Positions 1-64,000 of a stretch of DNA of 64,000 nucleotides are shown piece by piece. The stretch is from an uncultured bacterium (GTDB taxonomy: Bacteria > Chloroflexota > UBA5177 > JANWHV01), in the NCBI GenBank assembly GCA_963827235.1, contig CAWHAE010000008.1, positions 160,001 through 224,000 of the forward strand. The letters run 5' to 3'. The position numbers and the translations under genes are program-made. Under the pieces are notes generated by a model. The model had not been told where the DNA came from. It worked only from the letters and a program-made list of their open reading frames with translations, and did not search any database. Position 1 is the first letter of the stretch. Every line of letters begins with the position of its first letter.

Positions 1-580
1 GAGCGGTAGCGAACTCCACGCCTATGGCGCCGCCGCCCAGGATCACGACTCGTTCTGGCAGCCGGTCCACCGACCAGACTTCGCGGCTGCTCACCACCAC
101 GCTACCGTCGATCTCCACGCCAGGAATGAGACGAACGCGCGAGCCGGTGGCGAGGATCGTGTTCTTCGCCTGGAGCGTGGTCTGAGCACCGTTGTCTCCG
201 GCGACCGTGATCGAGCCGGCAGCCGCCAAGCGGCCTCTGCCGGTATGCACAGCAATGTTGTTCTTGCGCATGAGGTAGTTGACGCCCTTGACCTGCTTGT
301 CTACCACACTCTTGCACCTGCGCATGGCGACAGCGTAGTCGGCGGTGACGTCGCCAACCGTGATGCCGAACTCGCCCGCGTTACGTACGAGGGTCAGTAT
401 CTCGGCATTGCGCAGCAGGGCCTTGCTGGGAATGCAACCCCAGTTGAGGCAGATGCCGCCTAGGGACTCGCGCTCGACCAGGGCGGTTCGCAAGCCAAGC
501 TGGGAGGCGCGAATCGCGGCCACATAGCCGCCGGGTCCACCGCCCACTACCACAACATCATACGCGGAATCGACGCTCAC
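1..580 (-). CDS. lpdA: Dihydrolipoamide dehydrogenase, 3' part outside the window
   Basis: Manual translation from GTG at 580 (GGAGG upstream) gives MSVDSAYDVVVVGGGPGGYVAAIRASQLG...GGICLNWGCIPSKALL, with the FAD-binding GxGxxG and the redox CLNWGC motif. Absent from the ORF track because it is truncated. Confidence 0.95.
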   Translation of the reverse strand, partial: MSVDSAYDVVVVGGGPGGYVAAIRASQLGLRTALVERESLGGICLNWGCIPSKALLRNAEILTLVRNAGEFGITVGDVTADYAVAMRRCKSVVDKQVKGVNYLMRKNNIAVHTGRGRLAAAGSITVAGDNGAQTTLQAKNTILATGSRVRLIPGVEIDGSVVVSSREVWSVDRLPERVVILGGGAIGVEFATA

Positions 581-596
581 TCTATGAATCCTCCAC

Positions 597-1526
597 CTAT
601 TCGGACGCCTGAAGCACGACCAAGGAGTCGCCGCGCTTCGCCACTACCGTCGTCGAATCGACGAATGCCGCGGCTTCGAAACCCGCGCTCCCGTCGATCA
701 CGCCCTGGTAGGCAAAGCCTTCCGGTCGCCTGGTACATACCGACAGACCATCTTCGCTGGTGATCAGCACCATGTCCCCGTCCGGCGACCAGCACACGTC
801 GGATGTCTCCTCAAGCATGCCCAGGTCGTCGATCTCGCGCATGGCATGCGTGGAAACCTCGTAGATCCATCCGCCTTCGGGCTCGATCCCAGCCGCATGA
901 GATCCATCTGCTGAGAACGCGATTACTGCGTTCTCGCCGGAATCGAAGAAGCCGTCTATATAGAGACGCTCATTGTTCGGCAGCATCACCCAGTAGCCAT
1001 CTTCGGTGACGAGAATGATCCGCGAGCCGTCCGGGCTAGGACTGAAGGCAGCGTAGTCGCTGTTGAGCATCACACTCTGCCAGATAGGATTAGGGCGGTC
1101 CATATGCGCGGTCGAGACAGGCCAGAGCTCAACCAGTGTGTTGTTCACACCAGCCGGCTTGCTGGCGACCGCAAGCAGACCGTTCGCCGCGAACTGCACG
1201 TCATACACGACCTGGGCATAGGCAGGCGGAGGCAGCTCGAGGCGAGCACTCCATAGCGATTGCAGGGGTGAGATACCCCATACGCCCATCAGCCCGTCGT
1301 CGTCCGCGGCGACCAGAAGGCTGCCATCGGGGCTGACGGCCAGTGAAGTTACACCGAGCATCTCGACGGTCGTCACGATGGCCCCTGCCAGCGCGTCGCG
1401 TACCTCGATGGTGTTGGCGTCCGCAGCGGCCAGGTACCGACCGCCGGGTGAAAACGCGCCGAAGCTTTGCACCACTGCGAGATCGGTTTCTAGCGTGCGA
1501 CGCCAGTTCTCGACAGAGAAAGCCAC
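597..1526 (-). CDS. WD40/beta-propeller repeat protein
   Basis: Repeated AFSPGG/AVSPDG/FSADG/WSPDG...L..W units. Confidence 0.75.
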   Translation of the reverse strand: MAFSVENWRRTLETDLAVVQSFGAFSPGGRYLAAADANTIEVRDALAGAIVTTVEMLGVTSLAVSPDGSLLVAADDDGLMGVWGISPLQSLWSARLELPPPAYAQVVYDVQFAANGLLAVASKPAGVNNTLVELWPVSTAHMDRPNPIWQSVMLNSDYAAFSPSPDGSRIILVTEDGYWVMLPNNERLYIDGFFDSGENAVIAFSADGSHAAGIEPEGGWIYEVSTHAMREIDDLGMLEETSDVCWSPDGDMVLITSEDGLSVCTRRPEGFAYQGVIDGSAGFEAAAFVDSTTVVAKRGDSLVVLQASE

Positions 1527-1649
1527 CTCAGATGCTCCTTAAGTGCGTGGCATCCTGCCGGGCCGCAGGGCCCGAAAAAGGGCCGAGCCGCCACGCCCGC
1601 CCCACATCCGGCAGTGTATGAGCCGAAGGGCCTTGGGCGCAAGCGAATC

Positions 1650-2123
1650 TCAGCTCCAGCGCCGCTGCAGACTGAGCTCGCACGCCTGGCAGTACCAGTC
1701 CTCGCCCATGCGCAAACCCTGGCTCCGGCGTACCTGGCACAGGCTGCCGCAGAGCGGGCACGTGCAGAGGTAGTGTTGCTGGCTGTCATCTTCACCGCGC
1801 TCGCCAAGACGATAGGGTTCAACCGTGCCGAAGTCGACCAGCACGCGTACGAGCCGGGAGCGGCGGCACCGCGAGCAGCGGATAGGGAGGTCCTGCGCGC
1901 CCTCGGGCTTTCCTTCGTCGTTCAGGGCCGGCAACGGCAGGGGATCATCGCGGTCAAAGCGATTGAGCTCGTCAGGCGAATACGTGTGGTGGCAACCGGG
2001 GCAGTAGATATAGGGAACGAAGAGACCTTGCCATTCCTTCTGCAGCTCGAGATCGGGTTGGCGCTCGATGCGCACGACGTCCTCGCCGCGCTCCCGTCTG
2101 TTCTTTCGTCGTCTGATGGCCAT
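1650..2123 (-). CDS. Hypothetical Cys-rich (zinc-ribbon-like) protein
   Basis: CPGC, CSRC, CTCPLCGSLC and CQAC motifs in a 157 aa ORF. Confidence 0.6.
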   Translation of the reverse strand: MAIRRRKNRRERGEDVVRIERQPDLELQKEWQGLFVPYIYCPGCHHTYSPDELNRFDRDDPLPLPALNDEGKPEGAQDLPIRCSRCRRSRLVRVLVDFGTVEPYRLGERGEDDSQQHYLCTCPLCGSLCQVRRSQGLRMGEDWYCQACELSLQRRWS

Positions 2124-2579
2124 GTTCCCGCAACTGGTTCATTGCTAATCGACGGTAGGTTGCGACGGTAGCCGAGCGCCTAAGCGCCGGTGCCCATCGC
2201 ACTCAGCATACCAGGACTACCGGATCGGGCCGCACACATCTCTTGATGTGCACGCACCTGGAATCGACGAAACATCATTGTGGTCTACCCATCCTGGGCT
2301 TGCGGCCGTCTCGACTGCCCCGGACGGCCAACAGCCGGCCCGGGATGCCCGGAGCGCACAGTGGCATGGCATGAATGGAGGTCCACGCTTCCGCTCGCTG
2401 CGATCACGCCCTTGGGACTTTCCGGGCGCGACCGCTGCCTGGGGTACGACGACTAGGCACAGAACCGTATCCTGTTTCAACGCTGACACCCTCTTTCCGC
2501 CGCACGGTAGCGGCCTCTGGTCGACCGATTTGAGAGCGTGCCGGGGACCTCAGGAAGTCGCGGGTTCGCGGAAAAGGAC

Positions 2580-3227
2580 TCAGCGGCCTGCCGACCGGGT
2601 GGAACCTCTCGACTGGGAATTGAACTCGCGTACGAGATCCGAGATCTGCCGCGCCGCGTCCTCCGTGCTGAGGTCATTGCTTACGATCGCCGGGCGTCCA
2701 AGCGCTGCCTGCAGCTTGTGCAGACGATCGATCTGCTGCTGGGTAGCGGTGGTGGGCGATCCCTCGGACACATCGGATCCTTGGCGATCGCTCTGCGGCA
2801 CCTCGGCCACTGCAAGGGTGCGACCAGCCGGTCTGACGGCGCTCACCATGCGGTGTGCATGGGCCGGGCTGCGGCCGGTCTCGCCTGAATCCTCCTCGAC
2901 ATCGCCGAGCTCTTCGAATGCCGTCACGCCCACGTTGATTGCATCGCGCAGGGCGCGCGCCTTGGCGCGGGTCTCTGCCATGCGGATGGTATGCGCGGCG
3001 ATCAGCCGCCCTACGTTGTCGGGAGACGCGTCGCCGATGCCTGAGAAGGTGCCTTTCTCCGTCTCCACTTCGGCCCTGCAGATCGCCATCTGGCCGTTGT
3101 CGCCGCTGGGCGCCTGGAGGAGCTCGGTGCTGATTCGCTTGAGGCCCTCACGGTGAGCCTGATCGAGCAGGCCCGCGTAGAGCACGAAGTCCTTGCCTTG
3201 CCGATTGACGATAAACTCTTTCTTCAT
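2580..3227 (-). CDS. Rad52/22-like (single-strand annealing fold) hypothetical protein
   Basis: FSGIGDASPDNV...IRMAETRAKARALRDAINVG resembles the Rad52-like core (G.G...A.T.A..RAL). Strong promoter and AGGAGG RBS upstream. Confidence 0.6.
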   Translation of the reverse strand: MKKEFIVNRQGKDFVLYAGLLDQAHREGLKRISTELLQAPSGDNGQMAICRAEVETEKGTFSGIGDASPDNVGRLIAAHTIRMAETRAKARALRDAINVGVTAFEELGDVEEDSGETGRSPAHAHRMVSAVRPAGRTLAVAEVPQSDRQGSDVSEGSPTTATQQQIDRLHKLQAALGRPAIVSNDLSTEDAARQISDLVREFNSQSRGSTRSAGR

Positions 3228-3253
3228 TGCTCTCGCCGCCTCCTGCGGTGTAC

Positions 3254-3269
3254 TAGAACATATGTACTA
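3254..3269. promoter_or_regulatory. Putative LexA (SOS) operator TAGAACATATGTACTA
   Basis: 16-bp palindrome with one mismatch matching the Gram-positive/Chloroflexi GAAC-N4-GTTC box, directly downstream of the -10 of the Rad52-like gene. Confidence 0.75.
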
Positions 3270-3298
3270 ATTATGGATCGAATGGGTGTCGTCGTCAA
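3270..3298 (-). promoter_or_regulatory. sigma70-type promoter TTGACG-N17-CATAAT
   Basis: -35 at 3298-3293, -10 at 3275-3270, 17-bp spacer. Confidence 0.75.
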
Positions 3299-3430
3299 GC
3301 GAGCTGTGCGTGCGGGACTTGGCTGGCGGACGCGGCTCGAGCTATCGAGACACTTGCAGGGATTGTCGCGAGGGTGGTAACGGCGCTCGCACGGGCGTTC
3401 GCCGGCGGTGTGGCCGGCACGGGGAGCGCG

Positions 3431-3805
3431 CTAGCGTCTCGAGCGACGCGCCTCAGGCAAGATGGTCACCGCGACCTCGCCGGTCGGGCGCGACCGGCAG
3501 GCAAGGCGCACGCCTCGAGCCAGCTCGGCGCGGTCGATGAACTGGCGCTCGAGGATCGTCGGCTCGCGTGCGGGCAGGGCAAAGAGGACGCGACAGGTGC
3601 CGCAGGTGCCCTTGCCGCCGCACACGGTAGGAATGACCACGCCGTTGCGCTTGGCCCCGTCGAAGATGCTCTCACCGGGCTCGAGATCGATTGTCGCGCC
3701 GGTCGGCATGAAGTGAACCCGTCCGGGCTTGGGCGCCTCAGGCAGATCGAAAGTATCGAGGTCGAGAACGATCTTCTTGCGAGGGGGAATCTCGGACAAC
3801 GCCAA
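3431..3805 (-). CDS. 2Fe-2S ferredoxin-domain protein
   Basis: CGGKGTCGTC...RLAC plant-type 2Fe-2S signature. Confidence 0.85.
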   Translation of the reverse strand: MALSEIPPRKKIVLDLDTFDLPEAPKPGRVHFMPTGATIDLEPGESIFDGAKRNGVVIPTVCGGKGTCGTCRVLFALPAREPTILERQFIDRAELARGVRLACRSRPTGEVAVTILPEARRSRR

Positions 3806-3911
3806 CCCTATTCAATGCTCAACGGCTATCGGCGTAGAGGCAGGAACTGAGCAGCGTGCAGTGGTCACGCCGCCGCCGTAGCGACAGAATCACCTGCGCA
3901 CCGAGCGCCGC

Positions 3912-4889
3912 TTAGCGGCGCTTTCTCGGCTGCGACGTTTTGCTTCCTCTGGCGTGCCCGGGTACCTGCCTGGGCACCGAAGTACCCCGCGGGGGCCTGG
4001 TCTCGATCATCACGGGCTCGGGCTCGGGCTCCGCCTGCGAACGGACAGGCGCCGCATACTCGACCGGTACTGATTCCTCCATCACGGTTGCTTCCGCATC
4101 GACTGCCTGGCTTCTCCGGGGGCGCCGCAACGTAAATCTGCCGCTTTGCGGGACTTCCGAATCGCCACGGTACTCCGGCGATATGTCGCGCATTGGCATG
4201 TCGGACAGGCCCCCCGCGGCGACTCGCCATAGGCCGAATCCCGCGCCGGCCGACCATAGTGCAAATACCGGCGTGAATCCTAGAACGCCGACAAAGAACG
4301 TGGCGAACGAGCCGAGTACCGGCGTGCTGCGCCAGCCATACAGCGACATCAATGACAGGCCCACGATGCCGATCCAGAACACGACCGCGAAACGCCCGGA
4401 AGTGTCAATGCCGTAATCGCGATTGGCCGCGCTCTCGAAGGACTTGACGACGGAGTCGACCGCCGCGGGTACGTGCGCGTCAACATACTGCTGGGCATAG
4501 TGCACGTAGTCGACACGTTCCAGCACTGAAGCGATCAGGCTGAGGGCGAGACCTGCGACGGCCACGATCGCGCCTATCAGTGGCACACGAGCCCCGGGCC
4601 GCCGTAGCATGGTGAAGATAGCGAAGGCGACGCAGCCAAGCAGCAAGAATCCCGCCAGCGCGGACAGCATGTACACGTCCATCAGCGAGGTGTGCTGATT
4701 GACCCATCTGAGCAGTATCTGGTCATTTGCCGCGCTGCTCAGCTTGGACTTGGTCGCCGGCAGCGGCTGCGACTCCACGTACAACGTTGTCGCGATGATC
4801 ACCGCGGTGTAGAGAAATCCGCTGATCGCTCCCGCCCGGATTACCGAAGACGGCTGCAGGTCGATAGAACTATCCTCCAGTATTCGCAC
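3912..4889 (-). CDS. Multi-pass membrane protein with disordered basic C-tail
   Basis: Several hydrophobic segments followed by a Pro/Glu/Arg-rich tail. Confidence 0.6.
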   Translation of the reverse strand: MRILEDSSIDLQPSSVIRAGAISGFLYTAVIIATTLYVESQPLPATKSKLSSAANDQILLRWVNQHTSLMDVYMLSALAGFLLLGCVAFAIFTMLRRPGARVPLIGAIVAVAGLALSLIASVLERVDYVHYAQQYVDAHVPAAVDSVVKSFESAANRDYGIDTSGRFAVVFWIGIVGLSLMSLYGWRSTPVLGSFATFFVGVLGFTPVFALWSAGAGFGLWRVAAGGLSDMPMRDISPEYRGDSEVPQSGRFTLRRPRRSQAVDAEATVMEESVPVEYAAPVRSQAEPEPEPVMIETRPPRGTSVPRQVPGHARGSKTSQPRKRR

Positions 4890-5193
4890 TCCGCACGCGT
4901 ACAGCGTACCGCATTCTGCTCCTCAGCGGTGGAGTGCGGCCAGCCGGGTCGCATCTACGGAGTCCTGGGGCGGAGCGTTGTCGTCTCACGACCACGGGAG
5001 CTATACCGGCCGCGTCCGAAAGCGTTCGCGCCGGTCGCGCTTCCGACATAGCCGGACCAGAGGGCTGCATTGCCTATCGGAAGGGCGCAAGTACTCGGCT
5101 GCGCTTGCGGTACCCAGGCATGAACGCATGGCTGTGCTATACTTCCCTCCGATCCGCCGGGGCAGGTGGTGTCCGGCGTGCAAGGGAGGAGAC

Positions 5194-6441
5194 GTGCGGC
5201 GAGTCGTCGTAACAGGCATGGGAGTCATCAGCCCGTTGGGCATCAGCCTCGATGCCACGTGGAAGGGCTTGCTCGAAGGGCGAAGTGGTATCGGGCCGAT
5301 CACGTTCTTCGATGCTTCCGCGCTTCGTTGCAGGTTTGCGGGTGAGGTGCATGGGTTCGATCCGGGCGAATTCGATATCGATCCCAAGCTTGCCAAGCGA
5401 TGCGATCGCTTCACTCTTCTGTCCATGGCCACGGTGCACCAGGCGTTGACGCAGGGAGGTCTCACGATTAGCCCCGCGCTGGCCGACCGGGCTGGCGTGA
5501 TTATCGGGTCGGGCATCGGCGGCCTCAATACGCTCATGGATCAGTTCACCGTGTTGTTTCAACGCGGCCCCGAGCGCATCAGTCCCTTCTTCGTGACCAT
5601 GATGATCACGGATCTTGCGGCCGGCCAGATCTCGATCAAGTACGGTCTCAAGGGTCCGAACTTCGCGATAAGCTCTGCGTGCGCCACGGGTGCGCATGCG
5701 GTTGGGGAGGCTTCTGAGATCATCCGTCGCGGCGATGCCGACGTGATGCTTGCCGGGGGAGCTGAGGCGCCGGTCACGCTGATTTCCGTCGCGGCTTTCG
5801 CGAACATGCGCGCGCTCTCGTCACGGAACGAAGAGCCTGAGCGGGCGTCCCGCCCGTTCGATAAGGAACGGGACGGTTTCGTGCTGTCGGAGGGCGCCGC
5901 GGTGCTCTTGCTGGAGGCTGAGGAGTTCGCGCTCCAGCGCGGCGCTCCGATTTTGGCCGAGATTGCAGGATACGCGGCCACCGCTGACGCGCATCACGTC
6001 ACCGAGCCCGCCGACGGCGGTGAAGGCGCGGTGCGTGCCATGGTGCGCGCCATGGAGAAGGCAGGGGTGGAACGCGACCAGGTGCAGTACATCAACGCCC
6101 ACGGCACCTCGACCGTCGCCGGAGATCGCGCTGAGACTGCCGCCATCAAGACCGTATTCGGCGATCGCGCCTACCGTATCCCGGTCAGCTCGACCAAGGG
6201 CGCGACCGGCCACATGTTGGGTGCGGGCGGTACCGCGGAGGCCGCGTTCTGCATCAAGGCGATGCTCGAGGGCGTCGTGCCGCCGACGATCAACTACGAG
6301 TTCCCGGACCCGGAGTGCGATCTGGACTACGTAGCCAACGCGGCGCGCGTGACGGGACCGTTGGATGTCACACTCAATAACTCGTTCGGCTTTGGCGGGC
6401 ACAACGTGAGTATGGTGCTTCGGCGCTATCAACCACGCTGA
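5194..6441 (+). CDS. fabF: Beta-ketoacyl-ACP synthase II
   Basis: RRVVVTGMG, SACATG, NAHGTST, GHMLGA, NSFGFGG. GTG start at 5194 after GGAGGAG. Confidence 0.95.
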   Translation: MRRVVVTGMGVISPLGISLDATWKGLLEGRSGIGPITFFDASALRCRFAGEVHGFDPGEFDIDPKLAKRCDRFTLLSMATVHQALTQGGLTISPALADRAGVIIGSGIGGLNTLMDQFTVLFQRGPERISPFFVTMMITDLAAGQISIKYGLKGPNFAISSACATGAHAVGEASEIIRRGDADVMLAGGAEAPVTLISVAAFANMRALSSRNEEPERASRPFDKERDGFVLSEGAAVLLLEAEEFALQRGAPILAEIAGYAATADAHHVTEPADGGEGAVRAMVRAMEKAGVERDQVQYINAHGTSTVAGDRAETAAIKTVFGDRAYRIPVSSTKGATGHMLGAGGTAEAAFCIKAMLEGVVPPTINYEFPDPECDLDYVANAARVTGPLDVTLNNSFGFGGHNVSMVLRRYQPR

Positions 6442-6890
6442 TGGCAGGACGCGGGAGTGATGCCCAGTCGCAGCTGGTGAGACTGGTCAGTGAATTGCTC
6501 AAGGAGTTGGACGGCACGGCAGTCACCGAGTGTGAGTTCCGTGCCGGCGACCATCGCGTGCACCTGCGCCGCACGCTGAGCCCGACTCCCGTCCTGCAGG
6601 AAGCAGGTGCGGTCCAGGTTGGCGCTGTTCCCGAGAGCTGGCGGCCGGTCATCTCGCCTCTCACGGGGATCTTCTATCTCACTGAGTCTCCCAAGGGCCC
6701 GCCGCTGGTATCCGTTGACGCGTACGTGGCCGAGAAGCAGGTGGTCGGCCTCATCGAAAGCATGAAGATGTACAACCCGGTAGAGACTGATCTCGCCGGT
6801 ATCGTCCGCTCCATCGACGCGCAGGCAGGATCGGTGGTGGAGAAGGGTCAAGTGCTGATGTACATTGAGCCGACCGGAGACATAGCATGA
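6441..6890 (+). CDS. accB: Biotin carboxyl carrier protein-like
   Basis: SPLTGIFY...IESMKMYN biotinyl-lysine motif. Overlaps the fabF stop. Confidence 0.75.
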   Translation: MAGRGSDAQSQLVRLVSELLKELDGTAVTECEFRAGDHRVHLRRTLSPTPVLQEAGAVQVGAVPESWRPVISPLTGIFYLTESPKGPPLVSVDAYVAEKQVVGLIESMKMYNPVETDLAGIVRSIDAQAGSVVEKGQVLMYIEPTGDIA

Positions 6891-7858
6891 TGTATCGCTC
6901 GACACTACTGGGTTGCGGCAAGTGTGTGCCTGAGCGTGTGATGACCAACGACGATATTGCGCTGTTGGTCGATACGTCGGACGAATGGATCTACAGCAGG
7001 TCCGGTATCCGCCGTCGGCACATAGCCTCGCCGGGCGACACTACCACCAGCCTCGCAGTGGGGGCGGCGCGCAACGCGCTACTGTCGGCCGGGCTTGAAG
7101 GCACGGAGGTGGACCTTAGCATAGTGGCGACATGTACGCCGGACTTCGGATTCCCGGCCTCGGCGTGCGTCGTGCAGGGTGCAGTCGGTGCTCGAGGCGG
7201 CGCTTTCGATCTGGAGGCGGCCTGTTCAGGATTCGTGTACGCGCTGGCCGTTGCCGATAGCATGATTCGCACCGGCGCCGTGCGCAATGCCCTGGTGATC
7301 GGCAGCGAGGTCTACTCCCGCGCCGTCGACTGGACGGATCGGCGCACCTGTATTCTTTTCGGCGATGCCGCCGCCGCCGTGGTGCTGGGACGATCTGAGC
7401 TGCCGGGCGCGATGCCGCGGTACGAGCTCGGCTCCGATGGCTCCAACGCCTCGATGCTCACCATGTACAACGCTGCCGTGCGAGAGCCCGACGGACGCGC
7501 CCCAGGCGGCGTCACCATGAATGGGCCCGACACCTTCAAGTTCGGCGTGCGCACGCTCGTCGATGTGGCGGAGCGCATCATGCGTGCTGAGGGCGCGGGC
7601 CTGGACGGCATCGAATGGTTTGTTCCGCACCAGGCAAATCAGCGGATGATCAGCGCGGCCACCAAACGGCTGGGCCTTGACGACCGGCGCGTGCTCAGCA
7701 ATATCGAGGAGTACGGCAACACGTCGGCCGCCAGCATTCCTCTTGCTCTGGCCGAGTGCGTCGAACGCGGCGACATCCGGCCTGGCGACCGCGTGCTGGC
7801 CATCGGCTTCGGGGCAGGTCTCACCTGGGCCGGCGGCCTGCTCACCTGGCGAGGGTAG
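6887..7858 (+). CDS. fabH: Beta-ketoacyl-ACP synthase III
   Basis: AACSGF, PHQAN, GNTSAASIP, GFGAGLTW. Confidence 0.95.
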   Translation: MMYRSTLLGCGKCVPERVMTNDDIALLVDTSDEWIYSRSGIRRRHIASPGDTTTSLAVGAARNALLSAGLEGTEVDLSIVATCTPDFGFPASACVVQGAVGARGGAFDLEAACSGFVYALAVADSMIRTGAVRNALVIGSEVYSRAVDWTDRRTCILFGDAAAAVVLGRSELPGAMPRYELGSDGSNASMLTMYNAAVREPDGRAPGGVTMNGPDTFKFGVRTLVDVAERIMRAEGAGLDGIEWFVPHQANQRMISAATKRLGLDDRRVLSNIEEYGNTSAASIPLALAECVERGDIRPGDRVLAIGFGAGLTWAGGLLTWRG

Positions 7859-8000
7859 CCGCACGCGCCGACTCCCAATGTGCGTTGTCCCGAGTTGCCT
7901 TCCCGTGCCTACCTACTGCCGGCCGGTTCCACGTCGCGCAACGCCTCGTGCAGACGTACGCGTGGCGCCCTGAGATTCCGGGCCTTCCGTAAGAAGGGAG

Positions 8001-8087
8001 CGGAGAGGGAGGGATTCGAACCCTCGGTAGGATTTCTCCTACAGCGGTTTAGCAAACCGCCGCACTAGGCCTCTATGCGACCTCTCC
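8001..8087 (-). tRNA. tRNA-Ser(GCT)
   Basis: GGAGAGG acceptor stem, anticodon arm GCGGT-TTGCTAA-ACCGC, long variable arm, GGTTCGAATCC. CCA not encoded. Confidence 0.95.
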
Positions 8088-8112
8088 GTGATGTCGTAAC
8101 GCTATGGATGCC

Positions 8113-8197
<85 letters not shown>

Positions 8198-8371
8198 GAG
8201 GCGCGGGCGCCTCCGTGCCAAACCATGGTATCGAACTGCTACGCCGGTGTCAACGTATTGTGGCGAGCGCTGCGCACCTTCTTGCCCGCGGCTCACGGTT
8301 TCGATATAGACACGGTTCGCATTCATGCCACATAATAGGGCCATGGGTCTGCAACGAAGGACTGCCCGCAG

Positions 8372-9404
8372 ATGAGCGCTTCTAGTCGCGCGCGAGGAGC
8401 CCCTATTCGCAGCATCTCGGCCGTGCTGCCCGTTCACAACGAGGCGGCGAACCTCCTGAGTGTCGTGGGAGAGATGCTCGATGCTCTGACCGACGTCGTG
8501 CCGTCGTTCGAGGTGATCATCGTGGACGACGGCAGCACCGACGGCACACGGCGCATTGCAGAGGAATTGGCTGCCACGCACCGCGAAGTGCGTCTCCTGC
8601 ACTGGCCTCACCGACGCGGATACGGCGCGGCCTGGCGAGAAGGCCTTGCCGCGGCGACGAAGCAGTACGCCGTCATCGTGGACGCCGATCGCCGGTACAG
8701 TCCCACGGATCTCGACCGCCTGGTCAAATGGGACGACGCGTACGACGTGATCGCTGGTTTTCGTATAGGAAGCGGTGAGCCGATATTGCAGCCGCCTAGG
8801 CGGCTACGCATTCAGGCTTACCGTGCGACTGCTCCTGGGGCTCAAGCTCCGCGACGTCAATTGCGGCTTCATCCTCATCCGCGTTGCACTTCTCCGGGGT
8901 CTCAGCTTGCAGTCGACGACTAGCGCCATTCACAGCGAGGTCTTCTGGCAGGCCGGCAAGAAGGGCGCGCGAGTGCGTGAAGTAGGCGTGCGCTACTTTC
9001 CGCGGGCCGCGACCGAGCCCGCAGCCACACGCATTCGCTGGTCTCTTCGTACGGCTCGCGAACTGAGCCGGTTGAGGGCCGCGCTGGTGCGTGAGAAGCG
9101 TCAAGCTGCCCTCGAGGCCAGGTCTGGCGGCGCGCGCGTACCGGCCGCCAGTTCCGCGTCTCCTGCCTCCGTTGCGTCACCTGCTGCTGCCGCGACCGAC
9201 ATTCTGGGCGAGAACCCGTCCGGCCAAGCAGTGGAAGGGGAGGCGGAGGGGCATGACGGGTCGGGGGACGCCGGTGGAGCGCCGGCCGCCGGAGAACGCG
9301 CCGATGAGCCGTCGGAACTGACGGAGGAGACCGGTGACGGCGCGCGAGATTCCGGCCGGACGGCTGCGGACAGCATCCAGTGGCGGCTCCGGCCAGCAGA
9401 GTGA
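8372..9404 (+). CDS. Glycosyltransferase family 2 (DPM1-like), frameshift near 8788
   Basis: VLPVHNEA, VDDGSTDGT, GYGAA and VDAD in 8372..8923, continuing as LRDVNCGF...VREVGV in 8775..9404. Confidence 0.8.
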
Positions 9405-9475
9405 GCGGGGCTCGGCTGCTCAACGCCGGGCGCAGTCCGAGGTTGTATCGGACATGGGCGGCACGAACGGGTGAG

Positions 9476-10912
9476 TCAGCTCTTGGCTGAGCCTGCCGCA
9501 GACGCTTCCGAGTCGCGTGCGCGCCTCGCACCCGGCAGAACCACTCGAATCGCCTCGCGAAGCTCAGAGACGGGCAGCATCTCGATGCCTGCGGGAGCTC
9601 GTCCGCGAAGCGTCCGATAGTTCGCGGCCGGCATAATGCAGCGTCTAAAGCCCAGTTTGCTTGCCTCTGCCAGCCGGTCGGCTGCCTTGCCCACCCCGCG
9701 GACTTCGCCGGACAGGCCAAGCTCGCCGAAGGCAATTAGGTCGTCTGGCACAGCTTCGTCGGCGAAGCTGGAGACAATGGCTAGGGCAAGCGGCAGATCC
9801 GCTGCCGGCTCGCCCAGGCGCAGCCCCCCGGCCACGTTGCAGTACACGTCGTAGGTGTGGAGGGGAAGCCCGGCCCGCTTGCCGAGAATTGCCAGCAGCA
9901 GGTGCAGACGATTCAGGTCCAGGCCGGCGCACGTCCTTCGTGGAAGGCTGAACGTGGTGGCGCTCACCAGAGCTTGAATCTCGGCGAGCAGCGGCCGCGT
10001 GCCCTCCAGCGTGGCGGCGACCGCCGATCCCGGGCTTGCCTTGCCCCGCTCTTCCAGAAAGAGGGCAGACGGGTTCGCTACCTCCACCATGCCGGCTTCT
10101 CGCATCTCAAACACGCCTACCTCGTTCGTGGAGCCGAAGCGGTTCTTCACGCTGCGCAGTAGTCGGTAAGCATGAAAGCGCTCGCCTTCCATGTAGAGCA
10201 CTGTGTCCACGATGTGCTCGAGCACGCGCGGCCCGGCAATGGCGCCCTCCTTCGTGACATGGCCCACGACGACGACCGGGACGTGACTCGTCTTTGCGGC
10301 GTGCATCAGCCGCACTGTGCTCTCGCGGACCTGTGAGACGCTGCCCGCCGCCGACTCGATGTCCTCTACCTGCATGGTTTGAATGGAGTCGATCACCACG
10401 AGCGACGGTGCGAGCTCCCTCATTGCGGCAAGCACGGCATCGACGTCTACCTCGGCCAGTATGTAGAGCTCATCCGGCACTTCTCCGAGCCGGTCGGCGC
10501 GCATCTTCACCTGTTCAGCCGATTCCTCACCGGTAACATAGAGCACGCGCGAATGCGCGGCCAGCAGCGTGCAGAGCTGCAGCAGGAGGGTGGACTTGCC
10601 GATACCCGGGTCGCCCGCCAGTAAGACGAGCGATCCCGGCACGATGCCGCCGCCCAGTACGCGGTCGAGCTCGGCAATGGGCACTCGAATCCTCGTCCAG
10701 CTGTCCGTGTCCACCCTGGCAAGCCGCATGGGCCGTGCACCCGCCACGGTGCGCGCCGAGCGAGGCGTCTGCGCGGTGGATGCGCTCTCCTGCAGGGTCT
10801 CGACGAGCGAGTTCCAGCTACCGCAGTTGGGACAGCGTCCATACTGGGTGGGGAACTGACCGGCGCACTGCTGGCATACGTAGCTGGTCCGTCGCTTCGT
10901 CATTCCCGCCAC
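9476..10912 (-). CDS. radA: DNA repair protein RadA/Sms
   Basis: CQQC..CPNC zinc finger, GDPGIGKST, KNRFG motif, Lon-like C-terminus. Confidence 0.97.
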   Translation of the reverse strand: MAGMTKRRTSYVCQQCAGQFPTQYGRCPNCGSWNSLVETLQESASTAQTPRSARTVAGARPMRLARVDTDSWTRIRVPIAELDRVLGGGIVPGSLVLLAGDPGIGKSTLLLQLCTLLAAHSRVLYVTGEESAEQVKMRADRLGEVPDELYILAEVDVDAVLAAMRELAPSLVVIDSIQTMQVEDIESAAGSVSQVRESTVRLMHAAKTSHVPVVVVGHVTKEGAIAGPRVLEHIVDTVLYMEGERFHAYRLLRSVKNRFGSTNEVGVFEMREAGMVEVANPSALFLEERGKASPGSAVAATLEGTRPLLAEIQALVSATTFSLPRRTCAGLDLNRLHLLLAILGKRAGLPLHTYDVYCNVAGGLRLGEPAADLPLALAIVSSFADEAVPDDLIAFGELGLSGEVRGVGKAADRLAEASKLGFRRCIMPAANYRTLRGRAPAGIEMLPVSELREAIRVVLPGARRARDSEASAAGSAKS

Positions 10913-10981
10913 TCCCCGGGAAAGCGACGAGGGGCGGCCGGCCGGCTGCCCCTCGCCACACTGCCTCTCTTGCCCGCGGTC

Positions 10982-13484
10982 TCAGTCGGCGAAGACCGCA
11001 TCGCCCGGCTGAGGTTCCCTGGATTTGCCGACCAGCGTCAGCTCCCCGTTCTCAATATCCGCATTCACGTTGTCCCCGGCATGGAACTTGCCTTGCAGCA
11101 GGCCCTCTGCCAGCGGATCTTCGATGAAGTTCTGGATAGCTCGGCGCAAGGGCCGCGCTCCGTTGACCGCGTCGTACCCCTTCTCCACCAGGTAGTCCTT
11201 GGCCGCGTCAGTCGCATCCAGAGTCATGTCCTGCTCGATCAGCTGGCTGCGCACCCGGCGCAGCATCAGCTCCACGATCTCGCGAATCTGGTCCTGACGC
11301 AGGGAATGGAACACGATGGTGGCGTCGATGCGGTTGAGAAACTCCGGCTTGAAGGTCTGCTTCAGCTCTGTGGTGATCTTGCGCACCATCTCTTCGTGAT
11401 GCCGGTCCTCGCGGGCCTTGGCATCTTCGTCGCTGCGCGCCACGCGGAAGCCCAGTGCCGCTTCGCGGTTGAGCAGATTCGCCCCCACGTTCGAGGTCAT
11501 AATGATGATGGTGTTGCGGAAGTCGACGCCCCTGCCCTTCCCGTCCGTGAGCTTACCGTCCTCCAGGATCTGCAACAAAATGTTGAAAACGTCAGGATGC
11601 GCCTTCTCGACCTCGTCGAGCAAGACCACGGAATATGACTTGCGACGGACCGCCTCCGTGAGTTGCCCGCCCTCCTCATATCCGACATAGCCGGGAGGGG
11701 CGCCGGTCAAGCGAGCAGCGGCGTGCCGCTCCATGAATTCGGACATGTCGATCTTTATCAACATCTCCTCGCTGCCGAACATGAATTCGGCAAGCGCCTT
11801 GGCGAGCTCAGTCTTACCCACGCCGGTGGGCCCAAGGAAGATGAAGCTGCCTATCGGGCGCTTTGGATCCTTCAGGCCGGTGCGCGCGCGCCGGACAGCC
11901 TTGGCGATGGTCGAGATCGCCTCATCCTGGCCGATCACGCGGCCATGCAGGGCGCCTTCCATCTGCAGCAGCCGTTCCGACTCTTCCTGTGCGATTCTTC
12001 GCACCGGGATGCCCGTCCACATGGAGACGACTTCTGCAATGTCCTCCTCGCCGACCACGAGATTCCGTTCCGTCGGCGCTTCCTTGTCTTTGTCCTGCCA
12101 GCTCGATTGCAGGTTGGCGATCTTGTCGCGCAGATGCTTCTCGCGGTCGCGCAGATCGGCGGCCATCTCATACTGCTGGAGCTTGATCGCCTGCTCCTTG
12201 TCGTTCTGCACCTGCTCGATGTTCTGCAGAGCTTCTTTGAGAGAGAACGGCTGACCCGCGCGCTGCAAGCGCACTCGCGCCGACGCCTCGTCCATCAGGT
12301 CGATCGCCTTGTCCGGCATGAACCGGTCCGGGATGTATCGCTCGGCCATCTCAGCCGCTGCTCGAAGCGCCTCGTCGCTGATCTGCAGGTGGTGATGCGC
12401 TTCGTAGCGCGGCCGCAGACCATGCAGGATGCGGATCGTCTCGTCCACCGTCGACTCGTTGACCGTCACCATCTGGAATCGGCGCTCGAGCGCCGCGTCC
12501 CGCTCAATGTACTTGCGATACTCATCCAGCGTAGTGGCGCCGATACACTGCAGGTCGCCACGCGCAAGCGCCGGCTTCAGGATATTCGCGGCGTCTACCG
12601 CGCCCTCCGCCGCTCCAGCACCCACAATCGTGTGCAGCTCGTCGATGAAGAGAATGCAGTCTCCCGCCGCCTTGATCTCCTCGATGATCTTCTTCAGTCG
12701 CTCTTCAAATTCGCCGCGGTACTTGGTTCCTGCCACAAGCGAGCCGATATCGAGAGTGAGAAGTCGCTTGCCTGCCAAGCGTCTCGGGCACCTCGCCGTT
12801 GACGATTCGCTGCGCCAGTCCGTCGACAATGGCCGTCTTGCCGACTCCGGGCTCGCCGACCAGCGCGGCATTGTTCTTAAGGCGCCGGCTAAGAATCTGA
12901 ATGACGCGCTCGATTTCCACCGCACGGCCGATCACTGGGTCGACTTTGCCAGCTCGCGCCTGAGCGGTCATATCCAGCCCAAGCTGATCGATGGTCGGCG
13001 TCTTGCTGCCGTGCTTCGGCTCGTGGTGCGATGTCGGACTGCTCTGCGAGAGCACCTGGATCGTCTGTGTGCGCACCTTCTCTAGGTTGACACCGAGCGA
13101 CTCCAGGACACCGGCTGCGATACCCTCGCCTTCGCGCACCAGGCCGAGCAGCAGGTGTTCGGTGCCGATGTAGTGGTGGCCGAGACGCCGAGCCTCGTCG
13201 ACCGCCAGCTCGATCACCTTCTTGGCGCGTGGGGTCAGCCCAATCTCGCCGACAGTGGGACGGTCGCCGCGGCCAATGATGAATTCTACGGCACTCCGCA
13301 CCCTGTTCAGCTCTACACCCAGGTTCGAGAGCACCTTGGCTGCGACACCCTCACCCTCGCGCACCAGTCCAAGCAACAAGTGCTCGGTTCCGATGTAATT
13401 GTGGTTGAAGCGAGTGGCTTCCTCTTGGGCGAGGGTCAGCACTTTGCGAGCTCGCTCGGTGAACTTGTCGAACCTTTCGTTCAT
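10982..13484 (-). CDS. clpC: ClpC AAA+ ATPase, frameshift near 12777
   Basis: Two Clp-N repeats, [11 protein letters not shown]-like coil, [12 protein letters not shown] ClpP-binding loop. Split over two ORFs by one extra base. Confidence 0.93.
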
Positions 13485-13523
13485 GCCATGCTCTCTTCCG
13501 TAGCTTGATCCGGCCAGTGAATC

Positions 13524-13554
13524 GGATGGGGCGCGGTAGATTCGCGCCCCATCC
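13524..13554 (-). terminator. Stem-loop after rpsA
   Basis: GGATGGGGCGCG...CGCGCCCCATCC inverted repeat, no U-tract. Confidence 0.5.
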
Positions 13555-13562
13555 TCACCCGT

Positions 13563-14948
13563 CTATTCGCTCTGCGGCGGACTGTCCGGGACCTCCTCGT
13601 CCCAGTGACTTTCCTCCGGTTGGTCGTCCTCTGGTGGCGCTGCCGACCCATCCATGATTGCCTTGACGTCGGGCGAGATATCGTCTACCTGCCGGAGGCT
13701 CAATCCGAGTCTCCGGCGAGTTGGATTAATGTTAATGACACGAAGAGTAACGCGTTGCCCTTCGCTCACCACATCCTTTCCGTTCTCTACCGGCTCGGCC
13801 GACAACTCCGACAGATGAATCAGCCCTTCAATGCCATCGTCGATCTTGGCGAAGGCGCCAAACTTGGCCAGCTTGGTAATCGTGCCTTCCACAAGATCGC
13901 CCACGTGGTATTTCTGATCGACGCGCGACCACGGATCCGGCTGCGCCTTCTTCAGACTCAGCGCGATCTTCTTCGTCTCCGGGTCGATGCTAAGCACGTA
14001 GACTTCCACTTCGTCGCCTACCGACAGGACCTCGCTAGGATGATTCACGCGGCTGTAAGAGAGCTGCGAGATGTGCACGAGTCCGTCGGCGCCGCCGAGA
14101 TCGACAAATGCGCCGAAGCTTGCAAGGCTGGTGACACGGCCGCGCCGCACCTGGCCGGGCAGCAGCTCCGCCAGCAGCTCGTCTTTTCTGTGGCTCCGCT
14201 GCTCCTGAAGGGCGAGCCGCTCGGAGAGGATAAGGCGGTTCCGGTTGCGGTTCAACTCGATAATCTTGAGCTTGAGCACACGGCCCTTCATCTGCGCCAG
14301 GCGGTCGATCACTTCGGATGGCTCGCCTTCCTGACCCTTGGACAGTCCGCGCAGCTCGGGAATCTGCGAAATAGGCACGAAGCCCCGAACGCCCAGGTCG
14401 ACGATCAAGCCGCCCTTGTTGAAATCGATCACTTCGGCTTCGATGACTCGGTCCTCTTGGTAGAGCTCCTCGGCCGCGCGCCAGGACTTCTCCATGCGAG
14501 CACGCCTGATGGAGAGGATCGCATGCCCTTCAGGGCCTTCGGGCTGCATGACATACACGAGTACTTTGGAGCCGATGTGCAGCTGTTCCGTAACCTCATC
14601 GTCCATCTCGCGCCCGTTGATCACACCCTCGGACTTGAGACCTATGTCCACGAGGATCTCATCGGGGTCGATACGTGCCACGATGCCGTCGATCACTTCG
14701 CCCCGTTGAAGCGTGCGAAGAGCATTCGACGGGTGATCGAGAAGCGACTCCATGGTGTCTTCGCTCTCGTCCTGCGGCAATGCTTGTACGTTGGCCACCG
14801 GTACTGAAGTGCCCTTCAGGTCGACGTTTGCACCCTCACCCTGATTGGCTACCTCCTGCTCGGCCGTAGCTGGTGTCGCGTCTAGACCGACCGGTGCCAC
14901 TGGCTCCTCAGGTTGCTGAGGTACGGTTGACTGCTCTTCGATCAACAT
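13563..14948 (-). CDS. rpsA: 30S ribosomal protein S1 (four S1 domains)
   Basis: DIGLKSEG, RGFVPISQ, FGAFVDLGGADGLVHISQLS, IEGLIHLSEL. Probable ATG at 14948 after AGGAG. Confidence 0.92.
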   Translation of the reverse strand: MLIEEQSTVPQQPEEPVAPVGLDATPATAEQEVANQGEGANVDLKGTSVPVANVQALPQDESEDTMESLLDHPSNALRTLQRGEVIDGIVARIDPDEILVDIGLKSEGVINGREMDDEVTEQLHIGSKVLVYVMQPEGPEGHAILSIRRARMEKSWRAAEELYQEDRVIEAEVIDFNKGGLIVDLGVRGFVPISQIPELRGLSKGQEGEPSEVIDRLAQMKGRVLKLKIIELNRNRNRLILSERLALQEQRSHRKDELLAELLPGQVRRGRVTSLASFGAFVDLGGADGLVHISQLSYSRVNHPSEVLSVGDEVEVYVLSIDPETKKIALSLKKAQPDPWSRVDQKYHVGDLVEGTITKLAKFGAFAKIDDGIEGLIHLSELSAEPVENGKDVVSEGQRVTLRVININPTRRRLGLSLRQVDDISPDVKAIMDGSAAPPEDDQPEESHWDEEVPDSPPQSE

Positions 14949-15149
14949 CCGCTCCTGGTGGTGTAGTGTCAACGCCGGCCAGTTGAACCACAGCACCCTT
15001 GATTTGGGTACACCGATCCCTTGGTACGGTCATTGCATGACTCAGTATACCACTGGCGGTTGTAGATGCCAGTCTACGACACGATTTCACAGTTCGTGCA
15101 TTTCGTGCTTATGGCCGGGTTGTTCGACCTCAGCCCGATGCCGGACGCG

Positions 15150-18100
15150 TCAGGTCAGTTGTTCACCATAGATGCTCGAGCTACCCACTCCACCGCTGAC
15201 AAACGCGCTAGCGACGTCTCCGCTAGCCAGCAAGATGATGCCCTGGGCCTCACCGGCCGACGAGACCTGCACGTCCTTGGTGGTGCCGGCAGCCACGCTG
15301 CCGTCGAAAGCCGCTGCATTGCCGGCAGAGCTCCCAAGGCTCACCTGCACGCGCACGGCCGAGCCGCCGGGATTGTAGACCCGCAGCAACGCCGGCCCTG
15401 CGGAGAGGTCGACCGTTGCACCATCCAGGCTGCCGTTGCTGCCCTGTTCTACCATGCCTGGAATGCTTCCCGCGTTCGGCGAGCCTCCGAAGTAGATCGG
15501 TGCCTCGGCGATTACGGGCGTGTCGCTGCTCAGGATGCCTGTGACGTTCCCGTGGTCGCCGGGCAGAATACTTGCCACGTCGAAAGTGTGGCGTTGGCTT
15601 CCCTCTGTTGCCGCCTGCGCCGTGGCGAGTATGTTCCCGCTCGCGTCGAGCAGCTTGAGCGACACGTTGGCCACACCTGAATTCGGGTTGAGCACCGCCA
15701 CGAACGCCTGCGAGCCGCTCGCACTCGGCAGCGACGAGAACGACTGGCTCGTCGAGCCCGTGGCAATGGCCGGTGCCATGGAGAAGCCGTACTTCGCCGA
15801 TCCATCACCTGCACCCCAGTACATTACCCGATCGACGGCGATTGGCCGGTCGGAGGTGACTTGCAGTGCGATGTCCCGCGACCCCGTGGGCATCATCTTG
15901 TCGTACAGACCGGCGACATTGATCGTCGTCTGGCCGCCCGCCGGAACTGTGACAGGCATAGCCGCCGGCACGGGCGCGCCGCTCGGCAGGTAGCGAATCT
16001 CAGCCTTTGACGCCGTCGAGCCCGGGTTGTAGAGCACCGCGTACTCCTGGAAGGACTGGCCGGCACTGCCCTCGGCGAGATACCAGGTGTCGGCAAGTTT
16101 CGCCAGGCCGGGGCTGCTTCCACCGTCCAGCTGCGTGCCGTCGCTACGGGTGCGGTTGATCACTTCCTCCGCCAACACACCCGTGGACGATCTGACGGTA
16201 GCGCTTACGATACGGTCGTTACCCACGTCATTGTTGACCGACCGGGAGATCGTGGCGCCTGGCGCTATCGTGTCCTGTTTGGCAACTATCGTACTGGACC
16301 TGGTGGCCGAATCGTACACCGCGTACCTGGTCGTGACTTCCGCGGTAGTGGATGTAGGATTGAAGAAATACAGCTGCTCTACAAAGGTCACTTTGCCGTC
16401 CACTTCGGACGTTCCTGTGTAGCCCTCAGCAAAGTAGGTGGTGCTCGGTGCGGTGCCAATCGTCGGCAGCACCGGTACAGTCGCAGAGGGCGAGGCAGTA
16501 GGCGATGGCGAAGCCGTGATCGTCGGCGTCTCGGTCGGCGACGGCTGCGCGGTCGCCGTTTCGGTGGCCGTGGTCGCGCCGGCGAGCACGCTGAAGGCTG
16601 TCACCTGTATCTTCCCACTGGTCTGACCGGCTGCCAGCAGCAGGTAGTCCGCGGCGTCGACGTTCGGCACCATGTACTGCACGTCGTAAATCGATCCTGT
16701 ACTATCGGCCTGGAACACCTGCATGGTGCTGGCGATGGCAGCGGGCGCCGCCGATGCCTGAGCCAGTGAGATTGCCACTTGCTCTCCGGCAATGAACCCG
16801 GTGCCGCTTATCGCTATCGTCTGGCCCGGCACCGCGCTGTCCGGGCTGGTCTCGAACTCGATGCTGGGGGCGGTAACGGAGATACCGGTGGACGCGTTGT
16901 CGCCGGCCGTGCTCACGGCGCTCACGGTGTAGTCTCCAGCCGTGGTAGTGACGGGCACCGAGACCGTCGCCGTAAACGTCCCACCGATCGGCGTCGCCGA
17001 CTGGCTGCTCCCGAATGCCGACACGGTTACCCAAGAGTCGGCGGTGAAGCCGCTGCCGGTTACGGTGAACGATGCGCCGGCTGCAACGGTTGCCGGCAAT
17101 GCCGTGAGGGCGGCAGTGCTAGAGGTTGTGCCGATCGGGAGCGTTGCGCTGTCGGTAATGCCGCCGATCATGACCAATACGTCTGCGGACGTGGTTCCTG
17201 AAGTCAGTGCCGGCACGATGAATGCGACATCATAGCAGCCGGGGGTGGTGGTTTCCGTGATTCCGCTCTCCGTGGCAGCCAGTCCATCTACGGACACCAT
17301 GGCACTGGTGGCTCCCGTGGCGAAGCCGCAGCCGCTGGCCGTTACCTGTTGTCCCACGGCCGCCGACGTGGGTGCGAAGGTCAAGCCGCCGGTCCCGGCA
17401 ATACTGGAACCGATGATCAGGCTGCCGCTATCGGCGACGCCGCCAATCATGACCAGAACGGTTGCCGATGTGTCTGCGGAGGTCAGGGTGGGCACGAGGA
17501 AGGCGACGTCGTAACAGCCGGAAACGCCCGTCGCCATGGTGCTCGTGGCATCAGCGGCAGTTCCCTCGACGTACACTGTAGCGCTGCCGGACCCAGCAGG
17601 ATATCCGCAGCCACTGGCAGTTACCTGCTGGCCCGCTGCCGCCGAGGCTGGTGAGAAGGTCAAGCTGCCCGTGCCAGCCGTCGAGGTGCCGATCTGGAGG
17701 GTGCCCTCGTCGACCACGCTTCCTACCATCATAAGGACGTCCGCGGAGGTCGAGCCGAACGACACAGTGGGCACGGTGAAGGTAACGGAGAAGCAGCCGG
17801 TGCTGCCGGTAGGCGTGAGGCTCGTCGTCGTGATAGAAACGCCGGCCACGTATACGGTGGCGCTGCCGGCGCCCGTGAGGAAGCCACAGCCGGTGGCAGT
17901 CACTTGTTGACCGATCGCCGCGGAGGTCGGAGACAGTGTCAGACTGCCCGCGCCGGTTGAGGATCCGCCGACGGTGAGCGTTCCGCTCGCGGCTACCGTG
18001 CCGATAGTCACCAGGACATCCGCGGACGTGGCGCTCGTTGTCACATCGGGTACTGTGAATGCGACCGCGTAGCAGCCTGAGCCTCCTGTTTGGGCTACGC

Positions 18101-18611
18101 TCGTGGTGGAAGCGGCCATGCCATCTACGTACACCGTGGCGCTGCCCGAGCCAACGGGGAAGCCGCAGCCCGTAGCCGTCACCTGCTGTCCAATTGCTGC
18201 CGAGCCGGGCGAAAGGGTCAGGGTGCCTATGCCAGTCGAGGACGATTCGACGGTCAGGGTGCCGTTGTCCGAAGCCGTGCCGATAGTCACGAACACGTCC
18301 ACCGAGGTCACGCCGGAGCCTAGGCCGGGCACCGCGAACGTAACGACGTAGCATCCGGCGCTGCCCGACGCCGTCATGCTTGATACCGTGGCCGAGACGC
18401 CGTCCACGAGGACCGTGGCACCGCCGGCGCCGACCGGGAAGCCGCAGCCCGTGGCCGACACCGATTCTCCGATCGTGGCTGAGCTCGGCGAGAGCGCCAG
18501 CGAATCAGCCTGCACACTGCTCGCGGCCGCAGGCGCCAACGCGACCAACACGCTGCACAGCAATAGCGCCGAGAGCCTCTTGCCGGTGAGAAAGGAGACT
18601 GCAGCCATCAT
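15150..18611 (-). CDS. Large secreted surface protein: Ig/IPT-like repeats, Thr/Pro linker, C-terminal YFAEG-type (DUF5719-like) repeats
   Basis: Signal peptide, seven LxxSPxSxxxGxxVxxxGxGF modules (five with paired Cys), TPT linker, TYFAEGYT..FNP and WYLAEG..YNP repeats. Confidence 0.8.
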   Translation of the reverse strand: MMAAVSFLTGKRLSALLLCSVLVALAPAAASSVQADSLALSPSSATIGESVSATGCGFPVGAGGATVLVDGVSATVSSMTASGSAGCYVVTFAVPGLGSGVTSVDVFVTIGTASDNGTLTVESSSTGIGTLTLSPGSAAIGQQVTATGCGFPVGSGSATVYVDGMAASTTSVAQTGGSGCYAVAFTVPDVTTSATSADVLVTIGTVAASGTLTVGGSSTGAGSLTLSPTSAAIGQQVTATGCGFLTGAGSATVYVAGVSITTTSLTPTGSTGCFSVTFTVPTVSFGSTSADVLMMVGSVVDEGTLQIGTSTAGTGSLTFSPASAAAGQQVTASGCGYPAGSGSATVYVEGTAADATSTMATGVSGCYDVAFLVPTLTSADTSATVLVMIGGVADSGSLIIGSSIAGTGGLTFAPTSAAVGQQVTASGCGFATGATSAMVSVDGLAATESGITETTTPGCYDVAFIVPALTSGTTSADVLVMIGGITDSATLPIGTTSSTAALTALPATVAAGASFTVTGSGFTADSWVTVSAFGSSQSATPIGGTFTATVSVPVTTTAGDYTVSAVSTAGDNASTGISVTAPSIEFETSPDSAVPGQTIAISGTGFIAGEQVAISLAQASAAPAAIASTMQVFQADSTGSIYDVQYMVPNVDAADYLLLAAGQTSGKIQVTAFSVLAGATTATETATAQPSPTETPTITASPSPTASPSATVPVLPTIGTAPSTTYFAEGYTGTSEVDGKVTFVEQLYFFNPTSTTAEVTTRYAVYDSATRSSTIVAKQDTIAPGATISRSVNNDVGNDRIVSATVRSSTGVLAEEVINRTRSDGTQLDGGSSPGLAKLADTWYLAEGSAGQSFQEYAVLYNPGSTASKAEIRYLPSGAPVPAAMPVTVPAGGQTTINVAGLYDKMMPTGSRDIALQVTSDRPIAVDRVMYWGAGDGSAKYGFSMAPAIATGSTSQSFSSLPSASGSQAFVAVLNPNSGVANVSLKLLDASGNILATAQAATEGSQRHTFDVASILPGDHGNVTGILSSDTPVIAEAPIYFGGSPNAGSIPGMVEQGSNGSLDGATVDLSAGPALLRVYNPGGSAVRVQVSLGSSAGNAAAFDGSVAAGTTKDVQVSSAGEAQGIILLASGDVASAFVSGGVGSSSIYGEQLT

Positions 18612-19779
18612 GTGCCTTTCTATGGGATCGAGATGGACCCTGGAACTGCTTCAAGAGGTTTCACGGGGATGTGAGGTGTCGCGCCGGCGAGCACATCTTG
18701 CGAAGACGTCGCCTCCACGCGTGACAGCGACGTGATCCTTGCTGGACCGTATTGCCCGACGGTTATCGGCACATCGGCATGCTGGACACCAATTCGGCTT
18801 GCCGATAGCCTATGATTGAGCGGGCGGCAATGCAGCACGCCGACACTGGCCCTGGCGCAGCGCGGTTCCTTGGGGAGTAGCCTCACACTGTCATCGCCTC
18901 CATAATACACGCCGGTCAATTATCGTTCATCGGACTGGCGTGACAGATCGATGACAACTAACGGCAACTCACTCCGAATCTCAGCCTTTCCCTACTTGCG
19001 ACTTCGACACTGTGCCAATTGATGGGCGGATTCAGACCATTTGCGCCGCTGCCCGACGTTCAGTTGCGACATCCTTGCCTGAAGAACGGAGTCAGTCTGC
19101 TCATTCACGGGTAATCTCCGCCAGACGCCAACGCTGATCTGGCCTGAAGAGCGAGTGCGGTTGTGGCGCGATGCCGGGGCGCGCCACACGGCGCGCCACG
19201 CAGGCGGCGGCCTTCAGACCGCTGTTGCTCCTCCCGCCGTCTTTCTCACTCGTCGGGCAGATATGCGATGACACCGGCGGGCGGCATGCGCGAGCATGCC
19301 ACCCATTCGAATCCTAGCCTTGTTCTCCGACGTACAAATGTTCCACATCTTGGGCTACATATTGGACATGCCGGCGGCTCAAAGCGGCTCCGCTGAGTCC
19401 GCTTCCTGGCTCGATAGTCGCCACTGCAGCCATATTGACGCTGGCCGGACACGCATTTCTGGTGGTCGGGACCGCTTCTTGGTCGCAAAATCCATGGTCG
19501 CGCAGCCAGATCGGGCACCGCCGTCAAGGTGGGCGGAGAATGAGCCTAGCAGATAGACCCTGGGCTAGCGCTGGTCTCGTTTCGGGAGGAAGTAGACTTC
19601 AGGGCGCGTTCACCGCGCCACCGGCCCTACCTCAGGCGTGAGGAAGGCTTGCCGATCCGTCACGGTTTCGCCTGCGACTTGGTGGTCTCTGGCTTCATCT
19701 GGCTGCAGATTGCCACACTTCTGCGCTGCCGTTCTGAGCCGAGCAGCATAGCCTTCCTTGCTCGCGCTTTCATTGCCGG

Positions 19780-20716
19780 CTACCTTATTGCAGTGCCCGA
19801 CAAACGCGGCTCCCGGAAGGCGGTAAGATCGTCAAACTCGCGCAGCACAGTCCTATGGATCGCCAGTGGCAGCGGTTCGGAGAGCTGTAGCTCACTAGTG
19901 GCGTCCAGCATGGCTCCCTTTAGTTTGGCGCGCGCGGTGCCGTCGGGCTCTCCTTCGACGTAGCTGAGCGTTACGTGTGCCCGGAATGCATGCTTCCTGA
20001 CAACGCCGAGTTGCTGCAGTCTGCGATCACCGTAGATCGACTCCCGGACGCGCATCACCCGCAGATAGGCGTCTGCATCGTCCACATTGCCGCACATCTT
20101 GGCCACAGCCACCACTGCCGGCCCGAATAGACTCAACCCACGCACGCCAAGTCCGTGGGGGCTTGGGGGCTGGCAATCTCGGCAGAGGTGCGGTCGCGAT
20201 CGAGGGAGTGCATAGCGAGTAGCAATTCTCGAGTCTCTTGACTGAGCGGTTCGTCAGAGCCGTTGGCTGCGGTCGTCCTAATGTTCATTTGTTGCATATC
20301 GGACCCAGCGATCTGGTCAGCTATGGTGATGTGGAAGCTCGACGGCGGAACCGGAGCGAAGTCGATGTCTGACAGAGCCTGGACAAGCCTTGCCTGCAGC
20401 TCTGCAAGCGCAGCATAGGTTCTGACGTTCAGGCGCTGCACTATCGACGTCTTGCGCAGGCGCGACAGGTCGTCCGAAGCTTCGCGTGAAGCACAGGCAC
20501 GATACTGTTTCGGTCCTCGCAGAATGGTGGAGTGATCACTGTATATCCGGCGAAGGCAACGGGCCCCCACGCGCCGGTAGCTGGGTCTCTTGCAAACCTG
20601 GAGGCCGACCGAGGCTCGTCAGACCCCTGCAGGTCATCTACCATCCCATAGATAGTATCCTTCCCGACAATGTCCTCCACCCCACCTTGATACACGCTGA
20701 ACACATCGTCGTTCAT
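19780..20716 (-). CDS. 2H-phosphoesterase, DUF1868-like, frameshifts near 20487 and 20147
   Basis: Three consecutive ORF pieces give FAGYTVITPP...PVPPSSFHITIAD...RESIY...FRAHVTLSY...LREFDDLT with two HxT motifs. Confidence 0.65.
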
Positions 20717-21084
20717 GTTCTGTCCACTTGTCCCAGAAGCCACTGTCTCCAGTTCTATATTTCCTGCTGAGGCACGTATTGCATGGGAGTCTGCGGTTCC
20801 GCGCCGGCGCCACCGGACTGCAGCATGTGTCGCGTCTTTGGAAGCGGTGCGGCCATCGCTCTCATTTGAGTCTGATTCTCGGCCTGATTCTCGCGCTCCC
20901 TAATAGGGGTGACAGTATGTCGGATGCTGGCTACCTCCACGGCAAGGAGGTAGGCGTGCAACAGATCGAAGTGGTCGAGAATCGAAGTGACGTGGGTGGC
21001 TTTCGAGGGGGATTACCGGGAGCCTGCCGACGGTGGCGGCGGACGGAAAGCCGCTGGATGGCGAGTCTCCGCGGCGGCCCTCTC

Positions 21085-21711
21085 TCAGAACTCGCGCCGC
21101 CCTTCGATCGCTTGCTTGAGCGTGTGCTCGTCCGCGAACTCGAGATCGCCTCCCATGGGCAGGCCGCGCGCCGGCCGCGTCACTCTGGCGTGCTCCGGCA
21201 ACGTGGCGAGGCGGCGCGTGATGTACATGGCAGTCGCGTCGCCTTCCATAGAGGGATTGGTGGCCAGGATCACCTCGTGAATGCCGCCACCGGCGACCCT
21301 GGAGACGAGCTGTTCGATCTTCAGCTCACCGGGACCGATACCGTCCATGGGTGAGATGGCACCGTGCAGCACATGATAGAGCCCGCGATAGCTCATCGTG
21401 CGCTCGAGTGCGAGAATGTCGAGCGGCTGCTCGACCACGCAGAGAGTTCCGCGGTCGCGACCAGGATCGGAGCAAAGGGAGCAGGGGTCCATCTCAGTCA
21501 AGTTCCAGCAGACGCTGCAATAGACGATGCGCTCCTTGACCTGGAGGATGGCATTCGCCAGCAGCCTCGCCTCGTCGACCGGCTCGCGCAAGATGAAATA
21601 TGCCAGTCGTTGGGCCGTCTTCGGTCCTATGCCGGGCAATTTGCCGAGCTCGTCGATGAGTTGGACCACGGATTCGGCTACCGATGCCGTGCCGGGCTGC
21701 GAGTGATACAT
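21085..21711 (-). CDS. recR: Recombination mediator RecR
   Basis: LPGIGPKTAQRL, CSVC..CSLC, TOPRIM ATNPSMEGDAT. Confidence 0.97.
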   Translation of the reverse strand: MYHSQPGTASVAESVVQLIDELGKLPGIGPKTAQRLAYFILREPVDEARLLANAILQVKERIVYCSVCWNLTEMDPCSLCSDPGRDRGTLCVVEQPLDILALERTMSYRGLYHVLHGAISPMDGIGPGELKIEQLVSRVAGGGIHEVILATNPSMEGDATAMYITRRLATLPEHARVTRPARGLPMGGDLEFADEHTLKQAIEGRREF

Positions 21712-21872
21712 GGCGTCCAGTCCTCAGCTAGACATCGGCCACCGAGAACGCATCGAAGCCACGCATTCGCGACTGAGCGTCGCAAGGTGCACACACGAAA
21801 TGAACTCTCTCGCGCACATTCGCGAAAGCCGGCGAATGCCGCCAAGTCTCCGGCGCACGGCTTGCACGCGAC

Positions 21873-22190
21873 TCAGAACGGCAGGTTCATTCCGCCCGTG
21901 ATTGCTCCGAGCTTCTCGGCCTGACGGGCCTTGGCTTTCTCTAGGGCATCGGTCACCGCGCTCAACACCAGATCTTGCAGCATTTCGACGTCCTCAGGAT
22001 CGACGACGTCCTTGCTAATCTCTATGCTCTTCAGCTCGAGCTGGCCGGTAACCGTGGCCGTGACTGCGCCGCCGCCGGAGGATCCCTCGACGACCTCTTC
22101 AGCCAATGCCTGCTGCGCCTTCTCCATCTGGGCCTGCATTTGCTGAGCCTGGCGCATCATGTCTCGCATTGCACGTTGATCGAAGCCCAT
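21873..22190 (-). CDS. ybaB: YbaB/EbfC nucleoid-associated protein
   Basis: GSSGGGAV...DPEDVEMLQDLVLSAV, between dnaX and recR. Confidence 0.93.
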   Translation of the reverse strand: MGFDQRAMRDMMRQAQQMQAQMEKAQQALAEEVVEGSSGGGAVTATVTGQLELKSIEISKDVVDPEDVEMLQDLVLSAVTDALEKAKARQAEKLGAITGGMNLPF

Positions 22191-22221
22191 CAGCGTATTC
22201 CTTTTCTCTTGATCTGCATGG

Positions 22222-24054
22222 CTAGATATCGTGCTCGCGCTCGCCGCCCAGAGCCTTCGCCTCGGCGGCCATCTCATCGACGTATTCCAGTTCGGCCAGG
22301 TCAGCCCGCCGGACGGTCGGCTCATCGATCGTAACACAGCGCACACCCCACTGGCCACCAAGCACTTCGCTCACGGCGTCCTCGATGGTCTTGCGGATGG
22401 CAGGCATCTCCACCTGCGAGCGATAGAAAGACTGCGATTGGCGGAACGGCAGCACGAGCACACTGTCCTCGACCTGGATCAGCTCGGAGATCACCGTTTG
22501 CGCGACCGCGTGCACCCTCGGTTTGTCGCTCTCGCTCAGCCGGCGCAAGACCATGGGCCAGCGCGGCCGCGCGTCGAACGGTGCGCCGCCCACCGAATCG
22601 TGGCGCACATCGGGCTGTGCTGCGCCGGCAGCCGTGGGATCCCGCCCATCCGGCACCTGGGAGCCCAGTGTTTCGGCTTCCTTCGCCGATGAAACTCGAT
22701 CCCGGTCCACCACGCCGCGGTAGACCTCGAGAGTCGGCGCTTCCTCGCGAAGCGCCGGATCAGCCGTTGCAGCGGCGGCAACAATGGGCCGGGCGTCCAG
22801 CTCGTCCGCGGCCGCTACACGCGCCGTTGTCCGCGCCTCGGAACTGGGAGGCTCGGTGGCGGACCATCCGGCCGCCTGGGATGCGGCGGTGACGGCCGGC
22901 CTAGCCACATCTGACGGCGGTACGGCACTCTGCCCGCCGAAGCTGAGAGTTGCCTGGGCAATCGCCGCCTCCAGGGCCCAGCGCGGGGAATCAGACCGTC
23001 GCGCACCTGTCTCTACCGTCATGAGAGTGTAGAGCACCGGAACTATCTGCTCGGCCCGGCACCGCGCCACGCTCGGCTCTTCTACGGGCTTCTGCCGCGC
23101 GCGGGCAACCAGGGCATCGCGCCAGTAGCTGGCAAGTTGCCTGGAAAGCTGTCGCGGGTCCACGCCACTCTCCATCAGGTCCCCAGCGACCAGGAGCGCC
23201 CGTGCCAGGTCGCCGGCAGCCATGGCGCCGGCGAGAGTAGCGACGTGCGCGTTGCGCGCCACGCCGAGCGCCGTCTCCACGTCGGCCAGCACGAGGCGGT
23301 CGCCACAGAAGGAGCGAATCTGCTCGAGCATGCTCAACGCGTCGCGCAGACTGCCTGTGCTCTGTGAGGTGATGAACCGGATCACGTCATCAGCCGCTTC
23401 GATGCCCTCTCGTGCGCACACCAACCGCAGCCGGTTGGCCATTTCGGCGGCGGCAATCGGATGCAGCTCGAGCAACTGGCAGCGCGATCGCACTGTGGCG
23501 GGCACCTTGTGGAGCTCCGTGGTGGCCAGGGCAAACAGGATGTGTTCGGGAGGTTCCTCGAGTGTCTTGAGCAGAGCGTTGAAGGCGCCGATAGACAGCA
23601 TGTGCACTTCGTCGATGATGAAGACCTTGCGCTTGCCTTCAGCCGGTCGAAGATTGACGCGATCTCGCAGCTCGCGTACGTCGTCCACGCTGTTATTCGA
23701 TGCACCGTCTATCTCGACAAGGTCGAGGGACCGCCGCTGCAGCATGCTCACGCAAATAGGGCAAACGTTGCACGGGTCACCGTCTCTCGGTTGCAGGCAG
23801 TTCACGGCCCGCGCCAAGATGCGCGCTGTGCTCGTCTTGCCCGTGCCGCGAGGTCCGGTGAACAGGTAGGCGTGCGCGACCTTGCCGTAGCGGACGGCGT
23901 TGCGCAGCGTCTGTGTCACGTGTCGTTGACCGACCACCTCGTCGAAGGTGAGGGAACGGTACGCGCGGTAGAGGGACGACCGATCGCCGTCGCTCAGGTA
24001 CTGTGACTCGGGTCCCGCCGCCTCGGACGGTGCGAGAGCATTGCCGTCGTCCAC
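22222..24054 (-). CDS. dnaX: DNA polymerase III gamma/tau
   Basis: GPRGTGKTSTAR, IDEVHML, NALLKTLEEPP, SRC. Confidence 0.97.
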   Translation of the reverse strand: MDDGNALAPSEAAGPESQYLSDGDRSSLYRAYRSLTFDEVVGQRHVTQTLRNAVRYGKVAHAYLFTGPRGTGKTSTARILARAVNCLQPRDGDPCNVCPICVSMLQRRSLDLVEIDGASNNSVDDVRELRDRVNLRPAEGKRKVFIIDEVHMLSIGAFNALLKTLEEPPEHILFALATTELHKVPATVRSRCQLLELHPIAAAEMANRLRLVCAREGIEAADDVIRFITSQSTGSLRDALSMLEQIRSFCGDRLVLADVETALGVARNAHVATLAGAMAAGDLARALLVAGDLMESGVDPRQLSRQLASYWRDALVARARQKPVEEPSVARCRAEQIVPVLYTLMTVETGARRSDSPRWALEAAIAQATLSFGGQSAVPPSDVARPAVTAASQAAGWSATEPPSSEARTTARVAAADELDARPIVAAAATADPALREEAPTLEVYRGVVDRDRVSSAKEAETLGSQVPDGRDPTAAGAAQPDVRHDSVGGAPFDARPRWPMVLRRLSESDKPRVHAVAQTVISELIQVEDSVLVLPFRQSQSFYRSQVEMPAIRKTIEDAVSEVLGGQWGVRCVTIDEPTVRRADLAELEYVDEMAAEAKALGGEREHDI

Positions 24055-24192
24055 GCGCTCGTCTCTCCTCAGCCTGACACTCTCGCCGGAAGGCGAACGT
24101 TCCCGGTGCTAGCCGGCTGTGCCGGTCGCCCGTGGCGAACCCCGCGAGACACGTGGTGGCGCGGTGAGCCAATCACCGGCAAGCAAGGTATA

Positions 24193-24467
24193 TGACCGTG
24201 CACCAAACCGTTGAGCGTGCTCGCCCGGCTTTTGCCAGCTCCGCGACTGCGTGCCAGGCTCCCCCGACGCACCCGAAGGACACCCCTTACCGCTGCTTCT
24301 TTCGATCTGACGGGGTTCGTGGGCCTCCGCCGGTCGGGACCAAGCGCGTTGAACGCCGAGGACCAGACAAAGTCCCGAGCAGGGACCACCCGAGAGTCCG
24401 GGATTCCGCCGGCCATATAGCCGGATTGCCGTACAGGGGACGGCTATCCCCCCGCCTAGCACGGTCA
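24193..24467 (-). ncRNA. ffs: Large (Alu-containing) bacterial SRP RNA
   Basis: Terminal helix TGACCGTGC/GCACGGTCA, 5' CCGTGCTAGGCGGGG..CCCCTGTAC Alu start, helix 8 GTCAGATCGAAAGAAGCAGC, position upstream of dnaX as in Bacillus. Confidence 0.9.
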
Positions 24468-25114
24468 CGTTGCTATGCTACTGTTGCCTGCCTCATGCGT
24501 CAAGGCGTAGCAGCCGTGATCCTCGATAAAGGCTCGCACGCGCTCGGGTACCAGGTAGCGAATCGATTGGCCTGCCCGCACCCGTGCGCGCAGGTCCTGG
24601 GATGCAATCTCGAGCAGTGGCACCTGGACCACTCTCGCGAGGCTGCGCGCGCGGGGATGGATGGCCTCGAGCGCCGTCCAGTCCGGTCCTCGCCAGCCCG
24701 CGCGCAGCATGACAATCGGCTGGTAATCTACCAGTATGCGTGCCGGCTCGAGCCAGCGGTCGAGCTGATTGGCGGCATCGACGCCCAGGATGAACTGAAA
24801 CCGGTCGTCGGGTTGCAAGCCGCGCAGGGTGTCAAGCGTATCGATTGTGTACGACGGCTCCCGGCCATGCAGCTCCATATCGTTGACCGCGAAGCGGGGA
24901 TTGTCCTCGATTGCTAGCTCGACCATGGCCAGACGATTCGCGGCAGACGCACCCGGTGCTTCCAGCTTGAGCGGCTGCTGCCAATTCGGAACGAAGACGA
25001 TCAGATCCAGGCCCTGCGCTTCGCGAACCGCCTCCGCTGCCGCGAGATGGCCGACATGTATCGGATCGAACGTGCCGCCGTAGATGCCGATGCGCGTTGC
25101 CAGCCTCCGATCAC
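24465..25114 (-). CDS. nadD: Nicotinate-nucleotide adenylyltransferase, start affected by a probable indel
   Basis: RIGIYGGTFDPIHVGH in frame upstream of ORF 24465..24926, then SYTIDTL, FILGVDA, SIRYLVP. Confidence 0.9.
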
Positions 25115-27282
25115 AGGGTTGCGTGGATCGACGTCAGCTTCAGCACCTTGCCGCCACCTACCGGCAGCAGGCCACTCGACGGCTTGAGCACGGTAACCGG
25201 CTGATTGTTGCTCACGACCTGATACTGCTGATCGTCCAGGGTGAGCCCAACGTCGATGTCGATCCTGCCGCTCTTGGCCGTGTAGACGCTGAGCTGGTAC
25301 GACAGCACTTTGTAGAATTTACCCACCTGCCACTGGCTCATCACCTGCCAGCTGGTAGCTTGCTGCACGTCGGAGAACACCTGCAGAGCGCCGCGATAGT
25401 CGGTCAGGTAGTTAACGAGTCGCGTGCGCTGCGGCAAGGGCTTCAGCACCTTCCACCACGTGGTTACAAGAATGTCGGGATTCCTCAGGTTGGTCAGCTC
25501 GGCCCTGCCGAGACTGAAGCTTTCGAGCTCCAGATAGTCCCCTAGCCGTGCGAGGGGACCGCCGGTAGGCACGCTCGAAGCGGCCGGATCCATGAAGGTC
25601 CAGAATTGTGGTGGTAGGGTTGTCACGAGCGGCTCGCCCTTCTTGTGCTTGGTGAGCAACAGCACGCCGTCATCCGCTGCCACGATCGTCCATTTCCCGT
25701 TGCGAAGGAGCGCATTCGGGTCGTACGAGGTTGCAGCCGACGCCGATGACGCCGTAGCCGGACCGGCGGCTATGTCGCAGGCGGCGTTATTGCCCTGCAC
25801 GAGCACAGAGAGATCGCACGTGCGCATCACAGAACCAGTGGGCCCGGTCGCATCCAGCGCTATGTACTGCACACGGCCGCCGTCGGTGTCTGGGTAGAGG
25901 TAGATCTGCTCGCGATCGCTGAGGTGCGGATTGAGGTTGTCCTGTGCCGACACGGAGGCGTTCGGGGGAATCATGGCGAGAATTCGATCAAGTATTTTGG
26001 CATGTGGCGAAATATCCGGATAGCTGAAGTTCTTCGCGATCGGACTGAAGCCGTTGTCGTGCTGGTTGAAGAGGGCGGCCACGAGCACATAGGTTGTGCA
26101 GATTGCCACAACCAGCGCGGGCCGGATATGGAGTCTGGGCGCTACATTGTTGGCAAGCCATTCCACCCCGAGTATCGATCCTACCGTCAACACGGGGACG
26201 ATCTCGGCGGAGTAGTGTGCCAGCCCGCTGATCATGTGCGGCTCATAACTCAACATAATAACGGCGAGGCTCGGCACGGCCGCGAGCACCGTGATCGGGC
26301 TGAGCAACGAGAGGTAACCCGTAGGATAGAAGATGCGGTGCAGGTAGCTGGTCTTGGCCTCGCTGGTCAGATTCTCCCATGCCAACCCGGGATGCTGGCG
26401 CCAGAACTCGATGGCCTGATGCTGGGTCACCGGCCCGCTACCATAGAAACCGGGCGGCACATAGCGGCCCCAGTATGAGCTGTCTGCCTGGTTGAAGTGC
26501 GGCACGACGACCTTCAGGGCCAGGAACGTCCACACAGCGGAGAGCACGGCGATCACCGCGCCGAACTGCCATTCTCGGTTGCGCACCGCGATCCAGACGC
26601 CCATCATGGCGATCAGCAGGCCCATCTCTTCCTTACAGCCCATGGCGGCAGCAGCGCTCAGCGCGAAGAGGGTGTAGCGCCGGCTATCGGCAAAGTAGAA
26701 CGCCCACAGGATCAGCGGCGCCCCAACAGTCACCGGGTGGAACTCGTAGAGATTTGCTGCTTCGAGCGCCGGGTACAGCAAATAAGCAAGAGGGAAGACG
26801 ACTTCCGCGAACGCGTTGTGAAGGTGGCGGCGTGCTAGCAGGCGCGTGGGAATGGCTCCGGTTGCCACTGCAAGTGTCTGCATGACCAGCAGTGCTTCCA
26901 CGTGCTGGTAGAAGAAGTAGAACACGGCCATGAATGGGATGAACGGCTCAACATGGAAGCTCAGCCGCGTCAGGGTGCCGAACGCCTCGACCGCGATGTG
27001 GGCTCGCATGTTCTGGAACCGGAACGGATGACCGTGCACCGTGTTCCAGAACGTCTGTGCCATGTTGCCGAGATCGAGGGCGTGCGGAACGTAGGCGTTG
27101 TATTGCCGCAAGCTAATGGCAGTGAAGACGACCGCATACAGCGCGGTAATCACCCAGAATCCGACCACGGATCCGATCTTGGCCAGCCGCTCACCGAGCT
27201 TCGGCACGGGGACCGCCATATCTCGCGCAGTGAGCGGCCCGCTCACCCGCGGGGGTTGAGCGCGCGTTGGCGTCGCGCTCAT
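25111..27282 (-). CDS. DUF2079-like GT-C fold membrane protein
   Basis: ALDLGNMAQTFWNT, FHVEP, YEFHPV, CKEE, many TM helices. ATG at 27282 overlaps the upstream TGA. Confidence 0.75.
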   Translation of the reverse strand: MSATPTRAQPPRVSGPLTARDMAVPVPKLGERLAKIGSVVGFWVITALYAVVFTAISLRQYNAYVPHALDLGNMAQTFWNTVHGHPFRFQNMRAHIAVEAFGTLTRLSFHVEPFIPFMAVFYFFYQHVEALLVMQTLAVATGAIPTRLLARRHLHNAFAEVVFPLAYLLYPALEAANLYEFHPVTVGAPLILWAFYFADSRRYTLFALSAAAAMGCKEEMGLLIAMMGVWIAVRNREWQFGAVIAVLSAVWTFLALKVVVPHFNQADSSYWGRYVPPGFYGSGPVTQHQAIEFWRQHPGLAWENLTSEAKTSYLHRIFYPTGYLSLLSPITVLAAVPSLAVIMLSYEPHMISGLAHYSAEIVPVLTVGSILGVEWLANNVAPRLHIRPALVVAICTTYVLVAALFNQHDNGFSPIAKNFSYPDISPHAKILDRILAMIPPNASVSAQDNLNPHLSDREQIYLYPDTDGGRVQYIALDATGPTGSVMRTCDLSVLVQGNNAACDIAAGPATASSASAATSYDPNALLRNGKWTIVAADDGVLLLTKHKKGEPLVTTLPPQFWTFMDPAASSVPTGGPLARLGDYLELESFSLGRAELTNLRNPDILVTTWWKVLKPLPQRTRLVNYLTDYRGALQVFSDVQQATSWQVMSQWQVGKFYKVLSYQLSVYTAKSGRIDIDVGLTLDDQQYQVVSNNQPVTVLKPSSGLLPVGGGKVLKLTSIHATL

Positions 27283-28244
27283 ACAGGCGCTACGCTCTCG
27301 CTCTTCGAACCCGTCTGGGGCTGATCGTCGGCCAGCGCAGCCGGCGGCCGCATGAACGGGGTGACCACGGCGCCAATGACGCCCGGCAGTGCCGTGTTCA
27401 TAAAGAACATGAGGAACGCACTGGTGCCGGCCACCGACCTGGCGATCTTGTAGTGATTCAGGAGCAGGATGGCCAGTCCTTCGCGCGTGCCCAGCCCAGC
27501 GACTGTCAGCGGTACGGCGTTGGATAGCACGACCATCGGGAAACAGTACACCACCACGTCGGGTCCGCCTGTGCTCCACGCGCGCAAGATGATCCAGTAT
27601 TGCGCGAGCACAATCAGGAATGATCCGAGGGTGTAAACAAGGCACACCACGCCCACGCTGCCTGGAAACTCGGCGAATCGGCCCATCATGCCGTCGATCT
27701 TCTTGTAGTGCGGCAGCGGCCTGCAGAGGCGGAATGCCGTTCGCAATCCGCTCGGGCGGATGGCAAGGTACACCCCGCCCAGCCCTATTGCCGCGAAGGC
27801 AATAGCGAGCAGAGGATTGACGAGAAGCCAGGCTCCCGGAACGGCCAGCAGCGCCAGCACGATGACGTCATAAACCTTGTCGACCATCACCAGTGCGCCG
27901 ACTCGCACCTTTCGCGGTTCAGACAGGTAGGCAGCCCGTGCAAGCTCGCCCAGGCGGGCCGGGGTGAGTAAGGCTACGCCCATGCCGCCGACCAGTGAGA
28001 TGAGCGACTCAGCATAGGTGGCTCGGCAGTTTCCTGCCTTGAGCAACGCGTGCCAGCGGAGCGCCTTCAGAATCAGGAACGGCACGGTAAGGGACATGGC
28101 GACCAGCAGGTTAGCCGCGTCGAGATTGTGCCCGGTGTTCCAGAACTGCCTCGGATCGACCTTCCAGAGAATCACCGCCAGCAGCACCGCCGTGAGCGAG
28201 TACCTGACCCAGAGGCTACGCCACAATGACGCGATCCGTGTCAT
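27279..28244 (-). CDS. UPF0104/lysylphosphatidylglycerol-synthase TM (flippase-like) protein
   Basis: ALRWHALL, TPARLGELAR, PLTVAGLGTREG. Confidence 0.85.
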   Translation of the reverse strand: MTRIASLWRSLWVRYSLTAVLLAVILWKVDPRQFWNTGHNLDAANLLVAMSLTVPFLILKALRWHALLKAGNCRATYAESLISLVGGMGVALLTPARLGELARAAYLSEPRKVRVGALVMVDKVYDVIVLALLAVPGAWLLVNPLLAIAFAAIGLGGVYLAIRPSGLRTAFRLCRPLPHYKKIDGMMGRFAEFPGSVGVVCLVYTLGSFLIVLAQYWIILRAWSTGGPDVVVYCFPMVVLSNAVPLTVAGLGTREGLAILLLNHYKIARSVAGTSAFLMFFMNTALPGVIGAVVTPFMRPPAALADDQPQTGSKSESVAPV

Positions 28245-29251
28245 CCCAAGCGCTGCCGGATACTGTACTCTTCCGCTCGGCGATAGGTCACGTGGCGGAG
28301 CATCTCGCCGAGAAGGCCCAAGCTGAACAACTGCACGCCGGTGATGACAAACAGCACGGCGAAGTCAAGCAGCGGGCGGCCACCGATATTACCGTGGCTG
28401 AAATGCTGCTCGGTCAGGTAGAGGCTGAGAATGACGCCGATCAGCGTGATCGCGGCGCCGACAGTGCCGAACAAGTGCAGCGGTTTCTGCATGTAGCGAG
28501 TGAGGAAGATGACCTTGAAGAAATCCAGCGCACCGCGAGCATACCTGCGGATGCCGTACTTCGACTTGCCGTATTTGCGCGGATGGTGCTGCACGGGAAT
28601 CTCGGCAACCCGGAATCCGCGCCAGTGTGCCATCACCGGTATAAACCGATGGAGATCCGCATAGAGCTTCAGCTCTTCGGTGACCTCGCGCCGGTACGCC
28701 TTAAAGCCGCAGTCGATATCGTGCAATTTGACTCCGGTGGCGGAAGCAACCACCGAATTGAAGATCTTCGAGGGCAGGGTCTTCGAGATTGGGTCGTGCC
28801 GTTTCTGCTTCCAGCCGGAGACCAGGTCGTAGCCCTCCGTGAGCTTGTCAAGGAAGTGAGGGATCTCCTCGGGATCATCCTGCAAGTCGGCATCCATCGT
28901 GAAGATGATCTCGCCCCGGCAGTTGTCGAAGCCTGCCACCAGCCCGGCCGTTTTACCGAAATTGCGCCTGAAGCTGAGGACCCTGACGTGCTCGGGGTCC
29001 TGGGAATAGAGTTCCTTCACGGCTCCGAACGTGCCGTCGGTGCTGCCGTCGTCGATATAGATGATCTCATAGGCACAGCCCTGGGCGTCCAGAACCTTGG
29101 TCAGTCTCTCATGCAGCTTGGGTACGCTCTCGACCTCGTTGTAGACCGGGATCACCATCGACACGTCGATGGCCAAGCGGTCGCCAAGAGACTTTGCCGG
29201 CGCGAGAGGGAGAGTCTCGGTCTTGATAGGGATCGCCGCCTCCACGGTCAT
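28241..29251 (-). CDS. GT2 polyprenol-phosphate glycosyltransferase (ArnC/GtrB-like)
   Basis: IPVYNE, DDGSTDGT, RNFGKTA, MDADLQDDP, two C-terminal TMs. Confidence 0.9.
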   Translation of the reverse strand: MTVEAAIPIKTETLPLAPAKSLGDRLAIDVSMVIPVYNEVESVPKLHERLTKVLDAQGCAYEIIYIDDGSTDGTFGAVKELYSQDPEHVRVLSFRRNFGKTAGLVAGFDNCRGEIIFTMDADLQDDPEEIPHFLDKLTEGYDLVSGWKQKRHDPISKTLPSKIFNSVVASATGVKLHDIDCGFKAYRREVTEELKLYADLHRFIPVMAHWRGFRVAEIPVQHHPRKYGKSKYGIRRYARGALDFFKVIFLTRYMQKPLHLFGTVGAAITLIGVILSLYLTEQHFSHGNIGGRPLLDFAVLFVITGVQLFSLGLLGEMLRHVTYRRAEEYSIRQRLG

Positions 29252-29379
29252 CGCGCGTGTAGCTCCGTGTCGCTCATGTAGTATGGCGCGCCCGGGAAGG
29301 CAGCGCGCGGTACGGATTCGTCCGTGTCGTAGTATAGCAGCCGCGCGAACTCAAGGGTTCGCATGCGCCGGCTTGTGTA

Positions 29380-30193
29380 TCATGTCATCCGATCGGCAAG
29401 CTCAGCCCCGCCGATGCGCTCGCACAGTCGTTCCAGCTCCTCGCGCGAATTGTATTCAAGCACGATCTTGCCGGCGTCCACCGTACCGGCAATAGAGATC
29501 GGGGCGCCGAGCGTCCACCGCAGTGCGTCTTCAAGTGGGCGAAGATCGTGCGATTCGCTGCGCCCGGCTCGGGGCTTCCTGGAAGCGAGCATCCGCCTCG
29601 TCAGCGACTCCGTCTGGCGTACGGATAGCGAGTGCAGAAGAACGTGCTGCAACGCGGCGTCCTGCAACTCGCCCGATAGTGCCAGCAGTGCCCGCGCGTG
29701 CCCCTCAGTGAGCCTGTTTGACGCCAGGGCCTGCTGCGCGGCGTAGCCGAGGCCGAGCAGCCGCAACGTATTCGTGATGCTGACCCTGCTCTTACCCAAC
29801 CGGTTGGCGAGGTCATCCTGTGTGCAGCCCGTGGATCTGATGATCGCTTGATAGGCGTGCGCCAGCTCGAGCGGCTGGAGGTCGGCCCGATGGAGGTTTT
29901 CTACCAGCGAGATGGCCTGATTGACCTGCTCATCGTCTCCGATTAGCAGGGCCGGCACGGAGGCGAGATTCGCCAGTGCGGCTGCCCGCCAGCGCCGCTC
30001 GCCCGCCACGATGTAGTAGAGAGGCGCGTGTCTCACGGCCGTAGCAGCGGGTGACGAGCAACGGCTGCAGGACGCCGTAAATGGCGATCGAAGCGGCGAG
30101 CGCAGCCAACGACTCCTCGTCGAATCGCCTCCGAGGCTGGTCCGGCGCGGGCATCAGTTCGCTGAGTGCCAGCTCGAGCAGGCGACGCGTCAA
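29380..30193 (-). CDS. ParB/Spo0J family protein, frameshift near 30040
   Basis: QPRRRFDEESL..SI..GVLQPLLV, then IVAGERRWRAA, ENLHRADL, HTH, GHARALL. Confidence 0.85.
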
Positions 30194-31536
30194 GATTGGG
30201 CTTTCGCGGCTCGGGCGGCAAACTGCTGCCTTGCCAGAACGGCCAGCGCATGCTCAGCATGTGCTCGCATCAACGGCGTGGCGAAGCGCAGGAAGTGGAT
30301 GCCGGGGTTCTCGTCCAGCTGCTTCTTGACGCGCTGGTAGGCATCGCGCATGTGGATGAGCTCTTCCACGATGAAGTCGAAGGAGACGTCCGGAAGCAGG
30401 CACTCCTTGTCGAACTCTTTCTGGAAGTCGATGCCGGTGTTCCACTGAGTGTTGTAGAAGTGACGGAATCGGCGCGGGGTGGTCAGGTGCTCGGCCAGGA
30501 ACCCATCCTCGGTCCGATACGAATCTACCAGACCCATGATGTTGTCGCCCTCGCCCGCCTGTCCGGAAACGTACTTGTATTGCGCGAGAACGAGCGTGTA
30601 GTCGAGCCAGGGCCCGGCGCCGCTATGCGTGTGGCAGGTGAAATCCTCGGTGTACGGCAGGTAGCGTTGTAGTCCTCCAAGCTCCGGGTCCCACAGCTCT
30701 TCCGCGATCGCCTCGGCCGACGCCTTCTGGGCATTGGCGTTGCGGTTCAGGAAGCCGAAATAGAACGGGGACAGCATGATGAAGTCGGGGCGCTCGTCAT
30801 ACATACCCCTCGGATCTATCCGGCGCACGTAGCGCCCGTCGTGGATAAAGATGCGGAAGACGGCATCTTCAAATTGGCGGCAGAACTCCTTGATCGTGGG
30901 GAACCAGTTGTTAAATCCGCCCCATCCGCTCGACACGTGAAAGGCCCGAGTGAACGCTCTCAGGTAGGCGAAGTTTGTCCAGATGTCATAGCCCTGAACC
31001 ATGCAGGACTCGTGTATGGATGTCGTGCCGTAGAACAAGTTGATCTCGGAGCGGTAGAAGTGCTCGATGGCATACGCTGCCGCGGCCTCCACGGCGTCAC
31101 GGATACGGTAGGCCCACGACGGTATGCGCTCGAGCCATTCTGCCGCGTAAAGGTAGTCGAGGAGTGCGCTCATGCCAAGAGCCACATTATCCTCCTGCCT
31201 GTAGATTGCACGATCGTTGCCGTCCACGTCGTAGCGCTGGCCCCAGAACCCGTCGTCTCGCTGCACCGCCAGAACATACAGGGCGATGTGCTCGAGCAGG
31301 GAGAACGCACGGTCGACGACGTCTCTGGACTGTGAATAGGTGACGAGCTTTCCGAGCGCTCGAGCGCACTGGGCGTTGTCGCGTGGGTATACGTAGGGGT
31401 AGCGCGATCCCCGCGGCGTCGCGCATACCGCCTTGCCCTTGGCGGTCTCGATCGCGCACAAGTCGATGACGTCCAGGTCATGCCAGATAGCGGCATCTGC
31501 CTCCGTCATACCCTCCGGTTTGGCGAGCGTGAGCAT
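30190..31536 (-). CDS. Six-hairpin glycosidase, GH15-like
   Basis: YPYVYPRD, GFWGQRYDVDG, QED, LAEH motifs. Confidence 0.6.
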   Translation of the reverse strand: MLTLAKPEGMTEADAAIWHDLDVIDLCAIETAKGKAVCATPRGSRYPYVYPRDNAQCARALGKLVTYSQSRDVVDRAFSLLEHIALYVLAVQRDDGFWGQRYDVDGNDRAIYRQEDNVALGMSALLDYLYAAEWLERIPSWAYRIRDAVEAAAAYAIEHFYRSEINLFYGTTSIHESCMVQGYDIWTNFAYLRAFTRAFHVSSGWGGFNNWFPTIKEFCRQFEDAVFRIFIHDGRYVRRIDPRGMYDERPDFIMLSPFYFGFLNRNANAQKASAEAIAEELWDPELGGLQRYLPYTEDFTCHTHSGAGPWLDYTLVLAQYKYVSGQAGEGDNIMGLVDSYRTEDGFLAEHLTTPRRFRHFYNTQWNTGIDFQKEFDKECLLPDVSFDFIVEELIHMRDAYQRVKKQLDENPGIHFLRFATPLMRAHAEHALAVLARQQFAARAAKAQS

Positions 31537-31567
31537 CCTCTCCTCCGCGACGCTAGGGCGACTCCGA

Positions 31568-32441
31568 TCACAAAATACCGGCCAGCGCCTTCTGTGGTGA
31601 GACCATGAGCCGACCGAGCTTCAGATCACCTGCGTCGAGGCCGCAGGCAAGTCCGACGAGCTGCGAGAGATGGAGCACCGGCATCCGTACCGCGCTCTTC
31701 TGCAGCTTCGTCGCTCTGGGTTGGTAGGCGTCGAGCGAGGTGTGGCAGAGCGGGCAAGGAGTAACCATGATGTCCGCTTCCGCTGCTTCCGCCTCTTCCA
31801 GCCGCTTCACCGCCATTTTCGTCGACGTATCCTCGTTCACCGTCAGAATATGGAAACCGCAGCAGCGCGTCTTCCCAGCGTAGTCGACGGGCGTGCCGCC
31901 CAGCGCGCGGATCAGATTGTCAAATGATGTGGGGTTGTCAGGGTCCTCGTATCCAGTGTCTTCGATTGGCCGCAGAAGCTGGCAGCCGTAGTACGAGGCG
32001 ATGCGCAGCCCGGTGAGCGGGCGCACAACCTTCTTGACTCAGCCGCTCGAGCCCGTAGTCTCCGACCAGCACCCAGAGCAGGTTCTTGACCTGGACGTTG
32101 CCGCTGTAGTGGAGACCGCTCTGGGCAAGCACGTCGTTGACACGACTGAGGAGATCAGGGTCGTCGCGGAGCGCGCGCCGATCCTGGCCAAGGTTCTGCT
32201 GGCACGTGCTGCAGATGTTGACGATGTCCATGCCTGCCGCCTCTGCCATGGCAAAGGTGCGTGCATTGAGCGCGATCTGCAGCTCCGGGTTCTCGTCCCG
32301 GATCACCCCGGCGCCGCAGCAGGTGGCGTCGGTCATCTCCCACAGGTCGATACCCAGCACCTTGGCCAGCTTCACAGTGGAGTAATGGAGCTCGGGGCAG
32401 GTACCCTTCGCCACGCAGCCTGTGAAATATGCGTACTTCAT
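31568..32441 (-). CDS. HdrB/SdhE-like CCG-domain subunit, frameshift near 32037
   Basis: YFTGC..CCGAG..ICSTC, then YYGC..CCGF..PCPLC (two CCG domains). Confidence 0.85.
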
Positions 32442-33406
32442 GGACTACTCTTCCCTTCGTGCCAACGGCATCGAAAATGCGGCGCACTTCGTTTCGGATT
32501 GTCGACCTTCTGCAGCATGGGCAGCGGCAGCTTCCCCTTGAGGAGCATCCGCACGCCCTGCGGCGCGTTGCGGATCTGACCAGTGACGTTGGTGATCCCG
32601 GTGAGCTCCATAACCAAGCGGGTCTCGTCAAGGCGTCCGCCGCGCCCGATGCTCTTGGTGAACTCCTGACTGTGTCTGGCGCCAATGTTCTTGGTGATCC
32701 CTGCCTGAATGGACATGCGGCGCAAGTCCGCAATGGCGCTGGCGGGATCGACGTGCTTCGGGCATTCCATGCAGCTATAGGCGTGTGCACAGTCCCAAAG
32801 GCCCAGATCGACCAGCTTCTGGAGACGCTCCTTCCGCTTGCTGTCGCGTGGATCGGTAACGAAGCGATGCGCCTTGGCCAAAGCGGGCGGGCCGGCGAAA
32901 TGGCTGTCGACCTCAGTGACGCTACAGTCGGAGTAGCAGACGGCGCACAGAATACAGTTGAGATCCTTGCGCGAGGGCGACAACTGCGCCGGGCTGACTC
33001 GATACTCTGCGTTCGCGGCCGGCACCTTGGCCGGATCGGGCTGTAGCCAGGGCTCGACGTCTCGAAAGTGCTTCCAGAACGGGGCCATGTCCACGACCAG
33101 GTCCTTGATCACCTTCATGGTGCGCATAGGGGTGATGCGCAGCTCGGTGCGGCCCCGCTTAAGCTCGGCCGCGATTGGCGTCTTGCAGACGAGCTTGGTG
33201 TACCCGTTCACCACCATGGCGCAGGATCCGCAGATTGAGTGCCGGCAAGCCCGCCGATACGCCAGCGAGTCATCGTGGTGGTCCTTGATCGTGTTCAGCC
33301 CGTCCAGGATCGTGGCTTCATCCCACAGGTCCAGCTCGTACCGCTCGAAGTGGGGCGCATCGTCTTTTCCGGGAACATACCGCTGGATCAGGAAAGTCGA
33401 CTTCAT
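32438..33406 (-). CDS. sdhB: Succinate dehydrogenase/fumarate reductase Fe-S subunit
   Basis: CRHSICGSC, CILCAVCYSDC, CAHAYSCMECP. Confidence 0.9.
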   Translation of the reverse strand: MKSTFLIQRYVPGKDDAPHFERYELDLWDEATILDGLNTIKDHHDDSLAYRRACRHSICGSCAMVVNGYTKLVCKTPIAAELKRGRTELRITPMRTMKVIKDLVVDMAPFWKHFRDVEPWLQPDPAKVPAANAEYRVSPAQLSPSRKDLNCILCAVCYSDCSVTEVDSHFAGPPALAKAHRFVTDPRDSKRKERLQKLVDLGLWDCAHAYSCMECPKHVDPASAIADLRRMSIQAGITKNIGARHSQEFTKSIGRGGRLDETRLVMELTGITNVTGQIRNAPQGVRMLLKGKLPLPMLQKVDNPKRSAPHFRCRWHEGKSSP

Positions 33407-35088
33407 TAGTACACCCTCTCCATTGGCTGGAACTTGCCCATGGTGACCGGCGCGTAGCTGATTTGCGGCCCTTCGGGCGAGTAGGTTGCGACCGTATGCT
33501 TGAGCCAGTTCGCGTCGTCGCGATCCTTGTAGTCGGTCCTCGCGTGGGCGCCGCTGCTTTCGGTGCGCGCCAGAGCCCCGGCAGCAATGACCTCGGCAAG
33601 GTCGAGCATCGCTCCCAGCTCCAGCGCTTCGCAGAGTGCGGTATTAAGACCAGCGACGTGTCGGCGATGGTCACTGAGGCGTACCGGTCGCGCAAAGTGC
33701 GGATCTTCCTCAGCCCCTCTGCCATCTGGTCTTGGTACCTGAAGATATGGAAGTGCTCATTCATGGTAGCCTGCATGGCGTCTCGTAGGTCAGCTACCTT
33801 CTCGGTGCCTTGTCCGCTGAAGAGCTCGTCGCGACGCTCCTCCTGCACTCGCACGGCGTCGTCCGGGAAGCTCGAGTAGTCGTGTTCTTTCGCGTGCTTG
33901 GCGGCGCTCGCGCCCGGCGATCTTGCCGAACACCACCGTCTCCAGCAGCGAGTTGCCTCCCAGGCGGTTCGCGCCGTGCACGCTGACGGCCGCGCACTCT
34001 CCCGCGGCGAAGAGGCCCTGTACCGAGGAAGCACAGCGCGTGTCGACGCGAATGCCTCCCATGGTATAGTGAGCGCCCGGGCGGATAGGCACGGGCCCAT
34101 CGACCGGATCGACGCCGGCGAAGTCGGTTGCCAGCTCGCGAATCTGCGGTAGTCGCTCCTGGATTCTGGCCTCGCCAAGGTGTCTCAGGTCGAGAAGAAC
34201 ACAGCCGTTCACGCCGCGGCCTTCCAGTATCTCAGTCCACTCGGCGCGAGACACGACGTCGCGGCTGGCCAGCTCACCCTTCGAGGGAGCGTACTTGAAC
34301 ATGAATCGCTCGCCGTCGGCGTTGAGCAGGTACGCGCCTTCTCCACGCGCGCCTTCTGTGATCAGCACGCCGTTCGCCGCCAGGGTAGTCGGATGGAACT
34401 GTATGAATTCCATGTCCTCTACGGGAACTCCGGCCCTGTAGGCGATTGCTACGCCGTCGCCTGTGCTGATCAGCGAGTTCGTGCTCTTGAAGAACACACG
34501 TCCCGCCCCCCCGGCCGCGAACACGACGGACTTGGCTCGAAAAGCGATGAGCTTACCCGTGGTGATATCCAGGGCCACCACTCCCTTGCACACTCCGTCT
34601 TCCACGATCAGCGAGGTGACGAAGAACTCCTCGTAGACTGTCGCACCGTTCTTGAGCACCTGCTCGTACACGGTCTGGAGAATGACGTGTCCGGTAATGT
34701 CGGCAACAAAGCAGGTTCGTGGGAATCCGGCGCCGCCGAACGGCCGCGTTGCGATGCGCCCGTCCTGCCACCGGCTGAACAGGACACCTTGATGCTCGAG
34801 CTCGTAGATACTCTCGGGCGCGAGACGAGTGAGTATCTCCGCGGCATCCTGATCGGCCAGGTAGTCACTACCCTTCACCGTGTCAAACCAATGGTTCTCC
34901 CAGTTGTCGTCTTTGGCGACGGCCGCATTGATACCGCCTTGAGCGGCGCCTGAGTGGCTGCGCATCGGGTGGACCTTCGAGAGGACTGCCGTGTCCGCCC
35001 CGGCTTCGCGAGCGGCAACCGCGGCACGCATGCCTGCCAAACCGGCGCCGACCACGAGAACCTCATGTTGGATCACAGTGTCGCCCAT
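33406..35088 (-). CDS. sdhA: Succinate dehydrogenase flavoprotein, compensating frameshifts near 33914 and 33647
   Basis: GAGLAG, RSHSGAAQGG, QFHPT, HYTMGG, HGANRLGGNSL, ESSGAHAR. ATG at 35088 with AGGAGG. Confidence 0.92.
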
Positions 35089-35614
35089 GTCGTGGCTGAC
35101 CTCCTGGCTGCAAATGACGCCGTCCTGGCGTCCGATACACATGTCGGTACCACAGTCCAGCCTGGCACGCGCGCCGGATGTGGATCGCGGTGGGTCTGCT
35201 TTGGTGTAGGCTCTTGGCGTCCCGGCGTCAAGTGCGCGTTCGCGGCCGCGCTTCCCTTGGACGCTTCGCCTCTATTTCAGTGTAGGCCGCCGCTGGAAAC
35301 CGCGCTGGTGCGACACAGCAGCGGTCCGTGCGAATTGCGCGACAGAGTGCTTCGGCCCGGCAATCCTGGGTGCCGCGGACGCCTCCGCACGTGCAGGGCA
35401 TAGCCTGCATGGTTCTGAGATAACACACAGCAGCGTTTGAGCGTAGGCGTGTTCCCAGACACGCGTTGCCCGCGCATCCGCTCACCGGTGATGCAAGCCG
35501 GCGCTTGGATGGGCGGGCAGCGATCTGACTCCACGCTCGCGGCAAGCCTATCCCACGGGCTGCTGCCGCTGCGGTAGCCCGGGCACGGTCGTCGAGAGTG
35601 CCCGGGGCGTGATC

Positions 35615-36952
35615 CTACTCATATCGAAGTGCTTGAATCGGGTCCAGGGCCGCCGCTCGGCTGGCGGGATAGCTGCCAAAGAAAAGACCGATGGCCAGCG
35701 AGACTCCAAAGGCAAGAGCCACGGAGTTCGAGCTGATCACCGGTGTCGCGCTGCCGAAGAATCCGGACAGAACTTTCACATCCGAGAGAAGCCACGCGAC
35801 CAGGAAGCTCATGCCGACGCCGATGGCACCACCCGTCGCACTGATCATTATCGACTCGGTCAGAAACTGCATGAGGATATCGATCTTGCGGGCCCCGACG
35901 GCCTTGCGAAGCCCGATCTCGCGGGTTCGCTCCGTCACGGTGACCAACATGATGTTCATGATCCCTATGCCCGCGACCAGGAGTGCACAGGCGGAGACAC
36001 CGGCCAACAGGGTCGTCAGCGTACCGGAGACACTGGAGGCCGTCTGCTGCACAGTCGTCTGGCTAAAGAACGAGAAGTCGTCGGACGCCGAGTACGTCAA
36101 GCGATGCAGGCTCCGCAGCATGCTCTCGACCTCCGCCTCGGCCAGATTGGTGGTACTCTGTTTCGTCGCCTCGATGTTGATCGACGAGAGCGATCCGGTG
36201 CTGCCCGAGGAGTGCGGCAAGATGGTCTGAGCCGTGGTCAGCGGGACGTACACCACGTTGTCCTGGTTGACGCCGCCGCTTCCGCCCTTGGACGCCATTA
36301 CACCCACGATCTCGAAGGTTATGCCGTTGAGTTGCACCGACGAACCCACGGTAGCGGAAGCAGACTCGTTGGGAAACAACGTGCTCAACAGCGTGGCGCC
36401 GATGCATACCACCTGGGATCGACTCACGAGATCGCTGCTGGTAACGAACCGGCCAATGGCAACCTGGGCGTTGCGAACGGTCTCGTACTCAGGCGTAACG
36501 CCGTCGACGGACGTGTACGTGTTTTCGCTGCCTGCCACGATCTGAGCGTTCGTGTCGAACTCGGGGGCAACCAATGCCACGTCCGGCAGGCTGCCCGAGG
36601 AGCCGGCGTTGTCGGCCAACGTCTGCGCATCCGACAGCTTCAGCGTACTCGACGATCCCATGGCGCCGCGGACACCTCCTGAGAACGTAGAGCCGGCCTG
36701 CACCTCCACGAGATTTGTGCCAAGCGAGCTGAGCTGAGAGTTAACCTGGCTCGCCGAGCCGTTGCCGATGCCGACGGCTACGATGACCGAGGCCACGCCG
36801 ATGATCATGCCCAATAGCGTAAGGGCCGTGCGCGCCTTGTTCGTGAGAATCCCCGTCACGGCGACGTTCATCGTCGTGAGGACCTGTGCTAGCACCGCGA
36901 TGGGAGGACGTCCGGACGCCTGCTCTGCCGGATGTAAGGCTTGTGTTGCCAT
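35615..36952 (-). CDS. MacB/YknZ-type ABC permease without fused ATPase
   Basis: LTLLGMIIGVASVI, GIGIMNIMLVTVTERTREIGLRKAVGA, YPASRAAALDPIQALRYE. Confidence 0.93.
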   Translation of the reverse strand: MATQALHPAEQASGRPPIAVLAQVLTTMNVAVTGILTNKARTALTLLGMIIGVASVIVAVGIGNGSASQVNSQLSSLGTNLVEVQAGSTFSGGVRGAMGSSSTLKLSDAQTLADNAGSSGSLPDVALVAPEFDTNAQIVAGSENTYTSVDGVTPEYETVRNAQVAIGRFVTSSDLVSRSQVVCIGATLLSTLFPNESASATVGSSVQLNGITFEIVGVMASKGGSGGVNQDNVVYVPLTTAQTILPHSSGSTGSLSSINIEATKQSTTNLAEAEVESMLRSLHRLTYSASDDFSFFSQTTVQQTASSVSGTLTTLLAGVSACALLVAGIGIMNIMLVTVTERTREIGLRKAVGARKIDILMQFLTESIMISATGGAIGVGMSFLVAWLLSDVKVLSGFFGSATPVISSNSVALAFGVSLAIGLFFGSYPASRAAALDPIQALRYE

Positions 36953-36953
36953 G

Positions 36954-39900
36954 TTATCTACCCGGTCCTCCGCCCATACCGCCCATGCCACCCATGCCCC
37001 CCATACCGCCAATGCCGCCTGAGCTGCTCGACGCACTGGTGGTGCCGGAGGTCGTGGGCACGATGATCCTCTCGTTTTCCTGCAGACCGCTCAGGACCTG
37101 CGTGTAGCTCGTGTCGCTTGTGCCCGTCTGGACCTGCACTTGCGATATCTGGTTCGTGGCGCTCAGAGTTTCCACGAAGCTGCCCGCCGCGTTGGTAGTG
37201 ACGGCCTGCGTGGGTACTTCCAGCACATTGCTGACCTGGGCGGTGACTATCGTCAGATCGGCGGTCATGCCCGCTGTTATGCCCTTCGTGCTGCCGGATA
37301 GCTTGATCTTCACGGGATAGGTCGTCACATTGGATGAGGTGGTCGCCGCGTAGGGTATGCTGCTGACCAGGCCGACGTACGTCGTGGATGGATAGGCGCT
37401 GAAAACCAGTGCTACCGGGTCGCCGATCTGGATACTGGCTATCTCGGCTTCGGGGATGTCAGCTGTCACGTCTATGCCCTGCGTGGTCAGCATCGTGATC
37501 GCCGCGGTGCTGGAGCCGGCGGCCTCGCCATTCACGATGCTGACGGACTCGACCGTACCGTCGCTGGGCGCGTAGATCTTCGTTTCGCTCTCGGCCAGAG
37601 CCTGATCGACCTTCAGCGTCTGCTTCGCCTGGGCGAGACTTGCCTTCAGGATGGCAAGCTCGGTTGCCGTGTAGGGATGGATGACCAGGTCGAGCGCAGC
37701 CTGTGCGCTCTTGACTGCCTCCTCCTGCTGCGCGATATCGTTGGAGGAATTCGGCTGCTTCGCCAGGTCGAGAGCGATCTGAGCGTTGACCACGGAGTCC
37801 TGCGCCTGCTGGATATCGGTCGTGCTTCCGGGGTGCTCGGCGAGAGCCAACGCCTGCTCTTCGGCTACCACGTTGTCACGGGCCTGCTGGATGTCGGTTG
37901 TACTGTTAGGCTGCTTTGCAGCTGCAAGAGCGGACTCAGCGCTGGCAACGGTCAGCTTCTGTTGGGCGATGTCGACCGCCGAGTTCGGCTGCTTTGCCGC
38001 GACCAGCGCAGCCTGAGCGCTCGATACTGCATCCTCTGCCTGGCGAATATCCTGAGCGGAGTATGGTTGCTTCGTTGAAGTCAGTGCTGCCTGCGCGCTC
38101 TTGACCGCCGCCTCCTGCGAGACGATGTCGGTCGCGGAATTGGGTTGCTCGACGGCGACTAGTGCGGCTTTCGCGCTCTGTACTGCCGCTTCCTCCGACG
38201 CGATGTCGGCGGCTGAGTTGGGCTGCTCGGCAGCTGCCAGGGCCGCTTTCGCGCTCTGTACTGCCGCTTCCTCCGACGCGATGTCGGCGGCTGAGTTGGG
38301 CTGCTCGGCAGCTGCCAGGGCCGCTTTCGCGCTCTGTACTGCCGCTTCCTGCGACGCGATGTCGGCAGCGGAGTTGGGTTGCTCGGCCGCGGCCAGACTC
38401 TCCTGGGCGCTCTTGACCGAGTCTGCCTGCGAAGCGATATCGGTCTGCGAGTTGGGCTGTTCCGCCGCCGCGAGCACGGTATTGGCGTTGTTGACCGTGA
38501 CTTCCTGCGAGGCAATCTGAGCCGCCGTGTATGGATGCTCGGCAGCAGTAAGTGCCTCCTGTGCGCTCGTGACCGCCGCCTCCTGGGAGGCGATATCGGT
38601 TGCGGAGTTGGGCTGCTTGGCCGCGACAAGCGCGGCCTCGGCGCTTCGAACGGCGATCTCCTGGGAGGCAATGTCGGATGCCGAGTTTGGCTGTATTGCC
38701 GCGGCCAGCGCCACCTGGGCGCTCTTCACGGTTGCCTCCTGTGAGGCAATGTCCTGCGTTGTATAGGGGTGCTCGGCCGAGTACAGGGATGCCTCAGCCG
38801 TCGCGATGGCATCTTTTGCGGAGGCCAGGTCCGTGGCACTGGCGGGCGCGGTAGCTGTGGTGAGCGCCGCTTCGGCCGATTTCACCGAGTCCTCGGCGGA
38901 TGCGAGAATCGGTTGAGCTAGCCGGCGCCAGCGCCGCGTCTAGCGACGCCTGGGCCGAGATGATGGAATCCTGTGCGGACGCAAGATCCGTGGCAGTGGC
39001 CGAGCCACTCTGAGCCGTGTCGAGCGAGTTCTGAGCCTGAATCACGGCGTCCTGGGCCTTGGCCAGGTCGGTGGAAGTCGGCGAGGGCGACTGGTCCGCG
39101 TTCAGCTTCGCTTGCGCGGCAGCGACCTGCTGCTGAGCGAGAGTTACGGCATTCGCTTCGGGACTATTCAGAGCGGCGAGGGCAGCGGTGGCGCTTGCCA
39201 CACTGGCGTTGTCGTTGGCGATGTTGGCCTCATCGGTGGCCAGATTCTCAAGGTAGGTCGCTTCTTCGCTCGATAGGGTGGTGGAGCTGGTGGTGCTGGA
39301 AGCCACGGGCGCCGTAAGCAGCGAGAGCGCTACCTGGTCTGTCTGCAGCTTGTTCTGAGCGGATAGCAATGTGGCCTTGGCTTGGGCGACAGATGACGCA
39401 GTCGGGTTGGACAGGCTATTGAGTGAGTTCTGAGCCGACGTTAGGCTGGCCTGGTCGGAGTCCAGGGTGGCCGCCGTCGCCGGTGAGTAGAGAGCGGCCA
39501 GGCTCTGCTTTGCGCTGTCGAGGCTTGCCTTTGCCGAGGCGATCGTGGCAGCACTGGAAGGTGCTTGCAAGGCAATCAGCTTCTGTTTGGCGGAGTCAAG
39601 GCTGGCCCGTAGCTGTGCAAGCGTCGTCGCCGATGGAGCCGCCTTGAGGGCGATGAGCTTCTGCTTGGCGGAGTCGAGGCTGGTCTCGGCCTGCGCCACG
39701 GTCTGGGCGCTTGGTGGCGCCTGCAGGGCCTTGAGCTTTTGAATCGCCGAGTCCAGACTGGCCTTCGCCGCGACGAGCGTATTTGCATCCGGAGGCGACT
39801 GCATTTCGTTGAGCTTGATCTGGGCCTGCTGCATTGTGGCCTTGGCCTGAGCGATGGAGCTTGCCGTGCCACCCGTCTTCATAGCAGCGAGCTTAATCTG

Positions 39901-41247
39901 GGCCTGCTCGAGAGAGGCTTTGGCCTGAGCAATGCTGCTCGGCGTGCCGCCGGCCTTCATGGCTGCCAGCTTGATCTGGGCTTGCTTGAGTGTGATCTGG
40001 GCCTGCGCTATGCTCGTGGCAGTTCCGCCTGCCCTCATCGAGGCCAGCGTGATCTCGGCCTGCTGCAATGTGGCCTTAGCCTGAGCGATGCTGGAAGCGG
40101 TGCCGCCGGCCTTCATGGCAGCCAGCTTCAGCTCTGCCTGCTCGAGGCTCAGCTTGGCCTGGGCGATGCTGGAAGCGGTGCCGCCGGCCTTCATGGCAGC
40201 CAGCTTCAGCTCTGCCTGCTCGAGGCTCAGCTTGGCCTGGGCGATGCTGGAAGCGGTGCCGCCGGCCTTCATGGCAGCCAGCTTCAGCTCTGCCTGCTCG
40301 AGGCTCAGCTTGGCCTGGGCGATGCTGGAAGCGGTGCCGCCGGCCTTCATGGCAGCCAGCTTCAGCTCTGCCTGCTCGAGGCTCAGCTTGGCCTGGGTGA
40401 TGCTGGAGGCCGTGCCGCCCTTCTTCATGGCAGCCAGCTTCAGCTGAGCCTGCAGAAGCGAGGCTTTCGCCTGGGCGACGCTCGCGGCCGTGCCGCCTGC
40501 TTTTTCGGTCGCAAGCTTTGACTTGGCCTCGTCGAGAGCTTGCTGCGCCTGCGCAATGCTGGCCGCGGTCCCACCGGCCTCCATCGAAGCGAGCTTGGCC
40601 TGCGCGGCGGCAAGCGTGTTGGCGGCCTGGGCAATCGACGACGCGGTGCCGCCCTGCTCGAGCGCTGCCAGTTTCTGCTGTGCGGTATCGAGATTCAGCT
40701 GGGCCGTCTCGATGGAGGAAGCGGTGCCGTTTTGCAAAGCGGCCAGCTTCGATTTCGCCGAGTCGAGGCTGGCCACCGCTTCGGCGATGCTCGCCGCGGT
40801 CCCGCCCGCCTTCAACGCAGCAAGCTTGAGCTGTGCCTGCCGCAAGCTTGACTGCGCCTGCGTCAGCGAGTCAGGGTTGACGGGTGCGAGCTCCTTGTCC
40901 AGGTTGAGCTGGGCAGTGGTGACGGCATTCTGGTCACTCATCAGTGACAGCGAGAGCGACTGATCGCTGAGCGTAGCCAGTACCTGGTTCTTCTTCACCT
41001 TCTGCCCGGCGGTCGCGAGCACGCTTGCCACGGTGCCCGACGCCCCGAAAGTGAGCGAGTAAGAGGTGACATCCTCTGATGTTCCCGAGGGCGTTATGGA
41101 GGACGTGATCGTGCCGCGGGAGACCAGCATGACCCGTCCATCGATGCGCTGTGGCGTGCTGATTCCCGGTAGCGAGAAAGCGGCGGTCACACTGCCGCTG
41201 GTGACGAGAGCCGCGAGAAGAGCGAATCGAGCCGTGGTTCCTTTCAT
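36954..41247 (-). CDS. Giant MacA/YknX-type adaptor (membrane fusion protein), ~1430 aa, frameshift near 38907
   Basis: N-terminal anchor, lipoyl half SGTVASVLATAGQKVKKNQVLATL, ~40 26-aa helical repeats, second half IYAPSDGTV, beta-barrel (IPEAEIASIQIG, AGMTA), VPTQAV..TGTSD..LSGL. Removing one base joins the two ORFs. Confidence 0.88.
38167..38400. repeat. 78-bp tandem repeat x3 (descending arm QPNSAADIASEEAAVQSAKAALAAAE)
   Basis: Copies start at 38167, 38245 and 38323. Confidence 0.9.
40085..40396. repeat. 78-bp tandem repeat x4 (ascending arm AGGTASSIAQAKLSLEQAELKLAAMK)
   Basis: Copies start at 40085, 40163, 40241 and 40319, with a degenerate copy from 40397. Confidence 0.92.
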
Positions 41248-41504
41248 GGTCGCACCTCCGGACCTAAACGCGACAAAGCATGGCTACCCTGCCTGCGTGG
41301 CGCCACGCGTCGCCGACGCAAGAACTTTGGTGAGCACATGTTGGCTTGGCGGGACATAGGCGTGCCTCTACGGGGCAAAGACATCGTGGGCATAAGTAGC
41401 ATGGGCGATTCAGTGTCTCGAGGCGCTCGGCCGTTGCGACTGTCGGAGTGAATACGGCGCACGGACCGAGAGCACTCAGCGGCCATACCTGTATCTCTTC
41501 GGCA

Positions 41505-41580
41505 ATAGTAATAAGGGCGCGTAAGATGGCCCTAAGCGGTGGCTAAGAAATCCCTGAGCATTGACCAAGAGTTTGCCAAG
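41505..41580 (-). promoter_or_regulatory. 11-bp-periodic CTTAG-like repeat array plus TACTAT -10, upstream of the adaptor-permease operon
   Basis: Pentamers at 41576, 41565, 41554, 41543, 41532, 41521 read CTTGG, CTTGG, CTCAG, CTTAG, CTTAG, CTTAC on the minus strand. TACTAT at 41510-41505. Confidence 0.7.
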
Positions 41581-41609
41581 AAGAATGATTTGTGATGAGG
41601 CACGGAAGG

Positions 41610-41641
41610 GCCGGGGATGCGCCGGCAAACGCATCCCCGGC
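41610..41641 (-). terminator. Stem-loop downstream of the Ser/Thr-rich gene
   Basis: GCCGGGGATGCG...CGCATCCCCGGC 12-bp stem. Confidence 0.55.
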
Positions 41642-41706
41642 AGGAGTTGTGGACGAAGCCGCGCACTGGCGGGTGGCCCCGGTCCACGTGGGCGCCGGCG
41701 CCTGAG

Positions 41707-42903
41707 CTAGTCCGTACTGGTCAGGTAGCCGCTGGAGGTGCTGGAGCTCGTTGCGGATTGCAAAGCTGCGAGCAGAGCCTTCAGAAGGTCCTGGCTGGAC
41801 GAGCTGGACGAACTGGACGAGCTGGTGGAACTCGCCGCATTGGTGGCGCTGGCAGCATCGGACTGCGTGGAACTACTGTCGCTCGCGCCGGTACCGGCCG
41901 GCGGCGGAGGCGGCGGCAGGTTGCCGTTGCCGGCAACGCTGGAAAGAGCGGCCGCGAGCTCCTTGAGGAGGTCGTCTCCGGTCGTGGTCGAGGACGAGGA
42001 CGTGCTCGAGTCGGACGAGCTGGATGACGAGCTCGTGCCGCTCGCGGCGGTCTCGAGCGCAGTGGCCAGCTCCTTGAGCAGACTCTGGCTCTGATCAGTG
42101 CTGCTGCTCGTCGTGCTGGAGTCGGTTGTACTGGTCGACGAGCTGGTGCCGCTCGCCGACGTGGACGTGCTGTCCGAAGATGTGGCCGACTCCAGGGCGG
42201 AAGCGAGTGCGCTCAGCAGCTTCTGACCCCGTTCCACGCTCGCCGAATCAGACGACGAGCCGGAGCTCGTGTCGCCGGTCGCGTTTTCCAGCGCTGCGGC
42301 GAGGTCCTTCAGCATGCCACCGCCGGGAGGCGGCGGCGGGGCGCCGGTCTGCGCAGTCACTGCGGTAGAGCTGCCGCTACTGCTCGTGCTGTCGGTACCG
42401 GAGTCGCCGGTGATGCTCTGCAGGGCGCTGGCAAGGGCCTTTAGCAGATCCTGGCCCGTGAGCGTCGAAGACGAGCTGGATGTGGCGTCAGTACTGGTGG
42501 TGGCGTCGGCGCTGGTCGTGCCATCACTGCTCGTCGTCGAGCTGGTGCCGGCGGTAGAATCGCTGCTCTGACCGATCGCCGACTGCAACGCCTGGGACAA
42601 CGCCTGCAAGAGGTCCTGCCCCTGGAATCCCTGGCCGGACTGGTAGCCGGGCGGCGGCCCATAGGTGTTGCCGTCGTAGGTGATGCCGTTCGTGCTGCTA
42701 GTGGAACCCGACGTGGATGACGTATCGTACGAGCTTTCCAGGTTCTGCAGGGCGTCGTCGGACAGCTCGAGACTGTAGCTTGACTCGCTGGAGGAAGTAG
42801 TGGAGCTGGAGCCAGTTGCCTGGCTGAGGGCTTGTTCGAGAAGCTTTTCGAGACGGCTCGATTCACTGGACGATCCGGTACCGCCGATCGACGAGATACT
42901 CAT
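41707..42903 (-). CDS. Leaderless Ser/Thr-rich protein with seven amphipathic helix repeats and poly-Pro motifs
   Basis: ATG at 42903 after AAGGAG. (G)QDLLxALAxAL(Q/E)SA repeats separated by S/T linkers. Confidence 0.75.
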   Translation of the reverse strand: MSISSIGGTGSSSESSRLEKLLEQALSQATGSSSTTSSSESSYSLELSDDALQNLESSYDTSSTSGSTSSTNGITYDGNTYGPPPGYQSGQGFQGQDLLQALSQALQSAIGQSSDSTAGTSSTTSSDGTTSADATTSTDATSSSSSTLTGQDLLKALASALQSITGDSGTDSTSSSGSSTAVTAQTGAPPPPPGGGMLKDLAAALENATGDTSSGSSSDSASVERGQKLLSALASALESATSSDSTSTSASGTSSSTSTTDSSTTSSSTDQSQSLLKELATALETAASGTSSSSSSSDSSTSSSSTTTGDDLLKELAAALSSVAGNGNLPPPPPPAGTGASDSSSTQSDAASATNAASSTSSSSSSSSSSQDLLKALLAALQSATSSSTSSGYLTSTD

Positions 42904-43026
42904 TCGGCTCACTCCTTTTCGGCTCGGCTCGTGTCAGATGCGATATATACTTCAGGTCGACCTCTGCATCTAGTGTCGTCACGAATACCCGCATTTTCAG
43001 AGCGATAAAGGGCCGAAATTGAGGTT

Positions 43027-43064
43027 CTTGGCAAACTCTTAGCAAGTTCTTAGCGAAACCTTAG
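43027..43064 (+). promoter_or_regulatory. 11-bp-periodic CTTAG array
   Basis: CTTGG 43027, CTTAG 43038, 43049, 43060. Confidence 0.7.
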
Positions 43065-43259
43065 GAAGCAGGCTCAGGGTCAATATCGGAAGCGGCACCC
43101 GCCTCACATCTGACGAGTCGGGCGCAGGCGGCGTGAGAACAACCGGACGATCGGGCGTGGGATGTTCGTGCAAGGGGCGGACATGGCGGCGGTCGACCCG
43201 GTCTATCTGCATGGCGTCCGCGTTCGAGTCAGGCCCGGTTTTGGGACACTTGTCAATCT

Positions 43260-43337
43260 CTTAGTTCTTTCTGTCTGTCTGCTTGCTTTTCACATAGGGT
43301 GCTCTTGGTTGACGTTTCTAACATGAAATCGTAAACA
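43260..43337 (+). promoter_or_regulatory. Degenerate 11-bp array plus possible promoter TTGACG-N17-TAAACA for the surface protein gene
   Basis: CTTAG 43260, CTTGC 43282, CATAG 43293, CTTGG 43304, TTGACG 43309. Confidence 0.35.
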
Positions 43338-43489
43338 GCGGGAGGGCAGCAATCAGTTGCAGCGCAGGCCGGTTAGAAGTCGGGAGATACGGTCAAGGCC
43401 CAACTTGGGTCTGATCGTGCAAACCTGACAACACGCTTGCCCGGGTAGGCTCTCCGCTTCGCGGCGCTCCGCATGGAGGAGGAGTAGCT

Positions 43490-46400
43490 ATGGACGCCAA
43501 TCTTCGTCATTGCACGGCTCATCGCGTTGCCCGTCGTGTCCGTGGGTGGCCGCCAGTCATCGTGGCAGTGCTGGTTGCCAGTATCGTGATCGTTCCCTCG
43601 TGGAACGCAGGGCTCATTCAGGCGGCCTCTAGCAGCCAATCATCTGCCGTACTGCGTGCATCGAATGCAGCCGGCGGCGACACAGTGGCCCGATCGCGTG
43701 TTCTCGACGACGTCACCGCGACCACCGTGCCGACATCCACGTTCGTCCCCACGTCGACCACTGGTCCGACCACCGTCCCGACGTCCACATCCGTCCCCAC
43801 GTCGACCGCTGCCCCGACCACCGTCCCGACGTCCACGTCCGTTCCCACCTCGACGCCGGTGCCTTCGTCCACGTCGACCCACACGGTCGTGCCGACCTCC
43901 ACCGATACTGCGATCCCAACCTCGTCTGATACCGCGACGCAGACTTTCACGGCGACGTCGACGAACACCGCGATAGCCACGGCCACGTCGACGGTCGGAG
44001 GCCTGACACTGAGTCCGTCGTCGGGCGCCAGCGGCGCCAGCGTCTACATCTATGGGAGCGGGTTTTCGTCAAGCGAGGAAGTTTCCATCTATGTCGCCGG
44101 GACATATGACACGTATGTGTACGCCAGCAGCGGCGCGGTGAGCACATACATCTCGTTCCCCTCGACTACAATTACAGGTTACGTGGTCGTCGAGCTGCTC
44201 GGGGCCTCGAGCGGGCACGAGGACACCGGGGAATTCGATGTCACAAGCACCTCGAGTACCACACTCACGTTGTCTCCGACCTCCGGCTCAGCCGGTACCA
44301 CGGTGACGGCCTACGGTAGCGGATTCACGGCAGGGGAGACCGTCGAGGTCATGGCCAACGGCTCGGAGGTGGAAACCACGGCGACCTCGAGCAGCTCAGT
44401 CACCGTCTCCTTCACCTTTCCTTCGACCTCGAGCACCGGCTATAAGACGGTTGAGCTGTACGGACTCACCAGCGGGCATGTCGCCACTGCCTCCTTCTAT
44501 GTCTCCAGCACGTCGAGCACCACGCTCACGCTGTCGCCGACCTACGGAACCACCGGCAGTACCGTCACGGCGTACGGCACCGGATTTACGTACGGCGAGC
44601 TGGTCGAGCTGATGGCCAACGGCTCGTACGTCACAGAACAGACGGCCACGAGTACTGCGGTCACCATATCGTTCAGCTATCCCTCGACATCCAGCACGGG
44701 TTACCAGACAGTTGAAATGTACGGCCTCAGCAGCGGGCACACGGCTACCGCGTCGTTCGACGTGACAAGCACGTCGAGCAGCACGCTCACCTTGTCGCCT
44801 ACCTCGGGAAGTGCCGGCACGACGGTGACCGCCTACGGCACAGGGTTCACCTACGGCGAGTCGATCGAGCTGATGGCGAACGGCACGGAGGTAGAGGAAG
44901 TCACGGCGAGCAGCACTGCCGTCACCGTCTCGTTCAGCTACCCCTCGACGTCCAGCACTGGCTATCAAACGGTGGAGCTCTACGGTCTGAGCAGTGGGCA
45001 CACGGCGAGTGGTTCCTTCTACGTCTCGAGCACCTCGAGCAGCACGCTCACCCTGTCACCCACTTCCGGGACCACTGGTACCACAGTCACCGCCTATGGC
45101 ACCGGATTCACCTATGGCGAGTCGGTCGAGGTGCTGGCGAACGGCACCGAGATAGAGGTCGTGACGGCTACAAGCACGGCTGTGACGATCTCCTTCAGCT
45201 ACCCCTCTACGTCCGCCACGGGATATCAGACAGTAGAGCTCTACGGCCTGTCCAGCGGGCATACGGCGTCGGCCTCGTTCTACGTCACCGCTACGTCGAC
45301 CTCGAGCTTCACGTTGAGCCCGACCAGTGGCAAGCCGGGAGCGACGGTGTCGGCGACCGGCTATGAAACCACGTTCAGTCTTTATGGCGCTCAGACCGTC
45401 ACGATCAGCTTCGGCGGCACACAGGTCGCCACCGTGACGCCCGGCACCGCGGGCTACTTCAGCGTGTCCTTCACGGTCCCGAGCGGATTCAGCGGTACGG
45501 TGACGGTCACGGCCACCGCCGCGGCCTACGGCTATTCTGCCTCCCAGACCTTCTCGGTCGTCAAGCCAACGCTGACACTTGGTAGCAGCTCTGCGGTGCC
45601 CGGTACCCTGGTCTCGCTCAGTGGTACTGGATACACGCCGGGCGAGACTGTGACGATCACTCTGCCCGGGGGCGGCACCACCACTGCCACTGCCGGTAGC
45701 TCGGGCGCGCTGAGCACCTCGGTGACCATCCCGGCCGGTCTGTCCGCGGGTAGCGCCACGATCAGCGCGATAGGATCGAGCAGCCAGATCACGGTGAGCG
45801 CCACGCTGACCATAACCGGCGCCAGCCTGAGCGCAAGACCGGCCAGCGTCTCTGCAGGGAGCCAGGTCACGTTCAGCGGGAGCGGTTTTGCTCCCGGCGA
45901 AGTGGTGCAGCTCAGCGATTCGACAGGCGATAGCCAGAGCGTGGTGGCCGACAACCAGGGCGGCATGAGCGTAACGATTACGGTTCCTGCCACCCAGGTC
46001 ACGGGGTCGGCCGCGTTCACGGCACGAGGCCTGACGAGCAAATCGTCGGCATCGGCCACGGTCTTCGTGGCTGCGGTTGCCGTTCGTGCTGCTACCCCGA
46101 CCAGCACGCCGAGGCCGACCGTGCAGGTCTCGCCTACGGTGGCTGCTCCGAGCGCAAACACCGGTAGCTCCACCTGGTACTTCGCGGCCGGTCGCACGGA
46201 CAAGGGCTACAGCGAGCAGGTCGACGTGCTCAATCCCAATCATAGCTTGGTTCGCGGCACCATCACCCTGTACTACGGGAGCGGGAAGAGTACTTCCACC
46301 TCATTCAGCCTGGGAGCACTGGAACGCGGGACGTACGATGTGGGCAGCATTGTCGGCATGCAGCGCGGCATTGCAATTGTGATCAAAGCCGGCATGCCGG

Positions 46401-47419
46401 TGGCAGCGACGGTCACCGGCGAGCACGGCACAACCAACAAGACCGTGCTGAGCGGTGTCTCGGCGACGGCAGACAAGTGGTACTTTGCCGACGGCTATAC
46501 CACCAAGGCGTTCGTGGAAACCCTGGACGTGTTCAACCCAGGATCCACCTCCGCGTCCGTGCGGGTGACGTGGCCTCGGACCGGCGGCAAGTCCGTGCAG
46601 ACGACATTCACAGTGGCAGCGCATAGCGTGCGGTCGGTGTCCGTAAACAAGTATGTGCCAGGCACGTCGCATGCCATGATCGTGAGCTCCAATCACGCTG
46701 TGGTCGTGGCTCGCGAGACGGTATTCGGGTCCAAGAGCCAGGGGACTATGGTTACTCAGGGTACGTCACGTGCCGCGACCAAGCTCTACCTGGCCGAGGG
46801 CTCCACGACCGGTGGTGTCCAGGAATCGGTGACCGTGCTTGACCCCGGCAGCAAGAGCGCGCATGTTACGCTGACGTTCTATGCAAGTAGCGGCAAGTCC
46901 ATCGCCAAGCGCACGCTGACGGTCGGCAGCGTGCAGCGGCAGAGCATCGACGTCAACAGCATCACGAACTCGGCCTCGGTGGCGGCCGTTGTCAGCAGTG
47001 ACGTGCCGGTAGTGGCCGAGCGAATCATCTTCACCGGCAGCCCCAACGGAAGCTCCGCTGGCGGCACAGACGTGCTGGCGAGTGCGATCGCTGCCAGCGG
47101 CTGGGCCTTCGCCTCCGGTGACACGAGCGCCGGCAACAAGGAGTTCATCACTCTGCTCAACCCGGTGGGCAAGGCCGCGACGATCGTGGCCACCTGGTAC
47201 TCGAGCAGTGGCGAGCTCGTTCAGAGGCAGTTCACCCTGCCGGCCAACGCACGGATCACGATTGACGTCTCGCGCTCGGCGGGCACACTGCCGGCCGGAA
47301 GTCATGCCACGGTCCTGCGATCGCTGGCCGGTTCGCCGTTCGTCGTCGAACAGTCGCTCTATGATGGCGCGATGAAGCAGTGCGGCACGACGTCGGGCAC
47401 GTCGCTCGTCGGATCGTAA
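43490..47419 (+). CDS. Large secreted surface protein: Thr-rich linker, eight Ig/IPT-like repeats, four YFAxG-type (DUF5719-like) repeats
   Basis: Signal/TM segment, VPTST repeats, LTLSPTSGxxGTTVTAYGTGF modules, WYFAAGRT/WYFADGYT/LYLAEGST/WAFASGDT. Confidence 0.82.
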   Translation: MDANLRHCTAHRVARRVRGWPPVIVAVLVASIVIVPSWNAGLIQAASSSQSSAVLRASNAAGGDTVARSRVLDDVTATTVPTSTFVPTSTTGPTTVPTSTSVPTSTAAPTTVPTSTSVPTSTPVPSSTSTHTVVPTSTDTAIPTSSDTATQTFTATSTNTAIATATSTVGGLTLSPSSGASGASVYIYGSGFSSSEEVSIYVAGTYDTYVYASSGAVSTYISFPSTTITGYVVVELLGASSGHEDTGEFDVTSTSSTTLTLSPTSGSAGTTVTAYGSGFTAGETVEVMANGSEVETTATSSSSVTVSFTFPSTSSTGYKTVELYGLTSGHVATASFYVSSTSSTTLTLSPTYGTTGSTVTAYGTGFTYGELVELMANGSYVTEQTATSTAVTISFSYPSTSSTGYQTVEMYGLSSGHTATASFDVTSTSSSTLTLSPTSGSAGTTVTAYGTGFTYGESIELMANGTEVEEVTASSTAVTVSFSYPSTSSTGYQTVELYGLSSGHTASGSFYVSSTSSSTLTLSPTSGTTGTTVTAYGTGFTYGESVEVLANGTEIEVVTATSTAVTISFSYPSTSATGYQTVELYGLSSGHTASASFYVTATSTSSFTLSPTSGKPGATVSATGYETTFSLYGAQTVTISFGGTQVATVTPGTAGYFSVSFTVPSGFSGTVTVTATAAAYGYSASQTFSVVKPTLTLGSSSAVPGTLVSLSGTGYTPGETVTITLPGGGTTTATAGSSGALSTSVTIPAGLSAGSATISAIGSSSQITVSATLTITGASLSARPASVSAGSQVTFSGSGFAPGEVVQLSDSTGDSQSVVADNQGGMSVTITVPATQVTGSAAFTARGLTSKSSASATVFVAAVAVRAATPTSTPRPTVQVSPTVAAPSANTGSSTWYFAAGRTDKGYSEQVDVLNPNHSLVRGTITLYYGSGKSTSTSFSLGALERGTYDVGSIVGMQRGIAIVIKAGMPVAATVTGEHGTTNKTVLSGVSATADKWYFADGYTTKAFVETLDVFNPGSTSASVRVTWPRTGGKSVQTTFTVAAHSVRSVSVNKYVPGTSHAMIVSSNHAVVVARETVFGSKSQGTMVTQGTSRAATKLYLAEGSTTGGVQESVTVLDPGSKSAHVTLTFYASSGKSIAKRTLTVGSVQRQSIDVNSITNSASVAAVVSSDVPVVAERIIFTGSPNGSSAGGTDVLASAIAASGWAFASGDTSAGNKEFITLLNPVGKAATIVATWYSSSGELVQRQFTLPANARITIDVSRSAGTLPAGSHATVLRSLAGSPFVVEQSLYDGAMKQCGTTSGTSLVGS

Positions 47420-47439
47420 GCCCCGAGTCGCCACGCCCA

Positions 47440-47482
47440 GTGCCGTGAGGGAGCGGTCCAGTGATCCGCTCCCTCACGGCAC
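47440..47482 (+). terminator. Stem-loop terminator
   Basis: GTGCCGTGAGGGAGCGG...CCGCTCCCTCACGGCAC 17-bp stem 20 nt after the stop. Confidence 0.65.
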
Positions 47483-47599
47483 GTTGCTGTCGCCGCCCGC
47501 GGTCCACATGAACTCGGTCGGCCCTCGCGCGAAGGCCGGCGGGAGCTGATTGTCTGTGGAGAACGAGTCTCAGTAACCGGAGAGTGGTCGAGCCATTCT

Positions 47600-47637
47600 C
47601 TTGGCGAGCTCTCAGAGTACTCTTAGGCTCTTCTTAC
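47600..47637 (+). promoter_or_regulatory. 11-bp-periodic CTTAG-like array upstream of the GT-C gene
   Basis: CTTGG 47600, CTCAG 47611, CTTAG 47622, CTTAC 47633. Confidence 0.7.
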
Positions 47638-47785
47638 CGCTCAGTCATACACGCTCAGTACGCTGATCGGGTAGATCCCGCAGGGATCCTCGTCGGCCGC
47701 CGGGTCCCGCAGACAGCGAACCAGGCACCGGCCGGGGGCGTCCCAGCTGGACTCGAGTCGCGAGAAAGGAAACCGTCGAACGACG

Positions 47786-50734
47786 ATGGCCATTCGTGAA
47801 ATGCAAGCCCTGAGGGTGCGTGAACGCTCGCGCGCCGTCGACTACGCCGGCGCCCGGGTGATCATGGTGCCATGGCATCGGTTGGCGCTCGGGAGCATCC
47901 TCCTGCTCGCTGTGGTACTCAACTCGTGGGACCTGTCACGCCTCGGCTACGGAAATTCGTATTACGCGGCTGCCGTGCGCAGCATGATGCAGAGCTGGCA
48001 CAACTTCTTCTTCAACTCGTTTGATCCAGGAGGCTTCGTCACCATCGACAAGCCACCGCTGGGATTCTGGTTCCAGGTTGTGAGCGCCAAGCTGTTCGGC
48101 TTCAACGGAATCAGCCTGCTCCTGCCGTCGCTGGTGGCCGGCATTCTCTCAGTGTGGCTGCTCTATGTTCTGGTCGGTCGCGTGTTCGGTCGCGGTGCCG
48201 GGCTGCTCTCCGCGCTGGTCATGGCAGTCACTCCGGTGGCAATCGCTACCAACCGCAGCAACATCATCGACAGCATTCTGGTGCTATTTCTGATTCTGGC
48301 CGCGTGGGCCTTGAGCGTGGCAGCCGCGCGCGGCAGCCTGCGCTGGCTCCTCCTGTGTGCGATGCTTGTCGGGCTGGCCTTCAACGTCAAGATGCTCGAA
48401 GCCTACCTGGCAGTGCCCGCATTCGCAGTCGTCTACCTGCTTGGGGCATCGACCGCCTGGTGGAAGCGCATCATCCACATGCTGATAGCCGCGGTGGTGA
48501 TGCTGGTAGTCTCCCTGTCGTGGGCCTTGGCCGTGGACTTGACCCCAGCCAGCCAGCGGCCATGGGTTGACTCGACCAGCACCAACTCCGAGATCGATCT
48601 GGCGACGGGTTACAACGGTCTGCAGCGACTCACCGGTCAAGGCGGCCCGGGCGGAGGCGGCCCGGGCGGAGGCGGCGCGGGCGGAGGCGGCGCGCCCGGT
48701 CGGGCCGGCGGACGCCAACCCGCTGGTGGCGCCACGGGAAGTAGCAGCAAGACAGGCACGCCGCAGAGTCTCTCGACCATAGGCGGTAACACCGCCGGCA
48801 CGACAAATCAATCCAGTGTCCCGGCACGGCCTGCCGCCGGGTCCCAGCCCGCTACTGGGACCCAGCTTGGTGCCGGGGCACAGCTTGCTCCCGGGATGCA
48901 GACGGCATCAGGTTCCCAGCCTGGTGCGGGGGCCCAACCTGCCGCAGGCTCCCAGCCTGCATTGGGGTCCCAAACTGCTTCGGGATCCCTACCTGCTGCG
49001 GGATCCCAGGCCGCCACCGGGGCTCAGCTTGGGGCCGGGATGCAGCCTGCGACCGGGTCGCAGACTGCACCTGGCTCCCAGACTGGTGTGGCAACGCAGT
49101 TCTCTGCTGGCTCACAACCGGGTACCGGGATCGCCGGCTCGGGCGCACCGGTTACCGGAGCGACCGGTAGCTCGACCAGCGGCAGCGGCTTTCCGGGAAA
49201 CGCGAACGGCAACGGTGGTGGCCCTGGCGGCAACGCTGGTGGCCCTGGCGGCAACGGTGGTGGCCCTGGCGGCGGCGGTGGTGGCCCTGGCGGCGGCGGA
49301 CCAGGTGGCGGCGGCATGTTCGGCACCGGCAATCCAGGGTGGTTCCGCCTGTTCGGCCAGGACTTGGGCGGCCAGGCGAGCTGGCTACTGCCACTAGCCG
49401 CAATCGGATTTCTCGTGGTAGTAGCGAGCCGGCGCTTTCGTCCAACCCTCGATAGAGAGCAACAGACCGCCCTGCTGTGGGGTATATGGCTTCTCACTAC
49501 GGCGGTGTTCTTTAGCGTGGCAGGCTTCTTCCACCAGTACTATCTTGTTACCATGGCGGCACCCATAGCCGCGCTCTCCGGAATCGGCGTGAGCGTCCTC
49601 TGGCAGCAGTACTGCGCGCGCCGCTGGCTTGGCTTGCTGCTCCCGATCGCTTTGCCGATCACGGCTGCGGTCCAGGTGTCGTTGTTGCAGCCCTATCCAT
49701 CGTGGAGTAGCTGGCTGGAGCCGCTGATATATGGGATGACCGGCATCGGCACAGTGATGCTGATACTGGCCCGACTGCTGCGCCTGCATTTCGCTGGTGC
49801 CTTGGCACCCGCCGCCCTCGGCATTGCTCTAGCCTCTGTGCTGGTAGCACCGGCGGCTTGGGCGGCCAACACGGCGACGAGTGGCGGCGGTGGCGGAACG
49901 CCGAGCGCCGGTCCTTCCGCGTCCCAGGGCGGTCCCGGCGGCGGAGGCAGCGGGTCCTTCGGCGGCAACATTGAGCGCGGCGAGTCCAGCGCCGCTTCAC
50001 AGGCGGAGCATGCACAGCCCCTCGAACGTGGCCAAGCGCCCACGAGTGGTCAGATGTCGAAGGACGGGCCGGCTCCTACGAGCGGCCAGGCGCCCAGGAG
50101 CGGCCGTACCTCCACGGGCCTAGGACCGTCGGAGAGCAGTCCTGGTTCCGGCGGTGGCTCCGGAAACGCCGGTGGTGCGGGTGGTGACAATCTGCTGCAA
50201 TACTTGCTGAAGCACCAGGGCAAGACGAAGTTCCTGGTTGCGGTGGGAGACTCCAACAGCGCGGCATCCTACATTATCCAGACAGGCAAGCCGGTGATGT
50301 CCATGGGTGGCTTCACGGGCAGCGACCCGATTCTGACATTGGATCGCCTGAAGACGCTGATCAAGACCAACGCCGTGCGGTTCTTCCAGGGAGTAGGCGG
50401 TCGCGGCTCCGGCGGCGACGTCTCGAGCTGGGTGCAGAGCACGTGCAAGGCCGTCACGGTCGGTGCCAACGGCACCGCCACCGTCACCTCTCCGTCCGCG
50501 AACAGCTCGGCGACCAAGACCGGTTCGTCAGGGTCCGGCGGACAAGCAGGAAGCGCCGTACCCGGAGGATCGAGGAGCACGCTCGTGACCGACTCGAGTT
50601 CCACACACACGACGCTTGGCACAAGCTCAAACGGGCAAGGTTTTGCCGGCGGCCCACAGGGTGGCGGCGGCGGATTCGGTGGCATGGGAGGTAACAATCA
50701 GCAGCTCTACGACTGCGCGGGCGCGGTGAAGTAA
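47786..50734 (+). CDS. YkcB/ArnT-like (PMT_2) GT-C glycosyltransferase with Gly-rich insertions
   Basis: GNSYYAAAVRSM..WHNFFF.SFDP.GF.TIDKPP, AFNVKML, GYNGLQRL, FHQYY, PVMSMGGFTGSDP. Confidence 0.88.
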   Translation: MAIREMQALRVRERSRAVDYAGARVIMVPWHRLALGSILLLAVVLNSWDLSRLGYGNSYYAAAVRSMMQSWHNFFFNSFDPGGFVTIDKPPLGFWFQVVSAKLFGFNGISLLLPSLVAGILSVWLLYVLVGRVFGRGAGLLSALVMAVTPVAIATNRSNIIDSILVLFLILAAWALSVAAARGSLRWLLLCAMLVGLAFNVKMLEAYLAVPAFAVVYLLGASTAWWKRIIHMLIAAVVMLVVSLSWALAVDLTPASQRPWVDSTSTNSEIDLATGYNGLQRLTGQGGPGGGGPGGGGAGGGGAPGRAGGRQPAGGATGSSSKTGTPQSLSTIGGNTAGTTNQSSVPARPAAGSQPATGTQLGAGAQLAPGMQTASGSQPGAGAQPAAGSQPALGSQTASGSLPAAGSQAATGAQLGAGMQPATGSQTAPGSQTGVATQFSAGSQPGTGIAGSGAPVTGATGSSTSGSGFPGNANGNGGGPGGNAGGPGGNGGGPGGGGGGPGGGGPGGGGMFGTGNPGWFRLFGQDLGGQASWLLPLAAIGFLVVVASRRFRPTLDREQQTALLWGIWLLTTAVFFSVAGFFHQYYLVTMAAPIAALSGIGVSVLWQQYCARRWLGLLLPIALPITAAVQVSLLQPYPSWSSWLEPLIYGMTGIGTVMLILARLLRLHFAGALAPAALGIALASVLVAPAAWAANTATSGGGGGTPSAGPSASQGGPGGGGSGSFGGNIERGESSAASQAEHAQPLERGQAPTSGQMSKDGPAPTSGQAPRSGRTSTGLGPSESSPGSGGGSGNAGGAGGDNLLQYLLKHQGKTKFLVAVGDSNSAASYIIQTGKPVMSMGGFTGSDPILTLDRLKTLIKTNAVRFFQGVGGRGSGGDVSSWVQSTCKAVTVGANGTATVTSPSANSSATKTGSSGSGGQAGSAVPGGSRSTLVTDSSSTHTTLGTSSNGQGFAGGPQGGGGGFGGMGGNNQQLYDCAGAVK
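48833..49120 (+). repeat. 16 hexapeptide (18-bp) repeats xxGxQx inside the GT-C
   Basis: AAGSQP ATGTQL GAGAQL APGMQT ... SAGSQP, exactly 288 bp. Confidence 0.8.
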
Positions 50735-50869
50735 GTGCCGGCACCGCCTTGCCGGCTCGAAGGCGTATGGCATGCAATCGCTTGATTCCAGGCTCGCGGC
50801 CTTGTTGAGGCGGAACGCCGCGAGTCTCCCGGCACCTGCCGGTCGGTGCGCAGTCAGGCCCGGTCTGCC

Positions 50870-50916
50870 GCTACCACAAACCAGTCGCGCCGCCGGCGCG
50901 ACTGGTTTGTGGTAGC
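50870..50916. terminator. Perfect 23-bp-arm inverted repeat between convergent genes
   Basis: GCTACCACAAACCAGTCGCGCCG-C-CGGCGCGACTGGTTTGTGGTAGC. Confidence 0.6.
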
Positions 50917-50993
50917 ACCGTCCTACGCTGGCGTAACGTGCCCCGTGAGATCAGGAGCCGGATACCGCGCTCTCGACATGCCGCCTCGACGCG

Positions 50994-52280
50994 CTACGAC
51001 GCGGCGCGCATCTGCTTGACGATCTCCGCGCCGAATGCCGAGCACGACACCTTCGTGGCGCCCGGCATCTGTCGTTCCAGATCATAGGTGACGGTCTTGG
51101 CTGCAATGGTACGCCGCACTCCCTCATAGATCAGGTCGGCGGCGTCTTGCCAGCCGAAGTACTCGAACATCATTGCGCCCGACAGGATCACGGAGCCGGG
51201 GTTGACCATGTCTTTGCCGGCGTACTTCGGCGCCGTCCCGTGTGTGGCCTCGAAGATGGCTGCGCTGTCGCCGATATTCGCTCCCGGTGCCATGCCGAGG
51301 CCACCCGTCTGCGCCGCGCAGGCGTCCGAGAAGTAGTCGCCGTTGAGATTCGGCATGGCCAGCACCGAGTATTCGCTGGGCCGGAGCAAAATCTGCTGGA
51401 ACATGGCGTCTGCAATGCGATCCTTGATCACGACCTTCCCTCTGGACCCCCCGGATCCGACCTCGTCCTCGCGCACTGTGCGATCGCCGAACTCGCGGGC
51501 AGCCAGTGCGTACGCCCAGTCGCGGAAGGCGCCTTCGGTGAACTTCTGGATGTTGCCTTTGTGCACAATGGTGACACTCGGGCGGCAGTGATCGATGGCA
51601 TACTGGACCGCCCGCCTCACGAGTCGCTCCGTACCGAACTTGCTGATCGGCTTGATGCCGACGCCCGAGTCCGGCCTCACTGTCTTGCCCAGTTCATCTC
51701 GCAGAAACGCGATGAGCTTGCCGGCTTCCGGCGAGCCGCTGGCAAACTCGATGCCGGAGTAAACGTCCTCAGTGTTTTCGCGGAATATCACGACGTCGAG
51801 TTTCTCCGGTTCCTTGACGGGGCTAGGTACTCCGTCGAAGTATCGCACTGGGCGGATGCAGGCGTAGAGATCGAAGATCAGGCGCAGAGTCACGTTCAGA
51901 CTGCGGATACCTCCTCCGACCGGCGTAGTCAGAGGGCCCTTGATCGCCACCGCGTACTCGCGCAGGGCCTGCGTCGTCTCTACCGGCAGATACTCTCCGT
52001 AGAGCTCCAGGGCCCGATCGCCGGCGTAGACCTCCATCCAGGAAATGCGGCGGCGACCTCCGGAAGTGGCCTCGGCCGCGGCGTCGAATACCGGTTGGCT
52101 GGCGGCCCAGATGTCTGGACCTATCCCGTCGCCGCGCAGAAAGGGCACGATCGGCGTGTCGCTCACCCGAGGCACGCCGGCATCAAACGTAATCCGATCC
52201 CCGGTTGCAGGCACGGTAACGTGCGTCCAGTTGGTCAACACCGAACCTCGACTTTCAACACTTGCTGTCGCGCGTGCCAC
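50994..52280 (-). CDS. icd: NADP-dependent isocitrate dehydrogenase
   Basis: [42 protein letters not shown]. Confidence 0.96.
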
Positions 52281-52726
52281 CCTGTCGGGCCGCGCGGCAC
52301 CGGCGCGCCTGCGCCGACCGCTTCTCGATCAGAGTATACCTGTGCCGCCGGCCGCTATTTCCCGACGGCCTGAACCTGCCGTGGGCAGGCAATATCGTCG
52401 GCATCGCGTCTGGATCCATTCTCCTCGCACACGTGATCGGGCGCCCGGGTGAAGGCCGGAGAGCGGCGCCGAATTGAGAGCTGCACCTCCCGAGACGGCC
52501 GCTGCCGCAGGTACATCGCGCCGAAGGTCTGGATCAATGGTTACCGATACGCCCAGTTCCGCGTGCGCGGTTGCCGGGCCGCGGAGCGCAGGGCTACACT
52601 TGCAAGGTGGGCCGGTGCTCCTTGGCAGTCCGCCGACCGGGCGTGACCCTCGGCGGCCACCTTCGTCGTTCACGTGCGCGAGGCTGCACGGCTGTTCTGC
52701 AACGGCGTACGGGAAGGAGCTGATCC

Positions 52727-54040
52727 GTGATCAGTGAAGACCTTGGAGGTGTCGCGCGCCTTCTCGAACTCGAAGATCGCCACATGGCGCGGGTGGTGCA
52801 TCGCACGACGGACGTGTTTGTCGAGCGCGGTCAGGGTGCCTACGTCTATACTTCGGCCGGCGAACGCTACCTCGATTTCGTGATGGGTATTGCCTCCGTT
52901 AACACGGGACACTCCCACCCGCGAGTCTTGGCGGCGGCCAAGGCGCAGATCGATCGCATCGTACATCCGTCCGCCAGCGCTGTACGCTACGGACCCAGTA
53001 TTGAGTTGGCCGCCAAGCTGGCCGGCATCACACCGGACGGCCTCGACGTGACGTTCTTTGGCAATAGCGGCGCCGAGGCAGTCGAGGCCGCGTTGAAGCT
53101 GGCCAAGTTCGTTACCGGGAGGCCGGGCGTGATCGCCTTCCAGGGCGGCTTTCACGGTCGCACCATGGGGGCCCTGAGCGTGACGAGCTCCAAAGCGCAC
53201 TACCGCAAGGGCTACGAGCCGCTCATGCCCTCGACGTACTTCGCGCCCTTTCCGAACACCTATCGCCGCCCGTTCGGCGATGACGCCCAGTCGTGTTGCC
53301 GTGGATGCATCGAGTACCTCGAGCGCATGCTGCGGCAGGTGGTCGATCCCGGCAACGTCGCGGCCATGATCATCGAGCCCGTGCAAGGCGAGGGCGGTTA
53401 TGTTCCCGCGCCGACCGAGTTCCTGCGCGAGTTGCGTGCCGTGTGCAGCCGCCACGGTATTATGCTGGTGTTCGACGAGGTGCAGTCCGGATTTGGCCGC
53501 ACGGGCAGGTGGTGGGCCGGCGAGCATCACGGCGTGATCCCCGACGTTCAGGTCATGGCCAAGGGCATCGCCTCTGGGTTTCCACTGAGCGCCATAAGCA
53601 GTACGGCCGTGATCATGGACCGCTGGGTGACCGGTGCGCACGGAACCACGTTCGGCGGCAACCCGGTCTCGTGCGCCGCCGGCTGTGCGACGATCGACGC
53701 CATCTTGGAAGAAGGCATGCTGGAGAACGCGGCCCATATGGGCGCGCGGCTTCGCGACGGTCTGCAGGCCCTCAAAGATCGCTATCCCATGATCGGAGAC
53801 GTACGCGGGCTCGGGCTGATGCTGGCTGTCGAGTTCGTGGAGGCGGACGGCTCCCCGAGCGGACGAATCGCGGAGGACGTACGCGTCGCGGCCCTCGAGC
53901 GGCGGCTGCTGCTGCTGACATGCGGCCCCCAGGAGCACTGTATTCGATTCATCCCGCCGCTGAACGTGCGGGAGAGCGAGCTGGACGAGGGCCTGAACAT
54001 CTTCGGCGAGGCCGTGAGATCGGTGGCGACGCGTCCATAA
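52727..54040 (+). CDS. Class III PLP aminotransferase (4-aminobutyrate transaminase-like)
   Basis: NSGAEAVE, FHGRT, EPVQGEGG, DEVQSGFGRTG, AKG, TFGGNP. Confidence 0.9.
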   Translation: MISEDLGGVARLLELEDRHMARVVHRTTDVFVERGQGAYVYTSAGERYLDFVMGIASVNTGHSHPRVLAAAKAQIDRIVHPSASAVRYGPSIELAAKLAGITPDGLDVTFFGNSGAEAVEAALKLAKFVTGRPGVIAFQGGFHGRTMGALSVTSSKAHYRKGYEPLMPSTYFAPFPNTYRRPFGDDAQSCCRGCIEYLERMLRQVVDPGNVAAMIIEPVQGEGGYVPAPTEFLRELRAVCSRHGIMLVFDEVQSGFGRTGRWWAGEHHGVIPDVQVMAKGIASGFPLSAISSTAVIMDRWVTGAHGTTFGGNPVSCAAGCATIDAILEEGMLENAAHMGARLRDGLQALKDRYPMIGDVRGLGLMLAVEFVEADGSPSGRIAEDVRVAALERRLLLLTCGPQEHCIRFIPPLNVRESELDEGLNIFGEAVRSVATRP

Positions 54041-54120
54041 GGCGGGCTGCTGATGAGCAGTGATACCGTACAATGGTCCAGAGCGCCCTGTATGGCGGGC
54101 GAGGCACGAGGGCGGTTGAG

Positions 54121-57045
54121 ATGGCCAAGCTGCTGCTAATCGACGGGCATGCTCTCCTGTATAGGGCGTTTCACGCCACGTCCGACTCGACCATGAGTAC
54201 GTCGCGCGGCGAGCCCACCAATGCTACATTCGGCTTTGCGAGCATACTTCTGAAAGCGCTGCAGACCGAGGCGCCGACGCACGCTGCCGTCGCATTCGAT
54301 CTGCCTGCACCGACCTTCAGGCACGACCGGTACGCCGAGTACAAGGGACACAGGCCGCCTATGCCCGAGCCTCTCGTATTGCAGGTGACGCGCATTCGGG
54401 AGCTGGTCACGGCCTTCGGTTTCCCGACGTACGAGATGGCCGGGTTCGAGGCGGACGACATCCTCGGGACACTGGCCAAGCAGGCGGCCGCCGCCAGGGT
54501 CGACACCTTGATTCTGTCCGGCGATCTGGACACGTTGCAGCTGGTGGAACCTCACGTCAAGGTTCTTACTCCTGGGCGCGGCCCTGCCACGGTTACGCTC
54601 TACGACGTCGACGCGGTCGAGGCGAGATTTGGACTTCCGCCAAGCCTCATCCCGGACTACAAGGCACTGGTGGGAGACACCTCGGACAACATTCCAGGCG
54701 TGCCGGGCGTGGGAGCTAAGACGGCCTCCAAGCTGCTGGGCGAGTACAGGACGGTCGAGAATCTGTTCGATCACTGCTCCATATTGCCGGAGCGCATGCA
54801 ACGGCTGCTGGTCGGACGGCGCGAGCAGGCCGTCGCCAGCAAGTTCCTCGCCACAATCGTCACGGATGTTCCCATCACGCTCGACATGGCGCTGGCAGAC
54901 CGCTCCGCGTACGACCGTGATTGCGCCTTCAGGCTTTTTACGGAGCTCGAGTTCTTCAGCCTGCTCGATCGCCTGCCGGGTGGGCCGGAGAAGACTGCGC
55001 TCGGCCGGCCGAGTCAGGACCGCCCGGCACCGCTCAACGTCGGGCTGTTCGCGAGCCTCCATCCCGCGGAAGGCGCGGTGGGCCCCGATGCTCTGGTTCC
55101 GCTGACGGAAACCGCGGTGAGCGGCGCTGCGTTGCCCGCCATCGAGCTGGCAATCTCTGCGGAGGCGCCCACGGAACTATCCGCTGAGCAGCCTGGCGCG
55201 TTGGAAGTGGCGCCATCACTTATGCCGACCGAGGCGTTCGTCATCGACACAGATCAGGCCTTCGAGGAGTTGATCAGGCGGCTGCAGGTCCGCCCGGACT
55301 GGGTGATCGACCTGGAGACGACCGGGAAGGATCCGATGCAGGCGGCGCTGGTCGGCATCGCGCTGGCCTGCGATGAGGGCGTGGGCTACTACATCCCGGT
55401 CGGGCATCTGGAAGGCTCGCAGCTTGCCATGCCTCGGGTGCTGGAGGGACTTCGCCCCTGGCTCGAGGATCCTCGTTCCCCGAAGACCGGTCACAACATC
55501 AAGTACGACATGACTGTCCTGGCCACGCATGGCGTGAAGCTCCGCGGCGTCGCGTTCGATACCATGATCGCGGCCTATCTGCTGAGTCCGTCTCAGCGCG
55601 GTCTCGGTCTCAAGGATCAGGCCGCGGTGCGCTTTGGCGTGCAGATGACACCGATCACCGACCTCATCGGCACGGGCAGGGACCAGCGATCTATGGCTGA
55701 GGTCCCTATCCGCGCCGCCGCCGAGTACGCTGCCGCGGATGCGGATCTCACCCTTCGTCTCCGGCACGCATTGGCTCCGGAGCTGCAGCACGTGGATCTG
55801 CTGGACTTGTTTCACCACGTGGAGATGCCGCTCGTGCCGGTATTGGCGGCGATGGAGGCGGAAGGCGTCGACTTGGACGTGGAGTTCCTGCGCACGATGT
55901 CGATGGAGTTGCAACGGGAGTCTGGTCTGATCGAGCGCCAGATCTACGACCTCGTGGGGCATCCGTTCAATATCAACTCGCCGCGCCAGCTCGAAACGGT
56001 CCTGTTCCGCGAGCGAGGCCTGGCGCCGGGCAAGCGCACCGCTACCGGCTACTCGACCGACGCCGATGTGCTCGAGCGACTGCGCGGTAAGGACCCGGTC
56101 GTCGACCTGATCCTGGAGTATCGTCAGCTCACCAAACTCCGATCCACGTACGTGGAGGGGCTGCCCGCGCTACTCAATCCGCGCACCGGACGCGTGCACA
56201 CCAACTTCAATCAGACAATCGCGGCAACCGGACGATTGTCCTCCACCGAGCCGAACCTGCAGAATATCCCGATTCGCACCGAGATCGGCCAGAAGGTTCG
56301 GCGGGCGTTCATCGTGCGGGATCCTGGTGATGTATTACTGGCCGCAGACTACTCGCAAATTGAGCTACGTATAGCCGCCCATCTGTCCCGCGATCCGCGC
56401 CTGATCGAGGCGTTCGAGCGCGGCATCGACGTGCACGTGAACACGGCGTCGCTCGTCTTCGGCGTGCGGGCGGACGAGGTCACGCATGAGATGCGCCGTC
56501 TTGCCAAGACCGTGAACTTTGGCATCATCTACGGCCTCAGTGCATTCGGACTGGCGACCCGCGCCGGTGTCAGCCAGCAGGAAGCGCGCGAGTTCATCGA
56601 CAACTACAATGCGACATACAGCGGGCTGCACGCCTACATGGAGCGGATCAAGGAGGAAGTGACGGAGCGCGGCTTCGTCAGCACCGTCCTCAACAGGCGA
56701 CGGTACCTGCCCGAGGTACACTCGCCGCTTCGCTCGATACGGGAGGAAGCATTGCGCCAAGCAATCAACATGCCTGTGCAGGGTACCGCCGCGGACATGA
56801 TCAAGCTGGCCATGATCCGTCTACACGATCGGCTCGAAGCAGGAAGCCTGCGGGGCCGGATGGTCCTTCAGGTGCATGATGAGCTGTTGCTCCGCGTGCC
56901 GCGAGAGGAACTTGATGAAACGGCCGAGCTTGTGCGCGACACTATGGAGCACGCGCTGCCGCTCATCGTGCCGGTCAAAGTGGATATCGAGTGGGGCTAT
57001 GACTGGTCTGCGCTTCAGCCTATTAACCAGCCCGTGGCTGGGTAG
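54121..57045 (+). CDS. polA: DNA polymerase I
   Basis: LLIDGHALLYRAF, EADD, GDTSDNIPGV, DLETTG, DYSQIELR, QVHDEL. Confidence 0.97.
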   Translation: MAKLLLIDGHALLYRAFHATSDSTMSTSRGEPTNATFGFASILLKALQTEAPTHAAVAFDLPAPTFRHDRYAEYKGHRPPMPEPLVLQVTRIRELVTAFGFPTYEMAGFEADDILGTLAKQAAAARVDTLILSGDLDTLQLVEPHVKVLTPGRGPATVTLYDVDAVEARFGLPPSLIPDYKALVGDTSDNIPGVPGVGAKTASKLLGEYRTVENLFDHCSILPERMQRLLVGRREQAVASKFLATIVTDVPITLDMALADRSAYDRDCAFRLFTELEFFSLLDRLPGGPEKTALGRPSQDRPAPLNVGLFASLHPAEGAVGPDALVPLTETAVSGAALPAIELAISAEAPTELSAEQPGALEVAPSLMPTEAFVIDTDQAFEELIRRLQVRPDWVIDLETTGKDPMQAALVGIALACDEGVGYYIPVGHLEGSQLAMPRVLEGLRPWLEDPRSPKTGHNIKYDMTVLATHGVKLRGVAFDTMIAAYLLSPSQRGLGLKDQAAVRFGVQMTPITDLIGTGRDQRSMAEVPIRAAAEYAAADADLTLRLRHALAPELQHVDLLDLFHHVEMPLVPVLAAMEAEGVDLDVEFLRTMSMELQRESGLIERQIYDLVGHPFNINSPRQLETVLFRERGLAPGKRTATGYSTDADVLERLRGKDPVVDLILEYRQLTKLRSTYVEGLPALLNPRTGRVHTNFNQTIAATGRLSSTEPNLQNIPIRTEIGQKVRRAFIVRDPGDVLLAADYSQIELRIAAHLSRDPRLIEAFERGIDVHVNTASLVFGVRADEVTHEMRRLAKTVNFGIIYGLSAFGLATRAGVSQQEAREFIDNYNATYSGLHAYMERIKEEVTERGFVSTVLNRRRYLPEVHSPLRSIREEALRQAINMPVQGTAADMIKLAMIRLHDRLEAGSLRGRMVLQVHDELLLRVPREELDETAELVRDTMEHALPLIVPVKVDIEWGYDWSALQPINQPVAG

Positions 57046-57054
57046 CAGCTGACC

Positions 57055-58644
57055 GTGCCGGTGCCATCGACTACGCCCGGAGTGCCGAGCGACGACACGC
57101 TTGGAGCAGGTTCGCAGCAGTCTGCCGGATCGACTGCCGCCGCCGATCGCGGTGGATTGCTCGGCAATGCCTGGCTGAACAGGCTGATCCCAGTCGCGTT
57201 GCTGGGAATTCTGGGCGTGTTCTGTGTGTTCGAAGCTCGCCATCTCTACGGCTTTACCTACGTACCATGGCACGGCAAGCTGTGGAGCGACTACGACGAA
57301 GGCGTTTACATCGAATCCGCCTGGCAGCTGAACGCAGGTCGGCACGTGTTCTCCCAGGTATTCAGCTCGCAGCCTCTGCTCTTCCTCGAAGGACTCGCCC
57401 TCACGCTGCGCGTGCAGGGTGCGGATGCCGGGCACGTCTATCCCCTGCTGTGCGGTCTCCTGGCTCTGCTTGGCGTGATCTGGTTGTGTTGGGAGGTGTC
57501 GGGCTGCTGGAGCGCGCTGCTCGCCTGTGCCGTCCTGGCCGTCTCGCCGGGTTTCGTGATCGCGTCGCATGCTATTGAAGCTGAGGCGCCAATGCTGGCT
57601 TTTGGCAGCCTGGCCGCTGCCGCGGCGACACACTATGCACGCCGCGGTGGCAGGACCTGGTTGATGGCGGCGTCCCTTCTGGTTGCAGCGGCGACGTTGT
57701 CAAAGCTGCTGGCCGTGGCGCTCGTCGCGCCCGTGGCTGTGGCGGTTGCCCTGAAATGGTGGCGCCTCGATCATCACCGCCTTGACCGCCGAATTCTCGG
57801 CGACATGCTGTACGCTCTCTTGTGCGGCGTCGTGCCGCTCATGCTGGCCTTCGCGCTGGTCGCTCCAGGCGACCAATGGAGCCAGGTAATCAGCTTCCAC
57901 CTCAAGGCCGCGCAAGTTGCGAAGACCGCCGGGGGCAATGGGAGCGTGTTCAGCCTGTTCCTGGGCTGGGATCCGGGCCTGGTCGCGCTCGCCCTCGCCG
58001 GCGCGGCAGTTGCTGCACTGAGGCGTCTTGGTCTGGCGCTTATTCCGGCCACATGGATAGTAGCCGATCTGGCGACGATGGTCGACTACCAGCCCCTATT
58101 CGTGCACCATCTGACCGTGTTGCTGGCTCCAATGGCCGCCCTGGCCGGACTGATGCTCAGCGTAATTCCCGTGCGCGGTATGGGACCGGCAGCCCGATGG
58201 GCGGCTACCCTCGTGGTCGCGTGCGCGGCGCTTGCTTATCTCATCTGGTTGCCGGACGTGCTGGATCACACGAGACACGCGTTCGTGGCGGTGCAGGCCT
58301 CGAGCGACATGACGCCGAAGCGTAGCACCGCTGCCTGGATTGACGCCCACACGGGGCTGGGCGATACGGTCGTCGTCGACGACCAGACGATCGCCGTGCT
58401 GGCCCATCGCCTCGTGCCGCCGGAGTTGACCGACACCTCGACTATTCGCTGCGTCTCCGGATACCTGCCCTTGTCGACGCTGCGGTCGGCAACACAGGCT
58501 TACCAGGTCAAGGCGGTTGTCCTGACGCGCGCCCTGCTGGCGACGCCGCAGTGCACGCCGTATGTCTCGTGGCTTAAACAACATTACGAGGCGATACACC
58601 TGCCGGCCGGGATCGGCGCCGCTACGGCCTACGTCCGTCCGTGA
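57055..58644 (+). CDS. GT-C fold (ArnT/PMT-like) membrane protein
   Basis: DYDEGVY loop motif after the first TM, many TM helices, extracytoplasmic C-terminal domain. Confidence 0.7.
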   Translation: MPVPSTTPGVPSDDTLGAGSQQSAGSTAAADRGGLLGNAWLNRLIPVALLGILGVFCVFEARHLYGFTYVPWHGKLWSDYDEGVYIESAWQLNAGRHVFSQVFSSQPLLFLEGLALTLRVQGADAGHVYPLLCGLLALLGVIWLCWEVSGCWSALLACAVLAVSPGFVIASHAIEAEAPMLAFGSLAAAAATHYARRGGRTWLMAASLLVAAATLSKLLAVALVAPVAVAVALKWWRLDHHRLDRRILGDMLYALLCGVVPLMLAFALVAPGDQWSQVISFHLKAAQVAKTAGGNGSVFSLFLGWDPGLVALALAGAAVAALRRLGLALIPATWIVADLATMVDYQPLFVHHLTVLLAPMAALAGLMLSVIPVRGMGPAARWAATLVVACAALAYLIWLPDVLDHTRHAFVAVQASSDMTPKRSTAAWIDAHTGLGDTVVVDDQTIAVLAHRLVPPELTDTSTIRCVSGYLPLSTLRSATQAYQVKAVVLTRALLATPQCTPYVSWLKQHYEAIHLPAGIGAATAYVRP

Positions 58645-59105
58645 CGCCCCTGCACCGGTCCGCCTGAGAGGCGGCTGAGCTGGATTCGCGCCGACCATGC
58701 CTGATAGCCGGAGCTGTTGGCGATGGCAGGTACCAGCAACGACGACCCTATCTTTTGGGCTCGGGTGTCCTGGCGGCGCCGTCCGGCGTCCGGAGGCGGT
58801 CTGCATCATAGTGTGCACGTGCCGCGGCTGCGACCCGGCAACGGGAGTCAAGCCCATCCCGCCCGGAGAAGATAGATTGGTGCCGGCGGCACGGGTATTT
58901 CGGGACCAGAGTCCTGGATCTCGGACAGACTCTAGGCTGTTGCGCACGATAGCACTATCAGCACTTGGCGGCAGTGCGGTACAATCCGGCTGGTGGAGTC
59001 ATGTGACGACCTTGCGGTCGTGGCTGCTGCATGTTCGCGAATCTCCCGGCATTGCCGGGCCGGCACGTCACAGACTAAGGGGCGAGAGAACATGGAAGTG
59101 CACAG

Positions 59106-60365
59106 ATGATTCGGGAGGGTGACAACCTCGAGATCGCGGTGATCGAGGGGAACCAGTCCGTGGCTCAACAGTTGATCGGGCTGCTCGCCGCTGCCGGCTG
59201 TTCGCCCCGCGCCCTGTCTCCCGAGCGGCCACTCGCTGCGCCTGCCGGCTGGACCGGTCCTGATGTGCTGTTGGTCGGCCTGGATGCCGATCGCTCACTG
59301 CGCCTCGCGTACGCCCGGAAGGTGCAGAGCTCCTATCCGGCTGCGGTGGTGATCGGCTACACGTCCAACTATACTGCCGACGCGCTGGCCGAGGCGATGA
59401 GCGCCGGGGCGCGGCGAGTGCTACGCTATCCATTCGACATCGTTACTCTGCGGCAGGCCGCGCACGACGTGCGTGAAGAGCTGCGCGTGCTTGCGGGTCC
59501 CATGGCCGTCAGGGCGCCCACGACGCATCTGCCGGCCAGCGCGACGCCGCTGCCGCAGAGCACATCGGACAAGCCTCATCAGGTCGTGGCGCTTTTCAGT
59601 CCAAAGGGTGGCGTCGGCACATCTACCCTCGCGGTGAACCTGGCTCTTGCGCTGCAACTAGCGGGCCACCAGACCGCATTGGTCGACGGCAACATAAGCT
59701 TTGGCAGCCACGAGGTGTTTCTGGAGCTGCAGCCCACGCGGTCCATACTGCAGCTCGTGGGTGAGGCGGAGCAGCTCACGCCCGAATCCGTGGTTGACAC
59801 GCTTATTCGCCACCACACCGGACTGCAGGTGCTGCTTGCCCCGCTCCGGCCGGAAGAAGGAGACAGCGTTCGCGGCGAACAGATGCAGCGCATACTGGGA
59901 ATCTTGAAGCAGCTGTTTGTCTTCACGCTCGTCGACACCTGGCCGAGCTACGACGAGCGCGTACTGGCCGTGCTTGAAGTCGCCGACACGATCCTGGTGC
60001 CAATTGGCCCGGACCTGCCCGCCATGAAGAATCTGAACTCCTTCCTGCGCGTGGTGCGATTGCTCAACTACGACATGCAGAAGATTGTCCCGGTGCTCAT
60101 GCGATCCAATAGCGTGCCGCCTGGCCATCTGAAGGATCTCGAGGCGTTCCTCAAGCAAGAGCTTCGCTGGCGAGTGGTCAGCGACGGCAAGCGGGCGACG
60201 GCGGCGGCAAATACAGGGACGCCGTTCGTGCTTAGTGCCCGTGAGTCGCAGATCAGCCAGAACGTGTTCGATATAGCGCGTTTCTTGGCCGGGGATTCCG
60301 AAGTTGCCGAGGAGCCGGCCAAGCCCAAGAGCCAGACTGCTGCCGGCAGGTTCTGGCGGCGCTGA
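59106..60365 (+). CDS. CpaE/TadZ-like pseudo-receiver plus MinD-like ATPase
   Basis: Receiver-like N-terminus, FSPKGGVGTSTLAVNLA, LVDT, AANTGTPF. Confidence 0.8.
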   Translation: MIREGDNLEIAVIEGNQSVAQQLIGLLAAAGCSPRALSPERPLAAPAGWTGPDVLLVGLDADRSLRLAYARKVQSSYPAAVVIGYTSNYTADALAEAMSAGARRVLRYPFDIVTLRQAAHDVREELRVLAGPMAVRAPTTHLPASATPLPQSTSDKPHQVVALFSPKGGVGTSTLAVNLALALQLAGHQTALVDGNISFGSHEVFLELQPTRSILQLVGEAEQLTPESVVDTLIRHHTGLQVLLAPLRPEEGDSVRGEQMQRILGILKQLFVFTLVDTWPSYDERVLAVLEVADTILVPIGPDLPAMKNLNSFLRVVRLLNYDMQKIVPVLMRSNSVPPGHLKDLEAFLKQELRWRVVSDGKRATAAANTGTPFVLSARESQISQNVFDIARFLAGDSEVAEEPAKPKSQTAAGRFWRR

Positions 60366-60391
60366 TTCCGGTTCTCCCGGCGAGAGGTCGC

Positions 60392-61591
60392 ATGGCAGGT
60401 GCCTCGTCCCTGAAGCTGCAGGCGGGAGAGCACCGTGTCGCGCTGATCCGGCGACACTGGTGGTTTGTCGTGGGCCCATTGTGCTGGCTCATACCCCTGT
60501 TGGCGCTCCTGCCGCTGTACGCCCTCGCCGACTATTGCCTGCCTGGGGCAGGGCTTGCCGCGTACTCAGGCGGGGTTGACGTTGCCATCCTGGTCGTGGC
60601 TGCGCTCCTCGTGCTCAAGTGGCTCGGACGTGACGTCGCCGACTGGCTTGCGACGTGCTGGGTTCTGACGAACATGCGACTGATCGAGCAGCACGGCATG
60701 GCAGGGGTACGCCGTCGCGAGGCGCCGTTACGCAGCGCGCGTCCCTGCGAGGCAGTCCGGGATGGCGCCTTCGCCCGTCTGCTCGACTTTGGCGATCTTG
60801 TGGTCGAGGTGGAAGGGCGTGGCAGCCGCTTCGTGCTCAGCCGGATTAGCCGGCCGCGTGAGCTGGAGGCGGCAGTGCAGCAACTGGCCCTTGAGGCGCA
60901 GGAGGAGCATCGGCGCCTGCACGGATCGGGCGACGAGCGAATCCAGGCCGCTCTGACAAGGCTCTTCCGCGGCGGCAACGGCGAGCATAACTCGCCGACC
61001 ATTGAGCTGGAAGAGATTACTCCATTGACCGTGTCGGCTCAACGCCGCCTCGGCGGCGCTACGATTCTCTACGCCACACGCAGGCACCCGCTTGTCCTGG
61101 TGCGGCGACTTCTGGTCGGGCTCTGTGCGCTCGCCGCGCTCTGGCTGGTAGCCTGGGTCTGGATGTCTCCTGTTCCGCTTGCACGGGCCCTTGGGTTGGC
61201 CGCGGCAGGAACGGCATGGCTGGGCTGGCTCATCCTAGATTGGCGAGCCCGTCTCTATATCGTGACGCCGGAATACGTGGTGAGGCTGCGTGGTCTGTTT
61301 GCGCTGGGCAGAAGCGACCAGGTGATCGACCTGGGTGCCATTCGCGACGTCGTGGCCTGCACGGCGGCAATCAGCGGACGGCTGCTGAACACAGGCTCCC
61401 TGGTCCTGGATCTGCGGGATGCGCCGCCCGTCACGCTACGATCGGTGCCCGATCCGGATCACCTGAAACGCGTGATACACGGTGGCATCGAGGCAGCACA
61501 CGAGCACGCCGTGCTAGCGGAGCAGGAGCATCTTGCGGGCGGGCTGTCCGAGTGGTTCGAGCAGTACCACCGCATGAATGCATCGCCGTAG
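60392..61591 (+). CDS. Membrane protein with two bacterial PH (bPH_2) domains
   Basis: Duplicated RRH..TM..W..(V/T)LTNxR..G..LLDFGDL units. Confidence 0.7.
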   Translation: MAGASSLKLQAGEHRVALIRRHWWFVVGPLCWLIPLLALLPLYALADYCLPGAGLAAYSGGVDVAILVVAALLVLKWLGRDVADWLATCWVLTNMRLIEQHGMAGVRRREAPLRSARPCEAVRDGAFARLLDFGDLVVEVEGRGSRFVLSRISRPRELEAAVQQLALEAQEEHRRLHGSGDERIQAALTRLFRGGNGEHNSPTIELEEITPLTVSAQRRLGGATILYATRRHPLVLVRRLLVGLCALAALWLVAWVWMSPVPLARALGLAAAGTAWLGWLILDWRARLYIVTPEYVVRLRGLFALGRSDQVIDLGAIRDVVACTAAISGRLLNTGSLVLDLRDAPPVTLRSVPDPDHLKRVIHGGIEAAHEHAVLAEQEHLAGGLSEWFEQYHRMNASP

Positions 61592-61603
61592 GCGGCAGTG
61601 CCG

Positions 61604-62173
61604 TCACGATAGCTTGTCCTCATCGTCTGCGATCTTCTTGTAGAGTGCGAAGCGCTGCCCAGCGCCCTCCAGCACGGACAGCTCCAGCTCATCGAACGCG
61701 GCGAACGCGCTCCAAAGAGGTTGTTTGCTGAATTCGGCCAGCTGGTGGATGATCCTGTCCTCGAGATCCCGGTCTCGCTTGCCGATCCAGAGCTGATCGG
61801 CCAGAGCGACGAGAAGGTCCTCCATGGTGACGGATGGATCATCCGCCCACTGACCATGCGTGCGCGCGAAACGAGCGATCCGCTCCGGCAGGCCCTTCTC
61901 CAGCAGAAGGGCCGGTCCGTTGTCCTCGTGCTTGCTCCCGGACCCACTCAGCTCTTCCCGATCGACCGTCTTGCCGGCGTCGTGAAGCGCTGCTCCCAGC
62001 AGCGCGGCGTCGCGGTCGATCGGGAGGTCCGGCCAAGCGACGGCGAGGCCGTCCAGTAGCTCGTAGGTGACCTCGTGGACCAGCGCCAGATGCGCGAGCA
62101 ATCGGGGTGGTGCATGTAGGGTCTCGAGGACCTTCCGCGCTGCGTCCGGCAGCGGTCGTAACGGCTCGATCAT
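61604..62173 (-). CDS. HD-domain phosphohydrolase
   Basis: H...LHDAGK...H...H...AD motif. Confidence 0.8.
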   Translation of the reverse strand: MIEPLRPLPDAARKVLETLHAPPRLLAHLALVHEVTYELLDGLAVAWPDLPIDRDAALLGAALHDAGKTVDREELSGSGSKHEDNGPALLLEKGLPERIARFARTHGQWADDPSVTMEDLLVALADQLWIGKRDRDLEDRIIHQLAEFSKQPLWSAFAAFDELELSVLEGAGQRFALYKKIADDEDKLS

Positions 62174-62248
62174 ACTCGTCTCACGAAACGCATCTCCAGC
62201 GGGCGGTTCCAGCCAACCCTCTACGGCCCAAGCCGGGCGGCCACACCG

Positions 62249-63310
62249 CTAGTATGGAAGGTTGGCCGCCTGCCCGGCATCCTCGATGATCCCATCGTTG
62301 CTTTCGGCTGCCGCGGGCGGCGGGAAGGCGACATCCACGGCGAGCTGCAGAATGCGGTCCGCGCCATCCGCGGGGTCGACCACGTGATCGATCACCGCCT
62401 GCAAAACGGATTCCGATCCGGAAGCTGCCAGCAGTCGGGGCGCGACCGACGTCCGAAGACCCCGCTCGACTAGCTCGCGAACCTCACGCCGCAACCGGCA
62501 ATCTCTCCGTTCGGTCAGCCCGCCGGTCCTCTCGAGCCAGGCGCGGTGTCGATCAAGCGCGGCGTAGAGCGCCTGGATGCCCTGGCCCTCGTGCGCCCTT
62601 GTCTCGACGATTTCCGCGTTCCACTCGTGGCGATCCTGCAGATGAAGCATAGAGCTTAGTGCCCTGTGCATGCGCGGAGCGTCCGCATGATCCGCCTTGT
62701 TGAGGGCGAAGACGTCAGCAATCTCGAGGATGCCGGCCTTGAGCGTCTGCACGGCGTCACCCATGTCCGGCGTCACCACGACCAATGTCGTGTCGGCGGC
62801 GCCGGCGATGTCCAGCTCGGATTGCCCAACGCCTACCGTCTCCACCAGAATCAGCTCGTAGCCTGCGGAGTCGAGGACTCTCAGTGCGTCGCGCGTAGAT
62901 TGGGCAAGTCCTCCCAGGTAGCCTCGCGCGCCCATGCTTCGGATGAACACGCCGGGGTCGCCGGCATGCGCCTGCATGCGGATACGATCGCCGAGCACGG
63001 CGCCGCCGGTAAACGGGCTGCTTGGGTCAACCGCGAGCACGGCCACGCTGCGACCGTCCGCCCTTGCTTGGTGGGCGATCCGATCGACGAGCGTACTCTT
63101 TCCTGCCCCCGGCGAACCGGTCACTCCGATCACATATGCCCTGCCAGTCAAGGGGAACAATCGTCGCAGTACCGGCCGTGCCTCGGGCTTCGAGTTCTCG
63201 AGCGCGCTGATCAACCGAGCAACGGCGCGCACTTCACCTCGCCGCACCCTGGCGACGATGTCGTTCACGCCGGCTGCCGCGCCGGGGTCCGATTCAGTCA
63301 GTTCGCTCAT
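62249..63310 (-). CDS. meaB: MeaB/ArgK GTPase (B12-mutase chaperone)
   Basis: GSPGAGKST, DPSSPFTGGAVLGDRIRM, ETVGVGQSE, NKAD. Confidence 0.93.
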   Translation of the reverse strand: MSELTESDPGAAAGVNDIVARVRRGEVRAVARLISALENSKPEARPVLRRLFPLTGRAYVIGVTGSPGAGKSTLVDRIAHQARADGRSVAVLAVDPSSPFTGGAVLGDRIRMQAHAGDPGVFIRSMGARGYLGGLAQSTRDALRVLDSAGYELILVETVGVGQSELDIAGAADTTLVVVTPDMGDAVQTLKAGILEIADVFALNKADHADAPRMHRALSSMLHLQDRHEWNAEIVETRAHEGQGIQALYAALDRHRAWLERTGGLTERRDCRLRREVRELVERGLRTSVAPRLLAASGSESVLQAVIDHVVDPADGADRILQLAVDVAFPPPAAAESNDGIIEDAGQAANLPY

Positions 63311-64000
63311 TCACCGGCGGCAGGTCTGGAATCGACCTGATCGAGCACACCGTTGTCCGTCTCGCCGGCGTCGGCAATCGTGGTCTGACCGTGGCCGTTG
63401 GCCTCGGAGTCCGTCGACCCGTCGGCGCGCTCGCTCGCCGGCGGCATTTCCTCTCGGGCGATATATCGCGGCAGCTCGAGCTGCGCCCGTATCTGCCCAA
63501 TTGCTTGGTACACGCTCGTGTTAGTCAGGTGCAGCTGGGCCGCGATCTGCTTATGCACTCCCACCTCGGGCTCCGGCAGCAACGGAAGATACAGCTCTCT
63601 GATGCGGTCCAGATCCTCCGGAGAGCGAAGGCCGGAGTTTCTTTCCCACCAGCTCTGAATCTGTACCTCGTCGCGCGTATGCTTGATTATGGCCTTCACT
63701 GCCTTGAGAGGTATGCCGAGCTCCGTGGCGATCTGGTGGCGGATGCCGTCGAACTCCGGCTGGGCGAGCTCAAGATAGCGGAGGCGGACCGCCTCGATCT
63801 GCTCTGCAGACGGCTCGTACGGCTTCTGCTGAATCCGCGGCTTAGGTTCTCTGGGCGGGCGAGGCACCCGCTGCCTTGGTTGCCCTGTGGGTCTGGCCTT
63901 GCGGACCGCGGTCTTCTCCTCGTGCTTGGCGGCAATGGGCGTGGCAGCCGGCACGGCCCTCTCTAGCCGCGTGTGCACCTGCTCGACATGGGACGCCGGT
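63307..64000 (-). CDS. Hypothetical protein with two tandem HTH-like repeats, 5' end outside the window
   Basis: Frame open to the window edge. YLEL..PEFDGIRHQIA..L and YLPL..PEVGVHKQIA..L repeats. Confidence 0.65.
   Translation of the reverse strand, partial: PASHVEQVHTRLERAVPAATPIAAKHEEKTAVRKARPTGQPRQRVPRPPREPKPRIQQKPYEPSAEQIEAVRLRYLELAQPEFDGIRHQIATELGIPLKAVKAIIKHTRDEVQIQSWWERNSGLRSPEDLDRIRELYLPLLPEPEVGVHKQIAAQLHLTNTSVYQAIGQIRAQLELPRYIAREEMPPASERADGSTDSEANGHGQTTIADAGETDNGVLDQVDSRPAAGE

Follow-up and report, generated by a model that had tools for sequence, protein, structure and literature searches.

The window, the whole 64,000-nucleotide stretch analysed here, lies on contig C8 of the uncultured Chloroflexota genome G000. 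Two overlapping open reading frames (ORFs) on its minus strand, 38794–41247 (817 aa) and 36954–38885 (643 aa), lie upstream of a permease gene. The features of this locus, from the start codon of the adaptor onwards, are as follows.

38909–41247, minus strand: N-terminal adaptor part, from the start ATG at 41247 to the frame break; residues 39–169 match TIGR01730 positions 3–133
41170–41247, minus strand: hydrophobic N-terminal segment, a membrane anchor or signal (MKGTTARFALLAALVTSGSVTAAF...), from the translation
40894–41133, minus strand: N-terminal beta strands and first lipoyl (barrel-sandwich) half, residues about 39–118 (TIGR01730; Biotin_lipoyl_2 in the paralog)
39325–40884, minus strand: ascending arm, residues 122–641, in 20 units, all of 26 aa but one of 25 aa
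39169–39324, minus strand: tip, 2 units, residues 642–693, with a Ser/Thr-rich turn (nucleotides about 39268–39312)
37608–39168, minus strand: descending arm, joined residues 694–1213, in 20 units, all of 26 aa, with the frame break inside
38907–38908, minus strand: TT dinucleotide with one surplus T; omission of one T gives a single 1430-codon frame
36954–38906, minus strand: C-terminal adaptor part, including the stop TAA at 36954–36956 (ORF list, Pfam, NCBIfam)
37047–37607, minus strand: second lipoyl half, beta-barrel and membrane-proximal region (HlyD_D23, HlyD_3, TIGR01730, PDB matches)
36957–37046, minus strand: C-terminal tail rich in Ser, Gly and Met (GGMGGMGGM...), encoded by a tandem repeat of 9 nt
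35615–36952, minus strand: MacB-type permease (MacB_PCD and FtsX), 445 aa, with its ATG 1 nt beyond the adaptor stop

At the frame break, the minus-strand letters read acc gat t ctc gca. When one T at 38908/38907 is left out, ...APASSTD runs into LASAEDSVKSAEAAL in exact register with the adjacent repeat units. The joined frame contains 1430 codons with no internal stop and no further shift, and all of its repeat units are in register. This bears out the proposal, made in an earlier note on this DNA, that removal of one extra base near 38907 yields a single giant adaptor ORF.

The domain order of the joined protein is that of a membrane-fusion (periplasmic) adaptor. Its basic N-terminus is followed by a hydrophobic stretch, FALLAALVTSGSVTAAF (identified by eye from the translation), which is conserved in homologues. 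In the C-terminal ORF, Pfam searches identified HlyD_D23 (5.8e-11, 42.5 bits, cut-off 30) and HlyD_3 (2.9e-09, 38.1 bits, cut-off 22.2). The NCBIfam model TIGR01730 matched both ORFs, with model positions 3–133 on the N-terminal one (1.7e-23) and 52–308 on the C-terminal one (9.9e-10), so that the lipoyl domain is split in two by a helical insert; on these separate halves its scores of 83.1 and 37.9 bits both lie under the curated cut-off of 94.9. The paralog described below carries Biotin_lipoyl_2 at residues 100–126 and HlyD_D23 at residues 1182–1342. Among PDB sequences, EmrA was the best match of the C-terminal ORF (5e-07, covering the last hairpin helix, the lipoyl half and the barrel), and MacA matched at 4.2e-06. 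The Pfam and TIGR01730 assignments, together with the MacB-type permease next door, agree with the earlier description of one giant MacA/YknX-type adaptor gene with the full domain set.

The joined protein has about four times the size of an ordinary adaptor. Adaptor alpha-hairpins are normally 60–130 aa long. Here, the insert between the lipoyl halves measures 1097 aa from anchor to anchor. Written 26 aa to a row, the joined frame keeps an unbroken register from residue 122 to 1213, with 20 ascending, 2 tip and 20 descending units (42 in total). This layout confirmed the 20+20 symmetric units, their consensus sequences and the position of the Ser/Thr turn as first noticed. Each unit consists of three heptads and a 5-residue linker with Gly-Gly or Pro. 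The a/d positions (6, 9, 13, 16, 20 and 23) are occupied by large hydrophobic residues or Ala (72 ascending units), and the frequency of Gly or Pro reaches 0.83–0.89 at unit positions 26 and 1. The ascending arm includes 13 units of a GGT type and, close to the tip, 6 of a Pro/Ser type; the descending arm comprises 5 xPxxxTD-type units near the tip and 15 of a QPNS/HPYT type. Between them, the tip carries a conserved motif, YL..LA.DEANIANDNA. The arms also differ in net charge, +19 for the ascending and -40 for the descending arm, consistent with the earlier remark that the former is biased towards Lys and the latter acidic. At the DNA level, Tandem Repeats Finder identified 78-nt arrays at 38090–38753 and 39812–40497 (scores 377–754), with higher periods of 156 and 234 nt. 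Ascending units 8–10 are 100% identical in DNA sequence, and young duplicate units are mirror-placed on the two arms (ascending 7–10 versus descending 33–35 in the window protein).

The window protein is one of four giants in its genus. An intact paralog, with a frame of 1469 aa, is encoded on contig C12 of the same genome, and two further genomes of the genus contain homologues with frames of 1616 aa and 1365 aa. Both the window protein and its paralog, only about 55% identical to each other, have exactly 42 modules; the number is 48 in the closer homologue, from a sister species. In all six proteins measured, the ascending and descending arms are of nearly the same length (556/544, 556/543, 634/622, 477/464, 276/282 and 276/282 aa), with selection holding the arms equal, as expected for pairing. 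As the two arms of the four giants change together (17+17, 20+20, 20+20 and 23+23 units, with totals of 36, 42, 42 and 48), their sequences support an antiparallel hairpin in which the arms are paired.

The possibility that the C8 and C12 copies come from two organisms in one bin was rejected: contig C14 carries the only copy of each of rpoB, recA and rpsB. The copies are thus kept as paralogs in one genome, with the caveat that the bin has a contamination of 9% (completeness 95.9%; contig GC content 63.4% to 67.6%).

The inserts of the four giants are 964–1279 aa long, versus about 470–700 aa in the 800–1040-aa adaptors of Chloroflexota, and the longest adaptors checked elsewhere in the phylum measure about 960–1025 aa. 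The earlier caveat about moderately elongated Chloroflexota adaptors was well placed: proteins of 800–1040 aa are common there, and the novelty of the window protein therefore lies in its scale and symmetry. No giant adaptor was found in the protein collections, and the literature searched (open-licence papers and preprints) contained no description of adaptors above 1000 aa or of modular hairpin expansion; within the genus, however, the window protein is not the only giant. The closest database relatives of the giant genes are fragments on short contigs, and giant adaptors are therefore probably under-counted in databases. A search of the genome contigs for related loci was dominated by the GMGGMGGM pattern and returned three unrelated distant adaptors.

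Structure prediction resolved the helices of the hairpin and their regular breaks, whereas the three-dimensional arrangement was too uncertain to interpret. Two proteins were modelled with AlphaFold2, the paralog (its central 572 aa) and a 921-aa relative; the mean pLDDT was 50.8 (pTM 0.25) and 54.1 (pTM 0.29), respectively, with 30–65 in the helical region of both. Because of these mean values of 51–54, we used only the secondary structure and the globular domains of the models, not their packing or length. The secondary structure consists of 20–22-residue helices separated by breaks of 4–6 residues, one break per unit. For this reason, the length of about 78 nm that had been calculated for the hairpin is the most that a rod made of segments could reach; with a Gly-Gly or Pro break every 26 aa, the hairpin need not be a coiled coil that runs straight and unbroken. 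A complex prediction of the base-proximal units of both arms, ascending 1–5 with descending 38–42, gave a score of 0.01 (mark 0.32), from alignments of four rows and without controls, and counts neither for nor against pairing.

It is possible, though somewhat unlikely, that the adaptor is as large as described and yet its modules fold back on each other at the Gly/Pro linkers, forming a compact or zig-zag array with a reach far below 70 nm. The interruption of the helices at each unit in both models and the high Gly/Pro frequency at the unit borders are what such an array would have, AlphaFold did not produce a confident extended hairpin, and a hairpin that folds back has a precedent in CusB (excerpt of PMC4446572). 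However, independently folding arms would not need two distinct unit types to be equal in number in all six proteins, or to change in matched steps. The heptad a/d pattern and the opposite charges of the arms suit a two-stranded antiparallel pairing, and the extended hairpin is the precedent set by solved adaptors in the excerpts of PMC4446572 and PMC5768738. The equal arms, the heptads and the charges may also be compatible with an intermediate shape, a paired rod that is kinked or supercoiled.

The single 1430-aa protein depends on how the break at 38907 is explained. Most likely, it is an assembly error, because a read-derived contig lacks that base and because rpoB and sdhA of the same assembly are also frame-split. 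This contig, from run X1 (151 nt, depth 2, spanning 38864–39015), is otherwise identical to the window and is the sole read-derived contig over 38907 from the three sequencing runs listed, none of them recorded as RNA; in X2 and X3, coverage was confined to the low-complexity tail of the adaptor and scattered short pieces. It thus provides a check of the joined frame against reads, at a depth of 2, and agrees with removal of the base. The X1 reads may derive from the sample behind the assembly.

Alternatively, the break could be genuine and the window copy a decaying or split paralog, with the only working copy on contig C12. The extra T is indeed present in the assembly as deposited, and the read support against it amounts to one contig of depth 2. 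Moreover, the window locus has no gene for the ATPase: no MacB-type ATPase gene was found between or beside the window genes, and none of the nine matches in the genome is on contig C8, whereas at the C12 locus the ATPase gene separates adaptor and permease. We nevertheless consider this improbable. The one contig over the site misses exactly the base in question, and frame switches occur in essential genes here as well, with rpoB in six pieces over three open frames and two switches in sdhA. The 1430 codons contain no other stop or shift, and the permease is complete and begins 1 nt past the adaptor stop (MacB_PCD, 1.1e-42; FtsX, 1.2e-19; NCBIfam MacB PRK10535, 8.3e-62, model positions 255–646). 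An orphan MacB-type ATPase on contig C16 is 70% identical to that of the C12 locus, matching the 71% identity between the window and C12 permeases. A programmed +1 ribosomal frameshift site or other recoding was rejected: two long overlapping ORFs with parts of one protein would fit it, but acc gat tct cgc contains no stop and no known slippery or pause context, the equivalent unit is uninterrupted in the paralog and both genus homologues, the base is missing from the X1 contig, and the frame switches in rpoB and sdhA belong to the assembly.

With the break read as an assembly error, the reading that we favour, and regard as fairly probable, is that of a single adaptor of about 1430 aa of the MacA/YknX kind, with a paired hairpin grown by duplication that forms a hexameric tube on a MacB-type exporter. 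The order of adaptor then permease recurs at the C12 locus and at the G001, G002, G008 and G013 loci. Tandem duplication would have enlarged the hairpin to 42 modules, 20 basic ones leading outward, 2 at the tip and 20 acidic ones leading back. Each outgoing module would lie antiparallel to a returning one, so that the two arms build a long two-helix rod made of segments. As in the homologous MacA, YknX and Spr0693, the permease may carry six copies that together form a helical tube, whose length could be up to about 60–80 nm if straight. Such a tube could carry the pumped substrate, or transmit the movement of the pump, through a thick multilayered envelope, and the ATPase for the window permease would be supplied in trans. 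We infer the hexamer, the tube lumen and the ruler function from homology to these systems. Only tentatively do we extend this reading to a hexamer that is a nanotube or rod of alpha-helical segments, about 60–80 nm long, with 20 stacked rings of paired helices. Its length might change in steps of three modules per arm (17, 20, 23) and match the thickness of a multilayered Chloroflexota envelope, in which case the hairpin would be a molecular ruler as well as an export duct.

The genomes suggest what kind of envelope the adaptor would have to cross. No match to Omp85 was found in G000 (95.9% complete), and OEP (TolC-like) scored above its cut-off in one of 21 genomes of the class and in none of the four other genomes of the genus; the gene in G000 starts contig C15. 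Read from incomplete genomes, with 9% contamination in the G000 bin, these absences indicate that the host appears to have no classical outer membrane, and the components of a Gram-negative tripartite pump with a TolC-family factor were not found together in this lineage. Multilayered envelopes have been described in Chloroflexota, with a fibrillar layer of up to about 72 nm in one species (excerpt of PMC7332563).

If the reading is true, a tube of 60–80 nm would far exceed every known adaptor conduit in length. Adaptor hairpins are usually regarded as short connectors fitted to the periplasm. In this lineage the hairpin is instead a modular element, in which both arms gain 78 aa together and reach up to about 600 aa each. 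The natural series of 11, 17, 20 and 23 modules per arm could test how a MacB-type pump works without an outer membrane, whether adaptor tubes conduct substrates through the wall, and whether trans-envelope machines match envelope thickness in Chloroflexota, a poorly known phylum. Protein rods of a chosen length could be designed from the module, which consists of three heptads and a linker and comes in a basic and an acidic version.

Among known systems, MacA (E. coli and A. actinomycetemcomitans; PDB 3FPP, 4DK0, 5NIK, 9QGY) shares with the window protein the anchor, the lipoyl domain split by a hairpin, the beta-barrel and the membrane-proximal part, in this order, and the permease next to the window protein is, like the partner of MacA, of the MacB type and has a periplasmic core domain. 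In a Foldseek search with the model of a 925-aa relative from the class (G008, not the window protein; globular domains with pLDDT 70–87), MacA chains were the top matches, from 5.4e-15 (9qgy_G) to 3e-10. However, MacA chains have 341–371 aa and dock on TolC with a short, continuous hairpin, whereas the window protein has 1430 aa, with 42 modules in its insert, and its lineage shows neither a TolC nor a BamA partner. Also unlike the MacA system, the window locus has no ATPase gene and the paralog locus has a separate one, in the order adaptor, ATPase, permease.

Spr0693 of S. pneumoniae and YknX of Bacillus belong to MacB-like pumps with separate ATPase and permease and, as here, no outer-membrane partner. 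In excerpts of PMC5768738 and PMC8277102, they form hexameric nanotubes, which are proposed to guide the substrate from the membrane into the wall, and an excerpt of the former gives the helical barrel of Spr0693, from a Gram-positive host, as 56 Å high in an assembly of about 154 Å. The Spr0693 chain 5xu0_B matched the model of the G008 relative at 2.2e-08 (Foldseek). Compared with Spr0693, the window hairpin has about ten times as many residues in each arm, with Gly/Pro linkers dividing it into segments. The closest clusters of the ESM Atlas contain the YknX-like beta-barrel family, which we note as a lead only.

EmrA (Aquifex aeolicus 4TKO; E. coli 8ZAL/8ZAR) and HlyD resemble the window protein in their long helical domains. 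An extended coiled coil of 127 Å has reportedly been described for EmrA. These adaptors differ in having MFS or type I secretion transporters and TolC as partners, and their hairpins are several-fold shorter. Hairpins of the EmrA/HlyD type vary in length by heptad insertions, not by 26-aa modules with linkers, according to the excerpt of PMC4446572.

The Chloroflexota adaptors of 800–1040 aa (G008, 925 aa; G013, 935 aa; G346, 962 aa; G365, about 1025 aa; P0029, 922 aa), of which no description was found in the open-licence papers and preprints searched, are like the giants in family, module style (xPxxxD[IV]xxAxxxVxxAxxxL), Gly-rich tail and downstream permease. They have about 11+11 units, in symmetric arms of 276/282 aa.

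The adaptor gene of the window (36954..41247, minus strand) encodes a genuine and very large form of an already known class of protein: a single gene with adaptor domains, a modular insert of 20+2+20 repeat units, arms of matched length and a MacB-type partner. In the assembly, its frame is broken by an extra T. The features that bear on the frame are:

38794..41247, minus strand: N-terminal ORF of the adaptor, 817 aa
36954..38885, minus strand: C-terminal ORF of the adaptor, 643 aa, overlapping the N-terminal ORF by 92 nt
33318..35142, minus strand: sdhA-like gene (succinate dehydrogenase/fumarate reductase flavoprotein), with two frame switches ~300 nt apart

The minus-strand sequence across the junction is acc gat t ctc gca. 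Here the upstream frame runs ...LDAALAPASSTD and then turns to nonsense, and the downstream frame is nonsense followed by LASAEDSVKSAEAAL. Dropping one T from the TT at 38908/38907 gives ...APASSTD-LASAEDSVKSAEAAL, a pattern that exactly matches the adjacent units (ATDLASAQDSIISAQASL, SATDLASAKDAIATAEASL). Once joined, the frame stays open for all 1430 codons, so the single ORF that an earlier note had proposed after removal of one base near 38907 was borne out, with a continuous repeat pattern. It also agrees with the reads: in the public sequencing run X1, a contig of 151 nt (depth 2) that spans 38864-39015 differs from the window by a single missing base at 38907, and a second contig (38722-38872) is identical to the window. 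X1 was the sole partial holder of the region among the public runs searched, is thin in depth and is possibly the assembly's own source sample; even so, the missing base is exactly the one whose removal restores the frame.

Other genes of this genome (G000) are broken as well. Its one copy of rpoB (G000:C14:446429-449745) consists of six matching pieces over three open frames, pointing to several indel errors in a gene that is essential. A frame break in this assembly should not be taken for a pseudogene without reads. The sdhA-like gene consists of three pieces in frames 1 -> 2 -> 1, and as the middle piece is good SdhA sequence, its switches look like assembly indels. The unit equivalent to the broken one is uninterrupted in an intact paralog on contig C12 of the same genome and in both same-genus homologues (genomes G001 and G002). 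With the X1 contig, the frame switches in rpoB and sdhA and the uninterrupted homologues, the break at 38907 is very probably an assembly error.

The C-terminal ORF matches Pfam HlyD_D23 (5.8e-11) and HlyD_3 (2.9e-09), and NCBIfam TIGR01730 (efflux adaptor subunit) matches both halves (model 3-133 on the N-terminal and 52-308 on the C-terminal ORF), as expected from the MacA/YknX domains that had been claimed for the joined ORF. The C12 paralog contains Biotin_lipoyl_2 at residues 100-126 and HlyD_D23 at 1182-1342. The best sequence matches among solved chains are EmrA (5e-07) and MacA (4.2e-06). In the AlphaFold model of a 925-aa adaptor from the same class (G008), the globular domains have a pLDDT of 70-87 and the best PDB matches are MacA chains (5.4e-15 to 3e-10), with Spr0693 at 2.2e-08. 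The permease ATG lies 1 nt past the adaptor stop, and the permease is a complete MacB-type protein (MacB_PCD 1.1e-42, FtsX 1.2e-19, MacB PRK10535 8.3e-62). These domains, matches, model and neighbour together identify the window protein as a MacA/YknX-type membrane-fusion adaptor. Sub-threshold OEP (TolC family) matches were found within the hairpins of G008 (G008:C2:597646-597939) and of a 935-aa adaptor from the same class (G013:C1:2185076-2185357), echoing the known likeness of adaptor hairpins to TolC coiled coils. The adaptors also end in Gly-rich tails (GGMGGMGGM in the window, 36957-37046; GGFGGGFGG in homologues), and similar GGFGG tracts occur in a Gly/Ser-rich membrane protein whose gene lies downstream of the permease at the C12 and G001 loci; these tails and tracts were noted at L008 3359-4462 and 6657-6750.

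The C12 locus has an intact 1469-aa frame and then, in order, genes for a MacB-type ATPase (280 aa), a permease (444 aa) and the Gly/Ser-rich membrane protein. Of the genus's four other genomes, two contain giant frames (1616 aa in G001, 1365 aa in G002). The remaining two, G003 and G004, are assemblies of 420 and 650 contigs; G003 had zero matches, and G004 one weak match (E 1e-12, 757-aa frame) in one search and zero in a second. Unlike the C12 locus, the adaptor-permease pair of the window (35615-36956) has no ATPase gene. An orphan MacB-type ATPase of 269 aa on contig C16 (L027 6042-6851; G000:C16:785050-785790), with unrelated neighbours (RodZ_C-like, GT2, NHL repeat), is 70% identical to the C12-locus ATPase. 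As this parallels the 71% identity between the window and C12 permeases, the orphan may be the partner of the window pump in trans.

Tandem Repeats Finder identified 78-nt arrays on either side of the junction, with higher periods of 156 and 234 nt. In the joined protein, the 26-aa register is kept over residues 122-1213, with one exceptional unit of 25 aa. The ascending arm has 20 units, 13 with the consensus GGTASSIAQAKxxLxQAxxKLAAMKA and six of a Pro/Ser type closer to the tip. The tip itself consists of two units with an S/T run and a conserved YL..LA.DEANIANDNA motif, and the descending arm again has 20 units, five tip-proximal ones of an xPxxxTD type and fifteen with the consensus QPNSAxDIASQExxVxSAxxALxAAx. 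The first count of about 20 ascending and 20 descending units around an S/T turn is therefore refined to 20+2+20. The Lys bias of the ascending arm and the acidity of the descending arm likewise held, with net charges of +19 and -40 in the window; the other three giants have +19/-37, +33/-27 and +14/-7, and two mid-size relatives 0/-25 and -1/-15. A position profile built from 72 ascending units of the four giants (window copy, C12, G001 and G002) has large hydrophobic residues at unit positions 6, 13, 20 and 23 (0.92-0.99), Ala at 9 (0.83) and 16 (0.93), and Gly/Pro at 26 (0.89) and 1 (0.83). By this spacing, each unit is made up of three canonical heptads (a-d-a-d-a-d) and a 5-residue Gly/Pro linker. 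The descending profile is spaced alike but is blurrier, with registers off by one or two residues among proteins. DSSP on both AlphaFold models gave 20-22-residue helices with 4-6-residue breaks at each unit. Given these linkers and breaks, the hairpin is segmented and not a single continuous coiled coil; of the extended alpha-hairpin in the earlier note, the pairing is backed by the matched arms, but the continuity is not.

The ascending arm was measured between a conserved anchor at the start, LAPxNPDS, and the tip motif, and the descending arm between the tip motif and the anchor at the end, SETxIxAP. A unit was called young if its DNA was at least 85% identical to that of another.

Ascending/descending arm lengths, unit totals, middle-zone units and young units (mirror positions in brackets)
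Window: 556/544 aa; 42 units; middle zone 9+9; young ascending 7-10 (8-10 are 100% identical), descending 33-35 (mirror 10-8)
C12: 556/543 aa; 42 units; middle zone 9+9; young ascending 7, 9, 12 (6 and 8, at 0.85 identity, not flagged), descending 30-31, 33-36 (mirror 13-12, 10-7)
G001: 634/622 aa; 48 units; middle zone 12+12; young ascending 8-12, 14-16, descending 32-34, 36-42 (mirror 17-15, 13-7)
G002: 477/464 aa; 36 units; middle zone 6+6; young ascending 6, 9, descending 26, 28 (mirror 11, 9)
G008: 276/282 aa
G013: 276/282 aa

The arms are symmetric in all six proteins, and in both arms the giants differ by steps of 78-79 aa. Across the four giants, the units near the base and those near the tip are orthologous, with variation confined to the middle zone. 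Per arm, this zone (window 39812-40596; homologous loci L008, L023 and L024) has 6, 9, 9 or 12 units, steps of three (234 nt, a period also given by Tandem Repeats Finder) that may reflect either the unit of recombination or a phase of the structure. Young units occupy mirror positions on the two arms of the giants, which have one variable zone in common and are not independent; the overlap in the window, with a chance of ~0.1 for the window alone, is only suggestive. With matched arm lengths and mirror-placed young units, the most economical interpretation is an antiparallel pairing of the arms, unit by unit, so that a change in one arm would be tolerated only alongside the same change in the other. 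Equal arms are also an argument for the assembled copy numbers being correct, even though three 78-nt units are identical.

Over the globular domains, identity is 53-60% between the window copy and C12, G001 and G002, compared with 72-79% between C12 and G001. This greater divergence makes the window copy an old paralog. Both it and C12 have 42 units, and C12's closer relative G001 has 48. The equal number, a single coincidence, fits a length tuned to something in the cell, which presupposes that the window contig (C8) and C12 come from one organism in a bin with 9% contamination. The bin measures 8.0 Mb versus 4.4-5.4 Mb in the genus; rpoB, recA and rpsB are each present in one copy, which favours a single-organism origin.

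Queried with the full paralog (807-2571 aa), a word index of 5.8 billion proteins yielded 51 hits, in which plain adaptors reached at most 993 aa and the 1534-1559-aa hits were MMPL fusions. Among proteins >1127 aa in the same index, there were two hits: one a tandem double adaptor, the other carrying at its hairpin tip a Ser/Gly linker plus some nine FN3-like domains. Both searches scored just the 7998 candidates with most words in common. HMMER, run exhaustively over 1.84 billion cluster representatives, returned 26,836 hits; the longest of the top 150 was 1045 aa, and the three closest were fragments of 298, 380 and 243 aa. The contigs of two of these fragments measure 3.8 kb and 1.2 kb, and the 298-aa fragment is labelled Chloroflexota. 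In the ESM Atlas, the nearest clusters consist of Chloroflexota adaptors 499-950 aa long. Of 208 collected sequences, 143 contain both anchors; among these, the four giants have a helical insert of 964-1279 aa, and the next plain adaptors (P0029, G008, G013) one of ~580 aa. Across the phylum, 277 of 401 genomes match the globular C-terminal part; many frames among the 150 matches listed (a further 349 are weaker) are 900-1040 aa, in line with the earlier caveat that elongated adaptors occur in Chloroflexota. The two listed frames >1100 aa outside the genus were inspected: one is really a 962-aa gene, its longer frame containing an internal TAG, and the other is a ~930-aa adaptor read together with the upstream gene. 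The longest adaptor checked elsewhere in the phylum is ~1025 aa (G365), with an insert of ~700 aa. These surveys reveal long adaptors as a trait of the phylum, of which the genus holds the extreme, at ~1.4-1.8x that insert; no comparable plain adaptor occurs among the matches checked. Giant adaptors may be under-counted, because such repeats break short-read assemblies. A description of them was not found in the open-licence literature searched. The database protein P0202 (1484 aa), an adaptor whose hairpin tip bears a ~170-aa Ser/Gly tract and some nine FN3-like domains flanked by short ascending and descending helices, represents an alternative route to a very long insert between the lipoyl halves. 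The database proteins P0047 (930 aa) and P0201 (1133 aa) each contain two complete adaptors joined in tandem within a single reading frame; the halves of P0201 are nearly identical, a possible assembly or gene-call artefact.

Omp85/BamA had zero matches in G000 (95.9% complete). A TolC-family (OEP) match over the cut-off was found in one of 21 class genomes and in none of the four other genus genomes; this single gene (G000:C15:88-1235), at the very start of a 153-kb contig of the bin with 9% contamination, may be contamination or an acquired gene. The scarcity of both agrees with a published account in which Chloroflexota lack a classical outer membrane and may have multilayered envelopes, the species described being from other classes (PMC7332563). 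Two further genes of the window stand out:

41707-42912, minus strand, just upstream of the adaptor: Ser/Thr-rich protein of 401 aa with 0 family matches and short amphipathic motifs that recur between S/T tracts (GQDLLKALASALQS..., LLKELATALE...); it may or may not relate to the pump, for example as cargo
43490-47419, plus strand: secreted-looking protein of 1309 aa with a Thr/Pro/Ser-rich start, several tandem ~95-aa repeats (TLTLSPTSG..GTTVTAYGTGFT.GE) and only weak domain matches in its C-terminal half (ASRT, CBM60); possibly a surface-layer or envelope protein

The giant adaptor with a 20+20-repeat hairpin is thus confirmed as an observation. Its interpretation as a candidate ~70-80 nm rod or conduit is partly supported: the giant adaptor and its matched arms stand and comparative evidence backs a paired hairpin, while we infer the extended shape and the function. 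By homology, an adaptor hexamer would sit on a permease dimer and make a helical tube; judging from the sequence, the arms would pair unit against unit into a segmented rod of 60-80 nm if straight, at ~3.3-3.9 nm per unit. The Gly/Pro junctions may be hinges or may set a superhelical path, and the putative rod could act as a duct or a spacer, or could pass on the mechanical stroke of MacB. In function, the closest precedents are the Gram-positive MacB-like pumps. Spr0693 is described as a hexameric nanotube whose helical barrel measures 31 A in width and 56 A in height, in an assembly of ~154 A, proposed to lead substrates into the wall (PMC5768738), and YknX is described as a hexamer, as in MacA, within the YknWXYZ pump that guards Bacillus from the SDP toxin (PMC8277102).

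Follow-up and report, generated by a model that had tools for sequence, protein, structure and literature searches.

The window analysed here is a 64,000-nucleotide stretch of contig CAWHAE010000008.1 from an uncultured bacterium. The repeats described below sit inside a gene for a MacA-like periplasmic adaptor that runs on the minus strand from 41247 to 36954 and is read as two open reading frames. The 5' ORF (38794..41247, minus strand) matches positions 3-133 of TIGR01730 RND_mfp (E 1e-9) and carries an N-terminal hydrophobic stretch, the first beta-domain halves, the ascending arm of a long hairpin, the hairpin tip, and descending units 1-4. By eye, residues 8-25 are moderately hydrophobic. 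The frame is lost past ~38908, where a one-base frameshift within descending unit 4 (38907..38910, minus strand) splits the gene. The 3' ORF (36954..38906, minus strand) continues in another frame with descending units 4-20, the second lipoyl half, the beta-barrel, the membrane-proximal domain, and a Gly-rich tail. The beta-barrel and membrane-proximal domains are recognized by Pfam HlyD_D23 (E 6e-11) and HlyD_3, and this ORF also matches TIGR01730 (E 2e-23). The two ORFs score 37.9 and 83.1 bits against TIGR01730, both under the cut-off of 94.9 because the gene is split in two, and the intact orthologue L001 scores 98.2 bits. Other genes in the window are also split, namely clpC, sdhA, an hdrB/sdhE-like gene, and parB, which together with the adaptor gives at least five frameshifted genes. 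The adaptor frameshift is therefore most simply read as an assembly indel, and it is probably a sequencing or assembly error; in the orthologues L001 and L003 the adaptor gene is unbroken.

Directly downstream of the adaptor lies a MacB/YknZ-type ABC permease gene (35615..36952, minus strand; Pfam MacB_PCD E 9e-43, FtsX E 1e-19). At the orthologous loci L001, L002, and L003 an ABC ATPase gene is found between adaptor and permease. A six-frame scan of the whole window, the adaptor-permease junction included, detected neither a Walker A nor an ABC-signature motif, and another part of the genome may carry the ATPase gene of this exporter. The activity of the exporter is not certain, since the window is without an ATPase gene and the adaptor ORF is frameshifted. 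Ser/Thr-rich proteins encoded nearby are candidate cargo. The window ORFs scanned for an outer-membrane factor gave no OEP match, and no outer-membrane efflux protein turned up among 20 neighbouring ORFs of Chloroflexota/Patescibacteria-type loci, in a scan that did give a match at a Bacteroidota locus used as positive control. Upstream of the adaptor, direct repeats with an 11-bp period (41521..41580, minus strand), which two neighbouring genes also have, likely form a regulator-binding site; a scan for promoters and terminators gave no signal above chance. The closest named relatives of the adaptor are from Chloroflexota and include P0001 (58% identity) and two Chloroflexia MAG loci. In a Chloroflexota-like host, the gene product is probably the MacA/YknX-like adaptor of an ABC exporter of the MacB type.

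The hairpin of this adaptor comprises 1129 residues, almost double the next longest among the homologues (633 and 586). When the ORFs are split at the linkers, 20 ascending and 20 descending units are obtained, nearly all of 26 amino acids. The ascending arm (39331..40962, minus strand) consists of a base helix (unit 0) and 20 linker-helix units, which start at 40884 to 39408 and have linkers of the Gly-Gly-Thr type in units 2-14 and of the Pro/Ser type in units 15-19. The tip (39166..39330, minus strand) is formed by a Ser/Thr-rich loop and the first descending helix (unit 0). It is followed by the 20 units of the descending arm (37577..39165, minus strand), which start at 39165 to 37679. Descending units 2-5 form one subfamily, mirroring ascending units 18-15, and units 6-20 carry Gln/His-Pro linkers.

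Both arms contain recent 78-bp duplications. The initial annotation had placed the near-identical repeats in ascending units 7-10 and descending units 11-13, which is borne out by pairwise DNA comparison. In the ascending expansion (40085..40445, minus strand), units 8, 9, and 10 are identical at 78/78 positions and unit 7 at 75/78, and a perfect lag-78 run extends over 313 bp (40397-40085), in which a 78-bp segment is present four times without a mismatch. The descending expansion (38148..38381, minus strand) is 86-95% identical (11/12, 74/78; 12/13, 71/78; 11/13, 67/78), with a perfect run of 184 bp (38350-38167) and with synonymous differences among its copies. The two repeat families were said to differ in sequence, and their DNA is indeed unrelated: ascending units 7-10 match descending units 2-20 at ~14-28 of 78 DNA positions. 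Because the arm sequences are unrelated and lie ~1.7 kb apart, one event could not have duplicated both. The latest gains amount to three additional ascending copies with zero substitutions and two additional descending copies that are partly diverged. These differing copy numbers and ages rule out a simultaneous 1:1 duplication for the newest events, so either unequal intermediates survived or part of the identity stems from gene conversion or polishing. The matching of the arms holds over time, not event by event, and the claim that separate duplications kept the arm lengths matched is supported in this sense.

With residues numbered from the base of the hairpin, the ascending block lies at positions 173-293, and descending units 11-13 are nested inside it at 184-262. 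Overlap of such blocks alone has a chance of ~11%, and therefore the whole unit-similarity matrices of the arms were compared. The two 20x20 matrices mirror each other, with a distance-corrected r of 0.67 when unit k is paired with unit j at k+j=20 and of 0.59 at k+j=21. Among 40 shifts and reversals the pairing at k+j=20 fits best, and 0 of 2000 permutations reached r=0.67. When independently evolving arms were simulated under seven settings, with and without hot-spot feedback, each setting gave r of at least 0.67 in 0-7 of its 300 runs. An older subfamily boundary also follows the mirror, the ascending boundary 14|15 facing the descending boundary 5|6. The proposal that the expanded units lie exactly opposite each other (k+j=21) applies to the linkers and fails for the helices, which are paired one unit off, k with 20-k. 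We rejected a parallel order of the arms, as its best r in the window is only 0.42 and it is seen in 0/21 homologues with mixed units.

The same mirror is found across the homologues, which are mostly from Chloroflexota where named. The search yielded 264 candidates (186 protein hits and 78 locus ORFs), in 225 of which both hairpin boundaries could be placed, and the growth modules of the family are linker-helix units of 26 or 33 residues. In 116 homologues with at least four linkers, a mirror partner lies at an offset of +5, within 2 residues, for 396 of the 457 ascending linkers, compared with 0-4 of 457 at offsets of -3 and below or of 13 and above; leaving out the first linker gives 285/341. 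Where a protein mixes 26- and 33-residue units, these are in mirror order in 21/21 cases. In a first count, in which the tip was taken as the largest gap, the arms have equal numbers of units in 67 of 96 proteins and agree within one in 89 (Spearman 0.87; 96 of 102 rows, with the window included and the double adaptor P0043 dropped). A held-out set of 21 proteins outside profile building gave 73/82 mirrored linkers and equal counts in 16/21. The prediction that orthologous arms would be matched 1:1 came true in L001 and L003, each with 10:10 units as counted by eye, and four of four hand-picked orthologue pairs differ by one 33-residue unit per arm. A unit-by-unit mapping of the window onto L001 and L003 is ambiguous save at the base and the tip.

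An offset of more than 4 residues makes 28 of 115 proteins look asymmetric. Inspection of 25 of these by eye traced most to missed linkers and left five ambiguous, and L021 is a genuine exception with linkers on one arm only. The unit-similarity correlation is higher in mirror than in parallel order in 19 of 21 proteins, all chosen for fully mirrored linkers. Of 154 hairpins, 20 have near-identical neighbouring units on both arms, 13 on a single arm, and 121 have none, a comparison confounded by unit number; at the threshold used, such a pair is confined to one arm in 13/33. DNA repeat tracts were found in 6/76 loci, on both arms in every case; the six are interrelated. Overall, the mirror pattern is real, statistically solid, and family-wide.

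The structural models of the homologues indicate how the units are folded. The AlphaFold model of the homologue P0129, which has 4:4 units, shows 22-residue helices joined by linkers of 3-4 residues (pLDDT 89, pTM 0.56), and the same pattern is seen in the low-confidence model of L001 (pLDDT 69.5, pTM 0.32). MacA is the top structural match of both, with Z of 16.3 for L001 and 20.5 for P0129 (329 aligned residues and rmsd 5.4 in the latter), and it aligns to the homologue models across 329-332 of its 340 residues. Biotinyl-domain matches extend across residues 61-406 of the P0129 model, as expected of a lipoyl domain split around the hairpin. The P0129 hairpin also matches elongated F-BAR hairpins over residues 121-345 and 175-294, centred on the tip (Z ~10, modest for helices; rmsd 7-20), and this tip-centred alignment supports a model in which the rod is extended. 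Searches of solved structures returned ordinary adaptors and no segmented multi-tier hairpin, which is weak as evidence of absence, and all Atlas matches to the hairpin were below 0.9.

Mirror units were also expected to covary, and they do. Between mirror helices, 17 of the 20 top couplings fall on antiparallel diagonals, which hold 42% of the cells, compared with 8/20 and 11/20 for neighbouring helices of the same arm. The in-register band has a z of 0.175 against 0.017 ± 0.032 for wrong-tier pairs, in a sample of only 155 tiers from 81 proteins. Taken with the AlphaFold model of the homologue, the covariation supports an extended antiparallel rod. If the rod is extended, the growth step of ~4 nm given in the initial annotation is correct for a 22-residue helix and a 4-residue linker, reckoned at 0.15 nm per residue plus linker. 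With the helix and linker pattern of the homologue models, the window protein would then form a rod of about 21 tiers and 80-90 nm.

Based on these observations, we propose that a duplication in one arm is stabilized by a duplication at the mirror site of the other, because the hairpin must lead back at both ends to the two lipoyl-domain halves and the helices that face each other are adapted to one another. Each tier would consist of one ascending and one descending 22-residue helix, with short Pro/Gly linkers between tiers lying opposite each other. A one-arm duplication of 78 bp would be tolerated only for a short time, or only where one neighbouring unit can stand in for another, until a second duplication opposite it brings the helices back into pairing. 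Identical neighbours would then make more unequal recombination likely at this height in both arms, and the hairpin would grow by paired tiers of ~4 nm. We give this explanation a probability of about three in four. The mirror structure, the 1:1 counts across the family, the covariation, and the helix and linker pattern are observed; a fitness cost of unequal arms and the extension of all tiers are what the model presumes. If MacA and Spr0693 are taken as a guide, six copies would probably assemble into a tube through which cargo could cross a thick outer envelope without TolC. A hexameric adaptor acting as a TolC-free conduit is likewise suggested by this analogy, and a conduit across a thick envelope is plausible.

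The repeats could alternatively have been created or homogenized by consensus building during assembly or polishing. The frameshifted genes of the window and the 313 bp of ascending sequence without any substitution would fit such an origin, as would, weakly, the finding of no relative among proteins of 1127-3215 amino acids. The descending copies carry synonymous differences, 16/20 ascending and 17/20 descending units are clearly diverged, and paired recent copies also occur in the homologues P0076, P0114, and L034, all of which argues against it. The initial annotation had held the duplications to speak against a simple assembly artefact, and we agree that an artefact of copy number is unlikely since 20:20 fits the family rule; consensus polishing could account for part of the perfect identity of the ascending copies. 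A different objection concerns the fold, as the paired helices might zig-zag into a compact bundle so that a tier adds ~1 nm instead of 4 nm. Residues 415-515 of the L001 model match designed helical-repeat bundles (Z 8.6-8.9), part of L001 may accordingly fold back locally, and in PMC4446572 the CusB hairpin is described as folding back on itself. Such folding of the whole hairpin is improbable, because the P0129 model, which is of high confidence, aligns around its tip with elongated hairpins and there is little antiparallel coupling between neighbours of the same arm.

The initial annotation had seen in the equal arms selection for a length-tunable ruler. In such an adaptive reading, as a ruler or spacer, the number of tiers would be selected to match envelope thickness, with the tube reaching just as far as one particular outer layer. 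Equal arms are not evidence for a ruler, because any antiparallel hairpin inserted in a lipoyl domain needs them whether or not its length is adaptive, and the mirror symmetry is expected even without selection on length. The scale is suggestive, as a rod of 80-90 nm compares with the outer layers of Chloroflexota, for which PMC7332563 gives amorphous layers of 30-50 nm and a fibrillar mesh ~72 nm out (PMC13319060 also treats these envelopes), and the height of Spr0693 has been compared with the inner wall zone (PMC5768738). L001 and L003 keep hairpins of 586 residues at 75% core identity, and yet length varies by 66-70 residues between orthologues that share 91-93% core identity, and the 40 hairpins of at least 370 residues are spread over 27 separate clades of a rough, unsupported FastTree tree of 222 cores. 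What the in-register duplications demonstrate is a structural constraint; that length serves as a measuring device is a tentative proposal, compatible with the compensatory explanation as an addition to it, and the odds are somewhat against it. The lability of length between close relatives and the recurrence of expansions would also be expected if any length over a minimum works and paired duplications pile up by a recombination ratchet. Identical repeats promote further duplication. Such neutral drift is doubtful, as every tier takes two events by way of an unequal intermediate, a protein of 1430 amino acids that is probably hexameric is costly, and ten tiers beyond the orthologues would suggest a directional benefit.

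It is conceivable, if rather speculative, that the Chloroflexota adaptor hairpin is a modular, TolC-free secretion nanotube whose paired tiers of 4-5 nm reach through multilayered envelopes. If so, the number of tiers would be a genomic readout of envelope thickness, and the gene would encode a single-protein conduit of 80-90 nm, ~seven times EmrA, while recording stepwise compensatory duplication in progress. The use of adaptors by monoderm bacteria without TolC is a standing question in the reviews consulted, the Chloroflexota envelope poses another, and a length that changes by countable paired modules makes both questions testable. The gene also provides a clean example from nature of tandem duplications that compensate each other at two distant sites of one gene, and the family might supply modules for building protein tubes to a desired length.

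Compared with known systems, the window adaptor shares its domain order and adjacent MacB-type permease with MacA of MacAB-TolC (PDB 5NIK, 4DK0). The MacA hairpin is unbroken, and its 70 Å stem docks TolC (PMC5985334), whereas the window hairpin of 1129 residues is segmented and no TolC gene is found among the window ORFs nearby. The monoderm adaptors YknX of Bacillus and Spr0693 of S. pneumoniae (5XU0) resemble it in combining an adaptor with a separate permease, and they work without an outer-membrane channel, for which the window ORFs scanned likewise gave no gene. A nanotube towards the wall has been proposed for such MacA-like adaptors (PMC5768738 and PMC5985334), and MacAB-like pumps of monoderms are described also in PMC8277102. 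The Spr0693 barrel is 56 Å high, and the window rod is predicted to be more than 10 times longer and is made of tandem repeats. Long hairpins are also found in EmrA (4TKO), HlyD, and Gram-positive adaptors with 'extremely large hairpin domains', and adaptor coiled coils lengthen by heptad insertions in both helices, according to PMC4446572. Paired lengthening of adaptor helices is thus already in reviews. EmrA forms a continuous coil of 127 Å (PMC4158417), whereas the window adaptor grows by linker-helix modules, and the superposition of the homologue models on 4TKO is poor (rmsd 25-28). No description of segmented, mirror-duplicated adaptor hairpins was found in a literature search that covered few subscription journals, and PMC13328181 added nothing about segmented hairpins.

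The window adaptor is an extreme variant of a known adaptor family, apparently undescribed. The segmented module itself is already catalogued as Pfam's YbhG hairpin family (PF25881 HH_YBHG), which is precomputed on many homologues and was a weak Atlas lead (0.76). A Pfam search of the 5' ORF of the window gave no match, and the match of the adaptor to PRK03598 (E 2e-15) is far below its cut-off. YbhG has one such linker per arm, and in the window adaptor the module is repeated 20 times per arm.

The rule that each ascending-arm linker (a short break between hairpin helices) faces a descending-arm linker at the same height does not extend to every homologous locus. The adaptor at L021 (812-3790) is an exception: in its 633-aa hairpin the ascending arm carries linkers throughout, while the descending helix is nearly continuous. 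In Patescibacteria loci such as L005, L011 and L020, the adaptor hairpins are 197-337 aa, long yet mostly unsegmented, and mostly have one linker pair, at the base. Paired adaptors, in tandem or fused into one protein, occur in the homologous protein P0043 and at L010 (1023-4201) and L016 (7490-10786), and offer material for asking whether partners have equal length.

The permease gene abuts the adaptor gene (36952-36954) with no ATPase gene between them, and a motif scan of the window found none. In contrast, the homologous loci L001-L003 have an ATPase gene. The genes clpC (10982-13484), parB (29380-30193), the hdrB/sdhE-like gene (31568-32441) and sdhA (33318-35142) are all split across frames, indicating that the assembly is indel-prone.

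Direct repeats with an 11-bp period lie upstream of the adaptor (41521-41580, minus strand), the gene of a probably secreted 1309-aa protein (43027-43064, plus strand) and a mannosyltransferase-like gene (47600-47626, plus strand), each oriented as its downstream gene. Their pattern, derived from the adaptor and 1309-aa-protein sites themselves, gave 7 matches against 0.03 expected. The repeats resemble an OmpR-type regulon box. By eye, the L001 and L003 adaptors, from orthologues with 10:10 units, are also preceded by an 11-bp-period repeat, of another sequence.

Upstream of the adaptor, a 401-aa Ser/Thr-rich protein (41707-42912, minus strand) with poly-Pro and repeated short amphipathic segments is a possible cargo. 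It has no Pfam match, and its Atlas resemblances are to uncharacterised Ser-rich proteins (0.92, weak). The 1309-aa protein (43490-47419, plus strand), also Ser/Thr-rich, is probably secreted; its gene contains 261-bp (87-aa) repeats and its C-terminal part has a weak ASRT-like match. A 1153-aa protein (15150-18611) resembles it and has a TIG match. A PMT_2 and YkcB_C glycosyltransferase (47786-50734, plus strand) carries very large inserts of Gly/Ser/Gln-rich repeats.
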